Shown here one piece after another: positions 1-64,000 of a stretch of DNA of 64,000 nucleotides. The position numbers were made by a program, and so were the translations under genes. Positions within the stretch are counted from its first letter, which is position 1. The number at the start of each line of letters is the position of its first letter. Location of the stretch: contig CM119269.1 in NCBI GenBank assembly GCA_051294375.1, positions 12,990,790-13,054,789 on the forward strand, given 5' to 3'. The notes beneath the pieces are model-generated. The model was not told the DNA's origin, did no database searches, and worked only from the letters and a program-made list of their open reading frames with translations. The DNA is from Paraspadella gotoi (lineage: Eukaryota; Animalia; Chaetognatha).

Positions 1-3000
1 AGTTATCTCAGAAAAGTGCAGAGTTCAAGAAGTACAAGGTTCTCTCCCTTTACCTACATTAGCCTCTACTTTTCACCCAATTGCAGATCTGGGGTACGCG
101 ATAGCGATCCCAGGATGCAGGCGCTAAGAAAGTCATTGGCGGAGACGGAAGGAGGTAAGGTCAGCGCCGCCGATCAGGCCGCGCGGGACGACGTCGCGAG
201 ACAGATGGAGGAACTGAGAAAGTAAGTATCGCTTAGAGAGATTGATAATGATCGCTTCGTCTCAACCGCTCATTGGTTGGTTTCTTTAAACCAATCAGAA
301 TGGGCGTCCGCGATAGCGATCCACGAATGCAGCAATTGCTGAAAGAGGACGAGCGATTGGCTGATAAGATGTTGGAAGAAGCGAAAAAAGTAAGTCGTTT
401 TTGACGTTGAATAATGAATATCTCTTTTTTCAACTTGAAATCGGTACAGTTTCCAGTTTTTTAAGTGATTGTGTTAAACGAATTAAAACTAGTTTGAGCA
501 AACAATGCCGGATCTGCCCACGATCATTAGCGTGCAGCTGATCACACAAGGTCTTAATAATTTATTAATTAATATATTAAATAATTAATTAATAAATTAA
601 ATAATTAATTAATTAATATTAATTTTTTTATTCTCGTTCAAATCTTTTTTCCACTTTGCCTCGACCACAAAACAACAATATCGATTACAAAATTATAAAT
701 TATAAAAATAATAAATTAATTAATTACAAAATAATTAATTAATGACTAATTTATTAATAATCTACGGACGGACGGACAACATTTTATTTTGCATAATTTA
801 TCATAATTCGATATTCTAAGATGATGTAAGTAACTTACCAACAAGATTTGGCGGTGGGACCGACGGACCGAAAAGGTGGATTATAGACCGGAATCTGCTG
901 TAAGCAGATCCGGCTAAATTATACCTGAGATTCTAACACGCATATCGCTCTTCCATGCCTCTAAAGCAATAAATCTTACGTGAAGGTAAAATCGTGATAA
1001 GTTGAAAATACCATATTCATAAGTCTAGAAAGATTACATACAGAAATTCTAAAAGTCAATTATGAACAACATACGCATCAGGTGAAACATTTAATGTTGT
1101 AAAAAAAAATTAATTTTGTTTTAATTTTCGCATAGCCTATATTTATATATAGTACTATCCTTATAAAATCGAAAAATTTCAAAATGGGTTTCTTAATTTT
1201 TGATTGCAGATGTGAATTCCTCGTCAAAGTTGATTTAGAAGAAAATATAAATCATTTTAAAAATTCTTTCACTTAAAGTGAGTTAAAAATTTAAAAAAAC
1301 TATTATTTTAATATATAAAAAATTAATTTCAGCTTTAAAAATAGCTTTTTCTAATTTTTGACCCACTTAATGAAGAATTTTTCAAAAAGAGTATATGTCT
1401 TTTTATCAAACTTTTTTATGACAAATCCAAATCTGCCTAAAAAATTTAGAAAAAACTGTTTTGAAATTTTAACATTTATGGTTTAGTACTATGTATTAAA
1501 ATATGGCTCTACTGCGCATACAAATTGTTAAAATTTATTATAAATTTTTTTTAGCATAAAATGTTCTATACAGTATAGGTGTTCGTCCTCACTTTTGAAT
1601 TTTAATTTAAAGTTAATAACTTTAGGAATTTTACTACGCCGTTAATATTCCATGATATGAATTAAATTAAGTAGTAAAACTCATGATAAGATCATCAAAA
1701 TTTTATATTCTGCTTTTTAGGCCTTAGTATTCTCCGAACCTTGATCAGTCATGTTCATGTCATTTGTCATCTTCAGACGGGACTCCGCGACGAAGATTCA
1801 AGCAATGAAAGATCTTCGAGTCGCCGTCGGGGAGAAAGCACGAACGTCAGGCCAAGCTTGACAAGGAGTTGGAATGAGAGAGAGATAGAGAGAGACAGAG
1901 AGAGAGAGGAGAGAGAGAGAGACAAGAGAAGAAGAGAGAGGAGAAGAGGAGTAGAGAAGAGAGAGGAGAGAGGGTCATGAGGAAAGGGATGAGAGATAGA
2001 GGGAGAGAGATGAAGCTGTAGGAGACGGTAGTATAGAGAGAGAGAGAAACCATGATGACAAAATGGATCAAATTAGCCTTTCTGTCTTTTTCTTTCTTCT
2101 CTTTATTTCTCTCCTCTCTTTTTTTTTCTCGCCACCAGGAGGCGCGCGCCCGCGGGGACGAGGCGGCCGTCAAGCGTCTCCTCGAGGAGAGCGGCCGCGG
2201 CGATGAGGCGATGACGCGACGAACCTCCGACATCAAACGCAGCGTCGCCGGCGCAGCAGACACGGCAGCGCTGGTTACCAAAACCTCGGCGCAGCTGGAA
2301 AAGGAATTGAAGTACGATGAAGCCATTGATTTAATTTTTAAATCATTTATTTTATTTGTTTATTTATTTATTAATTTATTTATATTTCGAATGCGACACC
2401 TTTTCTGGCGTTTAAGCTTACCACTTCCCTCTTTCAACTTTCCGCTTCCTCGTATCTCGCTTCCCATTTTTCAATCCCCTCACTTCCCCCCTTACCCAAT
2501 CCCCCAAATCCGTTTCCTCTTCCCCCGAATCCCCTCACTTCCCCTAACCAATCCCCCAAATCCGTCCCCCTTCCCCCGAATCCCCTCACTTCTCCCCTTA
2601 CCCAATCCCCCAAATCCATCCCCCCTTCCCCCGAATCCCTTCACTTTCCCCTTTACCCAATCCCCCAAATCCGTCCCCCCTTCCCCTGAATCCCCTCACT
2701 TCCCCCCTTACCCAATTCCGCCCCCTTCCCCTGAATCCCCTCACTTCCCCCTTACCCAATCCCCAAAATCGTCCCCCTTCCCCAAATCCCCTCACTTCTC
2801 CCCTACCGAATCCCCCAAATCCATCCCCCCTCCCCCAATCCCCTCACTTCCCCCCTTACCCAATTCCCCAAATCCGTCCCCCCTTCCCTCGAATCCCCTC
2901 ACTTCCCCCCTTACCCAATGCCCAAATCCATCCCCCTTCTCCCGAATCCCCACTTCCCCCCTTACCCAATTCCCCAAATCCGTCCCCCCGAATCCCCTCA

Positions 3001-3647
3001 CTTCCCCTAACCCAATCCCCCAAATCCATCCCCCCTTCCCCCGAATCCCCTCACTTCCCCCCTTTACCCAATCCCTCAAATCCGTCTCCCGTTCCCCCGA
3101 ATCCCCTCAATTCCCCCTTACCCAATCCCCCCTTCCCGAACCCTCCTCACTTCCCCGCTTCCCTTCCAGAGACCTCGGTCTCTCCGACGCGGAGATTCAA
3201 CGTCGTCTCGAGGAGAATCGAGAAAGAAGATCACAAGCGGAGGCGGACATGAGGGCGGCGAAGAAGGCGGGATCGATTCAGGTCCAACGTTTTACTCTAA
3301 TCTTTAACAACGACTGATTGTAATGAAATTATAATTTCACTAAACCGTTTCTTTAATCTCAAACACAACGAAACGAAAGAAAAATGAACAATGTCTACTA
3401 TTAACCTCTATATTTCCAGCCAGAACCCCAGAGTGTGTCAAAATATTTTGAAAATATATTAGCTCAAGATGAGTGTAAATTGAGATATTAAAACTAGATT
3501 ATGAACGAAAATCCTAGAAAGTGCGAATAAAAAAAATGACTGACCGACCATGGTTTGTTCAGATGGAAGACGCGTTGGCCAAGGGCGCGGCGGCGGGGAT
3601 GGACGACTCGAAGGCAGCGGCGGAGGTCTCCAAGGATTTGGCCAGGT

Positions 3648-3724
<77 letters not shown>

Positions 3725-4368
3725 GTGACACGTAAAGAAGCGAACTATATTTTTCCTACTCAGATTTTGAAAAAGTACGGAGACGTCTCCAAGGATCAGA
3801 TCGAGTTGATTCAAACTCTCTACTTCTCTCGAACCAAAACCGTCAAGCATTTGTTGGACGATCTCAAGAAGAAGGGAAAGAGTTCTGACGAAATCCTCGG
3901 TAAATATGGAGAAGACGATTGCTGAAGATATTAGAACAAGATCGGTTCATCCAATGTGTTGCAGGGAAAGTGACTTTATTTCTCGTGACATGACATGACT
4001 ACAATAACTTTCTTAACCTGTGTGTATTTATGACACGCACTGCATTGGAATTTTGTCTTTTATTCTTTATAGTTTTAGAATTTCCTGAAGGCGGCGCGAG
4101 CAGTCCTTTAGATTTTTTTCATATGTGCATTTTTAACGTAATTGGGACAGACCGACAGACCGACCGAAAAGTGACTTATAGAGTTGCTCCGCGAATACTC
4201 GCGGCGCAACTAAGAAGAAATCATTCCACGCGGTCATTGAGAGAGTGAGAGAGAGTTTTCAACAAAAGACAGTTGAAGGTAACGTCAGGTGAAATTGAGT
4301 GAGAGAGAAAAAAGAAATGAAACATTCATAACAGGCTCGAGGTCTTCAGCCTTCTAACTCTCGGTTTG

Positions 4369-4427
<59 letters not shown>

Positions 4428-5612
4428 GCAGGCCCAGCCGAAGACGTTTATCAGGCTCAACAAGAGAGAGACACAAATCTCAAGATGGCCGTCCGAACCG
4501 TCAATCGTGGAGACGATCAGATCTTCGAGGTGGTCGACTCCTACAAGTCGGTTGGTTTGGAGGAAATCCGAGAGAGAGAGAGTAGAAGAGAGAGGAGAGA
4601 AGAGAGATATGAGAGAAGAGAGAGAGATAGAGAGAGAGAGAATGCCGACGTTAATCACGACCAAAAAAGGTTTGACGAATTCCGACGGAGAGCTGGCGAC
4701 GGCCGAGAGCGGCCAGCTGCCGACGGCAAAGAACAAGGGAGAGGAAAAGTTGAAGAATATCATGAAGAAGACGACGACGTCGGCGGCGACGAGCTATTGG
4801 AAGGGCGCCGACAAGGGCGGACTCAAGGACGAGAAGTATCTGGATAGAATCGTCGCGGATCTGCCCTACAAGGACGCCGAGGCGAAAAAGGGTGGGAAGA
4901 TTTGCTTTTTAAAACGCACGTAGAATCGATGGAATAGTGAAATTAAACTTAAAATTTTATTTAAATTTAAATTTAGACAATACAATTTTTGTTAAATTAA
5001 ATTAGGTTAAGTTTGATCAAATTTAAACAAGACGAAATGAGATGATTTTTGTTAAGTTAAATTAGGTTAAGTTTGATCAAATTTAAACAAGACTGAACGA
5101 GATGATTTTTGATAAATTAAATTAAGTTAAATAAAATTTACACCCAATGAAATAAGATGCTTTTTGTTTAATTAAATCAATGATTAATTTAATTTAAGTC
5201 TTAATGATATGATTTCTATTTTTTGCAGACGTGAAGGAGGCGACGAACATGGACAACATCACGTGTCTCTTCGAAGCGATCAAAGAATTCAGGAGTCGCG
5301 GTCTCGAGGTGACGATAAAATTGGTCGCCCGGTTCTTTTTCTTGTCACTTTACGTATAGAAATGAATGAAAGAAAACGAGACAGAACTCCGCGGTTGATT
5401 CTTCCTGAAATACTCCCAGACTGTTAGTTATAAATCTGTACATCTTAGTGAGTTATTAATGTTTAATAAAATTTAACTAAATTTATCAGGATAAATTTAG
5501 GTACGAAACGAACTTAATTATTGATGAATAATTGTTGATAATTGTTGATAATTATTGATGAATAACAAATATCTTGCTCTTCAAGGCAGTTTGTAGAACG
5601 TGTCCCAATTTT

Positions 5613-5693
<81 letters not shown>

Positions 5694-8600
5694 CTTCTCT
5701 TCTTCTCTCTCTCTTCCCCACAAGGACGAGAGCCTCATCCTCGACGCAGAGATGAAGCTCATCCTCCTCGTCGCCTACAAACATAAGAAGTTGCCCTACA
5801 ACAAGCGAGAGCTCGAGGGTCACTTCAGGCGCCTGCACAAGAACGCCCTCATCGGGTTCACGGCGCCCGGGGACGCCACCGCCGACGCCAAGTCCGCCCT
5901 CGAGAGCGCCAAAGCTGCCAAGGCGGCGGCGACGAAGGACATTCAGGCGAAGATCGGAAACGCGGCGTCGCTTTCAATGGACGACCTGGAAAAGGTTGAA
6001 AGGGGGCGTGGCGGATGATTAGTAGAGTTATCCGAATTTGTAAAGCTATTGCGTTTTAAAATTATTCGGAGAATTACACAATGTCGAAGAATAGTTAAAA
6101 TTATTTCGTTAATTATTTAACGAGGCAAACCTTACCGACCCTCTAACGGGTCGATTGGCGAAAAAGCAAATTAGCATTGTTTCATTTACATTAGTTTTCT
6201 TTTGGATTATGATAATTAAAATTGATAATTATAGAAGTTTAAAAATAACAATAAAAAGTAATGAAACTTAAATGCTTTGAGGATATTTTCGGCCGTGCGC
6301 TCGTTATCATTAACTCGTTTCCTCTTTTAACTAGTCGTGTTAATATATTTTATAATAATATGAGTAATCGTTATTCCATTTCACGCCTTTATTCATGGAA
6401 TCCTCCAGGTCATCGAATCGTTCCACATGGAAGGCCTCAGCGCCGGCTCTGACGGAGACCTCTACAAAGCAGAGAAGGAGCTCCTGCAAAAGACCATCAA
6501 AACAGATCCTAATAAACTGAGGAAGAACCTCAGACTCGTCTCCTTCAACGGACTCAAGGTGAGTCATTGCTCTTTTGTTGATCCCGGTTCCATTCGTTTG
6601 AATGGGTTCATCGCTGCGTAGATGGCGCTGCCAGAATTGGATCAGAGCTACCCGGAAATCAACGAGGAGATGAAGGAGAAGGAGAGGTTGAAGGCCGAAT
6701 GCATCAAGGAGCTTCAGCGGGGAATTAAAGAAAAAAACTTGGACGTCCTGCAGGTCACTGCTGCTGCGGCTCCTGCAGATATTTGTCACGGTCATGTAGA
6801 GTTTGCCGTGTCGATTGCAGTGCAATCATCATTTGAGCAAGAAACTCGGTCTCGAAGAGAGCACGGATCCAATCGGCAACGCCAATAAAATGATTTTCGA
6901 GCTGCTGAACGGAGACGCCAAGGGCAAAGGTAGATCGAGGAAAATTTATGTTGTTGTTGTTGTTGTTGTTGATTCAATCCGATCGTCACAATACTCTACT
7001 ATTCAAATACATTACAAATTTCTAAGGGGGCGGGGACATGGATTTGTCGCGTTTCAGCAAAATGAGCATCGGAAGTTTGGAGCAATTGTTGGAATCGTTT
7101 AAGAAAAATGGTTTGGGAGACGATCACCCCGCAGTGAAGGTTCGTCCATTTTCGATTGACTTTTGTTTTTGGAGAACTATTGTTTTGTTATTACTTGCGA
7201 CAGGCGGCGAGAAAAGCTTTGGAAGATCAACGTCGCGCCAAAGAAGAAGCGAAAAAGGAACTGGAAAGAGCTATTGCATCGGGGGTATGAAAGAAAGAAA
7301 GAAAGAAAGAAATAAAGAAATAAAGAAAAAGAAAGAAAAAGAGAAAGACAAATAAAGTAAAATATTAAAACAGAACTGAGCACAAAAAGAATGTTATCCC
7401 CCCAACGCTTGCAAGGATGTCGACGCAATCAAAAAAGCGATGGACAAGCTGAAGACGACGGGCGGCTTGGACGACAACGAGACCAACATGTTGCTCGACG
7501 GGATGAAGACGTTGGAGAAGAATGTCAAAGAGGAGAGCAAAAGATCTCTGAGCGAGGGCATCGACAAGGCTGGAGCATGTCAGTGCTTTCCCGTTAATGC
7601 ACTTAAGCCTTAATTTAATCGATCCCTTACTTTGAAAAAAATTGAATCGTTTCTCTTTTGTGTGTTTATGTTTTAACTTCGTTATTATCTCTCATTTTAT
7701 ATTTCATTCAAAAGAAAAAAACCAAAGTCAGGTGCTATGGTGGACTAAAATCCACCAACCGTTCATCAGCGGCCATTGGTGCCGGAGGCAAGTCGTTCGC
7801 CTCCCGCCCCGGGGGTCCGGGGTTCTAGCCCGGTGGTCGTCTGGCAGTTTGAGAGGGACGGGGCGCTTGACCCGCCTGTGGCATGGTGTTGCGGCCTGGT
7901 CCGAGGCTCGGGACTGCTTATATTGAACGGTTCTGTCACTATAACTGTGAGAGAGTCTTGATTGAAAGCTTGCAGGGACCTGCTATGACATTATCTTGTA
8001 AGAGTGATGGAGGCGTTAAACCACCAAAGCCTGTCCAAAGTCAGGGGCAAGATAGCTTATTTATTAAATGAATGGATAATTTTTATATTGGTTGTACCAA
8101 TTTCATAAAATTTCAGCTCCTTGTATTTTGATGCTAGTGCGGAGTACAATAAGTATTCCCCGATCTAATACTTAAGGAGTGGTCTTTTTATACAATTGAA
8201 ACATTCTTTGAAATATTTTCCACTTCATTGATAGGGAAGCCAGGTACTCTGGGAGTGAATAAACGAGACTGTGAGAGAGTCTTGATTGAAAGCTTGCAGG
8301 GACCTGCTATGACATTATCTTGTAAGAGTGATGGAGGCCTTAAACCACCAAAGCCTGTCCAAAGTCAGGGCAAGATAGCTTATTTATTAAATGAATGGAT
8401 AATTTTTATATTGGTTGTACCAATTTCATAAAATTCAGCTCCTTGTATTTTGATGCTAGTGCGGAGTACAATAAGTATTCCCGATCTAATACTTAAGGGA
8501 GTGGTCTTTTCATACAATTGAAACATTCTTTGAAATATTTTCCACTTCATTGATAGGGAAGCCAGGTACTCTGGGAGTGAATAAACGAGACTGTGAGAGA

Positions 8601-11600
8601 GTCTTGATTGAAGCTTGCAGGGACCTGCTATGACATTATCTTGTAAGAGTGATGGAGGCCTTAAACCACCAAAGCCTGTCCAAAGTCAGGGGCAAGATAG
8701 CTTATTTATTAAATGAATGGATAATTTTTATATTGGTTGTACCAATTTCATAAAATTCAGCTCCTTGTATTTTGATGCTAGTGCGAGTACAATAAGTATT
8801 CCCCGATCTAATACTTAAGGGAGTGGTCTTTTCATACAATTGAAACATTCTTTGAAATATTTTCCACTTCATTGATAGGGAAGCCAGGTACTCTGGGAGT
8901 GAATAAACGAGACTGTGAGAGAGTCTTGATTGAAAGCTTGCAGGGACCTGCTATGACATTATCTTGTAAGAGTGATGGAGGCCTTAAACCACCAAAGCCT
9001 GTCCAAAGTCAGGGGCAAGATAGCTTATTTATTAAATGAATGGATAATTTTTATATTGGTTGTACCAATTTCAATAATAATAATTACTGTCTCTTCATTG
9101 GTGAGCCCGACTTCCGAACACAACAGCAACAACAAAACTCTCAGGCGACATGCCTCAACCTGGCGATGCACTTTCCGCCCACAACACATCAGGCGACATG
9201 CCTCAACTTGGTGACGAACTTTCCACAACAACAACAATTCACTGAAGAGACGCAACAGACTTCTCCCTACGGAGGGGGGGATGTATGGTGGACTAAAATC
9301 CACAACCCGTCATCAGCGGCCATTGGTGCCGGAGGCAAGTCGTTCGCCTCCCGGCCCGGGGGTCCGGGGTTCTAACCCGGTGGTCGTCTGGCAGTTGAGA
9401 GGGACGGGGCGCTTGACCTGCCTGTGGCATGGTGTTGCGGCCTGGTCCGAGGCTCGGGACTGCTTATATTGAACGGTTCTGTCACTATAACATAATAATA
9501 ATTACTGTCTCTTCAGTGCCGTATTTTTTGCATAACAAAAGTGAATCATTAAATAAAATAATAATGATAATTTTATTTTTAGATGATGATGATGATGATC
9601 CAGAATTAAAAGCTGTTATGAAAAAACGTTTAATAACACTCACGTTAAAAAATATCGAGAAAATTTTTAAACAAAGAAACAAAATCCTGAAATATAATCA
9701 CTTATTGATGCCCCACTTTGATCTCCTTTACAGCCGCTGGCAAAAAAGCCGTGGATGACCTGGAGAAATTCGGGCTCGACAAAGACGGGGAGGTTTTGAA
9801 GAGCGGCGGAGAGGCGGTCAAGGGGCAGCAGTCGAAGGAAGACGCGGCGCGGAAGCGGCTGGAAGATGCGCTGAGGAAGGGAAACGACAGGGAGATACTA
9901 GAGGCTTTGAAGGTCCGACTTATGTATTCCCGTGTAAAGTGTAAAGTATTCGGTACACAAAAACTAAGTACGATCATATTTTATCGGTATTCACTTCCAG
10001 GCTGCACGAGGTGTGCTTCCCGACGATGATCCGCTCATGAAGAGGGCCGAGCAGCACCTCGTCCAGGCGGCTCTCAAGGATGACAAGCTCATGAACGACG
10101 TTAGTTCATATTATAATTATTAACAAGAAGTTTCTATTGGTACAACCAATAAAAATTATCCATTCATTTAATAAATAAGCTATCTTGCCCCTGACTTTGG
10201 ACAGGCTTTGTGGTTTAAGGCCTCCATCACTCTTACAAGATAATATGACATAGCAGGTCCCTGCAAGTTTCAATCAAGACTTTTTCACAGCTCGTTTATT
10301 CACCTCCAGAGTACCTGGCTTCCCTATCAATGAAGTGGAAAATATTTCAAAGAATTTCAATTGTATAAAGAACCACTAACCTAAAACTAACACCTAGACC
10401 ATTAACACCTAAAAAATATATTAATGTATTAAGTGAAAATTCTCTCTTTCCTCTCTCTCGTCTTCTCTACATCTCTCTCTTTCTCTTCTCTCTCTCTCTC
10501 TTCTTCATCTTCTCTCTCCTCAGCTGAAAAACGTGATCGGACGCCAAGCTATGGAGGAGGCTATCGCGGATATGGAAAAGTCGGGGGCGGACCCGGCAAC
10601 GATCGCAAAGGCCAAAGCCAATTTGGCCGATATGGAGTCACGTGACGCCAAGCTTAAGAAGGAATTGGAGGTGAAGCGTGCCGGTCGACTTCGACAGCGC
10701 CGTTGACCTTTTTTATTTAAAAATTGTAAATCTGAAACGGAATTGTGAGCAATTGAAACATTTTTTGTTTTTTTTTATCTTTTGTTTTTGACGACAGGCG
10801 GCGCTCGAGTCGGGCGACCCGAAGAGAATACAGGCGGCGCTGGAGAAAGCCAAGGCCGCGGGCCTGATGAACGACGATCCGGCCCTGATTCAGAAGGCGG
10901 AACACTTTCTTCTCAGGCGCGTTGAGTGAAACTTAGCCTTTACTTACCTTTAGTTTGGGTTCTAAATCCAAATACTAAATTAGGATGAGCTATGTATTAA
11001 TTTATTTACCTCCAAGTGCATCCGTAATCCGTATTACAGGGCGGACCCCAAGGCCGCTAAGGAGAATCTGAAGAAATCCTCCGTGGAGGCGGCGGAGGGA
11101 TACATGACAGGCAAACCTGGCGCGACGAAGGAAGTGGCCGCGCTCAAGGAGAGAGATGAAATGCTGAAGAAGAAGTTGGAACAGGCTTTGGCCTCGGGTG
11201 CGAAGCGCTGTGTTGGCACACATTTCTATGAATTATTTTCTATAATTTTACTCTTAATTTTAAAAATTTATATTGATATCAGGGAGAGAGTCGCTGATCC
11301 GTCAAGCCTTGCTCGAGTGTAAAGAGGCCGGACTCACGGACAAAGACTTGGGCGGACTCATGACAAAGGCTGAGAAGCAACTCGTGAAAGGTCCGCACAA
11401 CAAATCGGACAAGGTCATGGCCACCTTCGAACTTATGTCCGAAGACGCGCTGGCGAAAAAAATCCAAGAGTTGAAGGAATCGGGTAATTTTGGGTTTCTT
11501 GTCGTGACACGAACTTAATAGTTAATAAGACGCTTTTTGGTCTTACTATTCATAGATTTATTTTTTTTTTAAATAAATTTAAAAATAAAAAGGAATTCCG

Positions 11601-14600
11601 AAAAAAAGTTTTAAATACTAAAATTACACGTTTTTGAAGTTCAATGGGAAAAGGCGAAAAAGAAGTAAAAAAAGATAGATAAAAAATATATATAGAAAAA
11701 ATATTTTATTTTTATTAAATTACAATAATAAAAGAGATTACTGATTGAACGCTGTTTGTTTTTTTTTTTGTTTTTTTTTCTTTATTTACTTTTTAGTTTT
11801 GGCATATTATTTTATTTTCTTTAATGTGTCGATCATTTGACAATCCAGGCGAGGATCCTCAACTTTTGGCCGAGCTCGAGAAGGTGCTGAAGGAGAAGCA
11901 GGCCAAGGGAGCCAAACTTCGGGCCGAGTTGGAAAAGGCCATCGAATCTCGAAACATCGACAAGTTGGAGAAGGCGATCGACAACTTCAAAGCCGCCGGA
12001 CTAACTCAGGTAAGCCCGGCGAGGATCGAAACTCTCGTGATTGTCCAAACTGTAAAAAACTAACGCCTCCGACGAACGGCGCAGGCGGACGGACCGCTGG
12101 AAGAGGCTGAGCTTCTCCTGCTGCAGCTGCTGATGGAATCGGGCGACATGGCCCGATTGGAGAAGCGGATGCGTCTGGCCGGAAAAAACGCCGTAGCTAA
12201 GGCCTTGAAGGAAGCCGAAGCGGCAGGACCGGACTCGCCGGCCGCGAAATTGGCTGCCAAGTTGGCACATTTTATATTTAAAATTCTTTTTTATGAAACT
12301 TGAACATATTTTTATTCGGTTTTATCCATTTCGGTACATATCATCATATATCTTTCATCCAACCGTACAGCTTACATTTTAAAACTTATCCGATATGATA
12401 TATTTTAGCGGCCACAATATCCACACATTCGTCCATCCGCCCTTTAGAATCTTAAAAGAAAAAGAAAAGGAAGAAGACGACATCAAGGAGCGACTTCGAA
12501 AGGCCATCGAGTCTGGCGACAAAGCGGCGTTGGCAAAAGCGTTAAAAGAGGCCAAGGCCGCCGGAATTGCTGACGGTATGGTTGATTTGATTATCCTTGC
12601 TCTTCGGTCTTCCTGCTTTCGAGATTTTCATAAAATTTTGGTTGATCATCATTCATGGCCCTGATTTTTCCAGACGGACTTATCTCTCAGGCGGAATCTA
12701 TGTTGATTGACAAAGCGAAAGGCGACCTTAAAGCTGCGCAACGTGACATCAAAGAACAGGTTGGTGTGAGACTGCGGAGTCTGGCCGAGCGGGATGGAAA
12801 GTCATATTTGGGCTAACGGGCTACCCGTCCATACACCGGTCTAATACAGTAGTCTAAATGCGAAAACACATCGGGTAGGGATACAGTGCAGTTTACCTTT
12901 AAACGACGCGTTTATTCTATAAATTACCATCTGAAGCGATGAATCCAAACGACCAATTAAAGAAAAGGAGAAAATCAAAAAAACTAGAAATAACAAAAAC
13001 AACTAAAAGCACTGTTCTCGACAAAACAGGCCTTCAAATCGAATAAAGGCGCCGTGGACAAATTTGCTGGCGGAAAAGGTGGAAAGTCGGTCGCTGGCGT
13101 CAAAAAGGTAGTTTATTTGCTTATTCACAATTGACAAAAATAAACTAAAGATTGTTCTTATTTTGACATTTTAATTTGCCTCAGCAACTGAGCGAACGCG
13201 ACGAACAGCTCGTTGCCGCTTTGAAGGAAGCCATCGAAATTGGGGAGATATCCGTCCTCGAAGCCGCCATCAGGGACTATCGAGGGGCGGGTTTGACCAA
13301 CAAGGAAGGTCCGCTCGACAAGGCAGAGATGTTGCTTATCATGTTGATTAAGGTGAAAAAACTCGCGCGGAATTGAAGACAAAAATACGGAATTAATGAT
13401 TCATGTCTTTGACCGTGATTTGGGGGGGGATTTGTAAAAAATATAAAAAATCCATTGCATTTCTTGACAACAATAAAAAAATTAAAAATCGCAGACCAAA
13501 GATTTGTTACTGGAAAGAGAAATAAAAAAATATATCCAAAATCAAATTTACAAATTAAGCATCGCAGGAAACCAAGAATTAAAATTTGATACTCATTAAT
13601 TTAATGATTGCTTTCAGAAAGCCGAGGAGAACGGTGAAACCGTCCGTCGGCCGAGTTTCTTGAAGGACCGAATCGACGACCCGTACGGACTTAAAGGAAA
13701 GTTAAAGACTAAAGCGGATTTGGAGAGGGAGATAAGGAAGGCCATGGCCGCCGGAGATATGGGAAGATTGGAATATCTGTTGGATCAAGCCAGGGCACAG
13801 GGTTACAACTCACAGGTGAAGCGACGGTTTTTGTTCATTAAAATATTTTCTAAAAGTCTATTTGAATAAAAATCTATTTTAACAATCTTATTGGAAAATT
13901 GGCTCACCTTTTCCCGTTACGTACCCCCCTTTGAAAAAAAAAAAACAAAAAAAAACATCAAGGACCTCGGAATCATGAAACAAGCGAAAAAGCAACTTGA
14001 AGCCGGCGTCGGCAAAGCGCGCCGGTTCAGCGCCGAGGAGCGCGCCAGGATGAACGCCGCCCGCGAAAAAGGACTCGCCATGGAGGCGGAGGCGATGAAG
14101 ATCAAGGATCCGAAGGAGAGGGCGTTGGCGCTCTTACGGGCGGCCGTGGTGATGAGGTGAAATGACAGTTGTGAGAGCTATAGATGGATGATGAAGAGGT
14201 TGTTTTTTGTTAGGACAAAGAAAACAGGTTTTTAGCCTGATTTAAAAAATTATGTTCGTCCATCCGTATGTCCGTTCGTCCCCCCTTATCTTTAAACGCT
14301 AATTACTCATGAGTGGATCTGGTGATTAAGTTGAAATTTTGTATGTGGGTAAAGAAGTTTGTGATTGTTATGGAAATTAAGTCCCAGTGGAAATGAGTAA
14401 ATACAAGCTTCAAAAACTCTAATAACAATTAATTAATTAATATATTAATTAATAATTATTTAAATTATTAAGTAATATGATAATATAATTACAAGATTTA
14501 GCAAAAAATATCGAAGCTGCACAGATAATTATTAATTAATTATTAAATAATCATTTAATTAATTATCTGATCTCCTGCTTACGGCTAATTGTGAGCAGAT

Positions 14601-15984
14601 GCGGCATTGTTTGCTCAAACTTGTTTATCTTCTTTTAGCCTTGTAAATCTCAAAAATAGTTCAATATTAGAGAAATAAAGTCCTCGGATATAAACTCTCG
14701 AGGCACTTCTCATCTCAAGGGCCAAATTGGTGGCACCAATTGTCAGATTCCTCACTCACGCAATTCGTCTTTCAAATAACCTCGTCCCTCAAACCCGATA
14801 TCTCATTGCACGATTTGGTCTTCAACCGATGAAGGGACAAGAAGAAAATTGAGCTCCGTCTGGAGGAAGTTAAGAAGGTTGGGGCTAAAGTCCCCAAAGA
14901 AGAGATGGATCAGATCAACTACCTCTTGGGTGTTCTGGATTGCCGCGCCAAGACCCTCAGAGCCATCAAGGACAAGGACGCGGTTCAACTTGAGAAACAA
15001 CTCAAGATTGCAAAAGCCAAGGGTTATTTCGAAGATGAGGAGCACGCGGGTGAGGAACAGGAGTTACGTTTACGTTTAAGATTTAACTTAATGTTTATAG
15101 TGAAATATTATAAAGCATTGTATTTTAGGGAAATTAAGCTTACTTACAATTTATATGTATGCTGTCTCTCTCCATATTTTTGTTTGGACAACTCATTTTT
15201 GCGCTTAGTATTTAAAGTTGAAGCAAAGTCGAAACATTTCCCCGATTTTCAAAAATAGAAATCTTTGCTGTTTGTTTTCCGACCATGTTTTCATCAGTCA
15301 TCACTTTTATTTTTGCCCACCACGCAGGATTCTTCCTTAACGCCGAGCATCAGTTAGGTCTGATGATGGCCATGGACGAAATCATAGAAGACGTTTGGAC
15401 AATGACGGGTTACGACATTGCTGAAGTCAGAACTTATCGATGCCCTCCAAAAGGTAATTACTATTTAGAACTCATAAAAGAGCAGAGCGCACCAGTTTTG
15501 ACTTCTTGACTCACCCTAGGTGTCCGAAGTGTCATCCTCGCTTTTTTTCGTCTGCTCGGCTACGAATGGCAATACCTTCAGTCGTGGAAACAAATCCAGG
15601 TCGCCACGTCTTTTTAGTGTCCAGTGGATCGAAATGGATTGGCCGATAATTGATTGGCCAGCGTTTAATCATCCAGTTTTATTTGCCAGGTGTTGTTGAC
15701 GTTCTGGTTGAAGATCACGTCTCGCTACATCCTCGGCCGGGTCGAGCCTAAGGATCTTCAGTACGAACACGCCATGGACGCTAAAAAGCTTCTGACGGGT
15801 ATTAAACCAAGGAAGAAAACTGCGGCTCAGTTACGATTTATTTTTAAAGGGAAAAATGGTTTCGATTTTAGGCTGGGATACGGACGCGATGATTTATAAA
15901 TCAAAGCCCGTAGCGGTTTTCTTCCGTTGGACGTACAACATGGTTTATCAAGTGACGAACTTTAGAGATGTCAATGACGATTGA
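1..15984 (+). CDS. Multi-exon (>30 exons), 5'-truncated large alpha-helical repeat protein with C-terminal dynein microtubule-binding-domain-like module
   Basis: GC-rich exons bounded by GT/AG encode recurring units like L.KAIESGD...L.KAL.EAKAAG..D. The last exons (15328-15453, 15520-15599, 15690-15798, 15872-15984) splice in frame to DIAEVRTYRCPPKGVRSVILAFFRLLG...W...SKPVAVFFRWTYNMVY, stop TGA 15982-15984. The start lies outside the window and some 5' exons have apparent indels. Confidence 0.75.
507..915 (+). mobile_element. Non-autonomous Helentron/DINE-1-like (HINE) element, family H1
   Basis: Sub-terminal inverted repeat GCCGGATCTGC / GCAGATCCGGC, 3' palindrome CCGGAATCTGCTGTAAGCAGATCCGG and a GGAC microsatellite. 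A related inverted partial copy lies at ~14233-14620. Confidence 0.55.
1030..1645 (+). mobile_element. Diverged copy of the ~610-bp hAT-like MITE
   Basis: Colinear with 25421-26032; ends TTTTACTACGCCGTTA; left TIR decayed. Confidence 0.7.
2440..3165. repeat. C-rich intronic minisatellite (~50-bp unit)
   Basis: Tandem CCCCGAATCCCCTCACTTCCCCCTTACCCAATCCCCCAAATCCGTCCCCCTT variants. Confidence 0.9.
3975..4215 (+). mobile_element. HINE-like element, family H2 (partial)
   Basis: Shares sequence with 33153-33600; GACC/GACA microsatellite and terminal palindrome GTTGCTCCGCGAATACTCGCGGCGCAAC. Confidence 0.55.
4985..5180. repeat. AT-rich ~60-bp tandem repeat (about 3 copies)
   Basis: GATGATTTTTGTTAAGTTAAATTAGGTTAAGTTTGATCAAATTTAAACAAGAC repeated. 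Confidence 0.85.
7733..7945 (+). mobile_element. Family B element, partial unit: tRNA-like head (7769-7840) plus twister-like fold (7843-7918)
   Basis: Direct repeat of 9283-9491. 7-bp acceptor-like stem GCGGCCA/TGGTCGT and B-box-like GGTTCTAGCCC. Twister-like order: P5, GA-CGGG, palindrome, UGA, P2, GCC, P3, P4 with loop UCCGAGGC. Confidence 0.7.
7992..8054 (+). ncRNA. Type-P5 twister ribozyme, family A copy 1 (P1 palindrome broken: AGGCGU)
   Basis: P5 UAUCUUG/CAAGAUA; GA-UGGA pairs with L4 UCCA (T1); UAA site; L2 ACC with L4 GU (T2); P4 CCUG/CAGG. Confidence 0.7.
8316..8377 (+). ncRNA. Type-P5 twister ribozyme, family A copy 2
   Basis: Same fold with AGGCCU P1; predicted U^A cleavage 8341/8342. 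Confidence 0.8.
8637..8699 (+). ncRNA. Type-P5 twister ribozyme, family A copy 3
   Basis: Same fold; predicted cleavage 8662/8663. Confidence 0.8.
8960..9022 (+). ncRNA. Type-P5 twister ribozyme, family A copy 4
   Basis: Same fold; predicted cleavage 8985/8986. Confidence 0.8.
9074..9518 (+). mobile_element. Family B element, full ~418-bp unit plus start of next unit; twister-like fold at 9390-9464
   Basis: ATAATAATAATTACTGTCTCTTCA occurs at 9074 and again at ~9492; contains the second copy of the tRNA-like plus twister-like module. Confidence 0.7.
10136..10376 (-). mobile_element. Family A dispersed, 5'-truncated copy with twister (10181-10242)
   Basis: Reverse complement of the array unit; one C lost in the L2 ACC motif. 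Confidence 0.85.
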
Positions 15985-16543
15985 GCGTCGACCTCGAGTT
16001 AGCTGAATACTAGTGAATAAGATGATGGAAGAACTGGTTAAAAGTTCGGCGATAAATAAAACAAATTTACCTCAATTTTTCTAATCGTCTAAAATATATT
16101 TCGAATCGAGGAAAAAAAAGTTATTTTAAGATTATCATCAAAACTTGAAAATATTAAAAACATGGCGGACAATTTCAGAATTTTAAAACTACGTCTCCAG
16201 GTTAGGCAACGATTTAATCATTAACGATGGTTTTACCATAGTTTTGAGAAAAAGCTACCTGCAATCTTTAATAAACGTTAAAACGAAAAATAAAGAATCG
16301 GCTACGTCGACAGAGAAACGGGTAACGCTTTGTACACAAAGACGGCTTGAAGTTAAAGTTACCGGTAGTAAGAGGGGCGTGGTAAAGACGGTTTTAAACC
16401 AGTCGTTGTGAGTTAAAAACGATTTCGAACTCACACAATGCCGCCCTCTAAAAACGATCTAATGGGAGGGAAATGGTTAGCCGTAGAGCAGGGTAGACAG
16501 GGATCATGGGTATTTAACAACTTCGTCCCGAAAGTGGAACGAA

Positions 16544-17762
16544 TCAAGATACGTAAGACATGGGGCGGTCGTGTAGGCGTCGCTGGATCTGATCGTACGT
16601 GAACTTGACAAAAGCATCGTACTGTTCGGCCAATTTGTCGGTCAAAACGCGATCGTACTCTTCGCGTAGAGCCGCTTCCCGCTCGCGGACAAGGCGGTCG
16701 CAGATTAGGTTCACCTTTGACAAGGAAATGGGAATTTTGAAATGCTGACGTGATTGGATGGTTATCAAGTTATGATTTAAGGAATTTACTTGTTTGAAAT
16801 TGAAAATGGGTTTGTCCTCTTTGTCCTGCTTGGTCGACGACGCTGTAGCTGCCGCGGCTGGCGCGGAGTCGGCAAAGGAGGAAGTCGACGGAAGCGGAGG
16901 TGATGACGCAGCGACAACCATCTCCGCTTCGGAGTCGCTCCCCGATCCGCTATCTGAATTAAGAACAATATAAATGTAGCAGATTAATTTGTGGATTATC
17001 TCAAATGAGATCGAGTTCAATCTCATTTGCTTATTGTCGTATTCTGATTAATTTTTGTTCTATTGCCCTAAACCTAAAGGTTTAATATTAATATTTTAAA
17101 ATAGTATAAAAGTATTTTAAATATTATTTAAAACCTCCAAACCATTAAGTTAAATATCCAATGAAACTATATTAACCGATGTCATGTATAATCAGGGTAG
17201 CCATTTTCATACAAAATTAAGCCTCTGTTACATAAAACTTAGCGCCCAAAAGATTTTCAACAAATAATGAATTAAGTCTACACGAATCGTCAGAAATTCG
17301 TCCCGAGTTTATCTATCCGTGATTAACACTACCAATAATTAATAATAATAATAATAATGATAAATGACCTTGCTGCGTTCCGTCGGTGGCGTGAGCCTCT
17401 TCGGCGTTGGTCTCTGGATGACGAGAGCATCGATGTTGACTTTTGATTTGACGTCGTCTCTGCATCCGACGAAGTTCAGCCTGGATTTTGGCCGCGATCA
17501 CGACTGAATCCAGGAAGGTAGAAAAAAGTTGAAAATGAAAGTTATTACTACTATTAATTTATTCGGTTTTTTTAATAAACTAACCGTTTGTCATCGGAGG
17601 CTTGACTTCCCCGAACGGCGATGGTTTCGTGGGCGTCGAGCTCGAAGCGGCCGCCGTCGGTGAGACGGTCATCGGCGCGCATCTTTGCCGCTTGGGGGAT
17701 TTGTGGTGATCGTGGAGAAGAGGATCAAAGTCCAAAGAGCGCTTCAATGTCGCGCAAGCCAT
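16544..17762 (-). CDS. AKIRIN: Akirin (4 exons)
   Basis: N-terminus [22 protein letters not shown]; C-terminus [32 protein letters not shown]...MSYVS. Confidence 0.97.
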
Positions 17763-18535
17763 CTTCGTACGAATGTGGGAAGGCCGCTCGAATCTGTTTT
17801 CTGTATAAAGAAAGGATACGAAATATAATCAATTATAGAGTAAATTTGCTGAATCGAAACTAAATCGTTGGTCGTTCGCCACATGACAGTTTAGGATATA
17901 ATTATGCAGATCTGATATACCTTAATAGTTGAATTACGGCATGAACGCAAGTGAACTCCAGTCTTTACTGCTGTTGGGTTATAAGATTTTCAAGTTAAGC
18001 TGTGGGAAGCATATTGGTATTAATTTCTGAAAAAGATTAAAGTATATTTATATTCAAATATTCTTATGATACATAATAAGACTACAAAATATCTAAAAAA
18101 TGAAATCATTTCAACATTGCACCCTCATGGCGGCCATAACCGCAAGCTGTTACAAATGGAGATCTAAGAAGGCATGTATTTAAATCGTTCTCAAGGTCAA
18201 AACGTTTTTTAGAGGCAAATGATGTCCAACTAGGAGTATCTCCTTTAGCTACCACGAGCAGGATATTTAGGCAGTGGCGGAGGCCATTAAGGATGCGTAA
18301 GCACGTTGCAGACGGAACCGGAGCCCTTGGAAGAGTAAGAAAATTATGACCTTATTATGCATTATTTTCCGAAATGCAATGAATAGAATGGTGCAAAATT
18401 GAAAGAGAGTAACGGATGCTGAGCCCGCAAGGAGGGGTGGCGATTTTATATATTTTTTCTTTCAGTCAGCAATTGCCCGAACTGCCATTCACTGCCGTGC
18501 GGGGAGGAGATTAAAGTTTAGTTTTAAATAAACCG

Positions 18536-18682
18536 ATTGGTTAACAACTTCTTTAATTCCTCTTCTCATTGGTTGACGAAAAAGATTGATCATTTTGAGA
18601 ATACGACCACCTTTGCATCGTCATTCGCACATTGGTTGTCGGCTGATTGGTTTCATATCACTCCGCTTTATTTTATCCAATC
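18536..18682. promoter_or_regulatory. Cluster of CCAAT boxes, candidate divergent promoter upstream of akirin
   Basis: Four ATTGG(TT) and one CCAATC within ~150 bp between divergent genes; akirin has an acceptor-like AG ~40 nt upstream of its ATG, implying an upstream non-coding exon. Confidence 0.4.
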
Positions 18683-19758
18683 ATCGCCCACGCAGCTGAT
18701 TTCTGTTTGAGCCTCATCACTCCTTGATACTTAATTGTCGGTTCGCTTTGTATTTCTCCGCTTTTCTTACTCGCGGTTTTTAAAATTAAGTAACTTCGTT
18801 TGTTATCAAAATTTGTTGCGTCGGTGTTCGAAGATTGGTGGAAACAATGGAACGTTTACAGGTTCTTTTAAAATTAGTGTCGACTGATTAATGGTAAGGT
18901 TTTTATGCTGCAGAACAACATAAATGAACCGAATAACACGAATGACTTTTTCCAAAAGGATTAGGAACTAGTTTTTGAGATGGCGTTTCATCGGCGCTGC
19001 CCTCTGCCAATCATGGTGCGACATGAATTCCTTGTCCCTGGAATTTCTTTTCTTTTTTCTTGCCGATAATAAAAAAAAAAAATCAGTCGGGTTCCTTAAT
19101 ATTGTTCGCTACTTTTATACCGAATTTTTACCACTTGTGAAGGGTCCGTCTGCAAATTTCTGGTTTCGAAATTATCTGATTTCATTTTGTCAATTTCCAG
19201 TGCACTGGGCAGTTAAATTTAAAATCTGCAAGATTTGGCAGCCAATTTGTGATCATTCAGATAAATTCGTTTTGTATTATATGTGATAATTATATTGACG
19301 GGAAAATTTACAATGATATTTAATAACTTTGATTGAACGTATGGCACATAGTGGATAACGGCACCGGCATGACTGAAGTATAAATATTTTGTACGAATTT
19401 GTATTTCTAGTCAGAGTTTTATCGGTTAATCATTTGAAGTAAAATTTAAAATAACCTTTTGAAAAAAAGGTAATTCGCCAACCGACATTTTGCTATATGT
19501 TATTTTTTTAATTTTTTAAATTTGTTTATTTATTTATTTCTTATGAGCGACGTATAGAAATCTCGTTACGCAAAAATAAAAAGGGACACTGGTAAGGGTA
19601 GAAAAACTTTTTATTACAAATCCCTAACCCTACCCACCCCTAATCCTTAACCAACCTCAACTCAATTGCTAACCGTTTAAAAAATATAATGAAAATATTG
19701 TTTTTCCTTTCCTTTTCTTGTTTGTTTACATAATATGAGTTTAATTAAGAAACAAATT

Positions 19759-19945
19759 TCAGACAGGTTTCGGCTTCAATGTAAACCTTTTTCAGCGCAA
19801 AAGCGAATTGATTTGTGAAACAAATATTTTCACAGACTTTGTCTTTGACGTTTGAAGAGAGAGAGAGAGAGACAGTCTGAACATATTAGTTTCACAAATC
19901 AATTCGTTTTTGCGCTGATGAAAGCTTACAGAGTTCGGACTTGAA
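19759..19945. mobile_element. Inverted pair of Penelope-type fragments, each ending in a decayed minimal hammerhead, around a GA microsatellite
   Basis: ~70-bp inverted arms. Minus arm reads GCG-CUGAAAA-A-GGUUU..AAGCC-GAAA-CCUG-UC; plus arm reads GCG-CUGAUGA-AAGCU..AGUUC-GGAC. Confidence 0.55.
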
Positions 19946-21919
19946 TCTTACCCCCTTAATTGATCCCTCCCCACGCACGATTGTTTTAAAAAAATTGTTT
20001 TATTTTTTATAGCAGAATAATTGTTAAGTATTTTTTTATCTTTTGGATTGTATTTAGTTTTGCTATGTCGAAAAACATTAGTATGGGAAGCAACCGAAAA
20101 CCAGGAGTCATGTTTGCTCCGCGCCCAAATAATTAAAAATTCTTACAAAAGTTACAATGACCAATCTAGTGGGTTTCTTTATGGTGGTATTGAGAGAGTA
20201 CTGTTTATGGATTTCTCAAATAAAAAATCTAACTTCTAGCATAAGCCAAAATTGTATAACAAGCAATATCAATCAGTTAGTAATTTAAATTTTTTTATTT
20301 TTTTAAAAAATTGAAGTTGCAGTATGCTGCAATAAATTGAAGTACCATACATTTACCGGGATTAGGTCCCTCACTTATAAACCATCGAACTATGTTATTT
20401 ATACAGCATAATATACTATGTTACTAGTATAAAGTAAGATTTTTTTAAATATAATTTCTCCGAATTTTGGCTTCAGGGCATTATCCCCCATATAATACAG
20501 TATCTAAAATCATTTGGATATTGCATTATGGGGCGAATTAAATGTAATACTCAACAGTACTTGTAACCGGAATTACATCAAACTCGACCCATTATTGAAT
20601 ACACAGTGGTTCCAAGAATATAAATTTTGCGCAACAAAAACTGACGTGTTGCGTAAAAATGTTTTTTGGGCATCGACTGAAATCTAAGATAATGAAGTTT
20701 CTAAATATGTTTTCGGTTTTAACCTACATGTAATCGTTCTCTAGTAATAAAAGCCCAAAGTTATTCCTAAAATATCTCAATTGTTAGTCCTTGTCGGCAA
20801 TTATCGTTTGATCTAGCTATTATCGTAGAAATAGACCTCCGTCTCTATACTCTCTATAGACCTCGTCTTGATATTCTTGTTAACATCCCACTCATATGTC
20901 GCGAGTCTCTGGATCTAACGATAGCTTGCTGTTTAGTAAATATCTTTTCAGGTTTAAGACTTGTGATTATATTTAACGGTTATAACAACATAAGAGATAC
21001 CGATACATCAAAACTGGATTATCTTGCAAGGGAAGAAATTTAACCATTTGCGCTAAGGCTTTAGATGATATTTAAGTAGTGGTGATTTTACTATCCTTTT
21101 TAACACGGCTTTCACTCAGCAAATCTTTTTAAATGACGTTCTAACGTAACATGCTTTGGTGTTCGGGTTCCTCTGTAAATTTTTACCGATCCGCTTTACC
21201 CGCGCCAGAGGCAGGTGGTGGCCCTTGCCTAATAAAACGACAAAAGCAACGAGAACACTTAAGTTTAGTTTAGTAATTACGATCGAAAAAAGGTGTGCTT
21301 TTGTGGAAGAATGAATGTACTCGGAGTCGATCAACTTAGGCCAGTCTATACTTGCCCCTTTCACCCTCATTTCGAGGCTACAATGATTCGGTTAATTTTT
21401 TTTTCTTTTTCCCTAGTCCATTTTATTTATCCTCCTCTAATATTTACTTAAATATTTATCTCCGTTTCTCTCTCTCTCTCCTGATTCCCCGCATTTTCTC
21501 ACAGCTTTTTCATTTTACATTTTTTATTTTTTCGTTAGTCTAGATTCTAAATAAGTTTATTTTTGTAGTGTTAGATCTCTGATTCTATATATCCCTTGAT
21601 AATTATATTTCTCCGTCTAAACCGGCAGGATCGATTTCGCGTTTCGGAGAAACCGGTTATCCTCTTCGTTCGAAACGTGTCTCACTGTGCAGCCGTGGTC
21701 GTCGTCTCGGACTCGATAATCCTTTTTTCGCTTTAATTCGATTTTCTCTTTTCTGCTTTCGGTCTCTTTTACCTCTTTTCTCTCTCTCTCTGCCCCCTTC
21801 ATTTCTCTCTAGGGGGGGAGTTTGAACTTTTTATCAACTTTTATTCCAGAATAAATATACAAATGTTATTCCACGCGAATTTAATTTGGCGGCACCGAAA
21901 TTAAAACCTTTTTTCCCTG

Positions 21920-24900
21920 ATGAGTGGCGTTGGCCTGGCGGTAATCACTGCCGCCCTAACCCCAACTTTGCCTGGTCGTCTTCGGCCTTTTTTCAACGCA
22001 GTCGCCGTCGAATGCTCCGCCCTCTATCTTCACTTGACACCGGCGGTCGGCAGCGCCGCCTACGTTGACGCCCCTTTGGCACCGGGATTCCGGTTGGCGA
22101 CGCTTCCGGTGGACGATTTAGCACGTCGCGTCATCGGAGGAATTTACGGAGACGCTATTCGGGTGGCGCCTATGGTTGACGTCAGGTGACATGAGGCATA
22201 AGTCTCTGATCGCACCCATCAACTCTTCATATCTTATTCTCCCAACAGAATCATACTATCGAACTTCGGCAAAGATCCTCTCTGGCGTCCCGCCCCTCAT
22301 CGCCTGTCTCGCCGATTGACCCACATATTCACAGATCATGACGACTCGTCGCTCGTCGCCACTTACGTCCATGGCTACTTTTCTAGTCTCCACTCCGATA
22401 AGGACCACCTTCATGTCAGGGATTTGGTCATAGATCCAGACAAGACGACGTCGCAGGCTCCCGCGAACCCCGTTCCAACTTTTGATCACGTCGTTCTTGG
22501 CGGAACTTTTGATCGACTTCACGCTGGACATAAAATGCTATTAAGTACATCTGCACTCGTCGCGAATAAGGTCGGAATAATCGATGTAATATTGTTTCGA
22601 TTTCGAGTGACTTACGAGGTTATGAATGACTTACCTTATATAATATTCGCGTTTATCTATTACATTTTTTCTTATGTATTCCGGCAGAGCGTCACAGTTG
22701 GAGTAACAGATGGAGAGATGAACCGAAAGAAAACGCTTTCCGAACTCCTCGAACCCACGAAACATCGGGTGGAGACGATTCGCGATTTCTTGCTCGAGTC
22801 GAAACCAAATTTGGAGGTGATAGCCGTTCCCATCCTCGACGCCTTCGGTCCTTCAATCGTCGACGAGCGACTTCAAGGAATCGTCGTTTCTCAGGTTTAC
22901 ATACAGGGGTGGGACCCTATATAGAGACAAGGCTTAACGTCCTGCCCTGTCTGAATGATTTTAGATACAATAATATTATAAGTGGCAAAAGTTTTTTCTG
23001 GCTTTTTACTTCCATATACAATTAAAAAAAATAAATTTTTAAGCAACTACAAGGCGTTGTGAATGTTTTCAAAACATTTAGTCGTTTTTATGCGCGCGCA
23101 TTGCATTGCATACGATAAAAGCCTGATTTTAAGCTTTTCAACACTATCAAAATTTTTTTTCTGGTAAGTAAAACAAAATTTTATGAGGATTACAACAAAT
23201 ATGCTTAAATTGTCAAATACATCATGTATTTCTTACCTTTTTGACGCTTTTATTATGCATTCAGAAAGCTTACATGATTCATTTAATTACCTGACAATAT
23301 TGTTAATAAACTTTTTGATAAAAGTAAGTTTTAATAAAAATTAAACGATAACAGAAACGTACCCAAACCTTACCTGCTTATTTAAAAATTTTTTAAACCA
23401 AAATACCATGTACACTAAGGCGTAGTGAAAGTTACATACGAAAATTATAAAAGTCAATTTTGAACAACATACCATCAGTGAACATTAATTTATAAAAAAA
23501 ATTAATTTTATGTTTTTTAATTTTCGCAGTAGGCTATATTTATATATAGTACTATTCTTATAAAATCAAAAAATTTTAAAATAAGCTTATCTTAATTTTG
23601 ATTGCAGATTTGAATTCCTCGTCAAAAGTTGATAAAAGAAAATATAAATCATTTTTAAAAATTCTTTCATTAAGTGAGTTAAAAATTAAAAAACTATATT
23701 TAATATATAAAAAGTTAATTTTCAGTTTAAAATATAGCTTTTTCTAATTTTTGACCTACTTAATGAAGGAATTTTTCAAAAAGAGTTATATTTCTTTTTA
23801 TCAACTTTTTATGACGAATCCAAATCTTCAAAAAAATCTTTAAAAAAACTGTTTTGAAATTTTAACATTTATTGGTTTAGTACTAGTATAAATATGGCCT
23901 ACTGCGTGAATTGTAAAATTTATTATAAATTTTTTTATTACATAAATGTTTATTAGTATAATGTTGTTCGTTCCTCATTTTTAGAATTTTAATTAAAGTT
24001 AAATTTAGAAATTTTACTACGCCTTAGTGAGGACAGTTATTAAATGTTTTGTTTACGTTTTATCGAAACAAACAAATTTCCTTTATTATGTCTCCTCTCT
24101 CTTTTTTCTTTTAATTATATGTAGCTCTCTCTCTCTCTTTTCCCCAGGCTGATTCATCGATATCGGGGAAATAAACGAGTCTGCAGCTGGCTCTGCAGGG
24201 GCTTTCTTTCTTTTTCTCTCTTTTCTCCTGCTGCTTCTGCTGCTGCCGCCTTTTGATTTATTTCTTTTTTTCTGGCTGCCGCTGCTGATTCGTCCGAAAA
24301 CGATTTGGCTTCTCTCTCTCTCTCTTTCTATCTCTCTTTCTCCCTCTCTCTCTTTCTTTCTTTTTTTTTCTCACTGCTGATCAGTTTATTTGACAATAAA
24401 AAAGTTGTTTTTTTTCAGAAACTTTAATTTTCCTCCGTACTTTATTATTTTTTTGATTTATATATAAAACATAGTTTTCCTTTATAAAATTTGATTTTTT
24501 GAGTGTCAAAGTTTGTCATGAGTTCATATTTTTTTTATACAATTGCGACGATTTTTAACTTTGTCTCGATATAGGGTCCCACCCCTGTAAAATAGGAAAA
24601 TAATTTTATTGACTAATAAAAATGACTTAGAAATTAAGTCGAAATATATGGCAAAAAATTTAAATTTTTTTGTTTCTTATGCACAGTTTCTCCATAGTGA
24701 AAATAAGTATTTAAATAAGAAAATAATACTTTTAAGAAACCCGAATCAAGTAATCTAAACTGCTACAATACGCAAAGTTTGAAAAACACAATCTCATTTG
24801 AAATTAATCACAGGAGACTTCGAGTGGAGGCGACGCCGTAAATTTAAAGCGTAAAGAGGCTGGCCTCTCTATATTAGAAATAGTCACTGTGCCTTTGCTC

Positions 24901-26813
24901 GAGGAGAATGACTTTGAAGATGGCGTCCGTGAGATCACTCATGAGGACAAGATGAGCAGCACCGCCAAGAGGATTGCCGCTCTGGGTAATTTTAAAGCTT
25001 TTATTCTAGCCTCGCTGATATTTATTTCTTAATTATCTATCTTTAGTATGACTTGTCAGTCAGTCTTACGTGTATTTAAAACTCTTATTTACAATACTAT
25101 GAATCTCACCGTTGGCTTTAGGGGCTTCCGACCCTCAGGGGCACCGCCTGCCACTGGCACGGTTACCCTAGGACGGTCCCGCTTTGCCAACGCAGTGGAA
25201 GTCGTTAGGACTCTGGAATATGGATGGAACGTAACACTTGGGATGGTGCGTTCCTTCTCTGAGCATTGGCTGAATGTAGCTTGATGTAAGGCGGTGTGAA
25301 TTTACCACCACAACATATAATTTTTGATTCGTTATATCAATAGGTTTTTAATAACATAATGACCTAATTGAAACTGATAAATTGTAATTTTCTATACTTT
25401 GTACATTGTACAATGTACAGTAAGGCGTAGTGAAAGTTACATACGAAAATTCTAAAAATCAATTATGAATAACATACCATCAGTGAACATTAATTTGTAA
25501 AAAAAATTAATTATATGTTTTTTAATTTTTGCAGTAGGCTATATTTATATATAGTACTATCCTTATAAAATCGAAAAATTTTAAAATAGTCTTATCTTAA
25601 TTTTGATTGCAGATGTGAATTCCTCGTCAAAAGTTAATAAAAGAAAATATAAATCATTTTTAAAAATTCTTTCATTAAGTAGGTTAAAAATTAAAAAAAC
25701 TATATTTAATATATAAAAAAATAATTTTCAGCTTAAAATATAGCTTTTTTTAATTTTTGACCTACTTAATGAAAGAATTTTTCAAAAAGAGTTATATTTC
25801 TTTTTATCAACTTTTTATGACGAATCCAAATCTTCAAAAAAATCTTTAAAAAAACTGTTTTGAAATTTTAACATTTATTGGTTTAGTACTAGTATAAATA
25901 TGGCCTACTGCGTGAATTATAAAATTTATTATAAATTTTTTTATTACATAAATGTTTATTAGTATAATATTGTTCGTTCCTTATTTTTAGAATTTTAATT
26001 AAAGTTAAATTTAGAAATTTTACTACGCCTTAATGTACAGGCACTTTGTTACGATCTCCGAAACGGCGAACTCCGAACAATTTCAAACCGGCCTACGTGA
26101 TCGGGCTGACTGGAGGGATCGCGAGTGGAAAGACGGGAGTTGCTCGAAGACTAGAACGGTTTGGGGCCAAACGGATTGACTGCGACTTATTGGGTCACGC
26201 GGCTTACAAGAAGGTGGTAGGATCGTTTATGGTTTAGCTAAAGAATACTTACAATTTTATGATGGACTTTTTAATTTCTCGCCTATTTTTTCATTTTGAA
26301 TTTTTCATCTACAAACAGGGAACGCGTTGCTTCGATCAAGTTGTATCCCGTTTCGGCGTCGACGTCGTCGACTCCACATCCGGGGAGATCGATCGTCGCG
26401 CGCTAGGCGCCCGCGTCTTCGGCGACGCGTCTCGTCGCGCCGATCTCAACGCCATCGTGTGGCCGGCCATCCGTGAAGCGGTTGAGAAGGAGATTCGATC
26501 GGAAGAAGAACGAGAGAAAACTGGTCGTCGATCGGTGGTCGTCGTCGAGGCGGCCGTCCTTCTCGAGGCCTCGTGGAACGATCTCGTCGACGAGGTCTGG
26601 GTCTGCGTCGTTCCGCCTTCGGAAGCCGTCAAACGTGTCGTCGACCGCAACGGCCTCTCCGAAGCTGACGCCCGTTCGCGCGTCGAGGCGCAACTGTCCA
26701 ACTTGGAACGCGTCGCCTCCGCCAACGTCGTCGTCTGCACGCTATGGGACCCGGCCGTGACGGAGCGTCAATGCGAGAAGGCGTGGAAACTGCTTCTCGA
26801 CCGGATTGACTGA
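21920..26813 (+). CDS. COASY: Bifunctional coenzyme A synthase (PPAT + dephospho-CoA kinase), multi-exon
   Basis: VVLGGTFDRLHAGHK (HxGH), KMSST motif, YVIGLTGGIASGKT P-loop, EAAVLLEA.W. Confidence 0.96.
22904..24587. mobile_element. Non-autonomous Tc1/mariner-like element (1.68 kb) in COASY intron
   Basis: 27-bp TIRs CAGGGGTGGGACCCTATAT(A/C)GAGACAA, flanked by TA at 22902-22903 and 24588-24589; no transposase ORF. Confidence 0.8.
23416..24026 (+). mobile_element. hAT-like MITE nested in the Tc1-like element
   Basis: TIRs TAAGGCGTAGTGAAA / TTTTACTACGCCTTA; near-identical to 25421-26032. Confidence 0.85.
25110..25192 (-). ncRNA. Type-P5 twister ribozyme with P3, family C, antisense in a COASY intron
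   Basis: Minus strand: CGUUGGC(P5) AAA GCGG(P2) GA CCG(T1) UCCUAGGG(P1) UAA CCGU(P2) GCC AGUGGCA-GGCGG-UGCCCCU(P3) G AGGG-UCGGAAGC-CCCU(P4/L4) AAA GCCAACG(P5). Confidence 0.9.
25421..26032 (+). mobile_element. hAT-like MITE with 8-bp TSD ATGTACAG
   Basis: 15-bp TIRs and a perfect 8-bp duplication at 25413-25420 and 26033-26040. Confidence 0.9.
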
Positions 26814-27332
26814 CTCTTGACTTTTTTTGTGGGGCGGGGGGGCTGAGGTGAATTTTCCGACTTGTGCGAATTATATTTTGTTTCCGTTATTGTTACGTTT
26901 TAATATTTAAAAACCTTTATTTAGCGACTGCATTACTAGTCTAATTCTACAAACATTTAGACTTAAGCGAAACTCAGTCGCTCAGACGAAATTTATCGTC
27001 TCTCTCTTCTACATCTTTCTTTCCCTCTCTTTCGCCTTTCCCCGCTCTGTCACCGACGCATCGCGCTTCAAAGCGCACGAAAAAAGCCAAATCGTTGATC
27101 CGGAAAAAGGAACGGAATGGGTTTGGGAAGATTTCGTCGACGACGCTTTTCAAAATTGAAACGATCTTGGGCTTCGTCCCTAGTGACGCCATCCTTCGGC
27201 CCTTGACGCCTTCGCTTCTTACGCAATGCGGCGGCGAGTCGTCGTCGTCGTCGTCTTCTTCGGAGGAGTATAACCGCCCCCCCTCCTCCCCCCTTTGTTT
27301 GATTTGTCCTCGTGTCTTCGTCAAATAACAAA

Positions 27333-30465
<3,133 letters not shown>

Positions 30466-31304
30466 CCAGATACATTGTTAAATGAAATAATGAAAAAAAG
30501 CTGACACTTTCCTAGGTTCGAATTATTATTATTATTATGATATAGTTATTATTATATTATTATTGGTTTTCTTAGCTAAGAGAAAGAATTGTGCATATTA
30601 TTCTTAACATCGCTGTATGTCTTGGTTTTTCTTTCTATCTCGCGATATTTACTGTTCCTTTAATAATCCGCATGCGGTATTCAGATGTTTTTAAAGTCAT
30701 CTAAACAAAGGTGATTCAAGGAACATCTGTCAATGAAAAACAGGCGCTCTCATTAAAACACCCCACCCGTTTTTTTAATCAATAAATCTTTTATTCGTAT
30801 TGCCTTTTCCCGTTGTCTAGTAAGAAATACATTTTCTTTCTGTCTAACGTTTATCGAAAATTGATTCCAGGATTGGAGATTCGAAAGTTACCACCTGTTT
30901 CACACGAAATGACCTGCGTTGAGATACTACAAAAGGAACAATTATGAGGAAAAAAGGGTCATTAGGACCCGTTGATTACATTTTTGTCACTTGTTTCTCA
31001 ATGTTACTCGATAAAGAATAGCAAGATTATGTAATTGGTACCATGTAATTTGAGAAGGCCATGCTTTCTGAAAACTGCATCAACGGGTCGACGGATAGTT
31101 AAGATGGGAGAAAAAACAATTTTAAACATTTTACGGAAATTTACAAGCTTTAAAATAAATTTATTTTGAGATTGGGCAAAATTCTAGATTAATCTAGTTA
31201 ATTTTATCAATCAATCAACCCACTAAGTCCAAGTTAAGAAGAAGATTTAGCTAAATTAATATCTTTATAAAAATTATTTTTATTATTATTATTATTATTA
31301 TTCT

Positions 31305-31505
31305 ATTACCTTAAGGGTTTAATATTATTATTTTACATTTGTAAATGTTCATGTTTATTTGTGGTTCAATTAATAGCTAAATAATTAAATTAGTAAACTA
31401 GCAATTATGATAATTTAATCATTAATTATTTAGCTATTAATTGAACCACAAATAAACATGAACATTTGCTAATGTAAAATAATAATATTAAACCTTTAAG
31501 GTAAT
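31305..31505. repeat. Foldback inverted repeat (~80-bp arms)
   Basis: TTACCTTAAGGGTTTAATATT...TAGCTAAATAATTAA mirrored by TTAATTATTTAGCTA...AATATTAAACCTTTAAGGTAA. Confidence 0.85.
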
Positions 31506-31814
31506 ATAATAAAAATTTATCAAAGCTTAATCAGAATACGACAATATGCAAATGAAATTGAGGAACTCAATCTCATTTCAGACAATTCACAAATTTATCT
31601 GCTACATGTTCCTAATACGATCTTGTTTGAAAATGGATGAATGTTGGATTAGAAAAATCGGAATAATTCTGTTGTCTTCTATTCTCTGATTTGACGACAA
31701 CTGCGACGAACGGATTATATTCAGTATTTCCAGTGTCGACGTCTTGCGCGTTCTTCTCATAAAAAAAAAAACTTTTTCTCGTCTCCATTTCGCCCCCTAC
31801 GTTTTTCACTCAAA

Positions 31815-33752
31815 ATGCCCGAGAATCCCGCTGCTAAAACCCAACGCCTCGACGTCGTCGAGCTTGGTGAGGACCTTCAGAACGCCATCCAATCAATGGA
31901 CGAGATTCAGAACAACCTGGACGAACTGACGGAGAAGGTGAGGTCGCTAGTGGGATACCTACTACCTTTTCTGTCACAGCCTTCCTTAATTCGACCAGAT
32001 TAAAATATAACTATGCATGGTCTTTAACAAGTATGCTTTTGAAATTTTAAGATTTCACCTTTTAATTGGTTAAAATTAATTTTAACATTATCAGAAGTTG
32101 AACAGTCGTATTTTATTATGTTTAAATTTGTGGTATAAGCTGTTCTTTCATACTATGTGCTACAGGCGTCAATGGAAATTCTTGTGGTGGAGCAAAAGTA
32201 CAACAAACTTCGAAATCCCTACTACAAGAAACGCGCGACTATCATCTACAAGATTCCGTCCTTTTGGTCGACTGTTTTTGGCAATCACCCGCAGGTCAGA
32301 ATCGAGCGTGAGATGGGAAAACCAGAACGGCCGAGAGTGAAGACTTTACAGAAAGCTTCATATTAGAAAATCGGTTCCGCGCAAACTACTAGATCAAATT
32401 TTACAAGAAGGTAGACTTTGGCAATACAAATAGAACTATCGAGGGGAATTTTGATATTTAACCCCTGATAGGGGATACAGGGCCCTACGGTTGAACCCCC
32501 AGGGACCGAAAAACGCTCAAAATTGTTTAAACATATTTAGTCCAGTAGTTATTCACTAACAGATTCTCCTTTCGAAAAACGGCGTTTCATTTTCTAACAT
32601 GAAGTTTTCTGTAACCTCTTCCTCAATCTGACCCACAGGTATCCGCCGTGGTCAACGAGAGAGACGAGGAGGCCCTTCGCTTCCTTAAAACTTTGGAGGT
32701 GGAGGAATTCGAGGACATCAAGTCCGGCTACAAAATCTCTCTCGGCTTCGACGAAAATCCCTTCTTCTCCAACAAAGTACTCGTCAAAGAATTTCATCTC
32801 GGCGACGACCAAGAAGATTCCAAGAGCACGGAGATCAAGGTTTTCTCTATTATTATTTACATTTACTGTCTATTATTTATTATCGATTATTTCCTCTTTC
32901 GACAGTGGAAGCCCGGGAAAAGCCTCGTGGCCAAATCCGAAACCAAAGCGGGCATGAAACGCTCCAAGGACGAACTCCAGGGACCCAACTCTTTCTTCCA
33001 ATGGTTTTCCGATTCTCCCGAGGATGGAATTTGCGAAATAGGGGAATCGATCAAGGACGAGATATGGCCCAATCCGTTACAGGTCGGGCGAAGAGATTAA
33101 GGATTTGATGGGGAAGTTAAAAATAGATAAAACAAGAACGGTAATTCAAATGTGTTGCGCCGCAGTGATTGTTTTCTCGTGACATGATATGACATGACTA
33201 CAATAACTTTCTTAGCCCATTTATTTATGACATGCACTGGATCGGAATTGTCTTTTATTCTTTATAGTTTTAGGATTTCCTGAAGGCGACGCGAGCAGTC
33301 CCTTAGATTTGAGGTTTATTCTTGTCCTAACAAATGAGCAACCAATTATATGTAGCAGATTAATCTGTGAATTGTCTGAAATGAGATTGAGTTCCTCAAT
33401 CTCATTTGCATATTGTCGTATTCTGATTAAGCTTTAATAAATTTTTATTCTATTAATTATTAATTATTTATTCTTATTTTATTTTATTAGTTTTGAGCGT
33501 TTTTAACGTAAGTGGGACAGACCGACCGAAAAGTGACCTATAGACTCTATACTATACTCTATAGTATAGAGTTACTCCGCGAGTACTCGCGGCGCAACTG
33601 AAAACTTTTCTTTTTTGATTGGCCAGTTTTTTCTGAACGACATCAACGACTCCATGGATGACGAGGATTTCGAGGACGAAGGCGACGAAGACGAAGACGT
33701 GGGAGACGAAGACGATGGCGACGACGAGCAAGAGGAGGAAGCCGCTAAATAA
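31815..33752 (+). CDS. SET: SET/TAF-I nucleosome assembly protein family histone chaperone
   Basis: [57 protein letters not shown], acidic tail. Confidence 0.95.
33153..33600 (+). mobile_element. HINE-like element, family H2, with inserted hairpin repeat
   Basis: SubTIR GTTGCGCCGC / GCGGCGCAAC with 3' palindrome; matches 3975-4215. Confidence 0.6.
33346..33434 (+). repeat. Dispersed ~90-bp hairpin repeat
   Basis: AAATGAGATTGAG-TTC-CTCAATCTCATTT-GCATATTGTCGTATTCTGATTAAGC; copies at ~16975-17051, 31523-31608 (-), 47136-47215 (-), 56498-56541 and 62405-62431. Confidence 0.85.
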
Positions 33753-34213
33753 GAGGAAGGAGAGGGCGTTGGAGGTTTTTTGCGAGACGCGAGTATGAAA
33801 TGACTCAAGGCGTCGGTCCAAGTGGGTCGGATGACCCGAAAATCGATCCAGTCTCCTCGTTTCCATCTATATTTTCCATTTCATTCATTCTGTCGTTACT
33901 CATTCCTTCTCGTCCCACGAATGACGCCGAACTGGAAAAAAATAACATTTTTTCTTGATTTTCGTTTAAATGTCGCGCTAAAAAATAAAATAGATTTTGC
34001 TCACACAAGTTCCCTTTTTTTTTCTTGTTCTCGTTGATTTTATCAAAATTTCTCGTTTTCAATGTTTCTCCATTTACCTAATCGAAATTTACTTTCGATT
34101 TTACCCTTTGTTAAAACTTCAATTCTCGATCATAAATAGGCCCCAAGTTTCTTCGTTTTTTTTTTCCGAAACGTATAACTTGTAACTTTTTTTTCTAGCT
34201 AGTTGATTCGAGT

Positions 34214-35125
34214 ATGAGCGGCCATGGTCACGATTATTCTCGAAAAGAAAAAACCGATGACGAGGTCGACCCTGTGGAGGAGATGCTTAAAAAAACGGGT
34301 AGGTAACCCGGTCTCGCATCCGATGTCTCTTTACCAAAAAAAAAACACGCTACTTTATATAAGCTTTTAAAAAGCATTTTGTATATTTAAAATTTTAAAA
34401 AAATATAAATTAAAATTTAATAAAATTTTTAGAAAAATTAAACGCTTTCGGAGCAATATTTTTTTAAAATAAAATAAAATAGCAGACAGTTGGTATTATC
34501 AGTAAGCCGATGCACCATTGTAATTCGCGGTTTCTGAATAGAAGAAGCATAGAATAAGCTTCGGTAGGTAGGTTAATAGTCTGGCCAATGTTTGATGAGC
34601 GGTAGTTGACGTTGACAGTTTCAGTGATTCTTCAAGCATTTTAGTCCAACATGTTATGTATAACTGAGTAGTAAGATAGGGTCACTTGGAAATATCAGAA
34701 CGGAATATCAAAGCTTCCAATAGCGATAAAATGTAATCAAGTAAATATAATACAAGAACCAAAGAGCAATAGGAAATAAAATTGTAAAACAAAATGAGGC
34801 ATAAACTATAAGGTATATAATAAAGTAAAAGAACCAAATATAAATGTCGTGAATCATAAACGATCCTAAAGGAGAGAAGTCATGAACGTAACCGTAATAT
34901 CACAGTAAAGTTGCTCATGAGTGTAGTTCTATTTAATCTCAACCTTAATTGTCCATTTTGACTATTTACTATTTAGGGTGTTTGAACGAACACTACGCCG
35001 TCCAGGATTGCATGGGCGAGCTTCGCGACTGGCGCGCTTGTCAGACGCAAGTAACCCAATTTCGCGAGTGCATGTCCAAAGCGAAAAAGCGTGACGACGG
35101 CGCCGCGTCTCAGAGGCGTAAATGA
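34214..35125 (+). CDS. COA4: Cytochrome c oxidase assembly factor 4 (twin CX9C, CHCHD8-like); 2 exons (34214-34298, 34977-35125), not in ORF track
   Basis: Spliced product MSGHGHDYSRKEKTDDEVDPVEEMLKKTGCLNEHYAVQDCMGELRDWRACQTQVTQFRECMSKAKKRDDGAASQRRK. Confidence 0.9.
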
Positions 35126-35185
35126 ATTTTTCTCCGTCATTTGTTTCACTTTGCCACGAATCTAACCGCTTTATAAAAAAAAGCC

Positions 35186-38100
35186 ATGGGCGACGATCCC
35201 CACATCGTCGTCGGCGCCGCCGAACTTCGGCAGCAGCTGCTGCATGTTCGCACTGAGCTCGACGCGGAGCGCGCTGCGGCCACCGAGTTTCGACGCCGGG
35301 TCACCCACGGGGACAAGGAGAAGCTTACCCTCGTCTCGAACCACAATGAGGAAATGGCGTCGTTGCGTCACCGCGCGGCGGCGGCGGAAGCGGCGCTGGA
35401 AAACTGTAACGCCGCAAAGTGCGAGACGGAGTGTGAATTGTTGGCGGCCGTCAAACGCGTTGCTGGATTGGCTAAAACAATCGAGGATAAGGAAGTTAGT
35501 CTTTTTTGGGAGTCGGACTTTTTCTTTTGTTAGTTTTTGGTTTTTTAAATTGGAATTTTTGTCAGGCTTCTCACGCAGAAGAACGCGAGTCCTTTCGCTC
35601 TCAAGTTGAAGATTTGCGTCGACGTCTTTCCAAGTCTGAGGATGAAGGCGCGAAATTCACTTTTGCCGCCGAAAAGAAAGAGTCGGCCCTCTCTGGTGCG
35701 ATACTCGCCAAGGAGCAGGAGTTGGATCGTGTTCGCAAGGAGCTCGAGCTCACGCAGGTGTTCAGTCTTAACTAAAAACGTGCAGATAATCGTTTACGTA
35801 CGTATTTATGAAAATTATGTGTACTACGATACGACTAAGACTTCAAACAAATTTAGAAAGTCAAATATATTTTACATATTAAATTTATAGTTTCATTTAA
35901 TATAGTTATATTTTGTGTATTTTACTGTTTAATTCCTCCGTTTTGAATTTCCCAGATCGCGAAATCGGAATTGGAGAAACTGTCGGACACGAGAGAGAAG
36001 CAGATCGTTGAGTTGGAGCGGAAGGCCGCCGAGTTAGATTCGGAATTAGGAAGACGAACGGACGAGGCCAAGCTGCAGAGGTCCGAGTCAGATTGGATGC
36101 TGCAGAAAGAGAAGCAAACCAAGCAGGTTTGTCAGTTGTGCATGGAGTGATCTTTATCTTTTGTTTACCAGTTTTTGTTCTATTGCAATATTTTAATTCA
36201 TCGTAGGAACTCGAAGCGTTGGTGGAAAAGGCTAAAGGCCTTGAGGCAAACGTCGAATCGGAACGCGCGGCTCATCTCGAAACGAAGTTCAACTCTGAGA
36301 TCGTGCAGCTTCGCCTTCGCGACGTGGAGGCAGCGCTCGAGGATGCGAAAGCCTCCAGCGCCTCCAAAGACGCCGCGTTGGCTGATCTTCGCGCTAAACT
36401 CGATGCCGCCGGCGATTCTCTGCGCGAGGAGAAGAAATCGGGCTTCAAGTCGACGAACCGATTGAAGGCGACGTCGGCGGAACTGGCTGACGCTCAGAGG
36501 CACGTCTCTCAGCAGGAACAACTCGTCGATGAACTCTCCAAGGAGATCGACGCTCACCAGAAACACTTCGCCGTTTTGAAGGAGGAGCTGGAGAAAACGA
36601 AAGCCAATCAGCGTCGCTTGGAAGGCAATTACTCCACCTGGCTCAAAGACCTCGAGATCACCGTCTACAACTATTGGCACACCCTTAAACAACGACAGTT
36701 TCACGAGGATTATCCCCCTTCCCCGCCCTCTTCGTCATCTCCTTCGCCCAAGTCGCTCGTCGAGGGTCTTAAAGTTCTTCTCGGTGAATACCTCGTTCAC
36801 CTTCAAGATTCAAAGGCATCTTCCGAGAACATGTTTCGTAAGGACTCGAAAATCACGGAGCTGCAACAGACGCTAGGTCGTCTCGAGTACGAACTCGAGC
36901 AGCGGAGTCGCAAGATCGTAGAAGCAGCTGCCGAAGCTGATCGCCGCGTCGATGAGCGGGAAGCCCTCGCCGCGTCCCTCGAGGCCGAAAGAGCAGAGAG
37001 AGCGAGGATCGAGGGTGACAATGGAGACATTCTCGAGGCTCGAAGAGTCGCCGACGAGGAGAAGGTGGCATTTCTCGGCGCCACTCTCGCCAAACTCTCG
37101 GCGATGATACCGAATTCAACCTCCTTGTCGGATTTTAACGACGAAGCCCCCGAGGCTGGCAGACTATTAGAAAGCGTCGCCACTGTGGATAAGTCTTGGA
37201 ATCGATTGACAGCGGTGACGACGGAATACGTGGCAAAGGTGACCTCTTTCGGCCTAATTTGTTACAGATTGAAAGCTTTGTTTTGAAAAATGAACTGAAG
37301 TAATATAAAAATTAATTCTATTTAATAGATAAACTATCTTGCCCCTTATTTTTGGCAAGCTACTATGGATTAAGGCCTCAATTCCTCTTACTTATTAATA
37401 TAACTACGTACGTATTATATTTTCACGCAGTTGGGACTCGTCCTGAAGGCACTCAAAAAGAAAGCGCGAGTCTGTGAAGACGAAATGAGAAACGCCGAGG
37501 AGGGGCGAAAACAAATGGCCGAGGCTCAAGAGGAGACGTTGCATCAAATGGCCGAAGCCGCCGCTGCAGTCGAAGCCAAAGCTCTTGAAGAGAAGCGTCA
37601 GTTGGAAGACCATTTTGGGGAGGCTCTGCAAAAGGTGCCTTGAAGAAAAAGGAGCTTGAGAATGTTTTTTGTATTTTCAAGAATTTCCCATCGACTCTAG
37701 GTCCACGATCGCGCGAAACTAAGTGACGCCGAAGCGCAAGACGCTCTCGATCGACTCCGGACGGCAGAGGCTTCTCTTCAAAAATGCTCCGCCGAGATCC
37801 GCCTGTTGAAGAGCGAATCCAATCGCCTGCTAACGGATCGCACCAGTTTGACGGCCGCTTGCGCTCTCCTTGCCGGCGTTCTTCTTTCTCAAACGACGCG
37901 CAGATGCGTGGAGTCGCGCCATCGTTTAGCCGAAGAGATGAACGCTCAGGCGACGACTTTTCGACGCCACTGCATAGTCTTGGTCGAAACGCTCAGTTCT
38001 GAATTCCCGTCGGGCGACGAAGACGAAACCTTGCCCAAGATCCGTCGGGGTTTCGGCGCTCTCCTCGCATTTCGTCGCGCCGCCATCGTTATAATCGCCG

Positions 38101-38509
38101 CCAATCGCTTCGTCCATCTCGGTCGCACCTCTCGGGCTTCGGCCGATTCGGTGGTCGTCGTCGACGGTTTTCCTCGCAAGGGGCGTAGGACGATGATGAT
38201 GATCGGACGGGGAGAAGCCGGACCCTCGTGGAGGATGTCAAAAAAAGAAAGAGGGGTTGGCACGGAGCCGAGTCTGAGGCTAAACGAATGGCTAACATCG
38301 ACCGACTTGCAATCGGGGGTTGTTCTTGCATTGGAACCCTTGATGGAGAGGTTGGAAGCGAAGGAGGCGGTGACGGAAATGCGCAACATCGTTGGACCAT
38401 CCTGCATCAAACTCTTAGACAGAATTAAGGCCCATTTTCCTGAGGAAGAAAAGGGATTCAGTTTCGGTGAGTTTTTGGAGATTATTTCTGTTATTTCTGT
38501 TATTCCTCT

Positions 38510-38565
<56 letters not shown>

Positions 38566-39802
38566 GCGAAGCTTCGGATCGTAGCGGAAACCTTTGTTGG
38601 CGACTCGGCCATGGTCTAACACGCGCGCTGGCGGCCACTCCCCTCCGCCCTCGCCTTCGTCTCTCGTCGGCAGCGCAGATCGCAGCGTCTCTTCAACATC
38701 ATCTCCTCGCAATCACCCACCGTCTCCACTCTGCCGAGATCGATCGAAAGGACTTGAAAAGGGAGAACGCCTTACTCGCTGCCAAGGTCGGGGATTTTAA
38801 GGTTAGGCCAGATTTTCTGGGTTAGTTCTCTCCATTCGATCATTACCTATTGATTGACTAAAGATTTTCTTTTTAATTTAGGGAGTTCAAGAGATGGCCT
38901 CCACCTTCAAGAATCAAACCTCTCAGTTGCAACAAGAACTTCAAGGTTCCGTTAAAGCGGAGCAGTTCGCCAGCGTCTGCGGGGAGCTTCAGGCCACCCT
39001 CGCCCGAGAGCAACAGACGCAGAAGTTGCTGGAGCACCAGGCGCGGCGTATCCAAAATCTGAGCCAGAGGGTAGAGATGTCGACGAAGCAATTGGAAGAG
39101 CGAGATGGATCACTTCGTCAGTTGTCTTCGCAAATTTCCGAGCTGAAGAAAGACTCGCGACGCAAAGAGATCGAAACGCGCGAAAAGGCGAAATCCCTCG
39201 ATCGCTTGGCCGAGGAACGTCGGGCGCTACTCTCCAACGTAGCCGATGCCGAGAAGACCTTGACGACCGTTTCCAAGGACAAGGAGCGCCTCCATGCTTT
39301 TCTCGAGTCGACCGAAAAGTCCCTTCAACAAGTCACCAAACACTTACGACTCTTGACCGACTCCGACGTCGCCGACGCCTCCGTGCTGCCCATCAATCTC
39401 GCCAAATTGGTCACTTCGGGATCGCCGCACTCTCCGGCTGATTCTCCGAACCGGTCATCCGGTTCCGAATCCTCGGAACTTCGCGCAGTTCGTCATCTCG
39501 TCTCGCTCTTCGTGGACGTCTATCAGGCCTCCTTCGCCAAAATGGCTTCCTTGCAGCGCGAGTTGACGGCCAACGCCCAACACTTGCGCCGCCTCAAGGC
39601 CGAACTCAGCGACGCCTGCGCGCGTGGCGGCGTCGCCGAAGATTTCGTTCCTCGGCCAAAGTCAATGGAGGAAGACTCCATCACGACCGAGTCTTATAGA
39701 CGAAGGGTCTTCAAACCTCTCGCCAACGAAGACTCCGAGAATTCCAACTCTATGGAGAGAATTCTCGAAAATGGTTTAAAACCAAAACTGTATTACTCTT
39801 AA
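35186..39802 (+). CDS. CCDC171: Long coiled-coil protein, CCDC171-like, multi-exon
   Basis: ERAAHLETKFNSEIVQLRLRDVE, LTAACALLAG, FRRAAIVIIAANRF and RLHSAEIDRKDL resemble the conserved blocks of CCDC171 (recognised from memory). Confidence 0.7.
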
Positions 39803-40077
39803 AGAGGTTAAAAAGTCATATGCCTATGATGATAATTAATTTCATTCAGATCTAATTATCCGTCTTCTTCTTAGCGACAGTAACCGCTTAATCTTAAACA
39901 GCAGGCATTTTACTCCAGTGGGGTCGTTTTGTTGATTTTTCGTTTTTTAACTGTTTCAGCAACAATGCGACATTAGAGCAACTAAATGCATCCGATTCCG
40001 TCCACATTTCGCACATTAATCATAATCGGTTACCACATCAAAGAGTCATATTTTTTTATTCTCCGAACAGCATTAAA

Positions 40078-43000
40078 ATGTGTTCAATTCGTAAGATTAT
40101 AACGCTGCTTCCAAACTCTTTAACATTGGACCGAAATTTAACTTTGGCTGCCAGGACGTTATGGCCGCTGGAAAGGAGCTTATTTCGCAGCTCCAGCGGC
40201 TCTGCAGCACCAGCCGTCGTCGACCCTCCCCCACGTCCGAAAGAAACTCACGAATTCCCTTTAGAACGAATTCGGAACTTTAGCATCATCGCTCACGTGG
40301 ACCATGGAAAAAGCACCCTGGCCGACCGCATCCTCGAAAGTGTCGGCGCAATTAAAAAACCTACACAGGGCAAGAACGAGCAGGTCCTAGACAAACTGCA
40401 GGTGGAACGAGAGCGAGGAATCACCGTTAAGTCACAGACGGTGAGCTTTCGTTACCAGCACGAGGGCCTCACTTATCAGATTAATCTTATAGACACTCCC
40501 GGGCACGCCGACTTTAACTACGAGGTTTCGCGGTCGCTAGCCGCCTGTCAGGGCTGCATCCTTTTAGTAGACGCTAATTCTGGCATCCAGGCGCAAACCA
40601 GTGAGTTTTACTCGTGTATTTAATCACAAATATATACATATTTAATTCTCATATCGGTCCGCCTCGCCACGAAATGCCCTTTTGTTCGCGCTAGTCGATA
40701 GATCACGCGTTTATCAGAGTCAGAAAAACGAACAAAATAACATCGAAAAATGAAAAAAAGAAAATCCAGGGGGAAGCCGTCACGTGACCGGCCTCGACCA
40801 ATGGGAGCCCGGCATCCACCGAAGCCGGTTCTCTCCCTCATCCGGGAAACTGAGATCATCAATTCTTTTTTCGCGCTCATCTAGTTCGGTTGTATCCTTT
40901 CTGATTTCGCGTTTTTTCTTGACTTTTTCACGATTTTCTCGTATATCTACGTTCGAAACCCGCTCATTAGAAGTCAAGCAGAGACGAACGTTCGGACAGG
41001 AAGTCTGACAGCCGAAAACGTTCGGACATGTCTCTAAACGTAGAGAGGGACTGGAGATCCCTCGGGGGCTGAGAGGTCCAAGGGAGACCGAGCGGTCTCG
41101 CCCCCGCCGCCACCTGCCCCACCGACACCGCCTTCTCCCCCTTTTACCGGGTTTTCGGCAGCCCGATTCCGTCGGTTTTGGGGACTCGGCCCTACCAACC
41201 GACAATTTCCGTTGCCCGGCCGAGCGGTGGGGCTTCGTCCGAGGCGCCCTCTCTCGCTGCTCTCGGACCAAGTGGCGGCCGGTCTGGTCATCCCCACTGC
41301 CGGATGACGAGACCAGAGGACTGGAGTCTGTCCTTCGACGATGGTTTCGCACTGAACAGCTTTAGGAAGGATTTCGACGATTTTCGCCGCGAGTCTCAGC
41401 GGCGTTTCGACGCTTTGGGGCGGTGAGTTTTTTCCCGCCAGATGGCGTAGTGGGGGTTTTAGCTCGTTTTTCAAAGCCTCGCCTCCCTCTTTTGTTTCTC
41501 CTTTATTTCTTTCTTTCTTTTTTCGAATTATTCGATTTTGGATTTTTAGAATTTTTATTTCGTCTGATTCGATCGAAATATTTTTGTTGAAATAACCGCT
41601 TTCCTCCGCCTCTTGGCATGGGGCATTTCGTGGCGAGGCGGACCGATATGAGAATTTTTAATTCCTTTATGGAATATTAATTCTATATCGGTCCGCCTCG
41701 CCACGATCCCACCGTCCGCCCCTTTTTGTCTCCTACCATGTTTTTTCGTGGCTTTGGCGTGGCTTAGGGAAAGGGGGTTGGGGAGAAGGGAGGGGGGGGG
41801 TTCGGGAGTTTTTCCGTTTAATTCTCGCGCTAATTTGTTTACCGCTTCGTTTTTTTAATGTGACGATTCATATCGGTCCGGTTTTTCTCTCCACTACGCT
41901 TCGCCTCGTTTGACGAGTCTCGAATTCCTTCCATGCTGTTCCGACTCCAGTAGGCGGCCCCCTCTCAGATCGGGCGCCCGCCTCGGACCGTCACAGGTCT
42001 CGCCTCTACCCAAGCGTCATCGATCCCACACAGTGCCGGATCCGGACGCCAAGTACTCCTCCGATTCGGCGGAGGAGGGAGAAGTTTCGTCTTCGGATGA
42101 CGACTCGGCGGTTTTCGACGCTTCCTGCCCACGAGCAGGTCGCGCCGGTTCCAGGTTCGTACATGTGGCGTTCTCTTCGCTGCGTTGGGGAAGGGGTCTT
42201 CCTCACGGCCAACTGGAACTCGCTGGGACGCCCGGCGATCGGCAGTATACGCCACTGGATCGACGTCGCTTCTCCTCCGGAGTTCACCGCTCCGACGCGG
42301 ACACGTGCCTCTCCGCTCAATTCGAGTCGGCGTTTTCCAAGGGAATAAGCGGCTACTCTCCGCTCCTTTTCACGTGCGATGCAGGAGAACGGCGCTACGC
42401 GCATGCCATCCTTACAGTTGTCGATGAGCTGCGCGGAATCAAGGAGGCTCTCCGTTCCGGCTCGTCCAGAAATGAGGTCAGCGCTAGCGTTGAGCCCTTG
42501 CCGCCCCGCTTCGCGACGCGGCTCTTATTCAAGCGGCGTCCCTCAACCTTTCAGTCGGCGAGATCCGCCGCCAAGTCCCGCTGTGGCGCCGCAGGATCTC
42601 CGCGCCACGCTTTCTCGCTCCGCGCCCACCGCATCTTCCTTTTTTGGTATTCAGGAAGCGCAGGTGGAGTCGGCGCTCAACTCGACGCTTATACAAAACA
42701 TCGCTCGCGCCTAACCCGCTGCCGACAAGCGCCCTCGTTTCCGCTCGTAGTCTTCCTTCAAGCGCAAGTGGACCAAGAAGTCTGTTCCCCGCAAGAAGTC
42801 GGGAGACGGGAAGGGCCGGGACTCGCATCCCGGCGAATGACTCGAAACGCCTCCCTCGCGGTCGCCGCCTCGTCCGACCGCCCAGGTTTTAGGCCTGGAT
42901 CCGCCCATGGACTCGAGTCTCGACACGGACCTTTCCACGCCGGCGCTTCTTCCGGAAGTCCCCGTCGGAGGTCGGCTTCGTCTCCTTCAACCCTTTTGGA

Positions 43001-46000
43001 CGACGTTCGTTGGCGAGACGTCGCCCATTCTCGATAACTTCTCGGGATTCCGCCTCGAGGGGGCGAAGCAGTTTCCAGCACGCTTCCATCTTCCCTCGGA
43101 CGAGACACCGTCCTTTGGGGACCGAGACGCCTTGGTCGACGCAGAGATTGCGGCGGCTTTGGGGGAGGACGCCATCGAGGTAGTCCCGGTTTCTCCGGGT
43201 TTCTTTTCCATGTTTTTCCTCGTTACGAAGAAAGATGGAGGCTGGCGCCCGATTTTGAACTTTAAAAAGCTCAACTCTCGTTTCCTTTCGCCGCCTTATT
43301 TCCGGATGGAAGGAGCCCCGGACGTACGAAGGATGTTTCGACGAGGCGATTGGGGTGCCTCGGTAGACCTTCGAGATGCTTCTCCTTCTCCCGATCCACG
43401 AGGATCATCGGAAATTTTGCCGCTTCTTTTGGAAGGGCCGCATCTTCCAGTACAGAGTCCTTCCATTCGACCTCTCGACGGGTCCTTGGCTTTTCACCAA
43501 GACGACGAGGCTCTTAGTGCAGTGGCTCCGCCCACAGGGGATTCGATGTCTTTTTTTATTTAGACGACATCTTGATCCTGGTTTCCTCGGCGGACGATTG
43601 TCGACGAGCCACTCGGAAGGCGGTGTGGCTACTCAAGGAGGCGGGGTTCATCATCCACCTTCAGAAGTCGAGCCTGTCTCCCTCTCAGAGTTTCGATTTT
43701 CTCGGTTTGGTTTGGGACAGCCTCTCCCACTCCATCGCGCTCCCGGAGACGAAAATTACGGCTCTTCACTCTCTCGCGGAGAATCTTTTGCCAACGACCG
43801 CACCACGTGCTCGTCAGTGCCTTCAGCTTTTAGGCCTTTCGACGGCGGCGTCCATGGCAGTACCGCTGCTGCGCTGCCGGCCCTCGAGGATTCAACGAGA
43901 CGTCAATCGTGTCTACAGGTCGGAGAAGGATCTCGACCGTGTTGTTCCTCTCCACTCGCCGGCGATGGAGGAGCTGCGGTGGATCGCAGCCCTCTCTCCA
44001 GACCAGTGCTTCGCTCTGATCGACGACCTCCTCCCGGAGGTCTGCACGCTGGAGGGGACGACGGATGCTTCGTCGCAGGGATGAGGGCTTCTCCATCAGG
44101 GCCAACTGTCGGGGAGAACCTGGTCGACTGCGGATGCCCCTCTCCTTATCAATGTGAGGGAGTTCACAGTTCTGAGGATCTTCCTCCAACGATTCGGAGC
44201 TTCCTTCCACGGCGCGTCCATCCTTTGGAAGACGGACAGCCTCGTCTCTCTCACCTGCCTTCGTCGGGGCTGCAGCAGGAGTCCGTCTCTCTTCGGAGGA
44301 GAATCTCATCACGGCCGCAGCGTCGAGGGGCCGCAAGGTGGCGGACTGGAAACTCCTTCCGAGAGTTTTCCACCAGATGGTCGACATTTTTGGTCTCCCC
44401 AGCATCGATCTTTTCGCGACTCCCTGGTCGGCTCAAGTTCCACGTTTTTTCGCCTGGGAGGCGACGCTGGAGGCGGAGGGGATAGACGCCTTGGCGTAAC
44501 GCTGGGTCTTCGACCTGGCCTATCTCTTCCTCCCCCTCCTCTGCTGATGATGGTGATCCGCATGTGGGAGAAGGCGAGGGGCACCTTCCTCCTGATCACC
44601 CCGTTTTGGCCGGCTCAGAAGTGGTTCCAGAGCCTCCTCCTTCGGATTCTGGATGCGAGGCGCTTCCGGCGCCGAAGATCCTCGTTGTCGACCTCGTGTC
44701 CGGGCTTCCGCCACCGCAAGCGGATCGCTTCAGGCTCGTCGTCTGGAGGATTTTAGGCGGTGCCACAATCTCTCCGACATCGACGACTCCACCTTCTCTG
44801 TCATCGTCGACAGCCGGAGAGGCTCTACCAGAGAGCGCTACGCCAGAGCTTGGAGCTCCTTCTGCGACTTCCTTCAGGATAGAGAGGTTCGAGGATCTCA
44901 AGCCTCTCTAGAGGATGTTCTACGATATCTCGGTTTTCTGTGCGAGAAGGGCCTCTCGTACAGCAGATCAACCTTCACAGATCGGCCATCTCAGCTCTCT
45001 CCCCCCCTGGCGGGAGCGCCGGTTGGAGAGCATCTTTGGTCCGGCGCCTTCTCAAGGAGTTTTCGAGAGACGCCCTCCCTCACGTCGGACTTTCCCCACT
45101 TGGAATGCGGCCTCGGTTTTACGCATTCTCGACTCGGGCGCCACTTCCGATCGCGCCGAGGGATCTTCTACGGCACGCTCGCTCTTTCTCGTCGCTTTAG
45201 CGTCGCTCGTCGCCCTTCAGAGATCTCTCTCTTCGTTGCGACGCGGGTATCTTTCCTTAGCGGCAGATCACGTTCGTCTGGTTCCATCGACCTCTCAAGA
45301 CGGACAGGGTTGGACACATGGGTCCGGCGTTCCGTCTCGATTCGCTGCCGCTCTCAGATGTTGCCCGGTTCAGGCGCTGCGCAATTGGCTCTCTTCGTTC
45401 GGAATTGGCGCCGCCGCACGATTTTCTTTTCTGCACCCCGCGCCGCCTTTTCGTCAACTCTCGACGCAGCGTTTCGCCTCCATTCTCAAGGAGCTCTTTT
45501 TGGAGGCAGATGTTTCTGCGCCCCCGGGGTCGACACGCGCTATGGCGGTTTCAGAAGCCTTCGCTCGCGGCGTGGATCTCGGCGTCATCTAGCGCGCGGA
45601 GATTGGTCTGGAGCGCAGACCTTCTTCCTTTCTACTGCAGGGACGTCGCGTGGGCGCCCCTCCGGGACCTTCTAGGGACAATTGATGATCTCAGTTTCCC
45701 GGATGAGGGAGAGACCGGCTTCGGTGGATGCCGGGCTCCCATTGGTCGAGGGCCGGTCACGTGACGGCTTCCCCCTGGATTTTCTTTTTTTCATTTTTCG
45801 ATTTTTTTTTGTTCGTTTTTTCTGACCTGATAAACGCGCGATCTATCGACTAGCGCGAACAAAAGGGCATTTCGTGGCGAGGCGGACGATATAGAATTAA
45901 TATTTCCATAAAGGAATTAAAAATTCTTAACATAATGTAGATTGTTTTCCATTTCTTTTTTTTTTTCTGCGCTTTCCCCACCTCCGCCAGTGAACAACTT

Positions 46001-49000
46001 CTTTCTCGCCTTCGAACGTGAATTGGCCATCATCCCGGTGATGAACAAGATCGATTTACCTCAAGCACGCCCCGACGCCATCGCCGATCAGCTCGTCAGC
46101 GTTTTCGACGTCCAACGCGACGAAATCATACGTATTTCTGCCAAGCTCGGCCAGGGAATCGACGCTGTTATGGCCGCCATAGTCGAACGCATTCCTCCGC
46201 CGACTGGACGAGTGGACGATCCACTCCGAGCTCTCATTTTTGACTCGTGGTTCAAACAGTACCGAGGGGTGGTGGCGCTTGTCACGCTCACTGATGGCAA
46301 ATTAAGGGCGGGGGACAAAATTCATTGCCATCACACCGGAAAGTCTCATACAGTTCAGGTTCGTCTCTCTCTCTCTCTCATTAAACGAAACCGGTTTGTT
46401 GTTTGCAAACCGGATTATATCATTTGCCTTATTCCTTTGCCTTGTGCAGATCTATGTTATTTTTTGTCTTATCGTTTTGTTATATTGTTAAAATCTCATT
46501 ATTATATGACAGCAAGTGGGCGTCTTCACCCCCGACGACAAAATGGTGGACCAACTTCACGCGGGCCAGGTGGGCTACATCATGTCCGGGATGAAGGAAA
46601 CGACAGACGCGATGGTGGGCGACACCATCTACCTCCACGACAACCCGGTCGAACCCTTCGAGGGTTTTCAGAAGATGAAGCCGGTCGTCTTCGCCGGCTT
46701 CTTTCCCGTCGACCCCTCAAACCCCGCGCAGTTTGAAAAATGTATTCGGGCCCTGACGCTCAACGATCCGAGCGTGGAGATCACGAGAGACACAGGAAAC
46801 TTAGGTTCTGGGTAAGGACTCGGCTTACTGGGTAGGATCGATTTATTGAAAAAGGACCTTTTTAAACTTTTTTTTTTGGGGGGGGGGTCAGGTATCGTTT
46901 GGGTTTTCTGGGATTTCTCCACCTCGACGTTTTCCGCCTTCGCCTCGTCCAAGAGTTTGAAAACGCGGGCGCTATTGTCACCGCGCCTTCAGTCGTTTAC
47001 AAAGTAAGGATTCTGTTCATATTAAAGATATATTTAATTCATTATTTGATTGTTAATTGAACCCTCAACGAGAATAATCATTGTTAAATGTAAACTGACA
47101 TTATTAAACGTTCAAGGCGGTATAACAAAAATTGAGGCTTAATCAAAATACGACAATATGCAAATGAGATTGATGTACTCTGTCATTTGAAATGATCTAC
47201 AAATTACTTTAAGCTATATATATATTATTTAAAACTAAAAGGTTAAACTGAAGAAATCGAATTCCGTAGAGGAGGAGATACACGATCCACAACAGATGCC
47301 CTCCTTTTTCGACTGCGAATATCAAATGGAGCCCTTGGTGATGGCCACGCTTCTTATGCCAAGGTATTTTAGAAGAGTAGAAAAACTTTATCTCGGGCAT
47401 TACAGCTAAATGTTCAATGTTCTTTTTAAAATGAGAGTTTTACAAAAATACTTGTTTGATGAGCAACTATTCTACTTCAAATTATCTCATGTTTTCTTGA
47501 GGACTATTGAAGGCGTGAGAAAATAGAATGAAAAGTGTACCTATATTTCGCGGAGAGTGAATTCGAGAGAAAGAATCGCCCGACAAAATATACGGAGGCT
47601 CAAGGAGGAGGATGAAAAAAGAGGAAGTGCAAGGGAAGAATTTGACACCGAGCTAAATCCTCCTCTGGTTTTCCTTCAGTTATTGCATCCCTTAAATACC
47701 CCGTTAGCCAAATCCTTTGACACGAAAAAAATAATTTCCATGGTTTACTGCATCGGTATAAACGTAAACTTTTTTTTTTTAGATAGAGAAATTTTATTTA
47801 AATTAATCTTTATTAACAACTTGAAATTAATTTTACGAAAATGTGAAAGATGTAAAATTGATGGCTCATCGCATCTCTTAATAATTAAGCGCAATGAATA
47901 ATTTTTATTTCCTTATCCAAGATGACAGTCAAAATATTTTCAGCTTTATTGACCTCTACAAGGTCCAGAAGGGCAGTTGGTTTATACAAGATTCATTCTC
48001 AGACCTTTGGGCAAGCAATTTTAAGAAACTTAGCTTAACAACATCAAAGCATCAAAGTTGGGGTTAAAATGATTGAGAAGATGCAGCTCTGCGTGCGATG
48101 ATCATAATATGGCAAGTTAAACCTGGGAAAGTATAAAAGTATGAAAAGCAGCTGTGGCTAAGTTTGTTTTCCTTTTAAAACTTGAGGGGTATAAAAATAG
48201 AGGGAAAATAATGGTATATTTCGCGAAGAGTAGAAACGAGAGAATGTATCGCTAGACAAAATATACTGAGGGGGAGGAGGAAGAGGAGAATGGGACGGCA
48301 AGATAAATCCTCCTCTGTAAAACATGGGTAGTTTCAAAAAAATATAGTAACCAATACAATGCACCATCAACTGCATAAATTTATTTTATCGTTGCAATCG
48401 CTTTGCGTTTGCGACGATCTTGTTACGCTTTTGCGCATAAGTGGCGTTGTCGTCGTCGTTGGCGTTCCAAATTTTAGATCGCCTTTTTTATGATTAAATT
48501 CGAAGCTGAAAATTTATATACAGCTTCTCATCATTCATGTTCTTAAAATTGGGTCAGGACAGTTATTAAATATGTTTTGTTTACGTTTTATCAAAACAAA
48601 CAAATTTCCTCTTTTATGTTTCCTTTTCTTTTCTCTTTTAATTATATGAAGCTCTCTCTCTCTCTCTCTTTTCCCCAGTGCTGATTCATCGGGAAAAAAA
48701 CGAATCTGCAGCTGGCTCTGCCGGGGCTCTCTCTTTTTCTCTCTTTTCTCCTGCTGCTTCTGCTGCCGCCTTTTGATTTCTTTCTTTTTATTCTCTATCT
48801 CTCTCTCTGCGTTTTTATTAAAAAAATAAATTGAATTAGGATTGAACTCGTAAAAGTAGGCATCGCATTCATTTTGCTATCGCAACATCGGATTTTTATT
48901 TTGTTTTTTTTCCTCAGGGGCTGCGTCTGCTGATCAGTTTATTTTTTGACAATGAAAAAGTTTTTGTTTTTTGTTCTTTTTTTTTCAGAAACTGTAACTT

Positions 49001-50420
49001 TAATTTTCCTCGGTACTTTATATACTATACAATCGCAAAATAGAATTTTTCTTTCTGTTTATAAATTAATTTTCTTTTCTCAAATTTTTTTTCTCAGGGG
49101 CTGCGTATGCTGATCAGTTTATTTGACAATGGCAATTGACAATAACAAAAAAAACCTTTTCCATTTTTTTTCCTGAAACTGTAACTTTAATTTTCCTCGG
49201 TACTTTATTATTTTTTTTAATTGACAATCGCAAAATAGAATTTTGCTTTTAAGATTTTTACCAAAAGAATTAAAGTTAAGCAGAGGGGAGTAATGCAGAT
49301 GTTCCAACCTATCACATATCAAATTTTTTTAAAGTAATTTGTCCCTAAGGAAGTCTTGCAAAAGATATCAAACTTATTTGTTATATAAAAACTTTGACTG
49401 GGTAAGAAACTGAATCATCTTTTTAAAAAAAATATCTTTTGCTTGATGAGGGATAATTTTTTTTAGCGATGACGAGTTTTTCCCAACATGTTCGGAAGGC
49501 ATTTTAAGCATGTTTCAATATTTTATTCAATATTTTGGGCATTTCAAAAACGTCAATGATTTTTCTAATATTTTCTTAATGTTTGGTAGATCATATATCA
49601 TTAATTTTTACTTCGTGTCTATCGATTAGGCTCACGGGGTAATAACGTAATTTTTGTTAGGAAACTGAATCAAAAGATACGATAAATTATCCAGAGAAAA
49701 GAAAGGTAAAACACAATATCGATAAATGATCCATACAGCTTAGATATGCAAATGGAATTATTCTCCTCGAGTTTTCCCGCAGGGAATTCGAAAAAGGCGT
49801 TCGCGCCCTCTGCGAGGAGCGACGAGGCGAAGAGGTGGAGATCGCCGACGTGGACGAAACTCGCCTCATGGTCAAGTATCGCCTTCCGCTCAACGAAGTC
49901 GTCATGGACTTTCACGAGCGACTCAAGTCCGTCTCTTCTGGCTTCGCGTCTCTCGAGTACGAGGACGACGGATACCGTCCGACCCACGTCGTCAAGCTCG
50001 AGTTCACCGTCAACCATCACCTTGTCGAAGAGTTGACCACCATGGTGAGAGAGAGAGAAAGTTCGTCGTTGGGAGAGCTTTCGATATCGCGAAACTGCGC
50101 GATTCCCGTCTTGCAATTAACATATCCAACCTCGTCCCTCATTTAAGGTCCACAACGAACGGGCTCGCGATATCGGTAAATACATCGTCTACCGGTTGAA
50201 GCGCGTCATCGAACCCCAGCCCTTCAAGATCGTCATCCGCGCTCAAGTCGGCGAGACCGTCATCTGTCGGGACAACAAATCCCCGTTGAAAGGGACCTTC
50301 AAGTCGATGGCCTCCATGACCGAGAAGAACAAGGCCAAAAAGGCCGCCAATAAAAAGAAGCGAATGGCGGGCGACATCGTCATTCCCCCCGATGCCTTCA
50401 TCGAAGTTTTAAGAGGATAA
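40078..50420 (+). CDS. GUF1: Mitochondrial translation factor GUF1/LepA (EF-4), multi-exon
   Basis: [70 protein letters not shown]. Confidence 0.96.
40644..45927 (+). mobile_element. DIRS1-like tyrosine-recombinase retrotransposon in GUF1 intron 1 (gag, RT/RH, methyltransferase-like, YR; frameshifted)
   Basis: ~220-bp ITRs (40644-40864; 45680-45900 plus 3' extension) and ICR at 41620-41706. RT motifs [15 protein letters not shown] and YLDD; RH TTDAS; MT-like [20 protein letters not shown]; [20 protein letters not shown] core at both ends. Confidence 0.93.
48553..49230 (+). repeat. Copy of internal sequence of the Tc1-like element (24027-24480), in a GUF1 intron
   Basis: Shared GGACAGTTATTAAA..CTGCAGCTGGCTCTG..GCTGATCAGTTTATTTGAC blocks. 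Confidence 0.75.
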
Positions 50421-50653
50421 TAATGAATTTTCTGCTTTATGGAAACGTTGACTTGAGACGTGGAGAGTTTGGAAAAAGCGCGACTTTATTTGAACCAAGT
50501 TTATGTTTTACTTCGTTACTAAGAATAGACAATTTTATTTATATGACGGTTCGTCCCATCTTTGTTTGTTAGTATTGTTTTTTCTACCGCGTGCGGCGTC
50601 GCCTTTAAATTCAATCGGCGGAAAAAAAAACTTGAAACTTTCCGGTAGACACG

Positions 50654-52334
50654 ATGTTCGGTTCAACGTCGTTCGGCGCGACGCAGCAAAATCGCGGAGT
50701 GTTCGGCTCGTCGACGACGACTACGACGACGACGACAGCGTCGAATCACAACCCAATGAAAGACGTCGAAGTTGCTTCGCCTCCGGACGACACAGTATCT
50801 AAACTAAAATTCAGTCCCTCTACTCTTCAGCAGGTCTGATATCCAAGTTATGGCAAAATGTCATGAGTCGGTTCTGTATTTTAAATGTACAATTTTGTAC
50901 ATATTTTTTGTCGTTCTTCAGACGTTTCTTGTGGCGGGTAGTTGGGATCACAATGTCAGATGTTGGCAGATTGAGCAGAACGGCACAACCATTCCCAAGG
51001 CCCAACAAACAGCGCAGGTCAAGGCTTTAATTTTAAATTGAATTCTTTTTAATTTATATGGTTTTTGAATTTGATCAGTTGTCACGAAACTACACCAAAA
51101 AAAATTTAATTTAAAAACTATTTCACCTAAAATCGACTTCAATCTTCAGGGTCCCGTTCTCGACGTTTGCTGGAGTCCGGACGGAAGCAAAGTTTTCACA
51201 GCTTGCGGCGACAAGATGGCGCGAATGTGGGACCTCGCATCCAACCAATACGTTCAGATCGCCGCCCACGACGCTCCGGGTATAACTGATGACTCGCTAT
51301 CGGGTTTTCTTTTTTTTGTCACCAGGTTTTCTATATATATACCTCTCTCTCACCTCAGTCAAAACCGTCAATTACGTGAAAGCCCCCAACTACGAGTGCA
51401 TAATGACGGGAAGTTGGGACAAGACTTTAAAATTCTGGGATTCTCGAACTCCGACGCCGATGATGCAGATCGCTTTGCCCGAGCGAGCTTATTGCGTCGA
51501 CGTCAAATACCCAATGGCCGTAGTGGGGACCGCCGGTCGCGCCCTCGTCATTTACACTCTGGAAAACCAGCCGCAGGTAACGTGTTACAGGAGATTTACG
51601 GGAGATGTGCGCATGCGCTTTGATAATCTTAGTTATTCATTACTCTCTTTTCTCAGGAGTTTAAAAAGATGGAGTCGCCGCTCAAATACCAACACCGATG
51701 CGTCTCCATCTTTGACGACGCGAAGAAGAACGAGCCGACGGGATTCGCGTTGGGGTCCGTCGAGGGCAGGGTCGCCATTCAATACGTTCACGCCCAAAAC
51801 CCCAAAGACAATTTCACATTCAAGTGCCATCGATCCAACGGAACCACCGGGGGTTACCAGGTGTCGCTTGACGTAGCTTGGCGTAACTTGTTTTTTCTTT
51901 TTTTCTTTTTACAGCAGTTTTTTTTTAATTATTATTATTTTCGCCGCCAGGACATCTTCGCGGTGAACGACATCGCATTCCATCCCGTTCACGGGACCCT
52001 CTCCACCGTCGGCTCGGACGGAAAGTTCTCCTTTTGGGACAAAGACGCGAGAACAAAGTTGAAGACCTCGGAGGCGATGGAGCAGAGCATCACGTGTTGC
52101 GCCGTCAACGCCGCCGGCGACATGTTTGCCTACGCCGTCGGCTACGATTGGTCAAAGGTACAACCGGGGTCCCCGTAACGTTACGCGGACGTCTCGTATT
52201 TCTCCAACGTTTTATCAATTACTCGAATCGATTCTTTCACCCTTCAGGGTCACGAATTTTACAACGCTTCGGCTAAAAATCACATTTTCATTCACGCTTG
52301 TTTCGAGGAACTCAAACCAAGATCGAAGAAATAA
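50654..52334 (+). CDS. RAE1: mRNA export factor RAE1/Gle2 (WD40), multi-exon
   Basis: [63 protein letters not shown]. Confidence 0.97.
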
Positions 52335-52723
52335 AAATGTCTCTCAATCTTCTTTTTTTTTTCTTCCAATGATATGCTCATTTTTAATATCTCGCTCGCC
52401 TTTTTTACAGTTTCCCTGCTGTACTTTTAAAAATCCCGTCAGTGATCGTGTTTTGTTAACCCTTTTTGAATCTTTTCTGCATTCAGCTTTTTTTCGCAGT
52501 CGTTCATACTATTTGCATTCTCTCTCGTTCGACGTTTGGTTTCCGTTTCACTCGTGATCTTGTGACTTTTATTACTCTTTGCGAAGACTTCGATCTTTTT
52601 TTTAAAAAAAGGAAACAAATCGATCGAATGGATGCGACGCTTCGAATTCGATCCCTTTTTTAGCTCATTATAAACAAACAAAGCGAAAAAAAGGCGACTT
52701 AAAAAGCGTCGTCGTTTCTAACA

Positions 52724-55250
52724 ATGTCCTCGGGGACGGACGGCGGCGACCTGGCCGTGTGCCGCCAGGTCGAGGAATTGTGCAAGCATCTGTACGAGAG
52801 TGCGGACTCGTCTCGCCGCGCTGCCGCTGAGAAGGCGCTCGTGGAGTTCAGCTCTTCTCCTGATTGTCTCAACCGGTGCAAGTTGTTGCTGGATCGCGCC
52901 GACTCTCCCTACTCACAGGCTCTGGCGGCGAGTTCGCTGACTAAACTGATCGGCCGACCTAACGTCCAACTTCCCGTCGAGGAACGCCTCGCGCTGCGAA
53001 ACTACATTCTTCAGTACCTGGCGCAGCGCGGGCCGAAGCTGCCCAACTTCGTCTCCCAGGGGCTCGTAATGCTCTTCGGGCGCATCACCAAGCTAGGGTG
53101 GTACGACGTCGCCGGAAAGGACAACGCTCTCGTCTTTAGAGACGTCACGGCCTCCATCTTCCAGTTTCTTCAAGAAGGGTCGCCCGAACACTCCGTCATC
53201 GGCGTTCATCTTTTGTCTCAGCTCGTGAGCGAGATGAACACGGTCAGCGAGGCCGACGCCAACAGGAGCCTCACCAAGCACAGGAAGATCGCTTCCTCCT
53301 TCAGGGATACCCAGTTGTACGAGATTTTTCAGCACGCCTGTCAGTTGCTTAAAGTGAGTTCCTTCATTGTCCTTTTTTCACAACGTATCAATTAAAGCAT
53401 AATTTATTCCGCTTGCGTCTTTTGAAAAATATGAAAAGTGATCAAATTCCTCTTCGAAAAGATGAAGGAAGTGTTACTGGATCAGTTTTATCCCAAAAAA
53501 AAGAAATCTATTCATGTTCAAATAGCGCCGTTTGAATTTGTACTGGGGTCAGCATTTAGAGTAAACCGAAGCACGTGGTCAAACCAGTTTAAAAAATTTT
53601 CAGGACGCGGTGCAGAGTTTGAGCTCCTCAACGCTGCATCCTCAGCAGCTGTCGCTTGGGAATCAGCTGCTGCGTCTGGCGCTGAATTGTCTCACTTTCG
53701 ACTTCATCGGAACTTCCACGGACGAATCCTCCGACGATCTCTGCACCGTCCAAATTCCTACGTCTTGGCGCTCCATTTTTTTAGACTTCTCTACTTTGCA
53801 GGTTTCAATATTACACGAATGTTTTTTTTTAATTATTTAATAATATTAAGTTCGAAGGTTAGAATTTGTTTGTTATACTCTTTTATAATCTATATAAACA
53901 ACACGGGTTTAAAGTTTTAATTTACCATTTACCAGCCAAGATATTTTAAAACAATTCTGAAATGGCAAAACGTGAATGGTTTAATTGAAAGAATACATTT
54001 TTGGTGAATTGGTCTTCTCAGCTCTTCTACGACCTCTACCATCGCCTCCCGGAAACATCACTCACGTCTCTCGCCCTGTCTTGTCTCGTCCAAATCGCTT
54101 CAGTGCGTCGATCCCTCTTCAACAACACGGAACGCGCCAAGTTTCTCAATAGCCTCGTCGCCGGAGTCAAGGAAATCCTGCTCGATCCGCGAAAGCTCTC
54201 CGACCCTTCCAACTACCACGAGTTCTGTCGCCTCTTGGCGCGACTCAAGTCCAACTACCAGCTGGGTGAGCTGGTCAAGGTCGACGGGTACCCCGAAGTC
54301 ATCGAACTCATCGCCAAGTTCACGGTAACCAGCCTGGGCATGTACCAGTTCGCCCCCAACAGCGTTCACTATCTTTTGTCTCTTTGGCAACGGATGGTGG
54401 CGTCGGTACCTTATGTTAAAGCTTCAGAGCCGCACATGTTGGAAACTTACACTCCCGAAGTCACCAAAGGTGAGTGGGTTCGGCCCTCTTTTTGTTATCG
54501 GTTCGATTTATGTTAAGCTCCTGACAATCACTTATCTTTAAGCTTACATCACATCCCGATTGGAGAGTGTGGCCGTTTTCAACGCCTCCACCCGAAATCC
54601 GAGTACGACGGGCGAGGATCCGCTGGAGGACCTCGGCCAAATCCACCAGCAACTCGACCAACTCTCCACCATCGGCCGCTGCGAATACGAGCGGACTTGC
54701 ACGCTGCTCATCCAATTGTTTGACGAGAATGCGCAGGTTCGGAACCTTTTATAATTATACTGGTACTTCTCTGATTATTACAGTTTTTCAATAGATAGAT
54801 TTAAATGTCGAATTAAAATATTTGCCCTCTTTCAGCGTTACGCCGCCAACCCGGCGAACAAAGAGATCGAAGAGGGACGCCTCACTTGGCTCGTCTACAT
54901 CATCGGCGCCGTCATCGGTGGTCGCGTCTCCTTCGCCTCCACCGACGAACACGACAACCTCGACGGGGAACTCGTCGTCCGAGTTCTGCAACTCATGTCG
55001 CTCGTGGACGCCGCCACCGCCTCCGGAGATGTCCGCGCCGCGGCCGCGCCCGGCGCCGTCGTCGCCAACGGCGGCGTCGGCTCCTCCAAGAAACGCGTTC
55101 CCAATTCGGCCGTCGAGAGGCTCGATCTCGCCGTTCTCTCCTTCTTCGAGCAATTCCGAAAGATTTACGTCGGAGATCAGGTAGGACAAGAAGAGAAGCA
55201 ACCGACTTAAGTCACACCTCAATCTATGGATCTTATTCAGTGCTTCTTGT

Positions 55251-55302
<52 letters not shown>

Positions 55303-58300
55303 GCTGGTGTATGCGATGACATTAATTAAAGTTTCCTCATTAAAATTCCCTCATTTTAGGTCCAAAAGACTTCCAAGGTCTACCGCAAGTTGTCGGATGT
55401 GCTGGGTCTTCAGGACGAGTCGATGGTGTTATCCGTCATTGTGCAGAAGATCATCACCAACCTTAAGTTTTGGGCCTCGAGCGAGGCGATCATCGGAAAA
55501 ACGCTGCAGCTGCTCAACGATCTCTCCGTCGGGTTCGTTTTTTTTTTTTTTTTGCTTATTGAAAATGGTTTTCTAACTGATGGGTCGGTCCAGTGTGAGT
55601 ATGAGTATTGAGTAAAGACAAAGGAAATAAAGGGCAATAAAAGTAAATTCACCGAGAGGCAGCTCTCGAGCTGAAGTAAAACCCAAGACAGAACTCAAAT
55701 TTCTCGCTTTTTTGCATCTTCTTCTGTCGTCTCTCGATGAGGAGGAAGGGGAAGGGAGGAAAAGAGGCGGAAGAGGAAGAAGAAAAAGTGTCGCGATCGT
55801 TAATGGAGAAGAGAAATGGGGAGTCCGATGGAATTTACTCATCCTTCTATCTGTTTTTTTAGGTATTCCTCGGTGAGAAAGTTGATCAAACTGGACGCGG
55901 TGCAACTGATGCTTAATCATCACACCAGCGATAATTTTCCGTTTCTCGGATTCGCGCCGGCGCCCGGCACCGTCGTGCTGCAGGTACGAATGGATGTTTC
56001 TACGCGGAGCGTTTAGTCAAGGGCAAGAGTGATCTCCTTCTTTTCAAACTGAAATTACTAAACGCTGAACCCTCTCGTAAAAATACCGAAAAATATGTTA
56101 GGGGTTCTCCCCTGATGGTTGGGGGAGTTCGTTCCTGACAAATATGAATGTCGCCCCAGGACATGCGATGCCGCACGACTTTTTACACGGCCTTGGGTCG
56201 GTTGCTCATGGTGGACTTGGGCGAAGACGAGGAGCGATTCGAAGCCTTCATGTCTCCCTTGACGGCGGCCTTCGACGCCATCGGCGGAGTCATGTCTGCC
56301 AAGTCCGACTTGGAACTCGTCGGCAATGTGGAGGTGAGACACGACAACCAGAAAACTTTAAACTTGCAATTTGAAGCATTCGCATCGAATTCGATTACGG
56401 TTTTGTTTTTTGTTTTTGTTTTTGTTGTTGTTTATTTTTTCGTTGTCGTCGCGTCAACCACTACATAGTATGAGGAAGGAACTTTTGATGCAATCAAGAA
56501 TGAGATTGTGTTCATCAATCTCATTTGCATATTGTATTGACATTTACTTGTCTCACTCCGTCTCTCTGCTGGAGGGGGGGTTTCATGTGAAACCACAGGT
56601 GGGCGATGTCGATGGGCGCCGGTCTGTTTTCTAATTCAATCTGTGATCCGTAAAAACCCTCTTCTCTTCATTTTCCTTTTTATTCACCAACTTCATCCTC
56701 CCGACAGGTGAAGCGAGCCTTGATCGGCCTCGCCCGCGACCTCCGCGGCGTCGCCTTCGCCTTCAACACTAAGACGTCGTACATGATGCTTTTCGAGTGG
56801 CTCTACCCGACCTACACGCCGATCCTCCTGCGCGCCGTCTCGGTTTGGTTCGCCGACCCCACGGTCACCACTCCGGTGCTCAAGCTCATGGCCGAATTGG
56901 TAAAATGAAACTCCGCTCTGCGTTTTTGATCCAATGAATAAACGATGGACGCCATTTTGCTCATCCTTTCCCTCGTTTGCAGGTTCAGAACCGGAGTCAA
57001 AGGCTGCAATTCGACGTCTCCTCTCCCAACGGATTTCTTCTCTTCCGCGAGACGTCGAAGATGATGGTGACCTACGGATCGAGAATCCTCACCGTCTCCG
57101 ACAGCAACATCCCCAAGGAGTCCTTGTACAGCCACAAGCTCAAGGTAGGTGTCTCCGAGTTTCTCAACTTTTTCCGAGAACGAACTTACCTCGAACCGTA
57201 TCGTTTCATTTTCACACAGGGAGTCTCCATCTGCTTCAATATGCTGAAGCACGCCCTATGCGGATCCTACGTTAATTTTGGAGTTTTCCGTCTCTACGGC
57301 GACAATGCACTAGACGACACCTTCGGGACCTTCGTCAAGCTCTTGTTGTCCATCGCTCAGGTTTGTGTTGTTGGAATGCCAGAATTTTTGTTATAAAAGG
57401 GAAAGAAATAATCTTCCCATTCTCCTATAATTTTATTCCGTGCAGAGCGATCTGTTGGATTACCCCAAACTCAGTCAAACCTACTATGCCCTTCTCGAGT
57501 GCCTTGCACAGGACCACATGGTGTTCCTGGCCAGTCTGGAACCTCGTGTTTTCCTCTACATCCTGGCCACGATCTCCGAAGGTCTTGCCTCAATCGACAC
57601 CATGGTCTCCACGGGATGCTGCGCGACGCTCGACCACATCATCACCTTCTTCTTCAAGCGGCTGACGAAGACTAAAAAGTCGTCAAGCGGCGGTGGCGGC
57701 GGCGGCGAGAATCCCCAGTCGGAATCCTTCCTCAAAATACTGGAGATGCATCCTGAAATCCTTCAACAAATGCTGTCCACCGTGCTCAACATCATCATGT
57801 TCGAGGACTGCCGGAATCAGTGGTCCATGTCCAGGCCATTGTTGGGTAAAAAGTTTAAACCGAATTTTTTAAAAATATTTTGCGGTTCTAAATCTTCCCT
57901 TCTTTTCATACCCAGGTTTGGTCCTTCTAAACGAGAAATACTTCAACGAGCTACGACAACAAATAATCAACAGTCAGCCCAGTGATAAACAGTCTTCGAT
58001 GGCTCAATGCTTCGAGAGCCTCATGGACGGGATCGAGCGAAATCTTCTCACAAAAAACCGGGATCGATTCACGCAGAACCTCTCCGTCTTCAGGTCTCGA
58101 GAAACAGGGGGGAGGGGATCGGAAGAGTGTCAGGAATTTTCAGTTTTAATCCCTGCTAATTATCCTTTCTTTTTCGTTGTTTGAGAGATTAACAAAGTTT
58201 GATTTTATTTTTGCAACGAATTTTATTTTACAAGAGCAGACATGTTTCTGCTCACAATACGAGCCTTCATCAGCGCATATGAGTTGTGAACTTGATACAA

Positions 58301-58310
58301 GTTTTTAGTT

Positions 58311-58371
<61 letters not shown>

Positions 58372-59023
58372 TAAAGGTTTCCAACAAAGAATTGAGTAAG
58401 GACAGTGATCAGTTTTAATCCCAAAGAAATAAGTCGAGACATGTCGAAACGAACGCGTAGATTTTTAAAAATCCTTAGCCATTCTAATATTTTTCCCCAT
58501 TTATATTTGTTATATATTATGAAATTGGTACAACCAATATAAAAATTATCCATTCATTTAATAAATAAGCTATCTTGCCCCTGACTTTGGACAGGCTTTG
58601 GTGGTTTAAGGCCGCCATCACTCTTACAAGATAATGACATAGCAGGTCCCTGCAAGCTTTCAATCAAGACTCTCTCACAGTCTCGTTTATTCACTCCCAG
58701 AGTACCTGGCTTCCCTATCAATGAAGTGGAAAATATTTCAAAGAATGTTTCAATTGTATGAAAAGACCACTCCTTAAGTATTAGATCGGGGAATACTTAT
58801 TGTACTCCGCACTAGCATCATTATTATTATATATATCATTATTATATATGTTTGTTATAAAATATTCGATTTCATTATTTTTTTTCTTTCGTGCAGACGC
58901 GACGTGAACGATTCGCTGAAGTCGTCCTCGACCGGTCAGACGGGAATCAACGGCTGCGTCTCTTTGTCCGCGGGCGGCGACGGTGACTCCCTGGTCGTCG
59001 CTTCCGGAGACATGATGAGTTGA
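52724..59023 (+). CDS. XPO7: Exportin-7, multi-exon
   Basis: [68 protein letters not shown]-terminal DMMS. Confidence 0.97.
58236..58276 (-). ncRNA. Minimal type-I hammerhead ribozyme (Penelope-type, palindromic stem III)
   Basis: Minus strand GCG-CUGAUGA-AG-GCUC-GUAUUGU-GAGC-A-GAAA-CAUG-UC^-UGC. Confidence 0.75.
58520..58820 (-). mobile_element. Family A dispersed monomer with twister (58571-58633) in the last XPO7 intron
   Basis: Reverse complement of the array unit, flanked by TTA on both sides; T1 strand is UGGC instead of UGGA. Confidence 0.88.
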
Positions 59024-59589
59024 CCCACGTCCCTTCCGCTTAGCCCCTTCCGCCCCCGCTCCCCCGTCTCTCCACCTCTCCGCCTTCTCATCCCGTCGAG
59101 GTTTTCGATCGCCGCTCCTCTTCACCCAAATACGATTGTCTTTCGTCCATGAGGAAAATAAAAAATAAACAAAAAAAAAAAAACTTTGATCAACGGAGAC
59201 GATTAGTCGATTAGCGTTAGTCGGTTAATGAACGAATGAATAAAAATGATTTTATAGCTTGTTTTTTTTTTTTTTTTTTTTGTTTTTTTTTTTTTTTTTT
59301 TTTTTTTAGTTTTAGTCCAATTTTTCCATTCCATTTTTAAATTCAAAATTACGACGTATCGAGGCGCGCCTGATGCCTAGAGATCGACATGAGAAATATA
59401 AACGAGTCGCCCTAAAAAATTTAAAATAAGATAGTGGTAATTGGAGCCATGAGTACCTGAAATGGCTACTAGAGTGTTCGATCATTCAAATAAATTTTTT
59501 GTTCTTGAGTGCTCCAATGATATTTAGATGTGAGATAGTATGATTAACTAGTACAAAAAATATTTCGTTCATATTATCTCGGGAACAGA

Positions 59590-59990
59590 ATAGCAAAATA
59601 TAATATATTTGTAGTAATATCCTTATAAAATAGTAAATTTTAAAAATAATTTTTATAAAACTTTTAATAAAGATTCAGATTCTTCATAAAAAGTTGAATC
59701 AAAAATATAAAACATGTTATCAAAAATTCTGTCATCTTCAATGTTTAAAATAAGAAAAAAGGTAAAAATTCCTGACTTTTTTATTCTCTGTAGTAGAAAC
59801 TTATATATGTTAAAACGTTTTAGTCATTTTTTGTGATCTAAACATTAAAATATCATATAACATATTTTATAAAAGTTTCTTAGTTTTTTACCGCGAATCC
59901 AAATCAGTTCTTAAAAATAAAAAAAAATTATTTTGAAATTTAACGATTTTATAAGGATATTACTACATAAATAATTGAATTTGCTATACT
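59590..59990. mobile_element. AT-rich foldback MITE related to the hAT-like MITE interior
   Basis: GTAGTAATATCCTTATAAAAT... mirrored by ...ATTTTATAAGGATATTACTAC. Confidence 0.55.
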
Positions 59991-60882
59991 GTTATGCTAA
60001 AAAAATTTTTAAAAGGATTTAAAATTCATTAATTATATGTCCATAGGCAGCAAAAAAATAATGTTCAATCACTCAATCTTTTCATCACTCCACCCTAATG
60101 GCTACATCTTATGGATTTTTTCTTACTATCATTATGATTTCATTTATTGTTTACAAGCAGAAATCTTTGTCAGAATGAGTGATTCAATCTGGCAAAGTTG
60201 GTCTTCAAAATCTTTGGGAGGGGGGGGAAATGGTTTCATTTTTTTTTTAATTCATAAAAAACAGATTTAGACTATGGAGCCTGAAAGAGCGAGAGACCAG
60301 GATACGTTTCTAAAATTTGCGTAATTCGTGTCGATTTCTCATCAGTGAATATCTACGTATAAAATAAAGTTTTATCGACATTTTTCTGCTGTAAGATTAG
60401 GGGTGTGCGCCGACAAATAAAAATAACGTTGAGCCCGAGTTTAGACATGCTGTTTGGAATGTCCTCCTGAAAAAAATTTATTTCCTACGCATATTATAGT
60501 TATGCAATATTATTTTATAGGGCATACTTCAGTCATGTTTTCTCTCCAGTGTGTCATCGTAAGTGTAATGTTTTCCTTTGTTTCGTGTCTTCCTTACGCT
60601 CCTTACACCACCCCTGAAGAACCTTTGTGTTAAACGATCGTTTTCAAATGGTTCAGATTATTCTATTTAAATACCACGTAGGTATATATCTTGTTTTTGT
60701 TTACTATTATTTCTCGTTCCCGCGGTATGTATGATCGAGAAAACTCAACTAGTGCTGAAAAGAACCCATCGAGGATTTTCGGTTTTTTATGTTTTTTTAA
60801 AATTTATTTATTTTTATTTTTCAAGTTTTTTTCTTCTTTCCTTCCTAGAAAACATTATATCCATGAATTTATCCTCTCCGTC

Positions 60883-62820
60883 ATGTATCGTCCTCATTAC
60901 GAGACGTCGTCCGTTGGGCGTTCTAAAGAGCTGTGGCAGAAATCTGTGCGCATCTTCGTCGTCGTCAGCTTTTATTGGGTCATCTCCATGTCGATGGTCT
61001 TCATCAATAAGTATTTACTCAGCTCGGAAGATCTCAAACTCGACGCTCCCCTCTTCGTCACTTGGTGTCAATGTGTTTGGACGATGGGCCTCTGCTATTC
61101 GTTCAGTCAGTTTGGAAATATCTTTCCAGAAATGAATTTTTTAAAAGTGCCGCATTTAAAATTTCAATCGCGCGTCGCCTTTCAGGTCTGTAAACTACAC
61201 AACTTTATCTCACTTTATGTTATACTGCTATCATGTATTTTGTATTGAGTTTGATTTTTCTTAGGTTCTTCCCCTCTCTCTCATTTTTGCTTCAATGATC
61301 ACTTTCAATAACCTGTGCCTTAAATACGTCACTGTTGCGTTTTACACAATTGGAAGATCCTTGTCAACTGTTTTCAACCTGTTGTTCACTTACTTCATTC
61401 TTAAGGAGAGAACTTCAATTAAGTCTGTCTTATGTTGCGCCTTCATCGTTGGGGGATTTTTGCTTGGTACGACATACAAACGAATGACTGGCGAAATTAA
61501 CCACTTTACTTATTAAGTTTATTTTAAAGATGAGATGAATAATAACAGAATTTACTTTCGAACGAATACTTTTCTGGTTGTTCACTACTTTGTTCTGATT
61601 CTTGAACTTTCAACTCCCTTTCTCTTTTCAGGCATCGATCAAGAACTCTTGGGTGGATCTCTCTCTTGGCTCGGCGTCTTCTTTGGCACATGTGCCGCTG
61701 CCTTTGTCGCTCTCTACGCAATTTTCACTAAGCGAACGCTTTCTTTCGTTGAAGGTGACATCTGGCGCCTCCAGTTTTACAATAACGTCAACACGACCTT
61801 ACTTTTCCTTCCGCTCATGTTCATTTTCGGAGAGTTTCCTATCATCGCTTCCTTCAAAAATCTCTTCTCTATGAAGTTTTTTCTGGTTTCTGCGATGGCG
61901 GGAGTCTTTGGATTTTCTATAGGTTTGACGGGAAGGAGCATTTAATGACATTTACGCATGAAAGTAGTTGATTTTACAAACAGAAAATTTTACTTAAAAA
62001 AATAAATTGTTACTATAGTCGGATAAATCAACGTTTACATATGCGAGCTCATTCGGTAAAAAACTTTTTTAATAGGTTTTGTGACCGGTCTACAAATAAA
62101 AGTGACCTCACCACTGACGCACAACATATCTGGAACCGCCAAAGCTTGCTTCCAGACTGTTATAGCTGTTATTTGGTTCCAAGATGTCAAAACTTATCTC
62201 TGGTGGTTATCAAATTTTATCGTTCTCTTCTCTTCTGCTGGGTACTCTCAGGTAAGGTCTCCTAAGATTTTTTTTTGTAGTTACTATTTAGTAGTCTATT
62301 ATTTATTGTCTTTTGTAAGTTTTTTTCCTTATTATCTCGCCAGACGGTCTAAGGCCAGTCTTGGGTGGGATCTTGGTTCGCTTCTGCTTCTTTGTGCCGT
62401 CGTAAATGAGATTGAGAAATTCAATCTCATTAAAGATCATATTAAATAATAATCTCTTTCACAATTATTATTGCGTCAATAATAAATTATTATCGCATCA
62501 ATAATCAATTACTATTGCATCAATAATAAATTATTATTGCATCAATAATTCGTTTTCGCATCAATAAATCTTTTTTTTTTCGGATTTTTTCATTAATTTT
62601 CTTTGATAGCGAGATCAATCTACTTTTAAGATTTTTATTTCCTAGTATTCACTGAGTGTTGTTATCCTCCTATCAGGTGCGTCGTTTGGAAATGAAGAAA
62701 CAACAAAACTTGAAAGAAATGCCTTTGATCTCAACCGCCGTCAATAACGATCGTGATATTAGAAACGAGGAGATCTCAGCGAAGACTCCTGATATCCCTC
62801 GCCATAATGATGCGGAGTAA
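60883..62820 (+). CDS. SLC35C1: GDP-fucose transporter 1, multi-exon
   Basis: [71 protein letters not shown]. Confidence 0.96.
62460..62570. repeat. ~23-bp AT-rich tandem repeat
   Basis: AATTATTATTGCATCAATAATAA variants, about 5 copies. Confidence 0.8.
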
Positions 62821-63032
62821 GGCGTAGTAAAATTTCTAAATTTAACTTTTAATTAAAATTCTAAAAGTGAGGAAGAACACATTATACTAATGAACATTTA
62901 TGTAATAAAAAAATTTATAATAAAAGTTACAATTTACGCAGTACGCCCTATTTATACTAGTACTAAACCAATAAATTTTAAAATGTCAAAACAGTTTTTT
63001 CTAAGATTTTTATGCAGATTTGGATTCGTCAT
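62818..63032 (-). mobile_element. Truncated inverted hAT-like MITE copy
   Basis: Starts TAAGGCGTAGTAAAATTTCTAAATTT, the reverse complement of the MITE right end. Confidence 0.85.
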
Positions 63033-64000
63033 TTTTTATAACTTTCATGCCACCAGCATTTCTAATTTCCTTTTTCCCCCTTTCAAATGTATTAAATAAA
63101 AAAAATTATTTGAAAGAACGATTGGCATGGACGATGCCATTGGTACGCCTAAGTTACCCCTATTCCAGATCAAATTTTTAAACAAGGTTTTTTTTCCATC
63201 TATTTGAGAGATAACACCAACTATTGGTACTATTAACTTTGATTTCTCAAATTCTATTTTGCGTAATCAGAGAAACGTTTATCATACTCTAAAAACTTAG
63301 TAAAAAAGAGTAAAATGTTCTGCCAAATTTAAAAATCGATTGAGGAATCTACTATAATATTTATTTTATTCCCTGGACATGACATTACCACAAAATATGA
63401 CAATTCTTGACCTAGTTACCAAGTATTGAAACAAAACTATCATAGTCGCATTTTTTATTAACGATTAAAAAGTAGTGTTTTTTTCAATTTTTGAGCACTT
63501 TGGAAAGAATTATCTCAGCATTGGGACAATAAATTTGGTAAAAAAATTATATATTTGGAATCCTTGAGTTGCCCTCTTTTCAATGATGCCCACTTTGAAA
63601 AAGTTAGCAGAATGCTTATTAAAATCCTAATTTTTAGTAATATTTAAAATATATTTAAAATATTTGAAATTTATTAAAAATTAGATTTGATGGTATATTT
63701 TTAAAGGTCTGATTATATATTATCTGTGTACCAAAAATTTTAAAAAATGGATTACTTTTATGTGAAAAAATGTAAAAAAATATAAAATGCAACAATATGC
63801 AAATGAGTTTTTAAAAATGTTGAGAAAAATTTTTTGCTTTAGGCTTATTTTAAATATGTTTTAACTGATTTATAGGCAAAGAATAACATTATTTGCAATA
63901 ATATTTTTAGCAGGATTGACAATTGAATTTTGTAAAAAAAATTTTGACCTGTGTCAAAAGTTTTTCAAAATGATTGAAATTTATATGTATTGTAGGACTA

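Follow-up and report, generated by a model that had tools for sequence, protein, structure and literature searches.

It is probable that the 322-bp repeat family in the analysed stretch of DNA (64 kb in full length, here called the window) represents a non-autonomous retrozyme based on a twister ribozyme, with predicted cleavage that depends on dimers, with predicted circles, and copied by a Penelope-like element. The family forms a head-to-tail array at 7944-9073 (3.5 copies, period 322 bp, 98% matches) with a G+C content of 37% in which no reading frame reaches 105 codons; this confirms the tandem non-coding repeat of ~322 bp described in the first-pass annotation. The array and its parts are as follows:

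7944..9073, + strand: tandem array of 3.5 units of ~322 bp
7992..8054, + strand: twister-P5-like motif of unit 1; P1 palindrome (8011-8016) broken; predicted cut after 8017
8316..8377, + strand: twister-P5-like motif of unit 2; P1 palindrome 8335-8340; predicted cut after 8341
8637..8699, + strand: twister-P5-like motif of unit 3; P1 palindrome 8656-8661; predicted cut after 8662
8960..9022, + strand: twister-P5-like motif of unit 4; P1 palindrome 8979-8984; predicted cut after 8985
8342..8662, + strand: predicted monomer of 321 nt, a branched rod, 70% paired as circle; release putative
8663..8985, + strand: predicted monomer of 323 nt, 69% paired as circle; release putative
8986..9073, + strand: stretch of 88 nt between the last predicted cut and the fixed 3' end of the family, where reverse transcription putatively starts

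The motif that had been read identically in every unit is present in all four, but its letters differ in two of them: GGCCU is replaced by GGCGU in unit 1, and a single G is lacking between P4 and P5 in unit 2. The U/A steps after 8017, 8341, 8662 and 8985 are spaced by 324, 321 and 323 nt, in line with the monomer size of 321-324 nt given before; however, two monomers are likelier than the three that had been counted, because the palindrome of unit 1 is broken, and the motif of this unit is predicted to be of poor activity. The + strand, on which a wealth of hairpins had been noted, folds better than its shuffles (z of -2.67 as linear and -2.05 as circular RNA) and the - strand does not (z of -0.21 and -0.17). 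The monomer circle is 69-70% paired, and only 2 of 100 shuffles are equally stable.

The best Rfam match of all four units is Twister-P5 (RF02684), with scores of 25.8, 25.8, 25.8 and 22.6 bits and E-values of 0.011-0.071. The covariance model check that had been proposed thus names the expected class in each unit, but at 22.6-25.8 bits every match stays under the gathering score of 37.6; over the whole 64-kb window no Rfam family matches at gathering. Matches to tRNA-Sec and rli48 were at chance level and were dismissed. As in type-P5 twisters, the array motifs contain N/AA in L1, the general-base G followed by A, the C-NNN-G element, in every unit T1 with 3-4 and T2 with 2 pairs, a P4 of 4 bp with the conserved AA in its hairpin, and an open P5 stem of 8 bp. 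They differ from RF02684 in score, in a P1 that is a 6-nt palindrome and not a hairpin, and in P2, which has two sound pairs plus a mismatch or bulge, a perfect 4-bp P2 being absent. The catalytic G and A, A+2, both pseudoknots and P4, which are the elements that matter in assays (PMC11662667), are all intact, and together with the top Rfam match they support the identification as twister-P5. P2 had been named as the weak point of this assignment. It is indeed imperfect; as a serious worry the point does not hold, since natural twisters of the same core possess 3-nt P2 strands (L165, L067 and L083) and one of them, with a P2 of 3 bp, passes the Rfam cut-off. Moreover, imperfections in P2 are tolerated in twister assays (PMC11662667).

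The relation to other twisters was followed with a pattern containing only the window's 5' half, which gave 74 distinct phage matches. Among these, GAUGG lies downstream in 10 of 15 with a full P4 versus 3 of 59 without (Fisher p 1e-6). In seven phage sequences P1 begins directly after GAUGG, and P1 and P2 covary, with 96% of cells paired and 0 of 500 shuffles reaching this; these sequences were chosen after the full P4 had been seen, and the count leaves out three of ten (L067, L083 and L127), which were misaligned by MAFFT. Clear phage P1 twisters likewise miss their own Rfam cut-off. A genome scan resulted in 16 matches, and only the bacterial L165 has a full P4: it shares the core letters, the P5 order and the 3-bp P2 with the array, forms a 6-bp P1 hairpin and passes gathering with 42.3 bits. 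Viral scans in P5 order gave 0 and 24 matches, none of which unites T1, T2 and P4 in this order; one of them, L046, proved to be a P1-order twister. Covariation was compared with the twisters of S. mansoni, phages and bacteria, and the unusual letters of the core, including those of T1 and T2, recur in phage and bacterial twisters; within the family, covariation comes down to one decayed copy without the catalytic G. The model R1 matches the six intact copies first, a ranking that lends no independent support because the members of R1 had been found with the window's own letters.

It is very unlikely that the motif is a dead relic or a chance likeness within an ordinary dispersed or satellite repeat, although the score below Rfam gathering, the weak P2 and the lack of relatives in JGI metagenomes (no match to the family pattern; four to a looser pattern, none with the pairings) would fit such a repeat. 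Against it, a twister descriptor, composed after the motif had been seen, matches at five places in the window compared to 1 of 20,000 shuffled units and none of 60 shuffled windows, and none of 28 letter-only pattern matches combines T1, T2 and P4. Moreover, the core equals that of L165, which scores above gathering, and variants are rarer inside the core than outside among the 40 of 169 rows listed.

The main peculiarity of the array twister is its P1. The P1 slot holds only the palindrome AGGCCU, no hairpin-closed P1 exists within the motif, and in folds P1 pairs only between units. In two of three dimers the unconstrained fold contains an inter-unit P1 (p 0.93-0.94) along with P4 (p 0.72-0.92); in the third, with the broken palindrome, the inter-unit P1 fold fails. 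The dimer fold forms both P4 and both P5 stems, whereas P4 remains unformed in monomer circles (p 0.06). The catalytic register costs 2.3 kcal/mol relative to the free dimer fold, with the pseudoknots not counted. That P1 is unable to form within one unit and is predicted between units had been overlooked in the earlier reading.

Alternatively, each twister of a retrozyme-like element might cut alone without P1, the palindrome being incidental. The dimer may indeed not be required, because P1 is dispensable in assays and its imperfections were harmless across ~2,600 tested twisters (PMC11662667), and the slot might be bridged by one A-U pair that closes a GGCC loop. This is nevertheless unlikely: in single-unit and circular folds P5-P2 and P4 are never formed together, and the palindrome fills the slot exactly and is intact even in a copy of 78% identity. 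Palindromes of 6 nt occur at 5 of the 322 positions of the unit.

Dimer-dependent cutting would resemble that of double (dimeric) hammerheads, which are reportedly also the subject of work by Lunse et al. from 2017. In these double hammerheads, which occur in newt and viroid RNAs as well as in Penelope pLTRs, a short palindromic helix is likewise stable only between tandem copies, and the same multimer-dependent logic of tandem hammerheads lets multimers cleave while monomer circles stay silent (PMC4209133). They belong to another ribozyme class, in which helix III takes the place of the twister P1, and for the array the behaviour is predicted. Of nine Xenopus hammerhead retrozyme dimers that had been predicted, only one cleaved in vitro according to a preprint.

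Next to the array, the window contains three further copies:

10136..10377, - strand: 5'-truncated copy, ~93% identical, antisense in the next intron of the array's host gene
37302..37391, - strand: old copy, 78% identical; palindrome, UAA and 3' strand of P5 retained, general-base G replaced by A
58514..58820, - strand: near-full monomer of 307 bp, 98% identical, antisense to the exportin-7-like gene whose intron contains it; palindrome altered at its first base

Dispersed copies are mostly 5'-truncated with variable 5' ends, and most are shorter than one unit. Their 3' end is fixed: 605 contigs in the DNA run X1 and 364 in X5 pass into unlike, AT-rich flanks at 58517-58519, which is 89-91 nt past the predicted cut. 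Depth in the DNA runs drops about twelvefold toward the 5' side, where summed contig depths do not equal copy numbers, and 38 X1 contigs run beyond 58820 into unit sequence. The dispersed 5'-truncated copies with their fixed 3' end had likewise escaped the first-pass annotation. None of the runs listed with the repeat is recorded as RNA, but X9 proved spliced. In this RNA run the repeat is present as contigs, 102 of them pass into unlike flanks at the fixed end, and the 5' cover amounts to 3% of the peak versus 8-9% in DNA, a drop at least as steep, though contigs are a poor measure and cannot show circles. The pattern agrees with truncated copies being read through and not with an abundant circle. 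Each of the organisms B, C and D yielded 2-3 shallow contigs, and their runs were left out.

The array itself lies in the following surroundings:

7579..9733, + strand: GT-AG intron of an uncharacterised host gene, containing the array in sense; its flanking exons can be joined in frame
7736..9520, strand not assigned: second, unrelated repeat (7736-7945 and 9074-9520), interrupted by the array

It was inserted at an AT-rich site of the second repeat without target duplication, and at this single clean site it starts at an arbitrary 5' position and ends with the fixed 3' end of the family. Together with the 5' truncation and the partial tandems, this fixed internal 3' end and the AT-rich targets are traits of Penelope-type insertion (PMC11167929; PMC8557442). 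In the Poseidon element PAc, copies are likewise 5'-truncated, and reverse transcription starts 85-92 nt past the hammerhead cut at AT-rich targets, corresponding to the fixed end ~90 nt past the ribozyme cut of the array family (PMC11167929). The likeness to Penelope-like elements lies in these traits. The array has no reading frame, and no autonomous partner was found in the window, none of whose 125 frames matches a GIY-YIG family. By eye, the consensus 3' ends of Naiad-1_Movir and Naiad-4_Chem (PMC8557442) contain twister-like motifs with palindromic P1 slots; these differ in their distance from the 3' ends (~226 and 439 nt), in a longer slot and in other T1 letters, and Naiad-4_Chem is additionally annotated 'HHR_core'.

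The unit might also belong to an autonomous Penelope-like element, either as its terminal repeat or as a derivative formed by deletion; it would then be copied from linear RNA, the array would have arisen by local tandem amplification, and no circle would be made. Most copies being shorter than one unit fits this, as do the insertion of PAc in vitro, for which hammerhead cleavage is unnecessary (PMC11167929), the derivation of retrozymes from inserted PLE ends via local amplification that is proposed in a preprint, and the X9 contigs without a circle signal, contigs being a poor measure. We regard it as rather unlikely, as the array with its fixed 3' end, arbitrary 5' start and one clean site looks like a single insertion, folding of the entire unit is confined to one strand, and the 38 X1 contigs continue into unit sequence.

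A 5'-terminal twister in an RTE-type LINE or its SINE is known from the S. mansoni Perere-3 T-variants, which share with the array a twister of atypical P1 in an animal retroelement (PMC8501958), and a role of twisters in retrotransposons is published (PMC8501958; PMC7761336). In Perere-3 target duplication supplies P1 (PMC8501958), whereas the array twister is situated in the 3' part of its tandem unit, close to the end, its P1 does not come from flanking DNA and the array has no target duplication. Since, moreover, copies reach well upstream of the cut, their 5' ends vary and, as the contig data suggest, are not clustered at the cut site, and it is the 3' side that is fixed, it is extremely unlikely that the array twister marks the 5' end of such an element.

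The preferred reading as a retrozyme is supported by the anatomy that had been proposed: a tandem, protein-free unit of 322 bp and 37% G+C, a self-paired monomer and dispersed copies. Metazoan non-LTR retrozymes are protein-free tandem repeats of 150-450 bp with a G+C content below 50%, a ribozyme per unit and a highly self-paired monomer (about 70%), occur as dispersed monomers and short arrays and are proposed to depend on Penelope-like elements (PMC7229834; bioRxiv 10.64898/2026.07.22.740005). They differ in that they carry a type I hammerhead, with the hammerhead as their definition in both papers, and their circular RNA is demonstrated, whereas the array has a twister and a putative circle. 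No Rfam hammerhead matches the units up to E 10, i.e., the type I hammerhead is absent, and the array falls outside non-LTR retrozymes as now defined. In the literature searched, no twister-based retrozyme of this kind is described.

For the twister retrozyme the following mechanism may be proposed. Read-through transcription, here from the host intron, would provide a multimer, in which the palindromes of neighbouring units may form a shared 6-bp P1 and thereby two active sites cutting at U/A. The monomer of 321-323 nt set free in this way may circularise, with the ribozyme folded off. A Penelope-like reverse transcriptase would use a circular or multimeric template and begin ~90 nt past the cut, yielding truncated monomers or, when running on, partial tandems. 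It is possible, though we hold it with less confidence, that a natural double twister frees a 322-nt circle as passenger of a Penelope-like lineage, possibly Naiad, in which the twister replaces the hammerhead.

Elements of this type would be missed so far, because retrozymes are defined and sought by the hammerhead; moreover, a twister without P1 falls under Rfam's cut-off. With the array in sense orientation in an intron, the host pre-mRNA would be a target of an active dimer. If the interpretation is true, there is a candidate answer to why Naiad elements are reported to lack canonical hammerheads, and 'hammerhead-less' Naiads would possess a ribozyme after all. An unrelated ribozyme would have reached the same switch of cutting the multimer and sparing the circle, and retrozymes would represent a strategy that is independent of the particular ribozyme.

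Tandem Repeats Finder recovers the array at 7944-9073 with a period of 322, 3.5 copies and 98% matches, in agreement with the first-pass annotation, which had described a tandem ~322-bp repeat at 7946..9073. The units, numbered 1 to 4 from 5' to 3', differ mainly by single-base indels within runs, and the only substitution within the motif is located in unit 1. The window is intron-containing animal DNA and holds the following features:

2473-3131: C-rich 55-bp minisatellite, ~12 copies
7579-9733: intron holding the array, 2.1 kb, sense to the host gene
7736-7945 and 9074-9520: repeat hosting the array, MITE-like, with 13-bp inverted ends (9241-9518)
after 8017, 8341, 8662 and 8985: predicted U/A cut steps, one per unit
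10136-10377, 37302-37391 and 58514-58820, minus strand: single copies of the family
41859-45764: decayed retroelement with a reverse-transcriptase match, inside a GUF1-like GTPase gene
58141-58434: another high-depth repeat in the exportin-7 intron of the 58-kb copy, interrupted by an (AG)n run

The retroelement at 41859-45764 carries by eye an apparent tyrosine recombinase, and we take it to be of the DIRS type. The repeat hosting the array differs from the majority sequence of the RNA run X9 chiefly by G for A, a change seen at 42 of the 129 positions altered over the stretch; these changes, compared with the RNA run only, could reflect a copy of A-to-I edited RNA. The array's host gene (~2000-11500) has many exons and encodes a repetitive helical protein with 0 Pfam matches in the frames scanned.

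At the gathering threshold Rfam returns zero matches across the whole 64-kb window. The twister-P5 identity proposed from the sequence held as the top Rfam match in all four units, at scores (25.8 bits in three units, 22.6 in unit 1) below the gathering value of 37.6; the Rfam alignment of the units drops the P1 hairpin. A twister descriptor, composed after the motif had been seen, finds all four units as well as the 10.2-kb copy; among shuffled controls it matches 1 unit in 20,000 and none of 60 windows. At the level of sequence, a stronger twister test than this descriptor is the recovery in other genomes of the GAUGG strand, which was absent from the viral search patterns built from the window's 5' half only (UAA, T2, C-NNN-G, L4). 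These patterns gave 106 viral matches, 74 of them distinct, and GAUGG follows downstream in 10 of 15 matches with full P4 versus 3 of 59 without. Judged by their sequences, the GAUGG-bearing matches with full P4 are type-P1 twisters with the window's core. In seven aligned phage twisters (from ten sequences, three being left out as misaligned, and with P4 selected for) 96% of cells pair, and all five P1 and all four P2 pairs vary on both sides. The combination of T2 AC/GU and T1 CCA/UGG marks a twister subtype in phages and bacteria (loci L046/L135, L067, L083, L091, L093, L109, L113, L127, L136, L153 and L165), of which the type-P1 members tested score far under Rfam gathering or give no report. 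The Bacteroidales contig L165, one of 16 matches in the genome search, carries the window's core in P5 order; its P2 has 3 bp, its P1 is a hairpin of 6 bp, and its score of 42.3 bits exceeds gathering. The short, bulged P2 of ~3 bp, initially regarded as the weak point, is a minor one, because 3-nt P2 strands also occur in L067 and L083, the former sharing the mismatch-or-bulge pattern, and because assays of ~2,600 twisters are reported to tolerate imperfections in P1, P2 and P4 though not in pseudoknots and catalytic bases (PMC11662667).

The real oddity of the motif is the P1 slot rather than P2. In related twisters P1 opens directly after GAUGG and closes just ahead of U(-1); in the window this slot is exactly AGGCCU, one of five perfect 6-nt palindromes over 322 positions, and it cannot form a hairpin. 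Upon unconstrained folding of two adjacent sites the slots pair (p 0.93-0.94) and both P4 and both P5 stems form, and with the broken palindrome of unit 1 in the dimer the slot pairing fails (p 0.03). In the whole-array fold the pairing is divided among the three intact slots (0.37, 0.17, 0.44), excluding unit 1. Folded monomer circles are 69-70% paired with a P4 p of 0.06; the fold with P2 in its catalytic register lies 2.3 kcal/mol above the free dimer fold, pseudoknots being left out of the sum. In the 78% copy at 37.3 kb the palindrome is still present and both T1 and T2 carry paired changes, but the catalytic G is gone. Hammerheads that occur in tandem and have a palindromic helix III are described to cut as multimers, whereas their monomer circles do not (PMC4209133); the array resembles them in a palindromic helix paired between units, predicted here by folding and for twister P1. 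Based on the inter-unit slot pairing in the folds and this precedent, we infer a putative double twister across adjacent units: the palindromic slots of neighboring units would pair as a shared P1, allowing cutting in multimers and not in the monomer circle. Alternatively, the monomer itself might be active and the pairing of units unneeded, a rival that stands because P1 is reported to be dispensable in twister assays (PMC11662667). The double-twister mechanism, as modeled, would be sharply testable.

A multimeric transcript of the array could be furnished by the 2.1-kb host intron; each of the three single copies runs antisense to the gene that hosts it, as judged by eye for the 37-kb intron. 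For the exportin-7-like frame the best named match is a horseshoe crab protein (81%). In X9 the intron is without cover in places, and 58090 is spliced directly to 58894 in one contig. The majority of the 1,576 X9 contigs over the 58-kb stretch lie on the repeat, with a 3'-biased profile as in DNA and many unlike flanks. This pattern fits read-through from truncated copies and is compatible with a circle being present or absent.

The three additional copies end near one common point and differ in their starts. Contigs from two DNA runs of this organism, 605 in X1 and 364 in X5, leave the element at 58517-58519, which is 89-91 nt beyond the predicted cut, and continue into AT-rich flanks that are unlike one another; the summed depth, a rough measure, drops ~twelvefold from this fixed end to the unit's far end. 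The array itself ends 88 nt beyond its last predicted cut and was inserted at an AT-rich site within another repeat, target duplication being absent. Since the fixed end differs from the cut site, a cut linear monomer is unlikely as template; a circular or multimeric template with internal priming fits. A similar geometry is reported for the Penelope-like element (PLE) PAc, in which reverse transcription begins 111-118 nt into the frame, i.e., 85-92 nt beyond the hammerhead cut at 26, and targets are AT-rich (PMC11167929). Among the variants listed (40 of 169), those in the core reach at most 2.4% in X1 save for an unpaired P2 position (6.7%), and those outside the core 2-24%.

Hammerhead retrozymes have been argued to come from PLE ends (bioRxiv 10.64898/2026.07.22.740005). 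For the PLE lineage Naiad canonical hammerheads are reported absent (PMC8557442), and the term twister is absent from the text and supplement of that paper. Exact-string searches of this supplement (File S5) revealed twister-like motifs in P5 order within the non-coding 3' ends of at least 2 of 54 listed Naiad consensus sequences, a lower bound; these two, Naiad-1_Movir and Naiad-4_Chem, are cnidarian elements in which the motifs are unannotated. By eye both show P5 (10 and 6 bp), a 4-bp P2, T1, T2 and P4, with differing letters and two palindromes in the P1 slot. They provide a precedent and not parentage, because the distance to the end of the consensus is ~226 nt in the former and ~439 nt in the latter, and the window's motif has another T1. 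None of 125 window frames matches a GIY-YIG family.

The element bears the structural marks of non-LTR retrozymes as described in PMC7229834 and would function alike, yet it shows no hammerhead match up to E 10 and therefore lies outside the class as defined. Published roles of twisters in retroelements place the ribozyme at the 5' terminus of RTE LINEs (PMC8501958, PMC7761336), and twisters are reported in viroid-like circles, too. Neither a twister retrozyme nor a double twister appeared in the literature searched on retrozymes, Penelope, satellite DNA and Naiad, a coverage to which subscription journals mostly do not belong. The element is real, and the mechanism given for it is a proposal.

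Follow-up and report, generated by a model that had tools for sequence, protein, structure and literature searches.

Twister-P5 folds with a self-complementary P1 segment in repeat families of Paraspadella gotoi: candidates for tandem-dependent cleavage

The repeats in this stretch of the Paraspadella gotoi genome raise the question of how a twister ribozyme would form its P1 helix when the segment between its T1 strand and its cleavage site (here called the slot) is a short self-complementary stretch. The twister ribozyme class was reportedly described by Roth et al. in 2014, and the dimer-cleaving type I hammerheads of amphibian retrozymes and Penelope-like elements reportedly by Lünse et al. 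in 2017. A preliminary description of the window (the whole 64-kb stretch that was analysed) had reported three twister-like families with self-complementary segments, and a check of the sequence finds all three where it had placed them. A type-P5 twister descriptor that made no palindrome demand on the slot matched the window nine times, against no match in 200 composition-preserving shuffles, and the nine folds come from three high-copy repeat families, A, B and C (Table 1).

Table 1. Positions of families A, B and C, with their slots and predicted cleavage sites, in the window
Feature	Position	Strand	Slot	Slot position	Predicted cut	Remarks
Family A tandem array	7944..9073	+				3.5 copies of a 322-nt unit, one type-P5 twister fold per unit; sits within the family B partial tandem
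Family A twister, copy 0	7992..8054	+	AGGCGT	8011-8016	after 8017	Palindrome broken
Family A twister, copy 1	8316..8377	+	AGGCCT	8335-8340	after 8341	T1 UGG/CCA, T2 AC/GU, P4 CCUG/CAGG, 8-bp P5
Family A twister, copy 2	8637..8699	+	AGGCCT	8656-8661	after 8662	
Family A twister, copy 3	8960..9022	+	AGGCCT	8979-8984	after 8985	
Family A solo truncated copy	10136..10377	-	AGGCCT	10218-10223		
Family A solo copy	58514..58820	-	CGGCCT	58609-58614		TA-rich flanks
Family A decayed relative	37302..37391	-	AGGCCT	37373-37378		78% identity
Family B 5'-truncated copy	7736..7945	+	GGCGCT	7862-7867		U^GA at the cut site
Family B longer copy	9098..9518	+	GGCGCT	9408-9413		27-nt tail
Family C fragment	25103..25264	-				Within an intron of a CoA-synthase-like gene
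Family C twister fold	~25108-25192	-	TCCTAGGG	25166-25173	after 25165	Near-canonical type P5

The U^AA site and the general-base G followed by A are intact in the copies of families A and C; the window copies of family B carry U^GA, and the majority of that family has A at 9415. T1 (3 bp) reads UGG/CCA, CGG/CCG and CCG/CGG across the families, T2 (2 bp, formed with L4) reads AC/GU or GC/GC, and P4 (3-4 bp) and the closing stem P5 could be found by sequence in all three. Both strands of T1, T2, P4 and P5 have changed from one family to another, as they have in the decayed family A relative, where the double-sided changes give UUG/CAA for T1 and AU/AU for T2 and the general-base G is gone. P2 is 3 nt long in families A and B (two pairs and a C·A mismatch) and 4 bp in the family C copy, the majority of family C having three pairs and a C·A. 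Rfam gave no match in the window at the gathering threshold: family A could be aligned to Twister-P5 at 22.2-28.1 bits (gathering score 37.6), the P1 loop having a length of zero, and families B and C had no Rfam match at E up to 5. The same scan listed no hammerhead family, and the ribozyme of the three families is a twister fold and not a type I hammerhead. A MAFFT alignment of eight twister cores fell out of structural register, and the folds of whole units are not exceptionally stable (z of -1.11 for A and -0.75 for B). As judged from their sequences, A, B and C are type-P5 twister folds, and they are classed as a variant and not as plain members because their P1 is not an intramolecular hairpin.

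Families A and B consist of non-coding tandem units with one ribozyme each (322 nt x 3.5 in family A and a partial tandem of ~420 nt in family B), and none of the three families contains an ORF in the window. Hundreds of contigs follow family A up to 9073 and family B up to 9515 and then continue into unrelated, AT-rich sequence, contig depth over the three families not being equal to copy number. Two contigs run on for 1.6-3.6 kb past the core of family C. The predicted cut of copy 3 of family A lies 88 nt upstream of the common 3' end of the family at 9073, and the tail of the 5'-truncated family B copy is found past the A array, at 9074-9100. The layout of A and B shows a constant 3' end, 5' truncation of variable extent, partial tandems and a tail, and the three families are likely short, non-autonomous retroelements.

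The slots are self-complementary to their centre: AGGCCU in four of the six copies of family A, GGCGCU in family B by way of a terminal G·U, and UCCUAGGG in family C, with GGCC, GCGC and CUAG as the respective central tetramers. Their register is set by ordinary P5 twisters, in which the hairpin of P1 occupies exactly the space from T1 to U^AA. They had been described as 6-nt palindromes, which holds for A and B; the slot of C is 8 nt long and CCTAGG is only its core. The earlier proposal that the family B slot was AGCGCU before an A>G change is unsupported, as position 9408 is absent among the variant positions listed for this family (40 of 108), which do include 9397 and 9415. The B copies do have many G where other copies carry A, and in the longer copy this is so at 14 sites with A in most contigs, among them the catalytic A at 9415. 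That a loop would have no room was an overstatement, since a tetraloop could be fitted with 1 bp in A and B and with 2 bp in C, albeit unfavourably: the forced hairpins cost +5.6 kcal/mol (A, B) and +2.7 kcal/mol (C), and the slot duplex has -8.3 to -11.0 kcal/mol. In a monomer hairpin, the two central bases of the slot are unable to pair. The idea that the slot arms copy the P4 arms was abandoned, as it fits A and C but not B.

Folding was predicted with ViennaRNA, which leaves out both twister pseudoknots. In the family A tandem, slot-to-slot pairing reached 0.94 and 0.86 and P4 was 0.70-0.92, and in the linear and circular monomers, which misfolded, P4 was 0.06. The natural mixed tandem of AGGCGU and AGGCCU gave a slot-to-slot pairing of 0.03. 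The proposal that P1 forms between two copies is supported by the family A tandem and by the palindromes of other genomic sequences discussed below, but not by the window copies of B (edited) and C (diverged), which gave no slot-to-slot pairing in cofolds (0.00). P4 was predicted to be melted in the monomers of the window copies of all three families. Among the permutation controls, a swapped P5 of 0.33-0.51 persisted in 3 of 12 non-palindromic slots, and slot pairing fell below 0.1 for 3 of 8 other palindromes.

A set of 333 public loci served for comparison. Of the P5 twisters there whose slot does not exceed 10 nt, the four with the best structure are all palindromic at the centre of the slot, with a different tetramer in each (CAUG, CGCG, GAUC and UCGA in L162, L179, L241 and L269), which brings the different central tetramers to seven when the window is included. 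These four head a list of 20 short-slot candidates ranked by P2 and P4 alone, and a central palindrome occurs in 2 of the other 16, the chance rate being ~6%. The joint chance for the three even-length outside palindromes is ~2e-4 (1.8e-4), rising to 0.01 when the central pair alone is counted; L249 and L192, ranked fifth and sixth, are possible non-palindromic counter-examples. In cofolds, pairing of the slot centres was 0.99, 0.77, 0.96 and 0.31 in the four outside cases, against 0.00 in all seven long-P1 controls that folded (slots of 14-42 nt; L166 was left out). P4 was kept in three of the outside monomers (1.00 in L162, 1.00 in L269 and 0.94 in L241), and melting of P4 in monomers is not general. 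The metagenome scan covered 58 of 64 parts and only GC-type T2, 4-nt P2 and CCN/NGG T1, and is hence blind to variants like A or B; no P3-type short slot passed. The viral scans (213 loci) and a scan of prokaryote genomes (3 loci) yielded no genuine short-slot P5 twister. Apparent ones in these scans were rejected as type-P1 twisters (such as L058, L168, L175 and L274) or as internal registers of long hairpins (such as L014, L017, L166 and L262). Nothing recognisable as RT or GIY-YIG could be found in the translated flanks of the four palindromic outside loci.

The alternative that survives best, though we consider it rather unlikely, is that of a monomeric mini-twister, in which the slot would be a linker or a hairpin of 1-2 bp, lone copies would cleave well, and pairing between copies would serve another purpose, such as tethering two RNAs for template jumping or ligation, or modestly aid folding. 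P1 is dispensable in type-P1 twisters according to one study, a P1-less form cleaving at near the wild-type rate (PMC5408937), and when type-P1 twisters were assayed on a large scale, defects in P1 did not lower cleavage and defects in P2 were tolerated (PMC11662667). Since type-P1 twisters tolerate the loss of P1 or defects in it, a monomer may stay active with a linker of 4-8 nt, and the survival of P4 in three outside monomers and the room in the slot for 1 bp and a tetraloop point the same way. However, a mini-twister gives no cleavage-related reason for seven different centre-symmetric tetramers, P4 is predicted to be lost in the family A monomer, and cleavage without P1 is termed inefficient in another study (PMC8501958).

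It is improbable that the palindromes are functionless, unselected leftovers of a long P1 hairpin after symmetric deletion of its loop. Long P1 hairpins are usual, with 17 long-slot P5 twisters found, and their collapse would leave symmetric arms; moreover, the slot is over-represented among substitutions in the window copies of family A, two of the seven variable columns of the six copies falling within it (p ~0.025, post hoc). Such an origin would nevertheless require exactly centred deletions many times, the decayed relative of family A retains its slot although T1 and T2 have changed, and no slot variant is present among the variant positions listed for family C (40 of 53), where P3 has many. 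Least probable is that the folds are cleavage-dead or not ribozymes, i.e., twister-like leftovers in satellite repeats, for although Rfam scores are under the gathering threshold or missing, P2 is short in A and B and the catalytic A is missing from the window copies of B, every catalytic residue and both pseudoknots are intact in A, C and the majority of B, and T1, T2, P3 and P4 covary.

P1 pairing is likely to take place from copy to copy. We think it fairly probable that the palindromic P1, with no loop of its own, pairs between copies and would thereby turn cleavage on in tandems and damp it in single or circular copies, the damping in monomers and circles being an inference. In tandem RNA, two slots are predicted to form one shared P1 of 6-8 bp with an active site at either end, and each active site would draw its GA and T1 strand from one copy and its U^AA, P2, T2, P4 and L4 from the other, as in a domain swap. 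In the family A monomer only, the free slot is predicted to prolong T1 into the 5' arm of P4, so that P4 melts. Cutting of tandem read-through RNA would give unit-length molecules ending in a 5'-OH and a cyclic phosphate; as in hammerhead retrozymes, a host ligase may close these into circles and a Penelope-like reverse transcriptase may copy them. The arguments seem evenly balanced for a broader reading, viz., a naturally dimer-gated twister in which a palindrome replaces P1, the domain-swapped double twister would cleave in tandem RNA only, monomers and circles would be auto-inhibited, and the origin would be parallel to that of the dimeric hammerheads of Penelope-like elements, the whole being present well beyond Paraspadella gotoi as the processing ribozyme of a twister-based retrozyme class. 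No dimeric twister was found in the literature searched.

If dimer gating is true, two unrelated ribozymes converged on one copy-counting switch in animal retroelements, and this replication route would require that cleavage be confined to tandems, which would then be more than a peculiarity of the hammerhead. Dimer gating would also account for the retention of a chemically needless P1 by the twister, would imply that many twisters escape Rfam thresholds, and would offer a small, easily tested module for RNA circles that resist re-cutting.

Among known systems, the type-P5 twister (RF02684), as far as the available parts of PMC5408937 and PMC10085705 describe it, is like A, B and C in strand order, GA, U^AA, 10-nt L4, T1, T2, P4 and open P5. 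The three families differ from it in that P1 is a self-complementary stretch of 6-8 nt and not a hairpin, that P2 in A and B is only 3 nt long and contains a C·A mismatch, and that scores are under the gathering threshold. The T-variant twisters of Perere-3 in Schistosoma mansoni (PMC8501958) and the truncated RTE twisters (PMC7761336) are also twisters from animal retroelements, and their activity is tuned by a P1 that is weak or variable. In those accounts they are of type P1 and are located at the 5' end of the element, with one P1 strand from the target site, whereas A, B and C have internal folds of type P5 that lie ~90-100 nt upstream of a fixed 3' end, and element copies would supply both strands of P1. 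The Naiad Penelope-like elements (PMC8557442, in the part available) are like A and B in their 5'-truncated copies, partial tandems, short tail and AT-rich insertion sites, and are reported there to be without canonical hammerheads. Exact-word searches of the Naiad supplement (including part 18 of 59) gave no clear match to A, B or C, and no fold that parsed as a full twister. Two Naiad tails in the supplement contain twister-like words with palindromes, which are not counted as evidence.

A parallel in design is offered by the type I hammerheads that cleave as dimers in Penelope-like elements and in the non-LTR retrozymes of amphibians (PMC7229834, PMC6765202 and PMC7761336), where the helix at the cut site is likewise cut down to ~1 bp and a palindromic tetraloop. 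These belong to another ribozyme class in which dimer dependence is demonstrated, whereas in the twisters of A, B and C it is predicted and twister P1 is reported to be dispensable. In the axolotl hammerhead with 1 bp and a palindromic tetraloop, the dimer cleaves far better (PMC7229834, in the part available). These retrozymes and the repeats of the window are also alike in having tandem units of 150-450 nt, low GC, and both dispersed and tandem copies.

A descriptor of the type-P5 twister (GA, T1 strand, slot, U^RA, P2, T2, P4 and L4) that ignores the sequence of the slot, i.e. the segment between the T1 strand and the U^AA cut site where ordinary twisters carry the P1 hairpin, found nine sites in the window versus none in 200 composition-preserving shuffles. 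Six of these fall in family A, two in family B and one in family C. Rfam returned no match in the window at the gathering threshold; at a relaxed threshold, family A matched Twister-P5 with 22.2-28.1 bits and a P1 loop length of zero. The twister fold is further supported by a decayed relative of family A, in which T1 and T2 are altered on both sides and AGGCCT is kept. The three families represent a real, apparently unpublished variant of the type-P5 twister.

Twister-bearing repeats and other elements of the window
Feature	Position	Strand	Remark
Family A tandem array	7944-9073		322-nt unit; 4 of 6 A twister sites
Family A solo copy	10136-10377	minus	
Family A solo copy	58514-58820	minus	
Decayed family A relative	37302-37391		
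Family B copies	7736-7945 and 9098-9518		one twister site each
A-to-G regions of the B copies	9340-9460 and 7790-7915	plus	
A/B cluster	7579-9733		
Family C copy	about 25103-25264	minus	one twister site
Element with overlapping frames	41800-45700		RT match (PF00078)
Inverted repeats around it	40657-40793 and 45751-45887		similar sequence
AT-rich palindromic MITE-like repeat	1005-1646, 23404-24029, 25409-26035, 59600-59970, 62818-63032		roughly 630 nt
C-rich minisatellite	2473-3131		55-nt unit, 12.6 copies

The preliminary description proposed that these families share self-complementary, loop-less slots of six nucleotides that pair between two ribozyme copies. The sites themselves are borne out. 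Of the six A copies, four have AGGCCT as their slot, one AGGCGT and one CGGCCT; the slot of each B copy is GGCGCT, and that of the C copy, TCCTAGGG, has eight rather than six nucleotides. Against the proposal, the slot holds two of the seven columns that vary among the six A copies, perhaps through neutral decay, errors of assembly or selection that disfavours active copies in introns. Nor are the slots without room for a loop, as a hairpin of 1-2 bp with a tetraloop fits every one of them; forced in this way, the hairpin has an energy of +2.7 to +5.6 kcal/mol versus -8.3 to -11.0 kcal/mol for the two-copy slot duplex. The AGCGCU supposed to precede an A-to-G change in family B finds no support: position 9408 is missing among the 40 of 108 variant rows listed for A and B, which, as we read the table, seem to be the rows of greatest share, and GGCGCU therefore looks like the family B state.

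All pairing figures given here are nearest-neighbour predictions without pseudoknots. The unconstrained fold of the family A tandem has slot-to-slot pairing of 0.94 (units 1 and 2) and 0.86 (units 2 and 3) with P4 at 0.70-0.92, and constrained folds favour the swapped over the local arrangement by 7 kcal/mol. In linear and circular A monomers the slot is predicted to extend T1 into P4, which drops to 0.06. The natural AGGCGU and AGGCCU tandem of family A is predicted to remain misfolded, with slot-to-slot pairing of 0.03. No slot-to-slot pairing of the window B and C copies appeared in cofolds, and permutation controls of the folding were noisy.

Scans of public collections, which sought P5 twisters whose slot could be 3-14 nt of any sequence and also covered the P3 type, gave at least 333 loci, for the most part chance matches. 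Filtering on T1, T2, P4 and at least two P2 pairs, with the best arrangement chosen, left 29 distinct twisters among the loci listed, viz., eight of type P1, 17 long-slot P5 and four short-slot P5 (10 nt or less), a small sample in which 4:17 should not be read as a frequency. The four, all from the metagenome scan, have the slots CATG (L162), CGCG (L179), TGAGATCTTG (L241) and TTCGA (L269), and together with the window families they present seven different central tetramers. The chance of a central palindromic tetramer in all three even-length slots is 1.8e-4 (0.01 for the central pair alone). Relaxed filters gave 20 short-slot candidates, among which these four rank top by P2 and P4 alone; a central palindrome occurs in two of the remaining 16, and the next two in rank (L249 and L192) are without one. 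Since the central bases cannot pair inside a monomer, the slot symmetry points to copy-to-copy pairing. Centre pairing in cofolds of the four is 0.99, 0.77, 0.96 and 0.31, respectively, and 0.00 in seven long-P1 controls; monomer auto-inhibition was absent from three of the four in this analysis. A C·A mismatch in P2 is common in short-slot twisters (A, B, the majority sequence of C, L162 and L179), and a weak P2 may go together with dependence on a shared P1. The scans also contained phage P5-like twisters, L003 and L004 (150-215), whose 30-nt P1 is self-complementary throughout (15 of 15 pairs with wobble), and a phage contig (L058, 380-477, minus strand) in which one type-P1 twister follows another head to tail at a distance of 50 nt.

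In four public runs from the same organism, A, B and C all occur as abundant repeats: 22,009 contigs match A and B in run X1, and 814 match C at a summed depth far above the flank, contig depth over these families not being copy number. In X1, 464 contigs depart from A at 9073 and 138 from B at 9515 into unrelated AT-rich flanks. The 3' end of either family is thus fixed and lies some 90-100 nt past the predicted cut. The A/B cluster lies, by eye (GT-AG ends), on the sense strand of an intron in a long coiled-coil gene, so the host pre-mRNA would read through tandem twisters. Both B copies have G at no fewer than 14 places where most contigs have A (9342-9451, among the 40 of 108 rows listed), including the catalytic A at 9415. 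This looks like ADAR-type hyperedited RNA reverse-transcribed as a partial tandem, a pattern that alleles or subfamilies could imitate. Across contigs, family C shows wide variation in the P3 hairpin, with a double-sided change at 25141/25151, and the slot and catalytic strands have no variant row among the 40 of 53 listed. Two contigs of run X9 (records 25 and 26), 2.0 and 3.7 kb long, have the C core close to one end and are candidates for its autonomous parent element; exact-word searches of the Naiad supplement found no clear link between A, B or C and an autonomous element. Elsewhere in the window, an exportin-7 exon matches those of molluscs, annelids, arthropods and vertebrates at about 74-85%, with no close relative, which marks the DNA as animal. 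The element with overlapping frames lies in a GUF1/LepA-like gene and is presumably DIRS-like.

Pairing of P1 between copies is likely, judging from slot sequences and modelled folds. In a tandem transcript, two slots would form a single P1 helix common to two domain-swapped active sites. Whether cleavage needs that helix is less certain. Type-P1 twisters can do without P1 (PMC5408937), and P1 defects were without effect among thousands of that type assayed (PMC11662667), which counts against dimer-dependent cleavage, although cleavage without P1 is elsewhere termed inefficient (PMC8501958). We lean towards predicting that cleavage depends on copy-to-copy P1 pairing. That the preliminary description knew of no such control for twister agrees with the literature searched, where no palindromic-P1 or dimeric natural twister was found; the alignments or supplements of Roth et al. 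2014, Kosutic et al. 2015 and Lünse et al. 2017 may hold such. The string 'palindrom' does not occur in PMC10085705, PMC11662667, PMC8501958 or PMC8782182. The accessible parts of 10.1101/2022.07.19.500677 and PMC6765202 are confined to twisters of circular RNAs and to dimeric hammerheads, and in a review the intermolecular dimer seen for a rice twister is put down to a crystal artefact.

By analogy with hammerhead retrozymes (PMC7229834 and PMC7761336), tandem cleavage would yield unit-length RNA, followed by ligation and reverse transcription. A 2026 preprint connects animal retrozymes with Penelope-like elements, its available part making no mention of twister (10.64898/2026.07.22.740005). 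In family B, the two copies make up a partial tandem, which is split by the A array and carries a tail of 27 nt; the fixed 3' end, partial tandem and tail of the window families match the layout of Penelope-like elements as given in PMC8557442.

Follow-up and report, generated by a model that had tools for sequence, protein, structure and literature searches.

Introduction

ADAR-type editing can be recorded by reverse transcription, as in the A-to-G hypermutated proviruses of retroviruses (RAV-1, avian leukosis virus); these are exogenous, whereas the repeat described here, family B, is short, non-coding and endogenous. For human LINE-1, ADAR-edited pseudogene insertions have been reported, with edited RNA in 3 of 235 experimental insertions (PMC11702581). 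There, too, clustered A-to-I changes were fixed by retrotransposition, but in that account, as far as its accessible part goes, the edits lay in inverted Alus of captured mRNAs after induction of L1, whereas in family B the element itself appears to have been edited and its ribozyme core struck; and unlike that experimental system, the family B scar stands in a natural animal genome and was found in more than one sample. The G>A scars left by APOBEC, established in vertebrate LTR retroelements, are likewise strand-biased clusters of a single substitution type, in an individual copy relative to its family consensus (PMC4866542, PMC2873906), but they arise from deamination of cDNA, whereas the changes in family B are A>G, a type that points to RNA editing before copying. 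In the accessible portion of PMC4866542, APOBEC scars are absent from 19 invertebrates, and the published scans for edited retroelements centre on G-to-A changes and leave invertebrates bare; mismatches of other types are tabulated in the supplements of that study, which may affect how novel our case is.

As an element, family B is best compared with the metazoan non-LTR retrozymes, which are likewise small, non-autonomous ribozyme repeats (150-300 bp); those described carry type I hammerheads in tandem (PMC7761336), whereas the copies of family B, each with a twister-like domain, lie dispersed, begin at a fixed point and end in a tail. The word "editing" is absent from the accessible text of that review. 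The twisters of Schistosoma Perere-3 and RTE share with family B a weak or minimal P1 within a non-LTR retroelement (PMC8501958, PMC7761336), but these sources place them at the 5' end and in the P1-type arrangement, whereas the domain of family B has the P5 permutation and an internal position, 133 nt behind the 5' end. Among the papers listed by a literature search, made mostly among those open without subscription, none concerned a germ-line-fixed ADAR scar in a ribozyme element. Since the general phenomenon has precedents, the surprise is moderate. Here we describe two family B copies that share a dense cluster of A-to-G changes, and we consider it probable that ADAR editing of a family B RNA before reverse transcription was its cause.

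Data and methods

The window is the whole stretch of DNA analysed, 64 kb long. It is gene-rich eukaryotic DNA with introns, and the best full-coverage matches of its exportin-7 exon are to molluscs (85%), with annelids and arthropods close behind, so that the host is an animal. Public contigs from four of nine runs of the same animal (X3, X4, X5 and X9) were aligned to positions 7700-7970 at 80% likeness, giving 5774, 4634, 1352 and 408 aligned contigs in the four runs, with family A letters at the end of that stretch included. The depths given below are shares of contig depth per run, not copy numbers. We guess X9 to be RNA; none of the runs is recorded as such. Family B was assigned to the twisters by eye, through comparison with the Twister-P5 layout of Rfam (RF02684). 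A 23-nt family B motif gave no match in the genome contigs and viral contigs searched; its lone metagenome match (L001) is GC-rich and unrelated beyond the motif, and was dismissed as chance.

Two copies of a dispersed repeat

Family B and the main parts of its unit are placed as follows.

7736 to 7945, forward strand: family B copy 1, found by self-BLAST, 96.7% identical to copy 2, lacking the 3' tail
9284 to 9518, forward strand: family B copy 2, which carries the 3' tail of the family; self-BLAST match 9284-9491, right end of the copy approximate
7757 to 7765 with 7924 to 7932, forward strand: 9-bp closing stem, all Watson-Crick and unchanged
7769 to 7840, forward strand: left branched arm from folding, closed by an acceptor-like stem and holding six of the changes

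In the public contigs the family B unit begins at a fixed 5' position, 7736, behind AT-rich and unrelated upstream flanks (loose-end agreement 0.41-0.47), and beyond 7941 the contigs enter a common tail resembling that of copy 2 (agreement 0.68-0.75 in all four runs). A fixed 5' start, a shared 3' tail and heterogeneous flanks mark family B as SINE-like and dispersed, with a unit of about 235 nt, and it is an abundant, high-copy repeat. Its left arm begins 33 nt inside the unit and carries, by eye, a B-box-like motif near 7821-7830; ARAGORN called no tRNA gene over this arm, and the whole unit with its tail folds no better than shuffled sequences (z -1.38).

The two window copies differ at seven aligned columns, some of which are probably sequencing errors. 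They had been described in the first-pass annotation as tandem and as the product of a probably circular RNA reverse-transcribed more than once around, a picture that the layout does not support: the copies stand 1338 nt apart, with family A array and spacer in between, and the family has a fixed 5' start and a SINE-like 3' tail. Rolling-circle copying of one family B circle was likewise rejected, the copies being separated rather than head-to-tail.

The sequence around and between the copies is itself composite.

7722 to 7732, forward strand: 11-nt scrap of the family A twister, identical, seen in the sequence just before copy 1
7944 to 9073, forward strand: family A array, in which some 3.5 units of 322-324 nt stand head-to-tail and each unit gives a Twister-P5 match
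10136 to 10377, 58514 to 58820 and 37302 to 37391, reverse strand: further family A copies
9074 to 9100, forward strand: second copy of the B-type tail, which stands also at 9492 to 9518
9074 to 9283, forward strand: the tail at 9074-9100, followed by a spacer unique in the window (200 nt; 9084-9283)

Copy 1 and the family A array overlap by 2 nt (7944-7945). The Twister-P5 matches of family A score 22.6-25.8 bits, below the gathering score of 37.6, and both its T1 and T2 pairs are compensated; its P1 is a 6-nt palindrome, which suggests cleavage as a dimer. With its tandem layout, family A fits the arrangement of described retrozymes (PMC7761336, as far as accessible), carries a twister instead of a hammerhead, and looks like a twister-type retrozyme.

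The same tail ends the family A array and family B copy 2, and a short piece of the spacer (9240-9251) is similar to it in reverse complement. This shared tail may mark the autonomous partner, which from the resemblance may be Penelope-like. The spacer (9084-9283) contains two internal repeats of about 60 nt and has a G-rich end just ahead of copy 2. Along the locus the order is thus family A scrap, tailless family B, family A array, tail, spacer and tailed family B, an order that points to template switching between small RNAs in the course of a single insertion; in one X4 contig, too, family A letters run into the start of family B. That both family B copies share all of the changes described below indicates one origin for them, and the second copy may equally well stem from a later duplication of DNA. 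The search for a target-site duplication around the composite gave nothing convincing, the best candidate being 7 nt and AT-rich.

The A-to-G cluster

Positions at which the window copies depart from the family majority are given below in window coordinates.

7795 to 7910, forward strand, copy 1, left part: G at 7795, 7806, 7811, 7812 and 7813
7795 to 7910, forward strand, copy 1, right part: G at 7851, 7869, 7880, 7881, 7891, 7893, 7899 and 7905
9342 to 9456, forward strand, copy 2: G at all 14 places where the family has A

By family contig depth 14 places are majority A; copy 2 reads G at every one of them, and copy 1 reads G at 13 and C at 7807. Across the four runs, the share of depth with A is 0.97-1.00 at 7795 and at the cleavage-site position 7869, and it is similarly high at the P3 places (7880, 0.94-0.99; 7881, 0.92-0.97; 7891, 0.96-0.98; 7893, 0.96-1.00). 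It is 0.82-0.97 at 7899, 0.81-0.93 at 7905 and 0.89-0.95 at 7806, and more variable at 7811 (0.67-0.99), 7813 (0.71-0.91), 7807 (0.53-0.96) and 7812 (0.85-0.92 in three runs, 0.37 in X9); at 7851 it is split with a gap at 7850 through an alignment shift. Most genomic copies of family B therefore carry A and not the Gs, the comparison by which the first-pass annotation had proposed to check its claim of hyper-editing. A fifteenth A>G change is likely behind 7909, where the family contigs have A, the contig matching copy 2 has G and the window has no base, both window copies having probably lost one G there.

The changes are confined to about 115 nt on the ribozyme strand. Among the differences listed, 14 of the 14 majority substitutions of copy 2 relative to the family are A>G, no other majority substitution is common to both copies, and no family-T place reads C in both; the weakest peaks listed stand at about 4.5%, and a further hidden majority change is unlikely. 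The family is itself variable between C and T at 7837, 7840 and 7884 and between A and G at 7843 (A in 34-50% of depth), and when the three C/T places are counted against the pattern the tally is 14 of 17 (p=3e-8). Fourteen changes within 110 nt among the 44 As of the unit are clustered at p ~1e-4. Inside the cluster, whose bounds were chosen post hoc, 15 of 23 As (65%) are changed, which is at or above the ceiling of 50-60% published for editing in duplexes longer than about 50 bp (PMC3113232, in its accessible part).

The tract is correspondingly poor in A. Its scarcity had been noted before as some 12 in about 140 nt, and the count is 13 A, with 62 G, in the 150 nt of 7769-7918, and 14 A in the 149 nt of 9317-9465, against about 30% A in the flanks of the unit; no other 150-nt region of the window, on either strand, is as poor in A and as rich in G. 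That the surviving As mostly follow G or C was right for the window letters (11 of 13), but two of those preceding Gs are themselves changes, and on family letters the figure is 9 of 13. In each of the six other repeat pairs of the window several types of substitution occur together. The family A array has no A>G bias relative to the other copies of family A in the window: the array has no transitions against the 58 kb copy, and against the 10 kb copy four sites with G in the array and one with A.

The G form is rare in the family, with non-A depth at 7893 of 118.5 in 30462 (X4), 164.7 in 11730 (X3), 92.9 in 2370 (X5) and 0 in 4117 (X9). A 122-nt contig from another sample and study (X5 record 22) has the letters of copy 2 plus one G over 7814-7934, and differs from copy 1 by two other letters and two gaps. 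Since a contig from another study reproduces copy 2, the Gs are real DNA and not an assembly error.

A twister-like domain and the predicted effect of the changes

The elements of the domain, parsed by eye, are these.

7843 to 7918, forward strand: Twister-P5-like domain of copy 1, from the by-eye parse, a pair table and folding
9390 to 9464, forward strand: Twister-P5-like domain of copy 2, with G at the cleavage-site position 9415
7843-48 with 7913-18: P5 of copy 1
7854-56 with 7871-73: P2
7857: putative general base G
7859-61 with 7901-03: T1
7862-67: minimal P1
7868^7869: predicted cut
7874-75 with 7906-07: T2
7876-83 with 7887-94: P3
7895-99 with 7908-11: P4

In this parse the twister core elements follow one another in order (GA, T1, P1, UAA, P2, GC, P4 with an 8-nt L4, and two pseudoknots). 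Pairing on family letters is Watson-Crick throughout in T1 (3/3), T2 (2/2), P3 (8/8) and P4 (5/5); P2 has two pairs of three, but three of three in copy 2, and P1 is minimal. The Rfam covariance models, scanned over the G-bearing copies, gave no match in the window at gathering score and none over 7843-7918 at E<=10.

The changes strike the cleavage-site A of the twister, one A of L4 and both strands of P3 and P4. Twisters cleave at U-A within UAA (PMC8501958), and the adenine on the 3' side of the cleavage site has been proposed as general acid (PMC6154101), both as given in the accessible parts of these papers; in the window copies this adenine is replaced by G at 7869 and 9415, whereas the family has A in 97-100% of its depth. 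The UGA and AGG letters noted in the first-pass annotation are indeed present at 7868-7870 and 7904-7906, in both copies, and the cluster is common to 7843-7918 and 9390-9464, as had been claimed. The same annotation had read the many G-U pairs of the stems as edits, which holds for all four in P3 and two in P4, each A-U in the family majority, but not for two acceptor-like pairs, which are the state of the family (no majority A is listed at 7769 or 7772, and the partners 7837 and 7840 are C/T), nor for the P5 pair at 7843, a family polymorphism. CpG decay as an origin of G-U pairs fits the acceptor-like stem, but for the 14 places it was rejected.

In folding without pseudoknots, pair probabilities on family letters are 0.79 for P3, 0.93 for P4 and 0.95 for P5, and on edited letters 0.0, 0.0 and 0.95; the edited letters form a different rod (MFE -38.3 kcal/mol, against -17.7 for the twister layout), and P2 is recovered with neither letter set. 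That family letters fold P3, P4 and P5 and edited letters lose P3 and P4 suggests that A is the working state. The ribozyme of both window copies is thus predicted to be inactivated; our literature search found no measured effect of A-to-G at a twister cleavage site.

The predicted cut at 7868-7869 lies 133 nt inside family B, and the part upstream of it is kept in most copies, which suggests that the transposed RNA is usually uncut or rejoined.

Origin of the cluster

The properties of ADAR that bear on this cluster are that a 5' G is disfavoured across metazoans and that young repeats are the chief targets, both as stated in the accessible part of PMC9989829. Over 7769-7918 the fraction of As changed is 4 of 5 after U, 5 of 8 after A, 5 of 9 after C and 1 of 6 after G, an order that matches that of ADAR. 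The tests give Fisher p=0.056 and rank p=0.03 over this span, 0.10 and 0.10 over the tight cluster (1 of 4 changed after G), and 0.17 and 0.17 over the whole unit; across the spans tried, Fisher p runs from 0.06 to 0.19 and rank p from 0.03 to 0.17, with one of three rank tests below 0.05. The neighbour bias is therefore weak, though in the right direction, and the proposal of hyper-editing by ADAR made before is likely: substitution type, strand and density fit it, and the 5' G signal stands at p 0.03-0.19.

This weakness is what an origin in copying or DNA-level errors, such as a burst of misincorporation opposite A by the reverse transcriptase or an error-prone polymerase at A:T within one tract, would lead one to see, and such an origin could also account for the sharp edges of the cluster inside the unit, beyond which the flanking stems are unaltered. 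We nevertheless regard it as unlikely: errors of this kind would have had to be confined to a single one of the twelve types of substitution and to a single strand, to change some two thirds of the As of the tract and to follow a neighbour order that matches ADAR, and deamination of the cDNA strand would be expected to appear on the element strand as T>C rather than as A>G. An artefact of sequencing or assembly is highly improbable. Single-base indels do separate near-identical units of the window, and both family B copies have probably lost the G behind 7909, but the pattern is common to the two copies and a contig from another sample and study matches copy 2 over 7814-7934.

Inheritance is the remaining possibility, and in its simplest form, a natural and common U^G twister variant as raised in the first-pass annotation, it is rejected by the family contig depth, most genomic copies lacking the Gs. 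A minor subfamily, whether a U^G variant or an older lineage whose CpG Gs have since decayed in the master, would have supplied the Gs wholly or in part, and this we consider quite unlikely. In its favour is a full-length single-locus contig found in all four runs (X3 record 1, X4 record 10, X5 record 18, X9 record 27; window 7736-7937), which by depth subtraction, clearest in X9 and X5, appears to carry non-A at 7795, 7806, 7899 and 7905 and G behind 7909, and so to account for the non-A letters at these places; moreover, 4 of the 14 Gs stand in CpG context, and the family is A/G polymorphic at 7843 and, in X9, at 7812. At 7811 and 7893, however, that contig reads A, and it departs from the window at 30 other letters; it may represent a second, independent edit or else an older lineage. 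An old lineage should also differ from the young family in other ways, but among the differences listed A>G is the only kind at majority depth that the two window copies have in common. Non-A depth at 7893 is 0-4% by run, and true CpG places decay by about 5-11% in X4, not by the 67-99% that the Gs would need; the Gs are also predicted to break the fold.

Under ADAR editing, one family B RNA would have been hyper-edited while part of a long duplex, and reverse transcription would afterwards have brought it into the DNA of the germ line. Because the changes reach unpaired bases of the core and either strand of short helices, this RNA would have been paired with an antisense copy, and changes on both strands of the 8-bp helix together with those in the unpaired core argue for a long intermolecular duplex over the monomer fold. 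No inverted family B copy that could serve as duplex partner lies in the 64-kb window; the abundance of the family makes antisense partners plausible. The reverse transcriptase of an autonomous partner would have read inosine as G, and the strand bearing A>G would be the strand of the transposed RNA. A single edited molecule would have given rise to both copies, either through template switching in a composite insertion that includes family A or through a DNA duplication afterwards. Transcripts of either copy would be expected not to self-cleave, since the general-acid adenine is G and P3 and P4 are predicted to misfold.

RNA edits are normally not inherited, and a scar of this kind would show that inosine-rich RNA can still finish germ-line retrotransposition; it would also imply that such elements form long duplexes in vivo. 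Thousands of unedited siblings provide a built-in control for testing ADAR restriction of self-cleaving retroelements. We suggest, tentatively, that such editing has entered the germ line of this animal repeatedly by way of family B, that several independent family B copies carry overlapping, ribozyme-destroying A-to-G clusters, and that ADAR acts as a heritable inactivator of self-cleaving retroelements. Recurrent scars, if real, would be the RNA-level counterpart of APOBEC scars, each dating and mapping a past RNA duplex.

Other elements in the window

A GUF1/LepA-like gene is interrupted by an element (40642-45900) that has inverted repeats at its ends and, at 42.8-45.6 kb, frames resembling a reverse transcriptase and a recombinase; its motifs suggest that it may be DIRS-like. 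Self-complementary foldback repeats of about 630 nt occur at 1005-1640, 23400-24029, 25409-26048, 59584-59993 and 62818-63032, and a C-rich minisatellite with units of about 53-55 nt lies in a gene region at 2470-3170.

Follow-up and report, generated by a model that had tools for sequence, protein, structure and literature searches.

The window, the whole 64,000-nucleotide stretch of the Paraspadella gotoi assembly that was analysed, contains a COASY gene on the plus strand. One of its introns carries, in antisense, a truncated copy of a GC-rich repeat, here called family C, and within that copy lies a twister ribozyme core (Table 1). Pfam CoaE matches the two COASY exons downstream of this GT-AG intron (E 7.7e-9 and 1.4e-28), in agreement with a sequence-only reading of the same DNA that had placed the ribozyme antisense in a COASY intron. 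Upstream, the CTP_transf_like match is weak (E 0.011, below the cut-off), and two of the five COASY exon pieces are without any Pfam family. The exon ahead of the intron is presumably the end of the adenylyltransferase half, judged by likeness and by its place between the Pfam-marked exons; a 2985-nt contig of one run (X9) matches only 24811-24986, that is, this exon. The intron also holds a MITE-like, AT-rich element with long inverted ends, which recurs at 23404-24029 and 1028-1646 and, in pieces, at 59600-59970 and 62818-63032; two of its copies, 96% alike, occupy neighbouring COASY introns.

Table 1. Features at the COASY intron and the second twister repeat of the window (a dot marks a feature without strand)
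Feature	Position	Strand	Basis or remark
COASY exon, presumed end of the adenylyltransferase half	24814..24985	+	position between Pfam-marked exons
COASY intron holding the family C copy in antisense	24986..26040	+	GT...AG; frame continues across
COASY exons, dephospho-CoA kinase half	26041..26810	+	Pfam PF01121 CoaE
Truncated copy of repeat family C	25103..25312 (end approximate)	-	contig placement, GC profile
Type-P5-order twister ribozyme core (P5, P2, GA, T1, P1 region, UAA, T2, P3, P4, L4)	25110..25192	-	sequence, descriptor, pair-by-pair check
Predicted cleavage step, U25165 then A25164	25164..25165	-	place of UAA in the descriptor; U-A site per PMC8501958 (excerpts)
P1 region, 8 nt, fully self-complementary, G-U ends	25166..25173	-	fold check, dimer fold, control comparison
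P3 hairpin	25136..25156	-	variable part of family C
AT-rich inverted-repeat element (MITE-like)	25409..26035	.	same COASY intron; separate from family C
Family A, 322-bp repeat with twister-P5	7944-9073; 10136-10377; 58514-58820; remnant 37302-37391	+; -; -; 	

Checked pair by pair on the minus strand, P5 joins 25192-25186 to 25110-25116 (7/7 pairs), P2 joins 25182-25179 to 25159-25162 (4/4, one of them G-U) and P4 joins 25135-25132 to 25120-25123 (4/4), while P3, 25156-25149 with 25136-25143, has seven pairs and one U.C mismatch. The pseudoknot T1 pairs CCG at 25176-25174 with CGG at 25130-25128, and T2 pairs GC at 25158-25157 with GC at 25125-25124, all by Watson-Crick pairs (3/3 and 2/2). 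The GA bases are 25178-25177, UAA is 25165-25163 and the loop between the P4 strands is UCGGAAGC; compared with the Rfam consensus lines, the conserved bases of L1 and L4 (U-A-A, G-A, U...AA-GC) are all present. The termini of the ribozyme lie in P5, whose predicted pair probability is 0.8-1.0 across three sequence contexts. This order of elements is that of the type-P5 permutation (PMC5408937). Every pair of the complete twister consensus and of the stems P2, P3, P4, P5, T1 and T2 that the earlier reading had described was recovered, and its cleavage site between 25165 and 25164 agrees with the position of UAA; the fold it gave was right in its core elements, although it did not mention that P1 is limited to two hairpin pairs. 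Judged by its letters, the minus strand of 25110-25192 is a real twister-type core, predicted to yield a self-cutting RNA.

The descriptor used for the chance level was written after the site had been seen, and its strict thresholds (P2 4/4, P4 of at least 4, P5 of at least 7, T2 GC) are the site's own values. At that quality, 0 of 200 windows with letters shuffled within 500-nt blocks gave a match; in its loose form the descriptor gave 58 matches over the 200. It finds seven P5-order sites in the window, namely 25110-25192 and six of family A, and 0 twisters on the plus strand of the COASY intron. By score, 25110-25192 is not an Rfam member: the search with the twister-P5 model that the earlier reading had proposed gave no match there, the gathering score of RF02684 (Twister-P5, 37.6 bits) was not reached, and a scan of the whole window against Rfam at E<=10 gave nothing at the site. 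A 401-nt scan at the site returned twister-P1 alone (18.8 bits, E 0.21), aligned in register over the 3' half. Family A copies score 22-28 bits with the Rfam Twister-P5 model. Our own model, R1, built from 31 phage loci chosen by a fixed pattern, gave two matches in the window at E<=5, neither of them at 25110-25192. The covariance models likely miss the site because pseudoknot pairs go unscored, so that the changed T1 counts as four mismatches, and the short P1 and long P3 probably add to this. With Rfam and R1 both missing the site, P1 atypically short and the window copy predicted to misfold, the label "near-textbook" given to this ribozyme by the earlier reading was too generous. Exact patterns derived from the ribozyme retrieved no relatives from metagenome, genome or viral contig collections.

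T1 is paired in all 27 aligned rows by direct count (family C, family A and 25 phage or prokaryote controls). Compared with the GGG/CCC common to the 25 controls, two of the three family C pairs are changed on both sides with pairing kept, so that the different T1 does support the fold, as had been argued from the sequence. Family A has one pair changed on both sides relative to the same rows; because the selection of the controls fixed their T1, the compensation amounts to two events only. MAFFT misaligns family C with family A, and because P2 and T2 of family C are misaligned in the alignment of the controls, only T1 and P4 were counted there.

The island had been guessed to belong to a repeat family, and the contigs of four runs from three studies, placed on 24780-25420, bear this out. 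Hundreds of them were placed on the island (840 from X1, which is possibly the source sample, 397 from X5, 406 from X6 and 69 from X9), nearly all on 25103 to about 25312, and there are relatives with a compensatory P3 pair. The GC-rich island itself is present, but at about 210 bp (25103 to about 25312) rather than the roughly 230 bp first given, and the further hairpins claimed in it are not significant (z -1.5 and -0.7). Over 25154-25197 the summed depth reaches 279,000-315,000 in X5 and X6, where the single-copy flank has 7-10; in X1 the ribozyme core has 558,000-576,000, compared with about 180. These figures are not copy numbers, as overlapping contigs overcount. Even allowing for 31-fold overcounting of this kind, we infer at least a hundred copies. 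Family depth is highest on the ribozyme; upstream it falls at least tenfold, in part through divergence of the window copy there. The window copy is cut off at 25103, 7 nt beyond P5; it is truncated, because the loose ends of other copies run past this point (in 61, 41, 34 and 9 contigs). Contigs of 934-1834 nt carrying a single family C match represent dispersed copies, and in a test for tandem arrangement, in which contigs collapse arrays, none of six joints went back. Within the window, blastn found no second piece of family C, and the downstream family motif had 0 matches. Around the copy there is no target-site duplication longer than 6 nt; two 6-mers were seen and not accepted. In X5 and X6, single-copy contigs both end at 25071, with no cover at 25072-25087 or 25330-25420; these samples could be without the insertion at the COASY intron, and no contig joins across the gap. 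In X9, the dominant family C subtype differs at 25196 and 25213 from that of X1, X5 and X6, which may reflect another population or selective transcription. None of the nine runs is recorded as RNA; the RNA nature of X9 is a guess, and its ribozyme contigs were not counted as expression.

Variation within the family follows the fold. Among the 40 of 70 variable positions listed, none of them from 25103-25135, 18 fall in the ribozyme: 15 in P3, two in P2 and one in P5. None of the listed variants (again, none from 25103-25135) affects T1, T2, GA, UAA, P1, P4 or the conserved L4 bases. The P3 pair 25151/25141 is G-C in the window copy and A-U in about 77% of the X1 depth, a compensatory change, and the U.C mismatch in P3 of the window copy is a U-A pair in 93% of the family depth. 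In P2, the U-G pair of the window copy is C-G in 96% of the family depth, and the pair beside the active site is C.A in about 99%. Natural twisters tolerate P2 flaws of the C.A type (PMC11662667). Decayed family C copies also exist, since some loose-end consensus lines differ in L4 and P4.

The window copy itself may be decayed. Its predicted minimum-energy fold retains P5 and loses P1-P4, and the twister fold lies 13.5-13.7 kcal/mol above that minimum, pseudoknots not being counted. The same gap has a median of 6.4 kcal/mol in 23 control twisters, one of which reaches 13 (23 distinct cores, from the 29 of 239 loci that matched the full descriptor), and is 6.4-7.6 kcal/mol in family A. Read by hand, six of the 31 misfold pairs involve a base that departs from the family majority; with the majority base, five of these six could not form. 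Even then, the P1 strand would still pair with P4 in a competing helix. About 94% of the natural twisters tested cleave (PMC11662667), so that activity of the window copy is possible despite the misfold; on these models we put cleavage by the monomer at a little below an even chance.

Taken together, these results point to a minus-strand twister core in a truncated copy of a family that spread through RNA and cut its own transcripts, with the COASY copy an inert passenger, a reading that we consider probable. With both pseudoknots docked, the base would be G25178 and the acid A25164, following established chemistry (guanine base, adenine acid and a cut at U-A; PMC6765202, PMC8501958), and the ends left by the cut after U25165 would be a 2',3'-cyclic phosphate and a 5'-OH. 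Transcripts that read through family copies would be cut to defined ends, giving unit-length RNA if the copies are tandem, or else the end of a longer element. The cut RNA would then be turned into DNA in trans by a reverse transcriptase, most likely that of a Penelope-like element, a route already suggested for retrozymes with hammerheads, themselves linked to Penelope-like elements (PMC7761336; 10.64898/2026.07.22.740005). Family C is likely to be retroelement-like and to spread through RNA. The window holds a second twister-P5 family, a 322-bp repeat with tandem and dispersed copies, which supports this reading. Precedents are the hammerheads of animal retrozymes and Penelope-like repeats (PMC7229834, PMC7761336, 10.64898/2026.07.22.740005) and the twister variants of RTE elements (PMC8501958); twisters occur in many invertebrate groups (PMC11662667) and in one known animal retroelement (PMC8501958). 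Against spread through RNA stands the cut of the copy at the 3' side of the ribozyme, which plain target-primed insertion does not predict. At COASY, no effect is expected because the pre-mRNA carries only the reverse complement, not the ribozyme; the insertion would be tolerated, and the intron copy is probably an inert passenger.

It is possible, though we would not give it an even chance, that this reading can be refined and that family C represents the terminal repeat in an autonomous element (a Naiad-type Penelope-like element or an RTE), of which the COASY copy is the stump rather than a small non-autonomous unit. A 3737-nt X9 contig starts 9 nt ahead of the ribozyme stretch that it matches, continuing downstream, and this length, set against the 3.4-4.4 kb of Naiad bodies (PMC8557442), is a lead; a CCAAT word on the ribozyme strand, roughly 100 nt upstream, is a weak one. 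No ORF is linked to family C in the data examined, and the Schistosoma mansoni RTE layout, with the cut at the 5' junction and P1 from the target duplication, does not fit a family whose sequence extends upstream of the cut. A different account, and an unlikely one, makes family C a satellite-like repeat amplified as DNA and takes the ribozyme for an inherited passenger that selection has ceased to maintain. The very high depth, the shattered contigs and the C.A pair in most copies are in keeping with it, and recent homogenised arrays would look invariant too. However, the listed variation is uneven, gathering in P3 and beyond the ribozyme and including a compensatory pair, the long contigs with a single match each speak for dispersed copies, and natural twisters tolerate the P2 flaw in question (PMC11662667).

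That an antisense transcript of the intron would cut itself and so regulate COASY is very improbable. The core is intact at the locus, and the CCAAT word lies upstream on the same strand (a bacterial promoter scan, irrelevant here, stayed at chance level), but this is one truncated copy among hundreds of variants, it is predicted to misfold, and five of the six misfold pairs at majority-variant positions cannot form in the family majority. We give still less credence to two further accounts. One is the head of a tRNA-derived SINE, transcribed by polymerase III, with an incidental likeness to a twister: a box-A-like word begins at 25189 on the minus strand, but it comes without a box B, a tRNA scan finds no tRNA, and two pseudoknots in register are left unexplained. 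The other is chance resemblance within a GC-rich repeat. No covariance model matches, and the loose descriptor does find matches in shuffled sequence; yet none of the 200 shuffles reaches the quality of the site, Rfam twister-P1 aligns its 3' half in register, conservation in the family tracks the fold, and a second twister family has the same design. Spread through RNA of a self-cutting family is the reading that we retain.

Family C resembles the type-P5 twister (RF02684, clan CL00120; PMC5408937) in the order of its elements, its termini in P5, P2, P4, T1 and T2, and in UAA, GA, the 8-nt L4 and the optional P3. It differs in its T1 of CCG/CGG, in a P1 region that is an 8-nt palindrome and in falling below Rfam detection. 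The type-P5 class reportedly goes back to Roth et al. 2014. Unlike the animal non-LTR retrozymes and the satellite hammerheads of newt and axolotl (PMC7229834; 10.64898/2026.07.22.740005), whose ribozyme is a type I hammerhead, family C carries a twister; there is no hammerhead core in the island from 25103 to about 25312, and no Rfam hammerhead match. Retrozymes come as tandem units of 150-450 bp and accumulate as linear and circular RNA; family C is single-copy in the window, and family A is tandem. With the Naiad Penelope-like elements (PMC8557442) family C shares a high copy number in an invertebrate, truncated insertions of terminal repeats and, as far as the excerpts of that paper describe them, the lack of a canonical hammerhead; the word twister has no occurrence in these excerpts. 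A Naiad terminal repeat would adjoin an ORF for a GIY-YIG endonuclease and a reverse transcriptase. The T-variants of the Schistosoma RTE Perere-3 (PMC8501958) are likewise twisters of an animal retroelement with an unusual P1. In these the cut is the 5' end of the element and a target duplication supplies one P1 strand, whereas the P5-order ribozyme of family C is internal, family sequence reaching beyond the cut by more than 100 nt on the upstream side, and there is no target duplication longer than 6 nt at the copy.

The P1 region, between T1 and UAA, sets both families apart. In family C it forms two pairs as a hairpin and eight between two copies; the 6-nt P1 region of family A is fully palindromic in four of six copies and centrally so in five of six. 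In 116 distinct phage or prokaryote P5-order cores, which are non-animal controls that all share one T1 (117 of 239 loci, found by a pattern that allowed 4-34 nt), the P1 region has 14-34 nt, 0/116 falling under 14, and 94 of the 116 have at least four P1 pairs. With halves swapped, two family C copies fold to -69.4 kcal/mol against -54.0 for two monomer cores, a gain of 15.4, and an inactive dimer lies lower still at -94.4. For the natural tandem pair of family A at 8636-9023, the swapped form has -104.0 kcal/mol against -86.2, and in unconstrained folding six P1 pairs form between units with a probability of 0.99-1.0. P1 is dispensable in twisters by experiment (PMC5408937, PMC5113685, PMC11662667). 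The P1 of families C and A mirrors the helix of axolotl hammerheads that has a single pair and bears a palindromic loop; these hammerheads cut better as dimers (PMC7229834).

These models allow a tentative proposal, doubtful as it stands, that the animal retrozymes have a twister-based equivalent in families C and A, whose palindromic P1 would allow neighbouring copies to exchange halves and to cut in pairs, as a "double twister". The double-hammerhead trick of newts and Penelope elements would, on the same tentative footing, have been reached in an unrelated ribozyme class, and the two families could supply the missing ribozyme of the hammerhead-less Naiad elements. Against it, P1 is dispensable in twisters, tandem hairpins swap readily in folding programs, chance alone makes a central 4-mer self-complementary in 14% of cases, and the idea was formed after the sequences had been seen. 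If the palindrome does make cutting depend on two copies, this would be a natural dimer-activated twister, and dependence on dimers would be a simple way for the element to cleave its multimers and leave monomers and host transcripts intact. In the literature searched, which includes excerpts of PMC10085705 and PMC13725137 and has subscription journals outside its scope, neither twister-based animal retrozymes nor natural dimer-cleaving twisters were found, although animal type-P5 repeats may be listed in the tables of Roth et al. 2014. The twister is absent from a review of RNA dimers (PMC7357161).

The single intronic copy is of little import, and family C is the more useful object. That an abundant animal repeat carries a P5-order twister missed by Rfam suggests that current counts of such ribozymes are too low and that elements of the retrozyme type extend beyond hammerheads.

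The other twister family of the window, family A, has no similarity to family C, as had been stated before: the best blastn match between them is 9 nt (E 0.39). Its twister has T1 UGG/CCA and T2 AC/GU, and its P1 region is a 6-nt palindrome. Its array seemingly lies in sense in an intron of a plus-strand gene (exons at about 7410-7585 and from about 9735), the pre-mRNA of which active copies would cut, and the array would be the better test case for dimers. A 210-bp GC-rich direct repeat, its copies 97% alike, flanks the array at 7736-7945 and 9284-9491, and a short AT-rich word follows both the array and the second of these copies. A GIY-YIG-like reading of family A was dropped, the stretch being too short. 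Outside the window, six phage or MAG loci (L011, L026, L092, L105, L129 and L130) each have at least two P5-order twisters a few hundred bases apart.

Elsewhere in the window, a broken retroelement at 42841-45675, within a GUF1/LepA-like gene region and with no link to family C, contains a reverse transcriptase piece (Pfam RVT_1, E 4.4e-7); three of its four pieces have no Pfam match. Its later frames, by eye, resemble RNase H and a tyrosine recombinase, and the element is presumably DIRS-like. A crude pattern scan gave one hammerhead-core-like word pair at 15297 on the minus strand, likely by chance. The best matches of an exportin-7 exon in the window reach 65% identity and are mostly from molluscs, no close relative being among them. 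An intronic, C-rich 55-bp minisatellite of 12.6 copies occupies 2473-3131.
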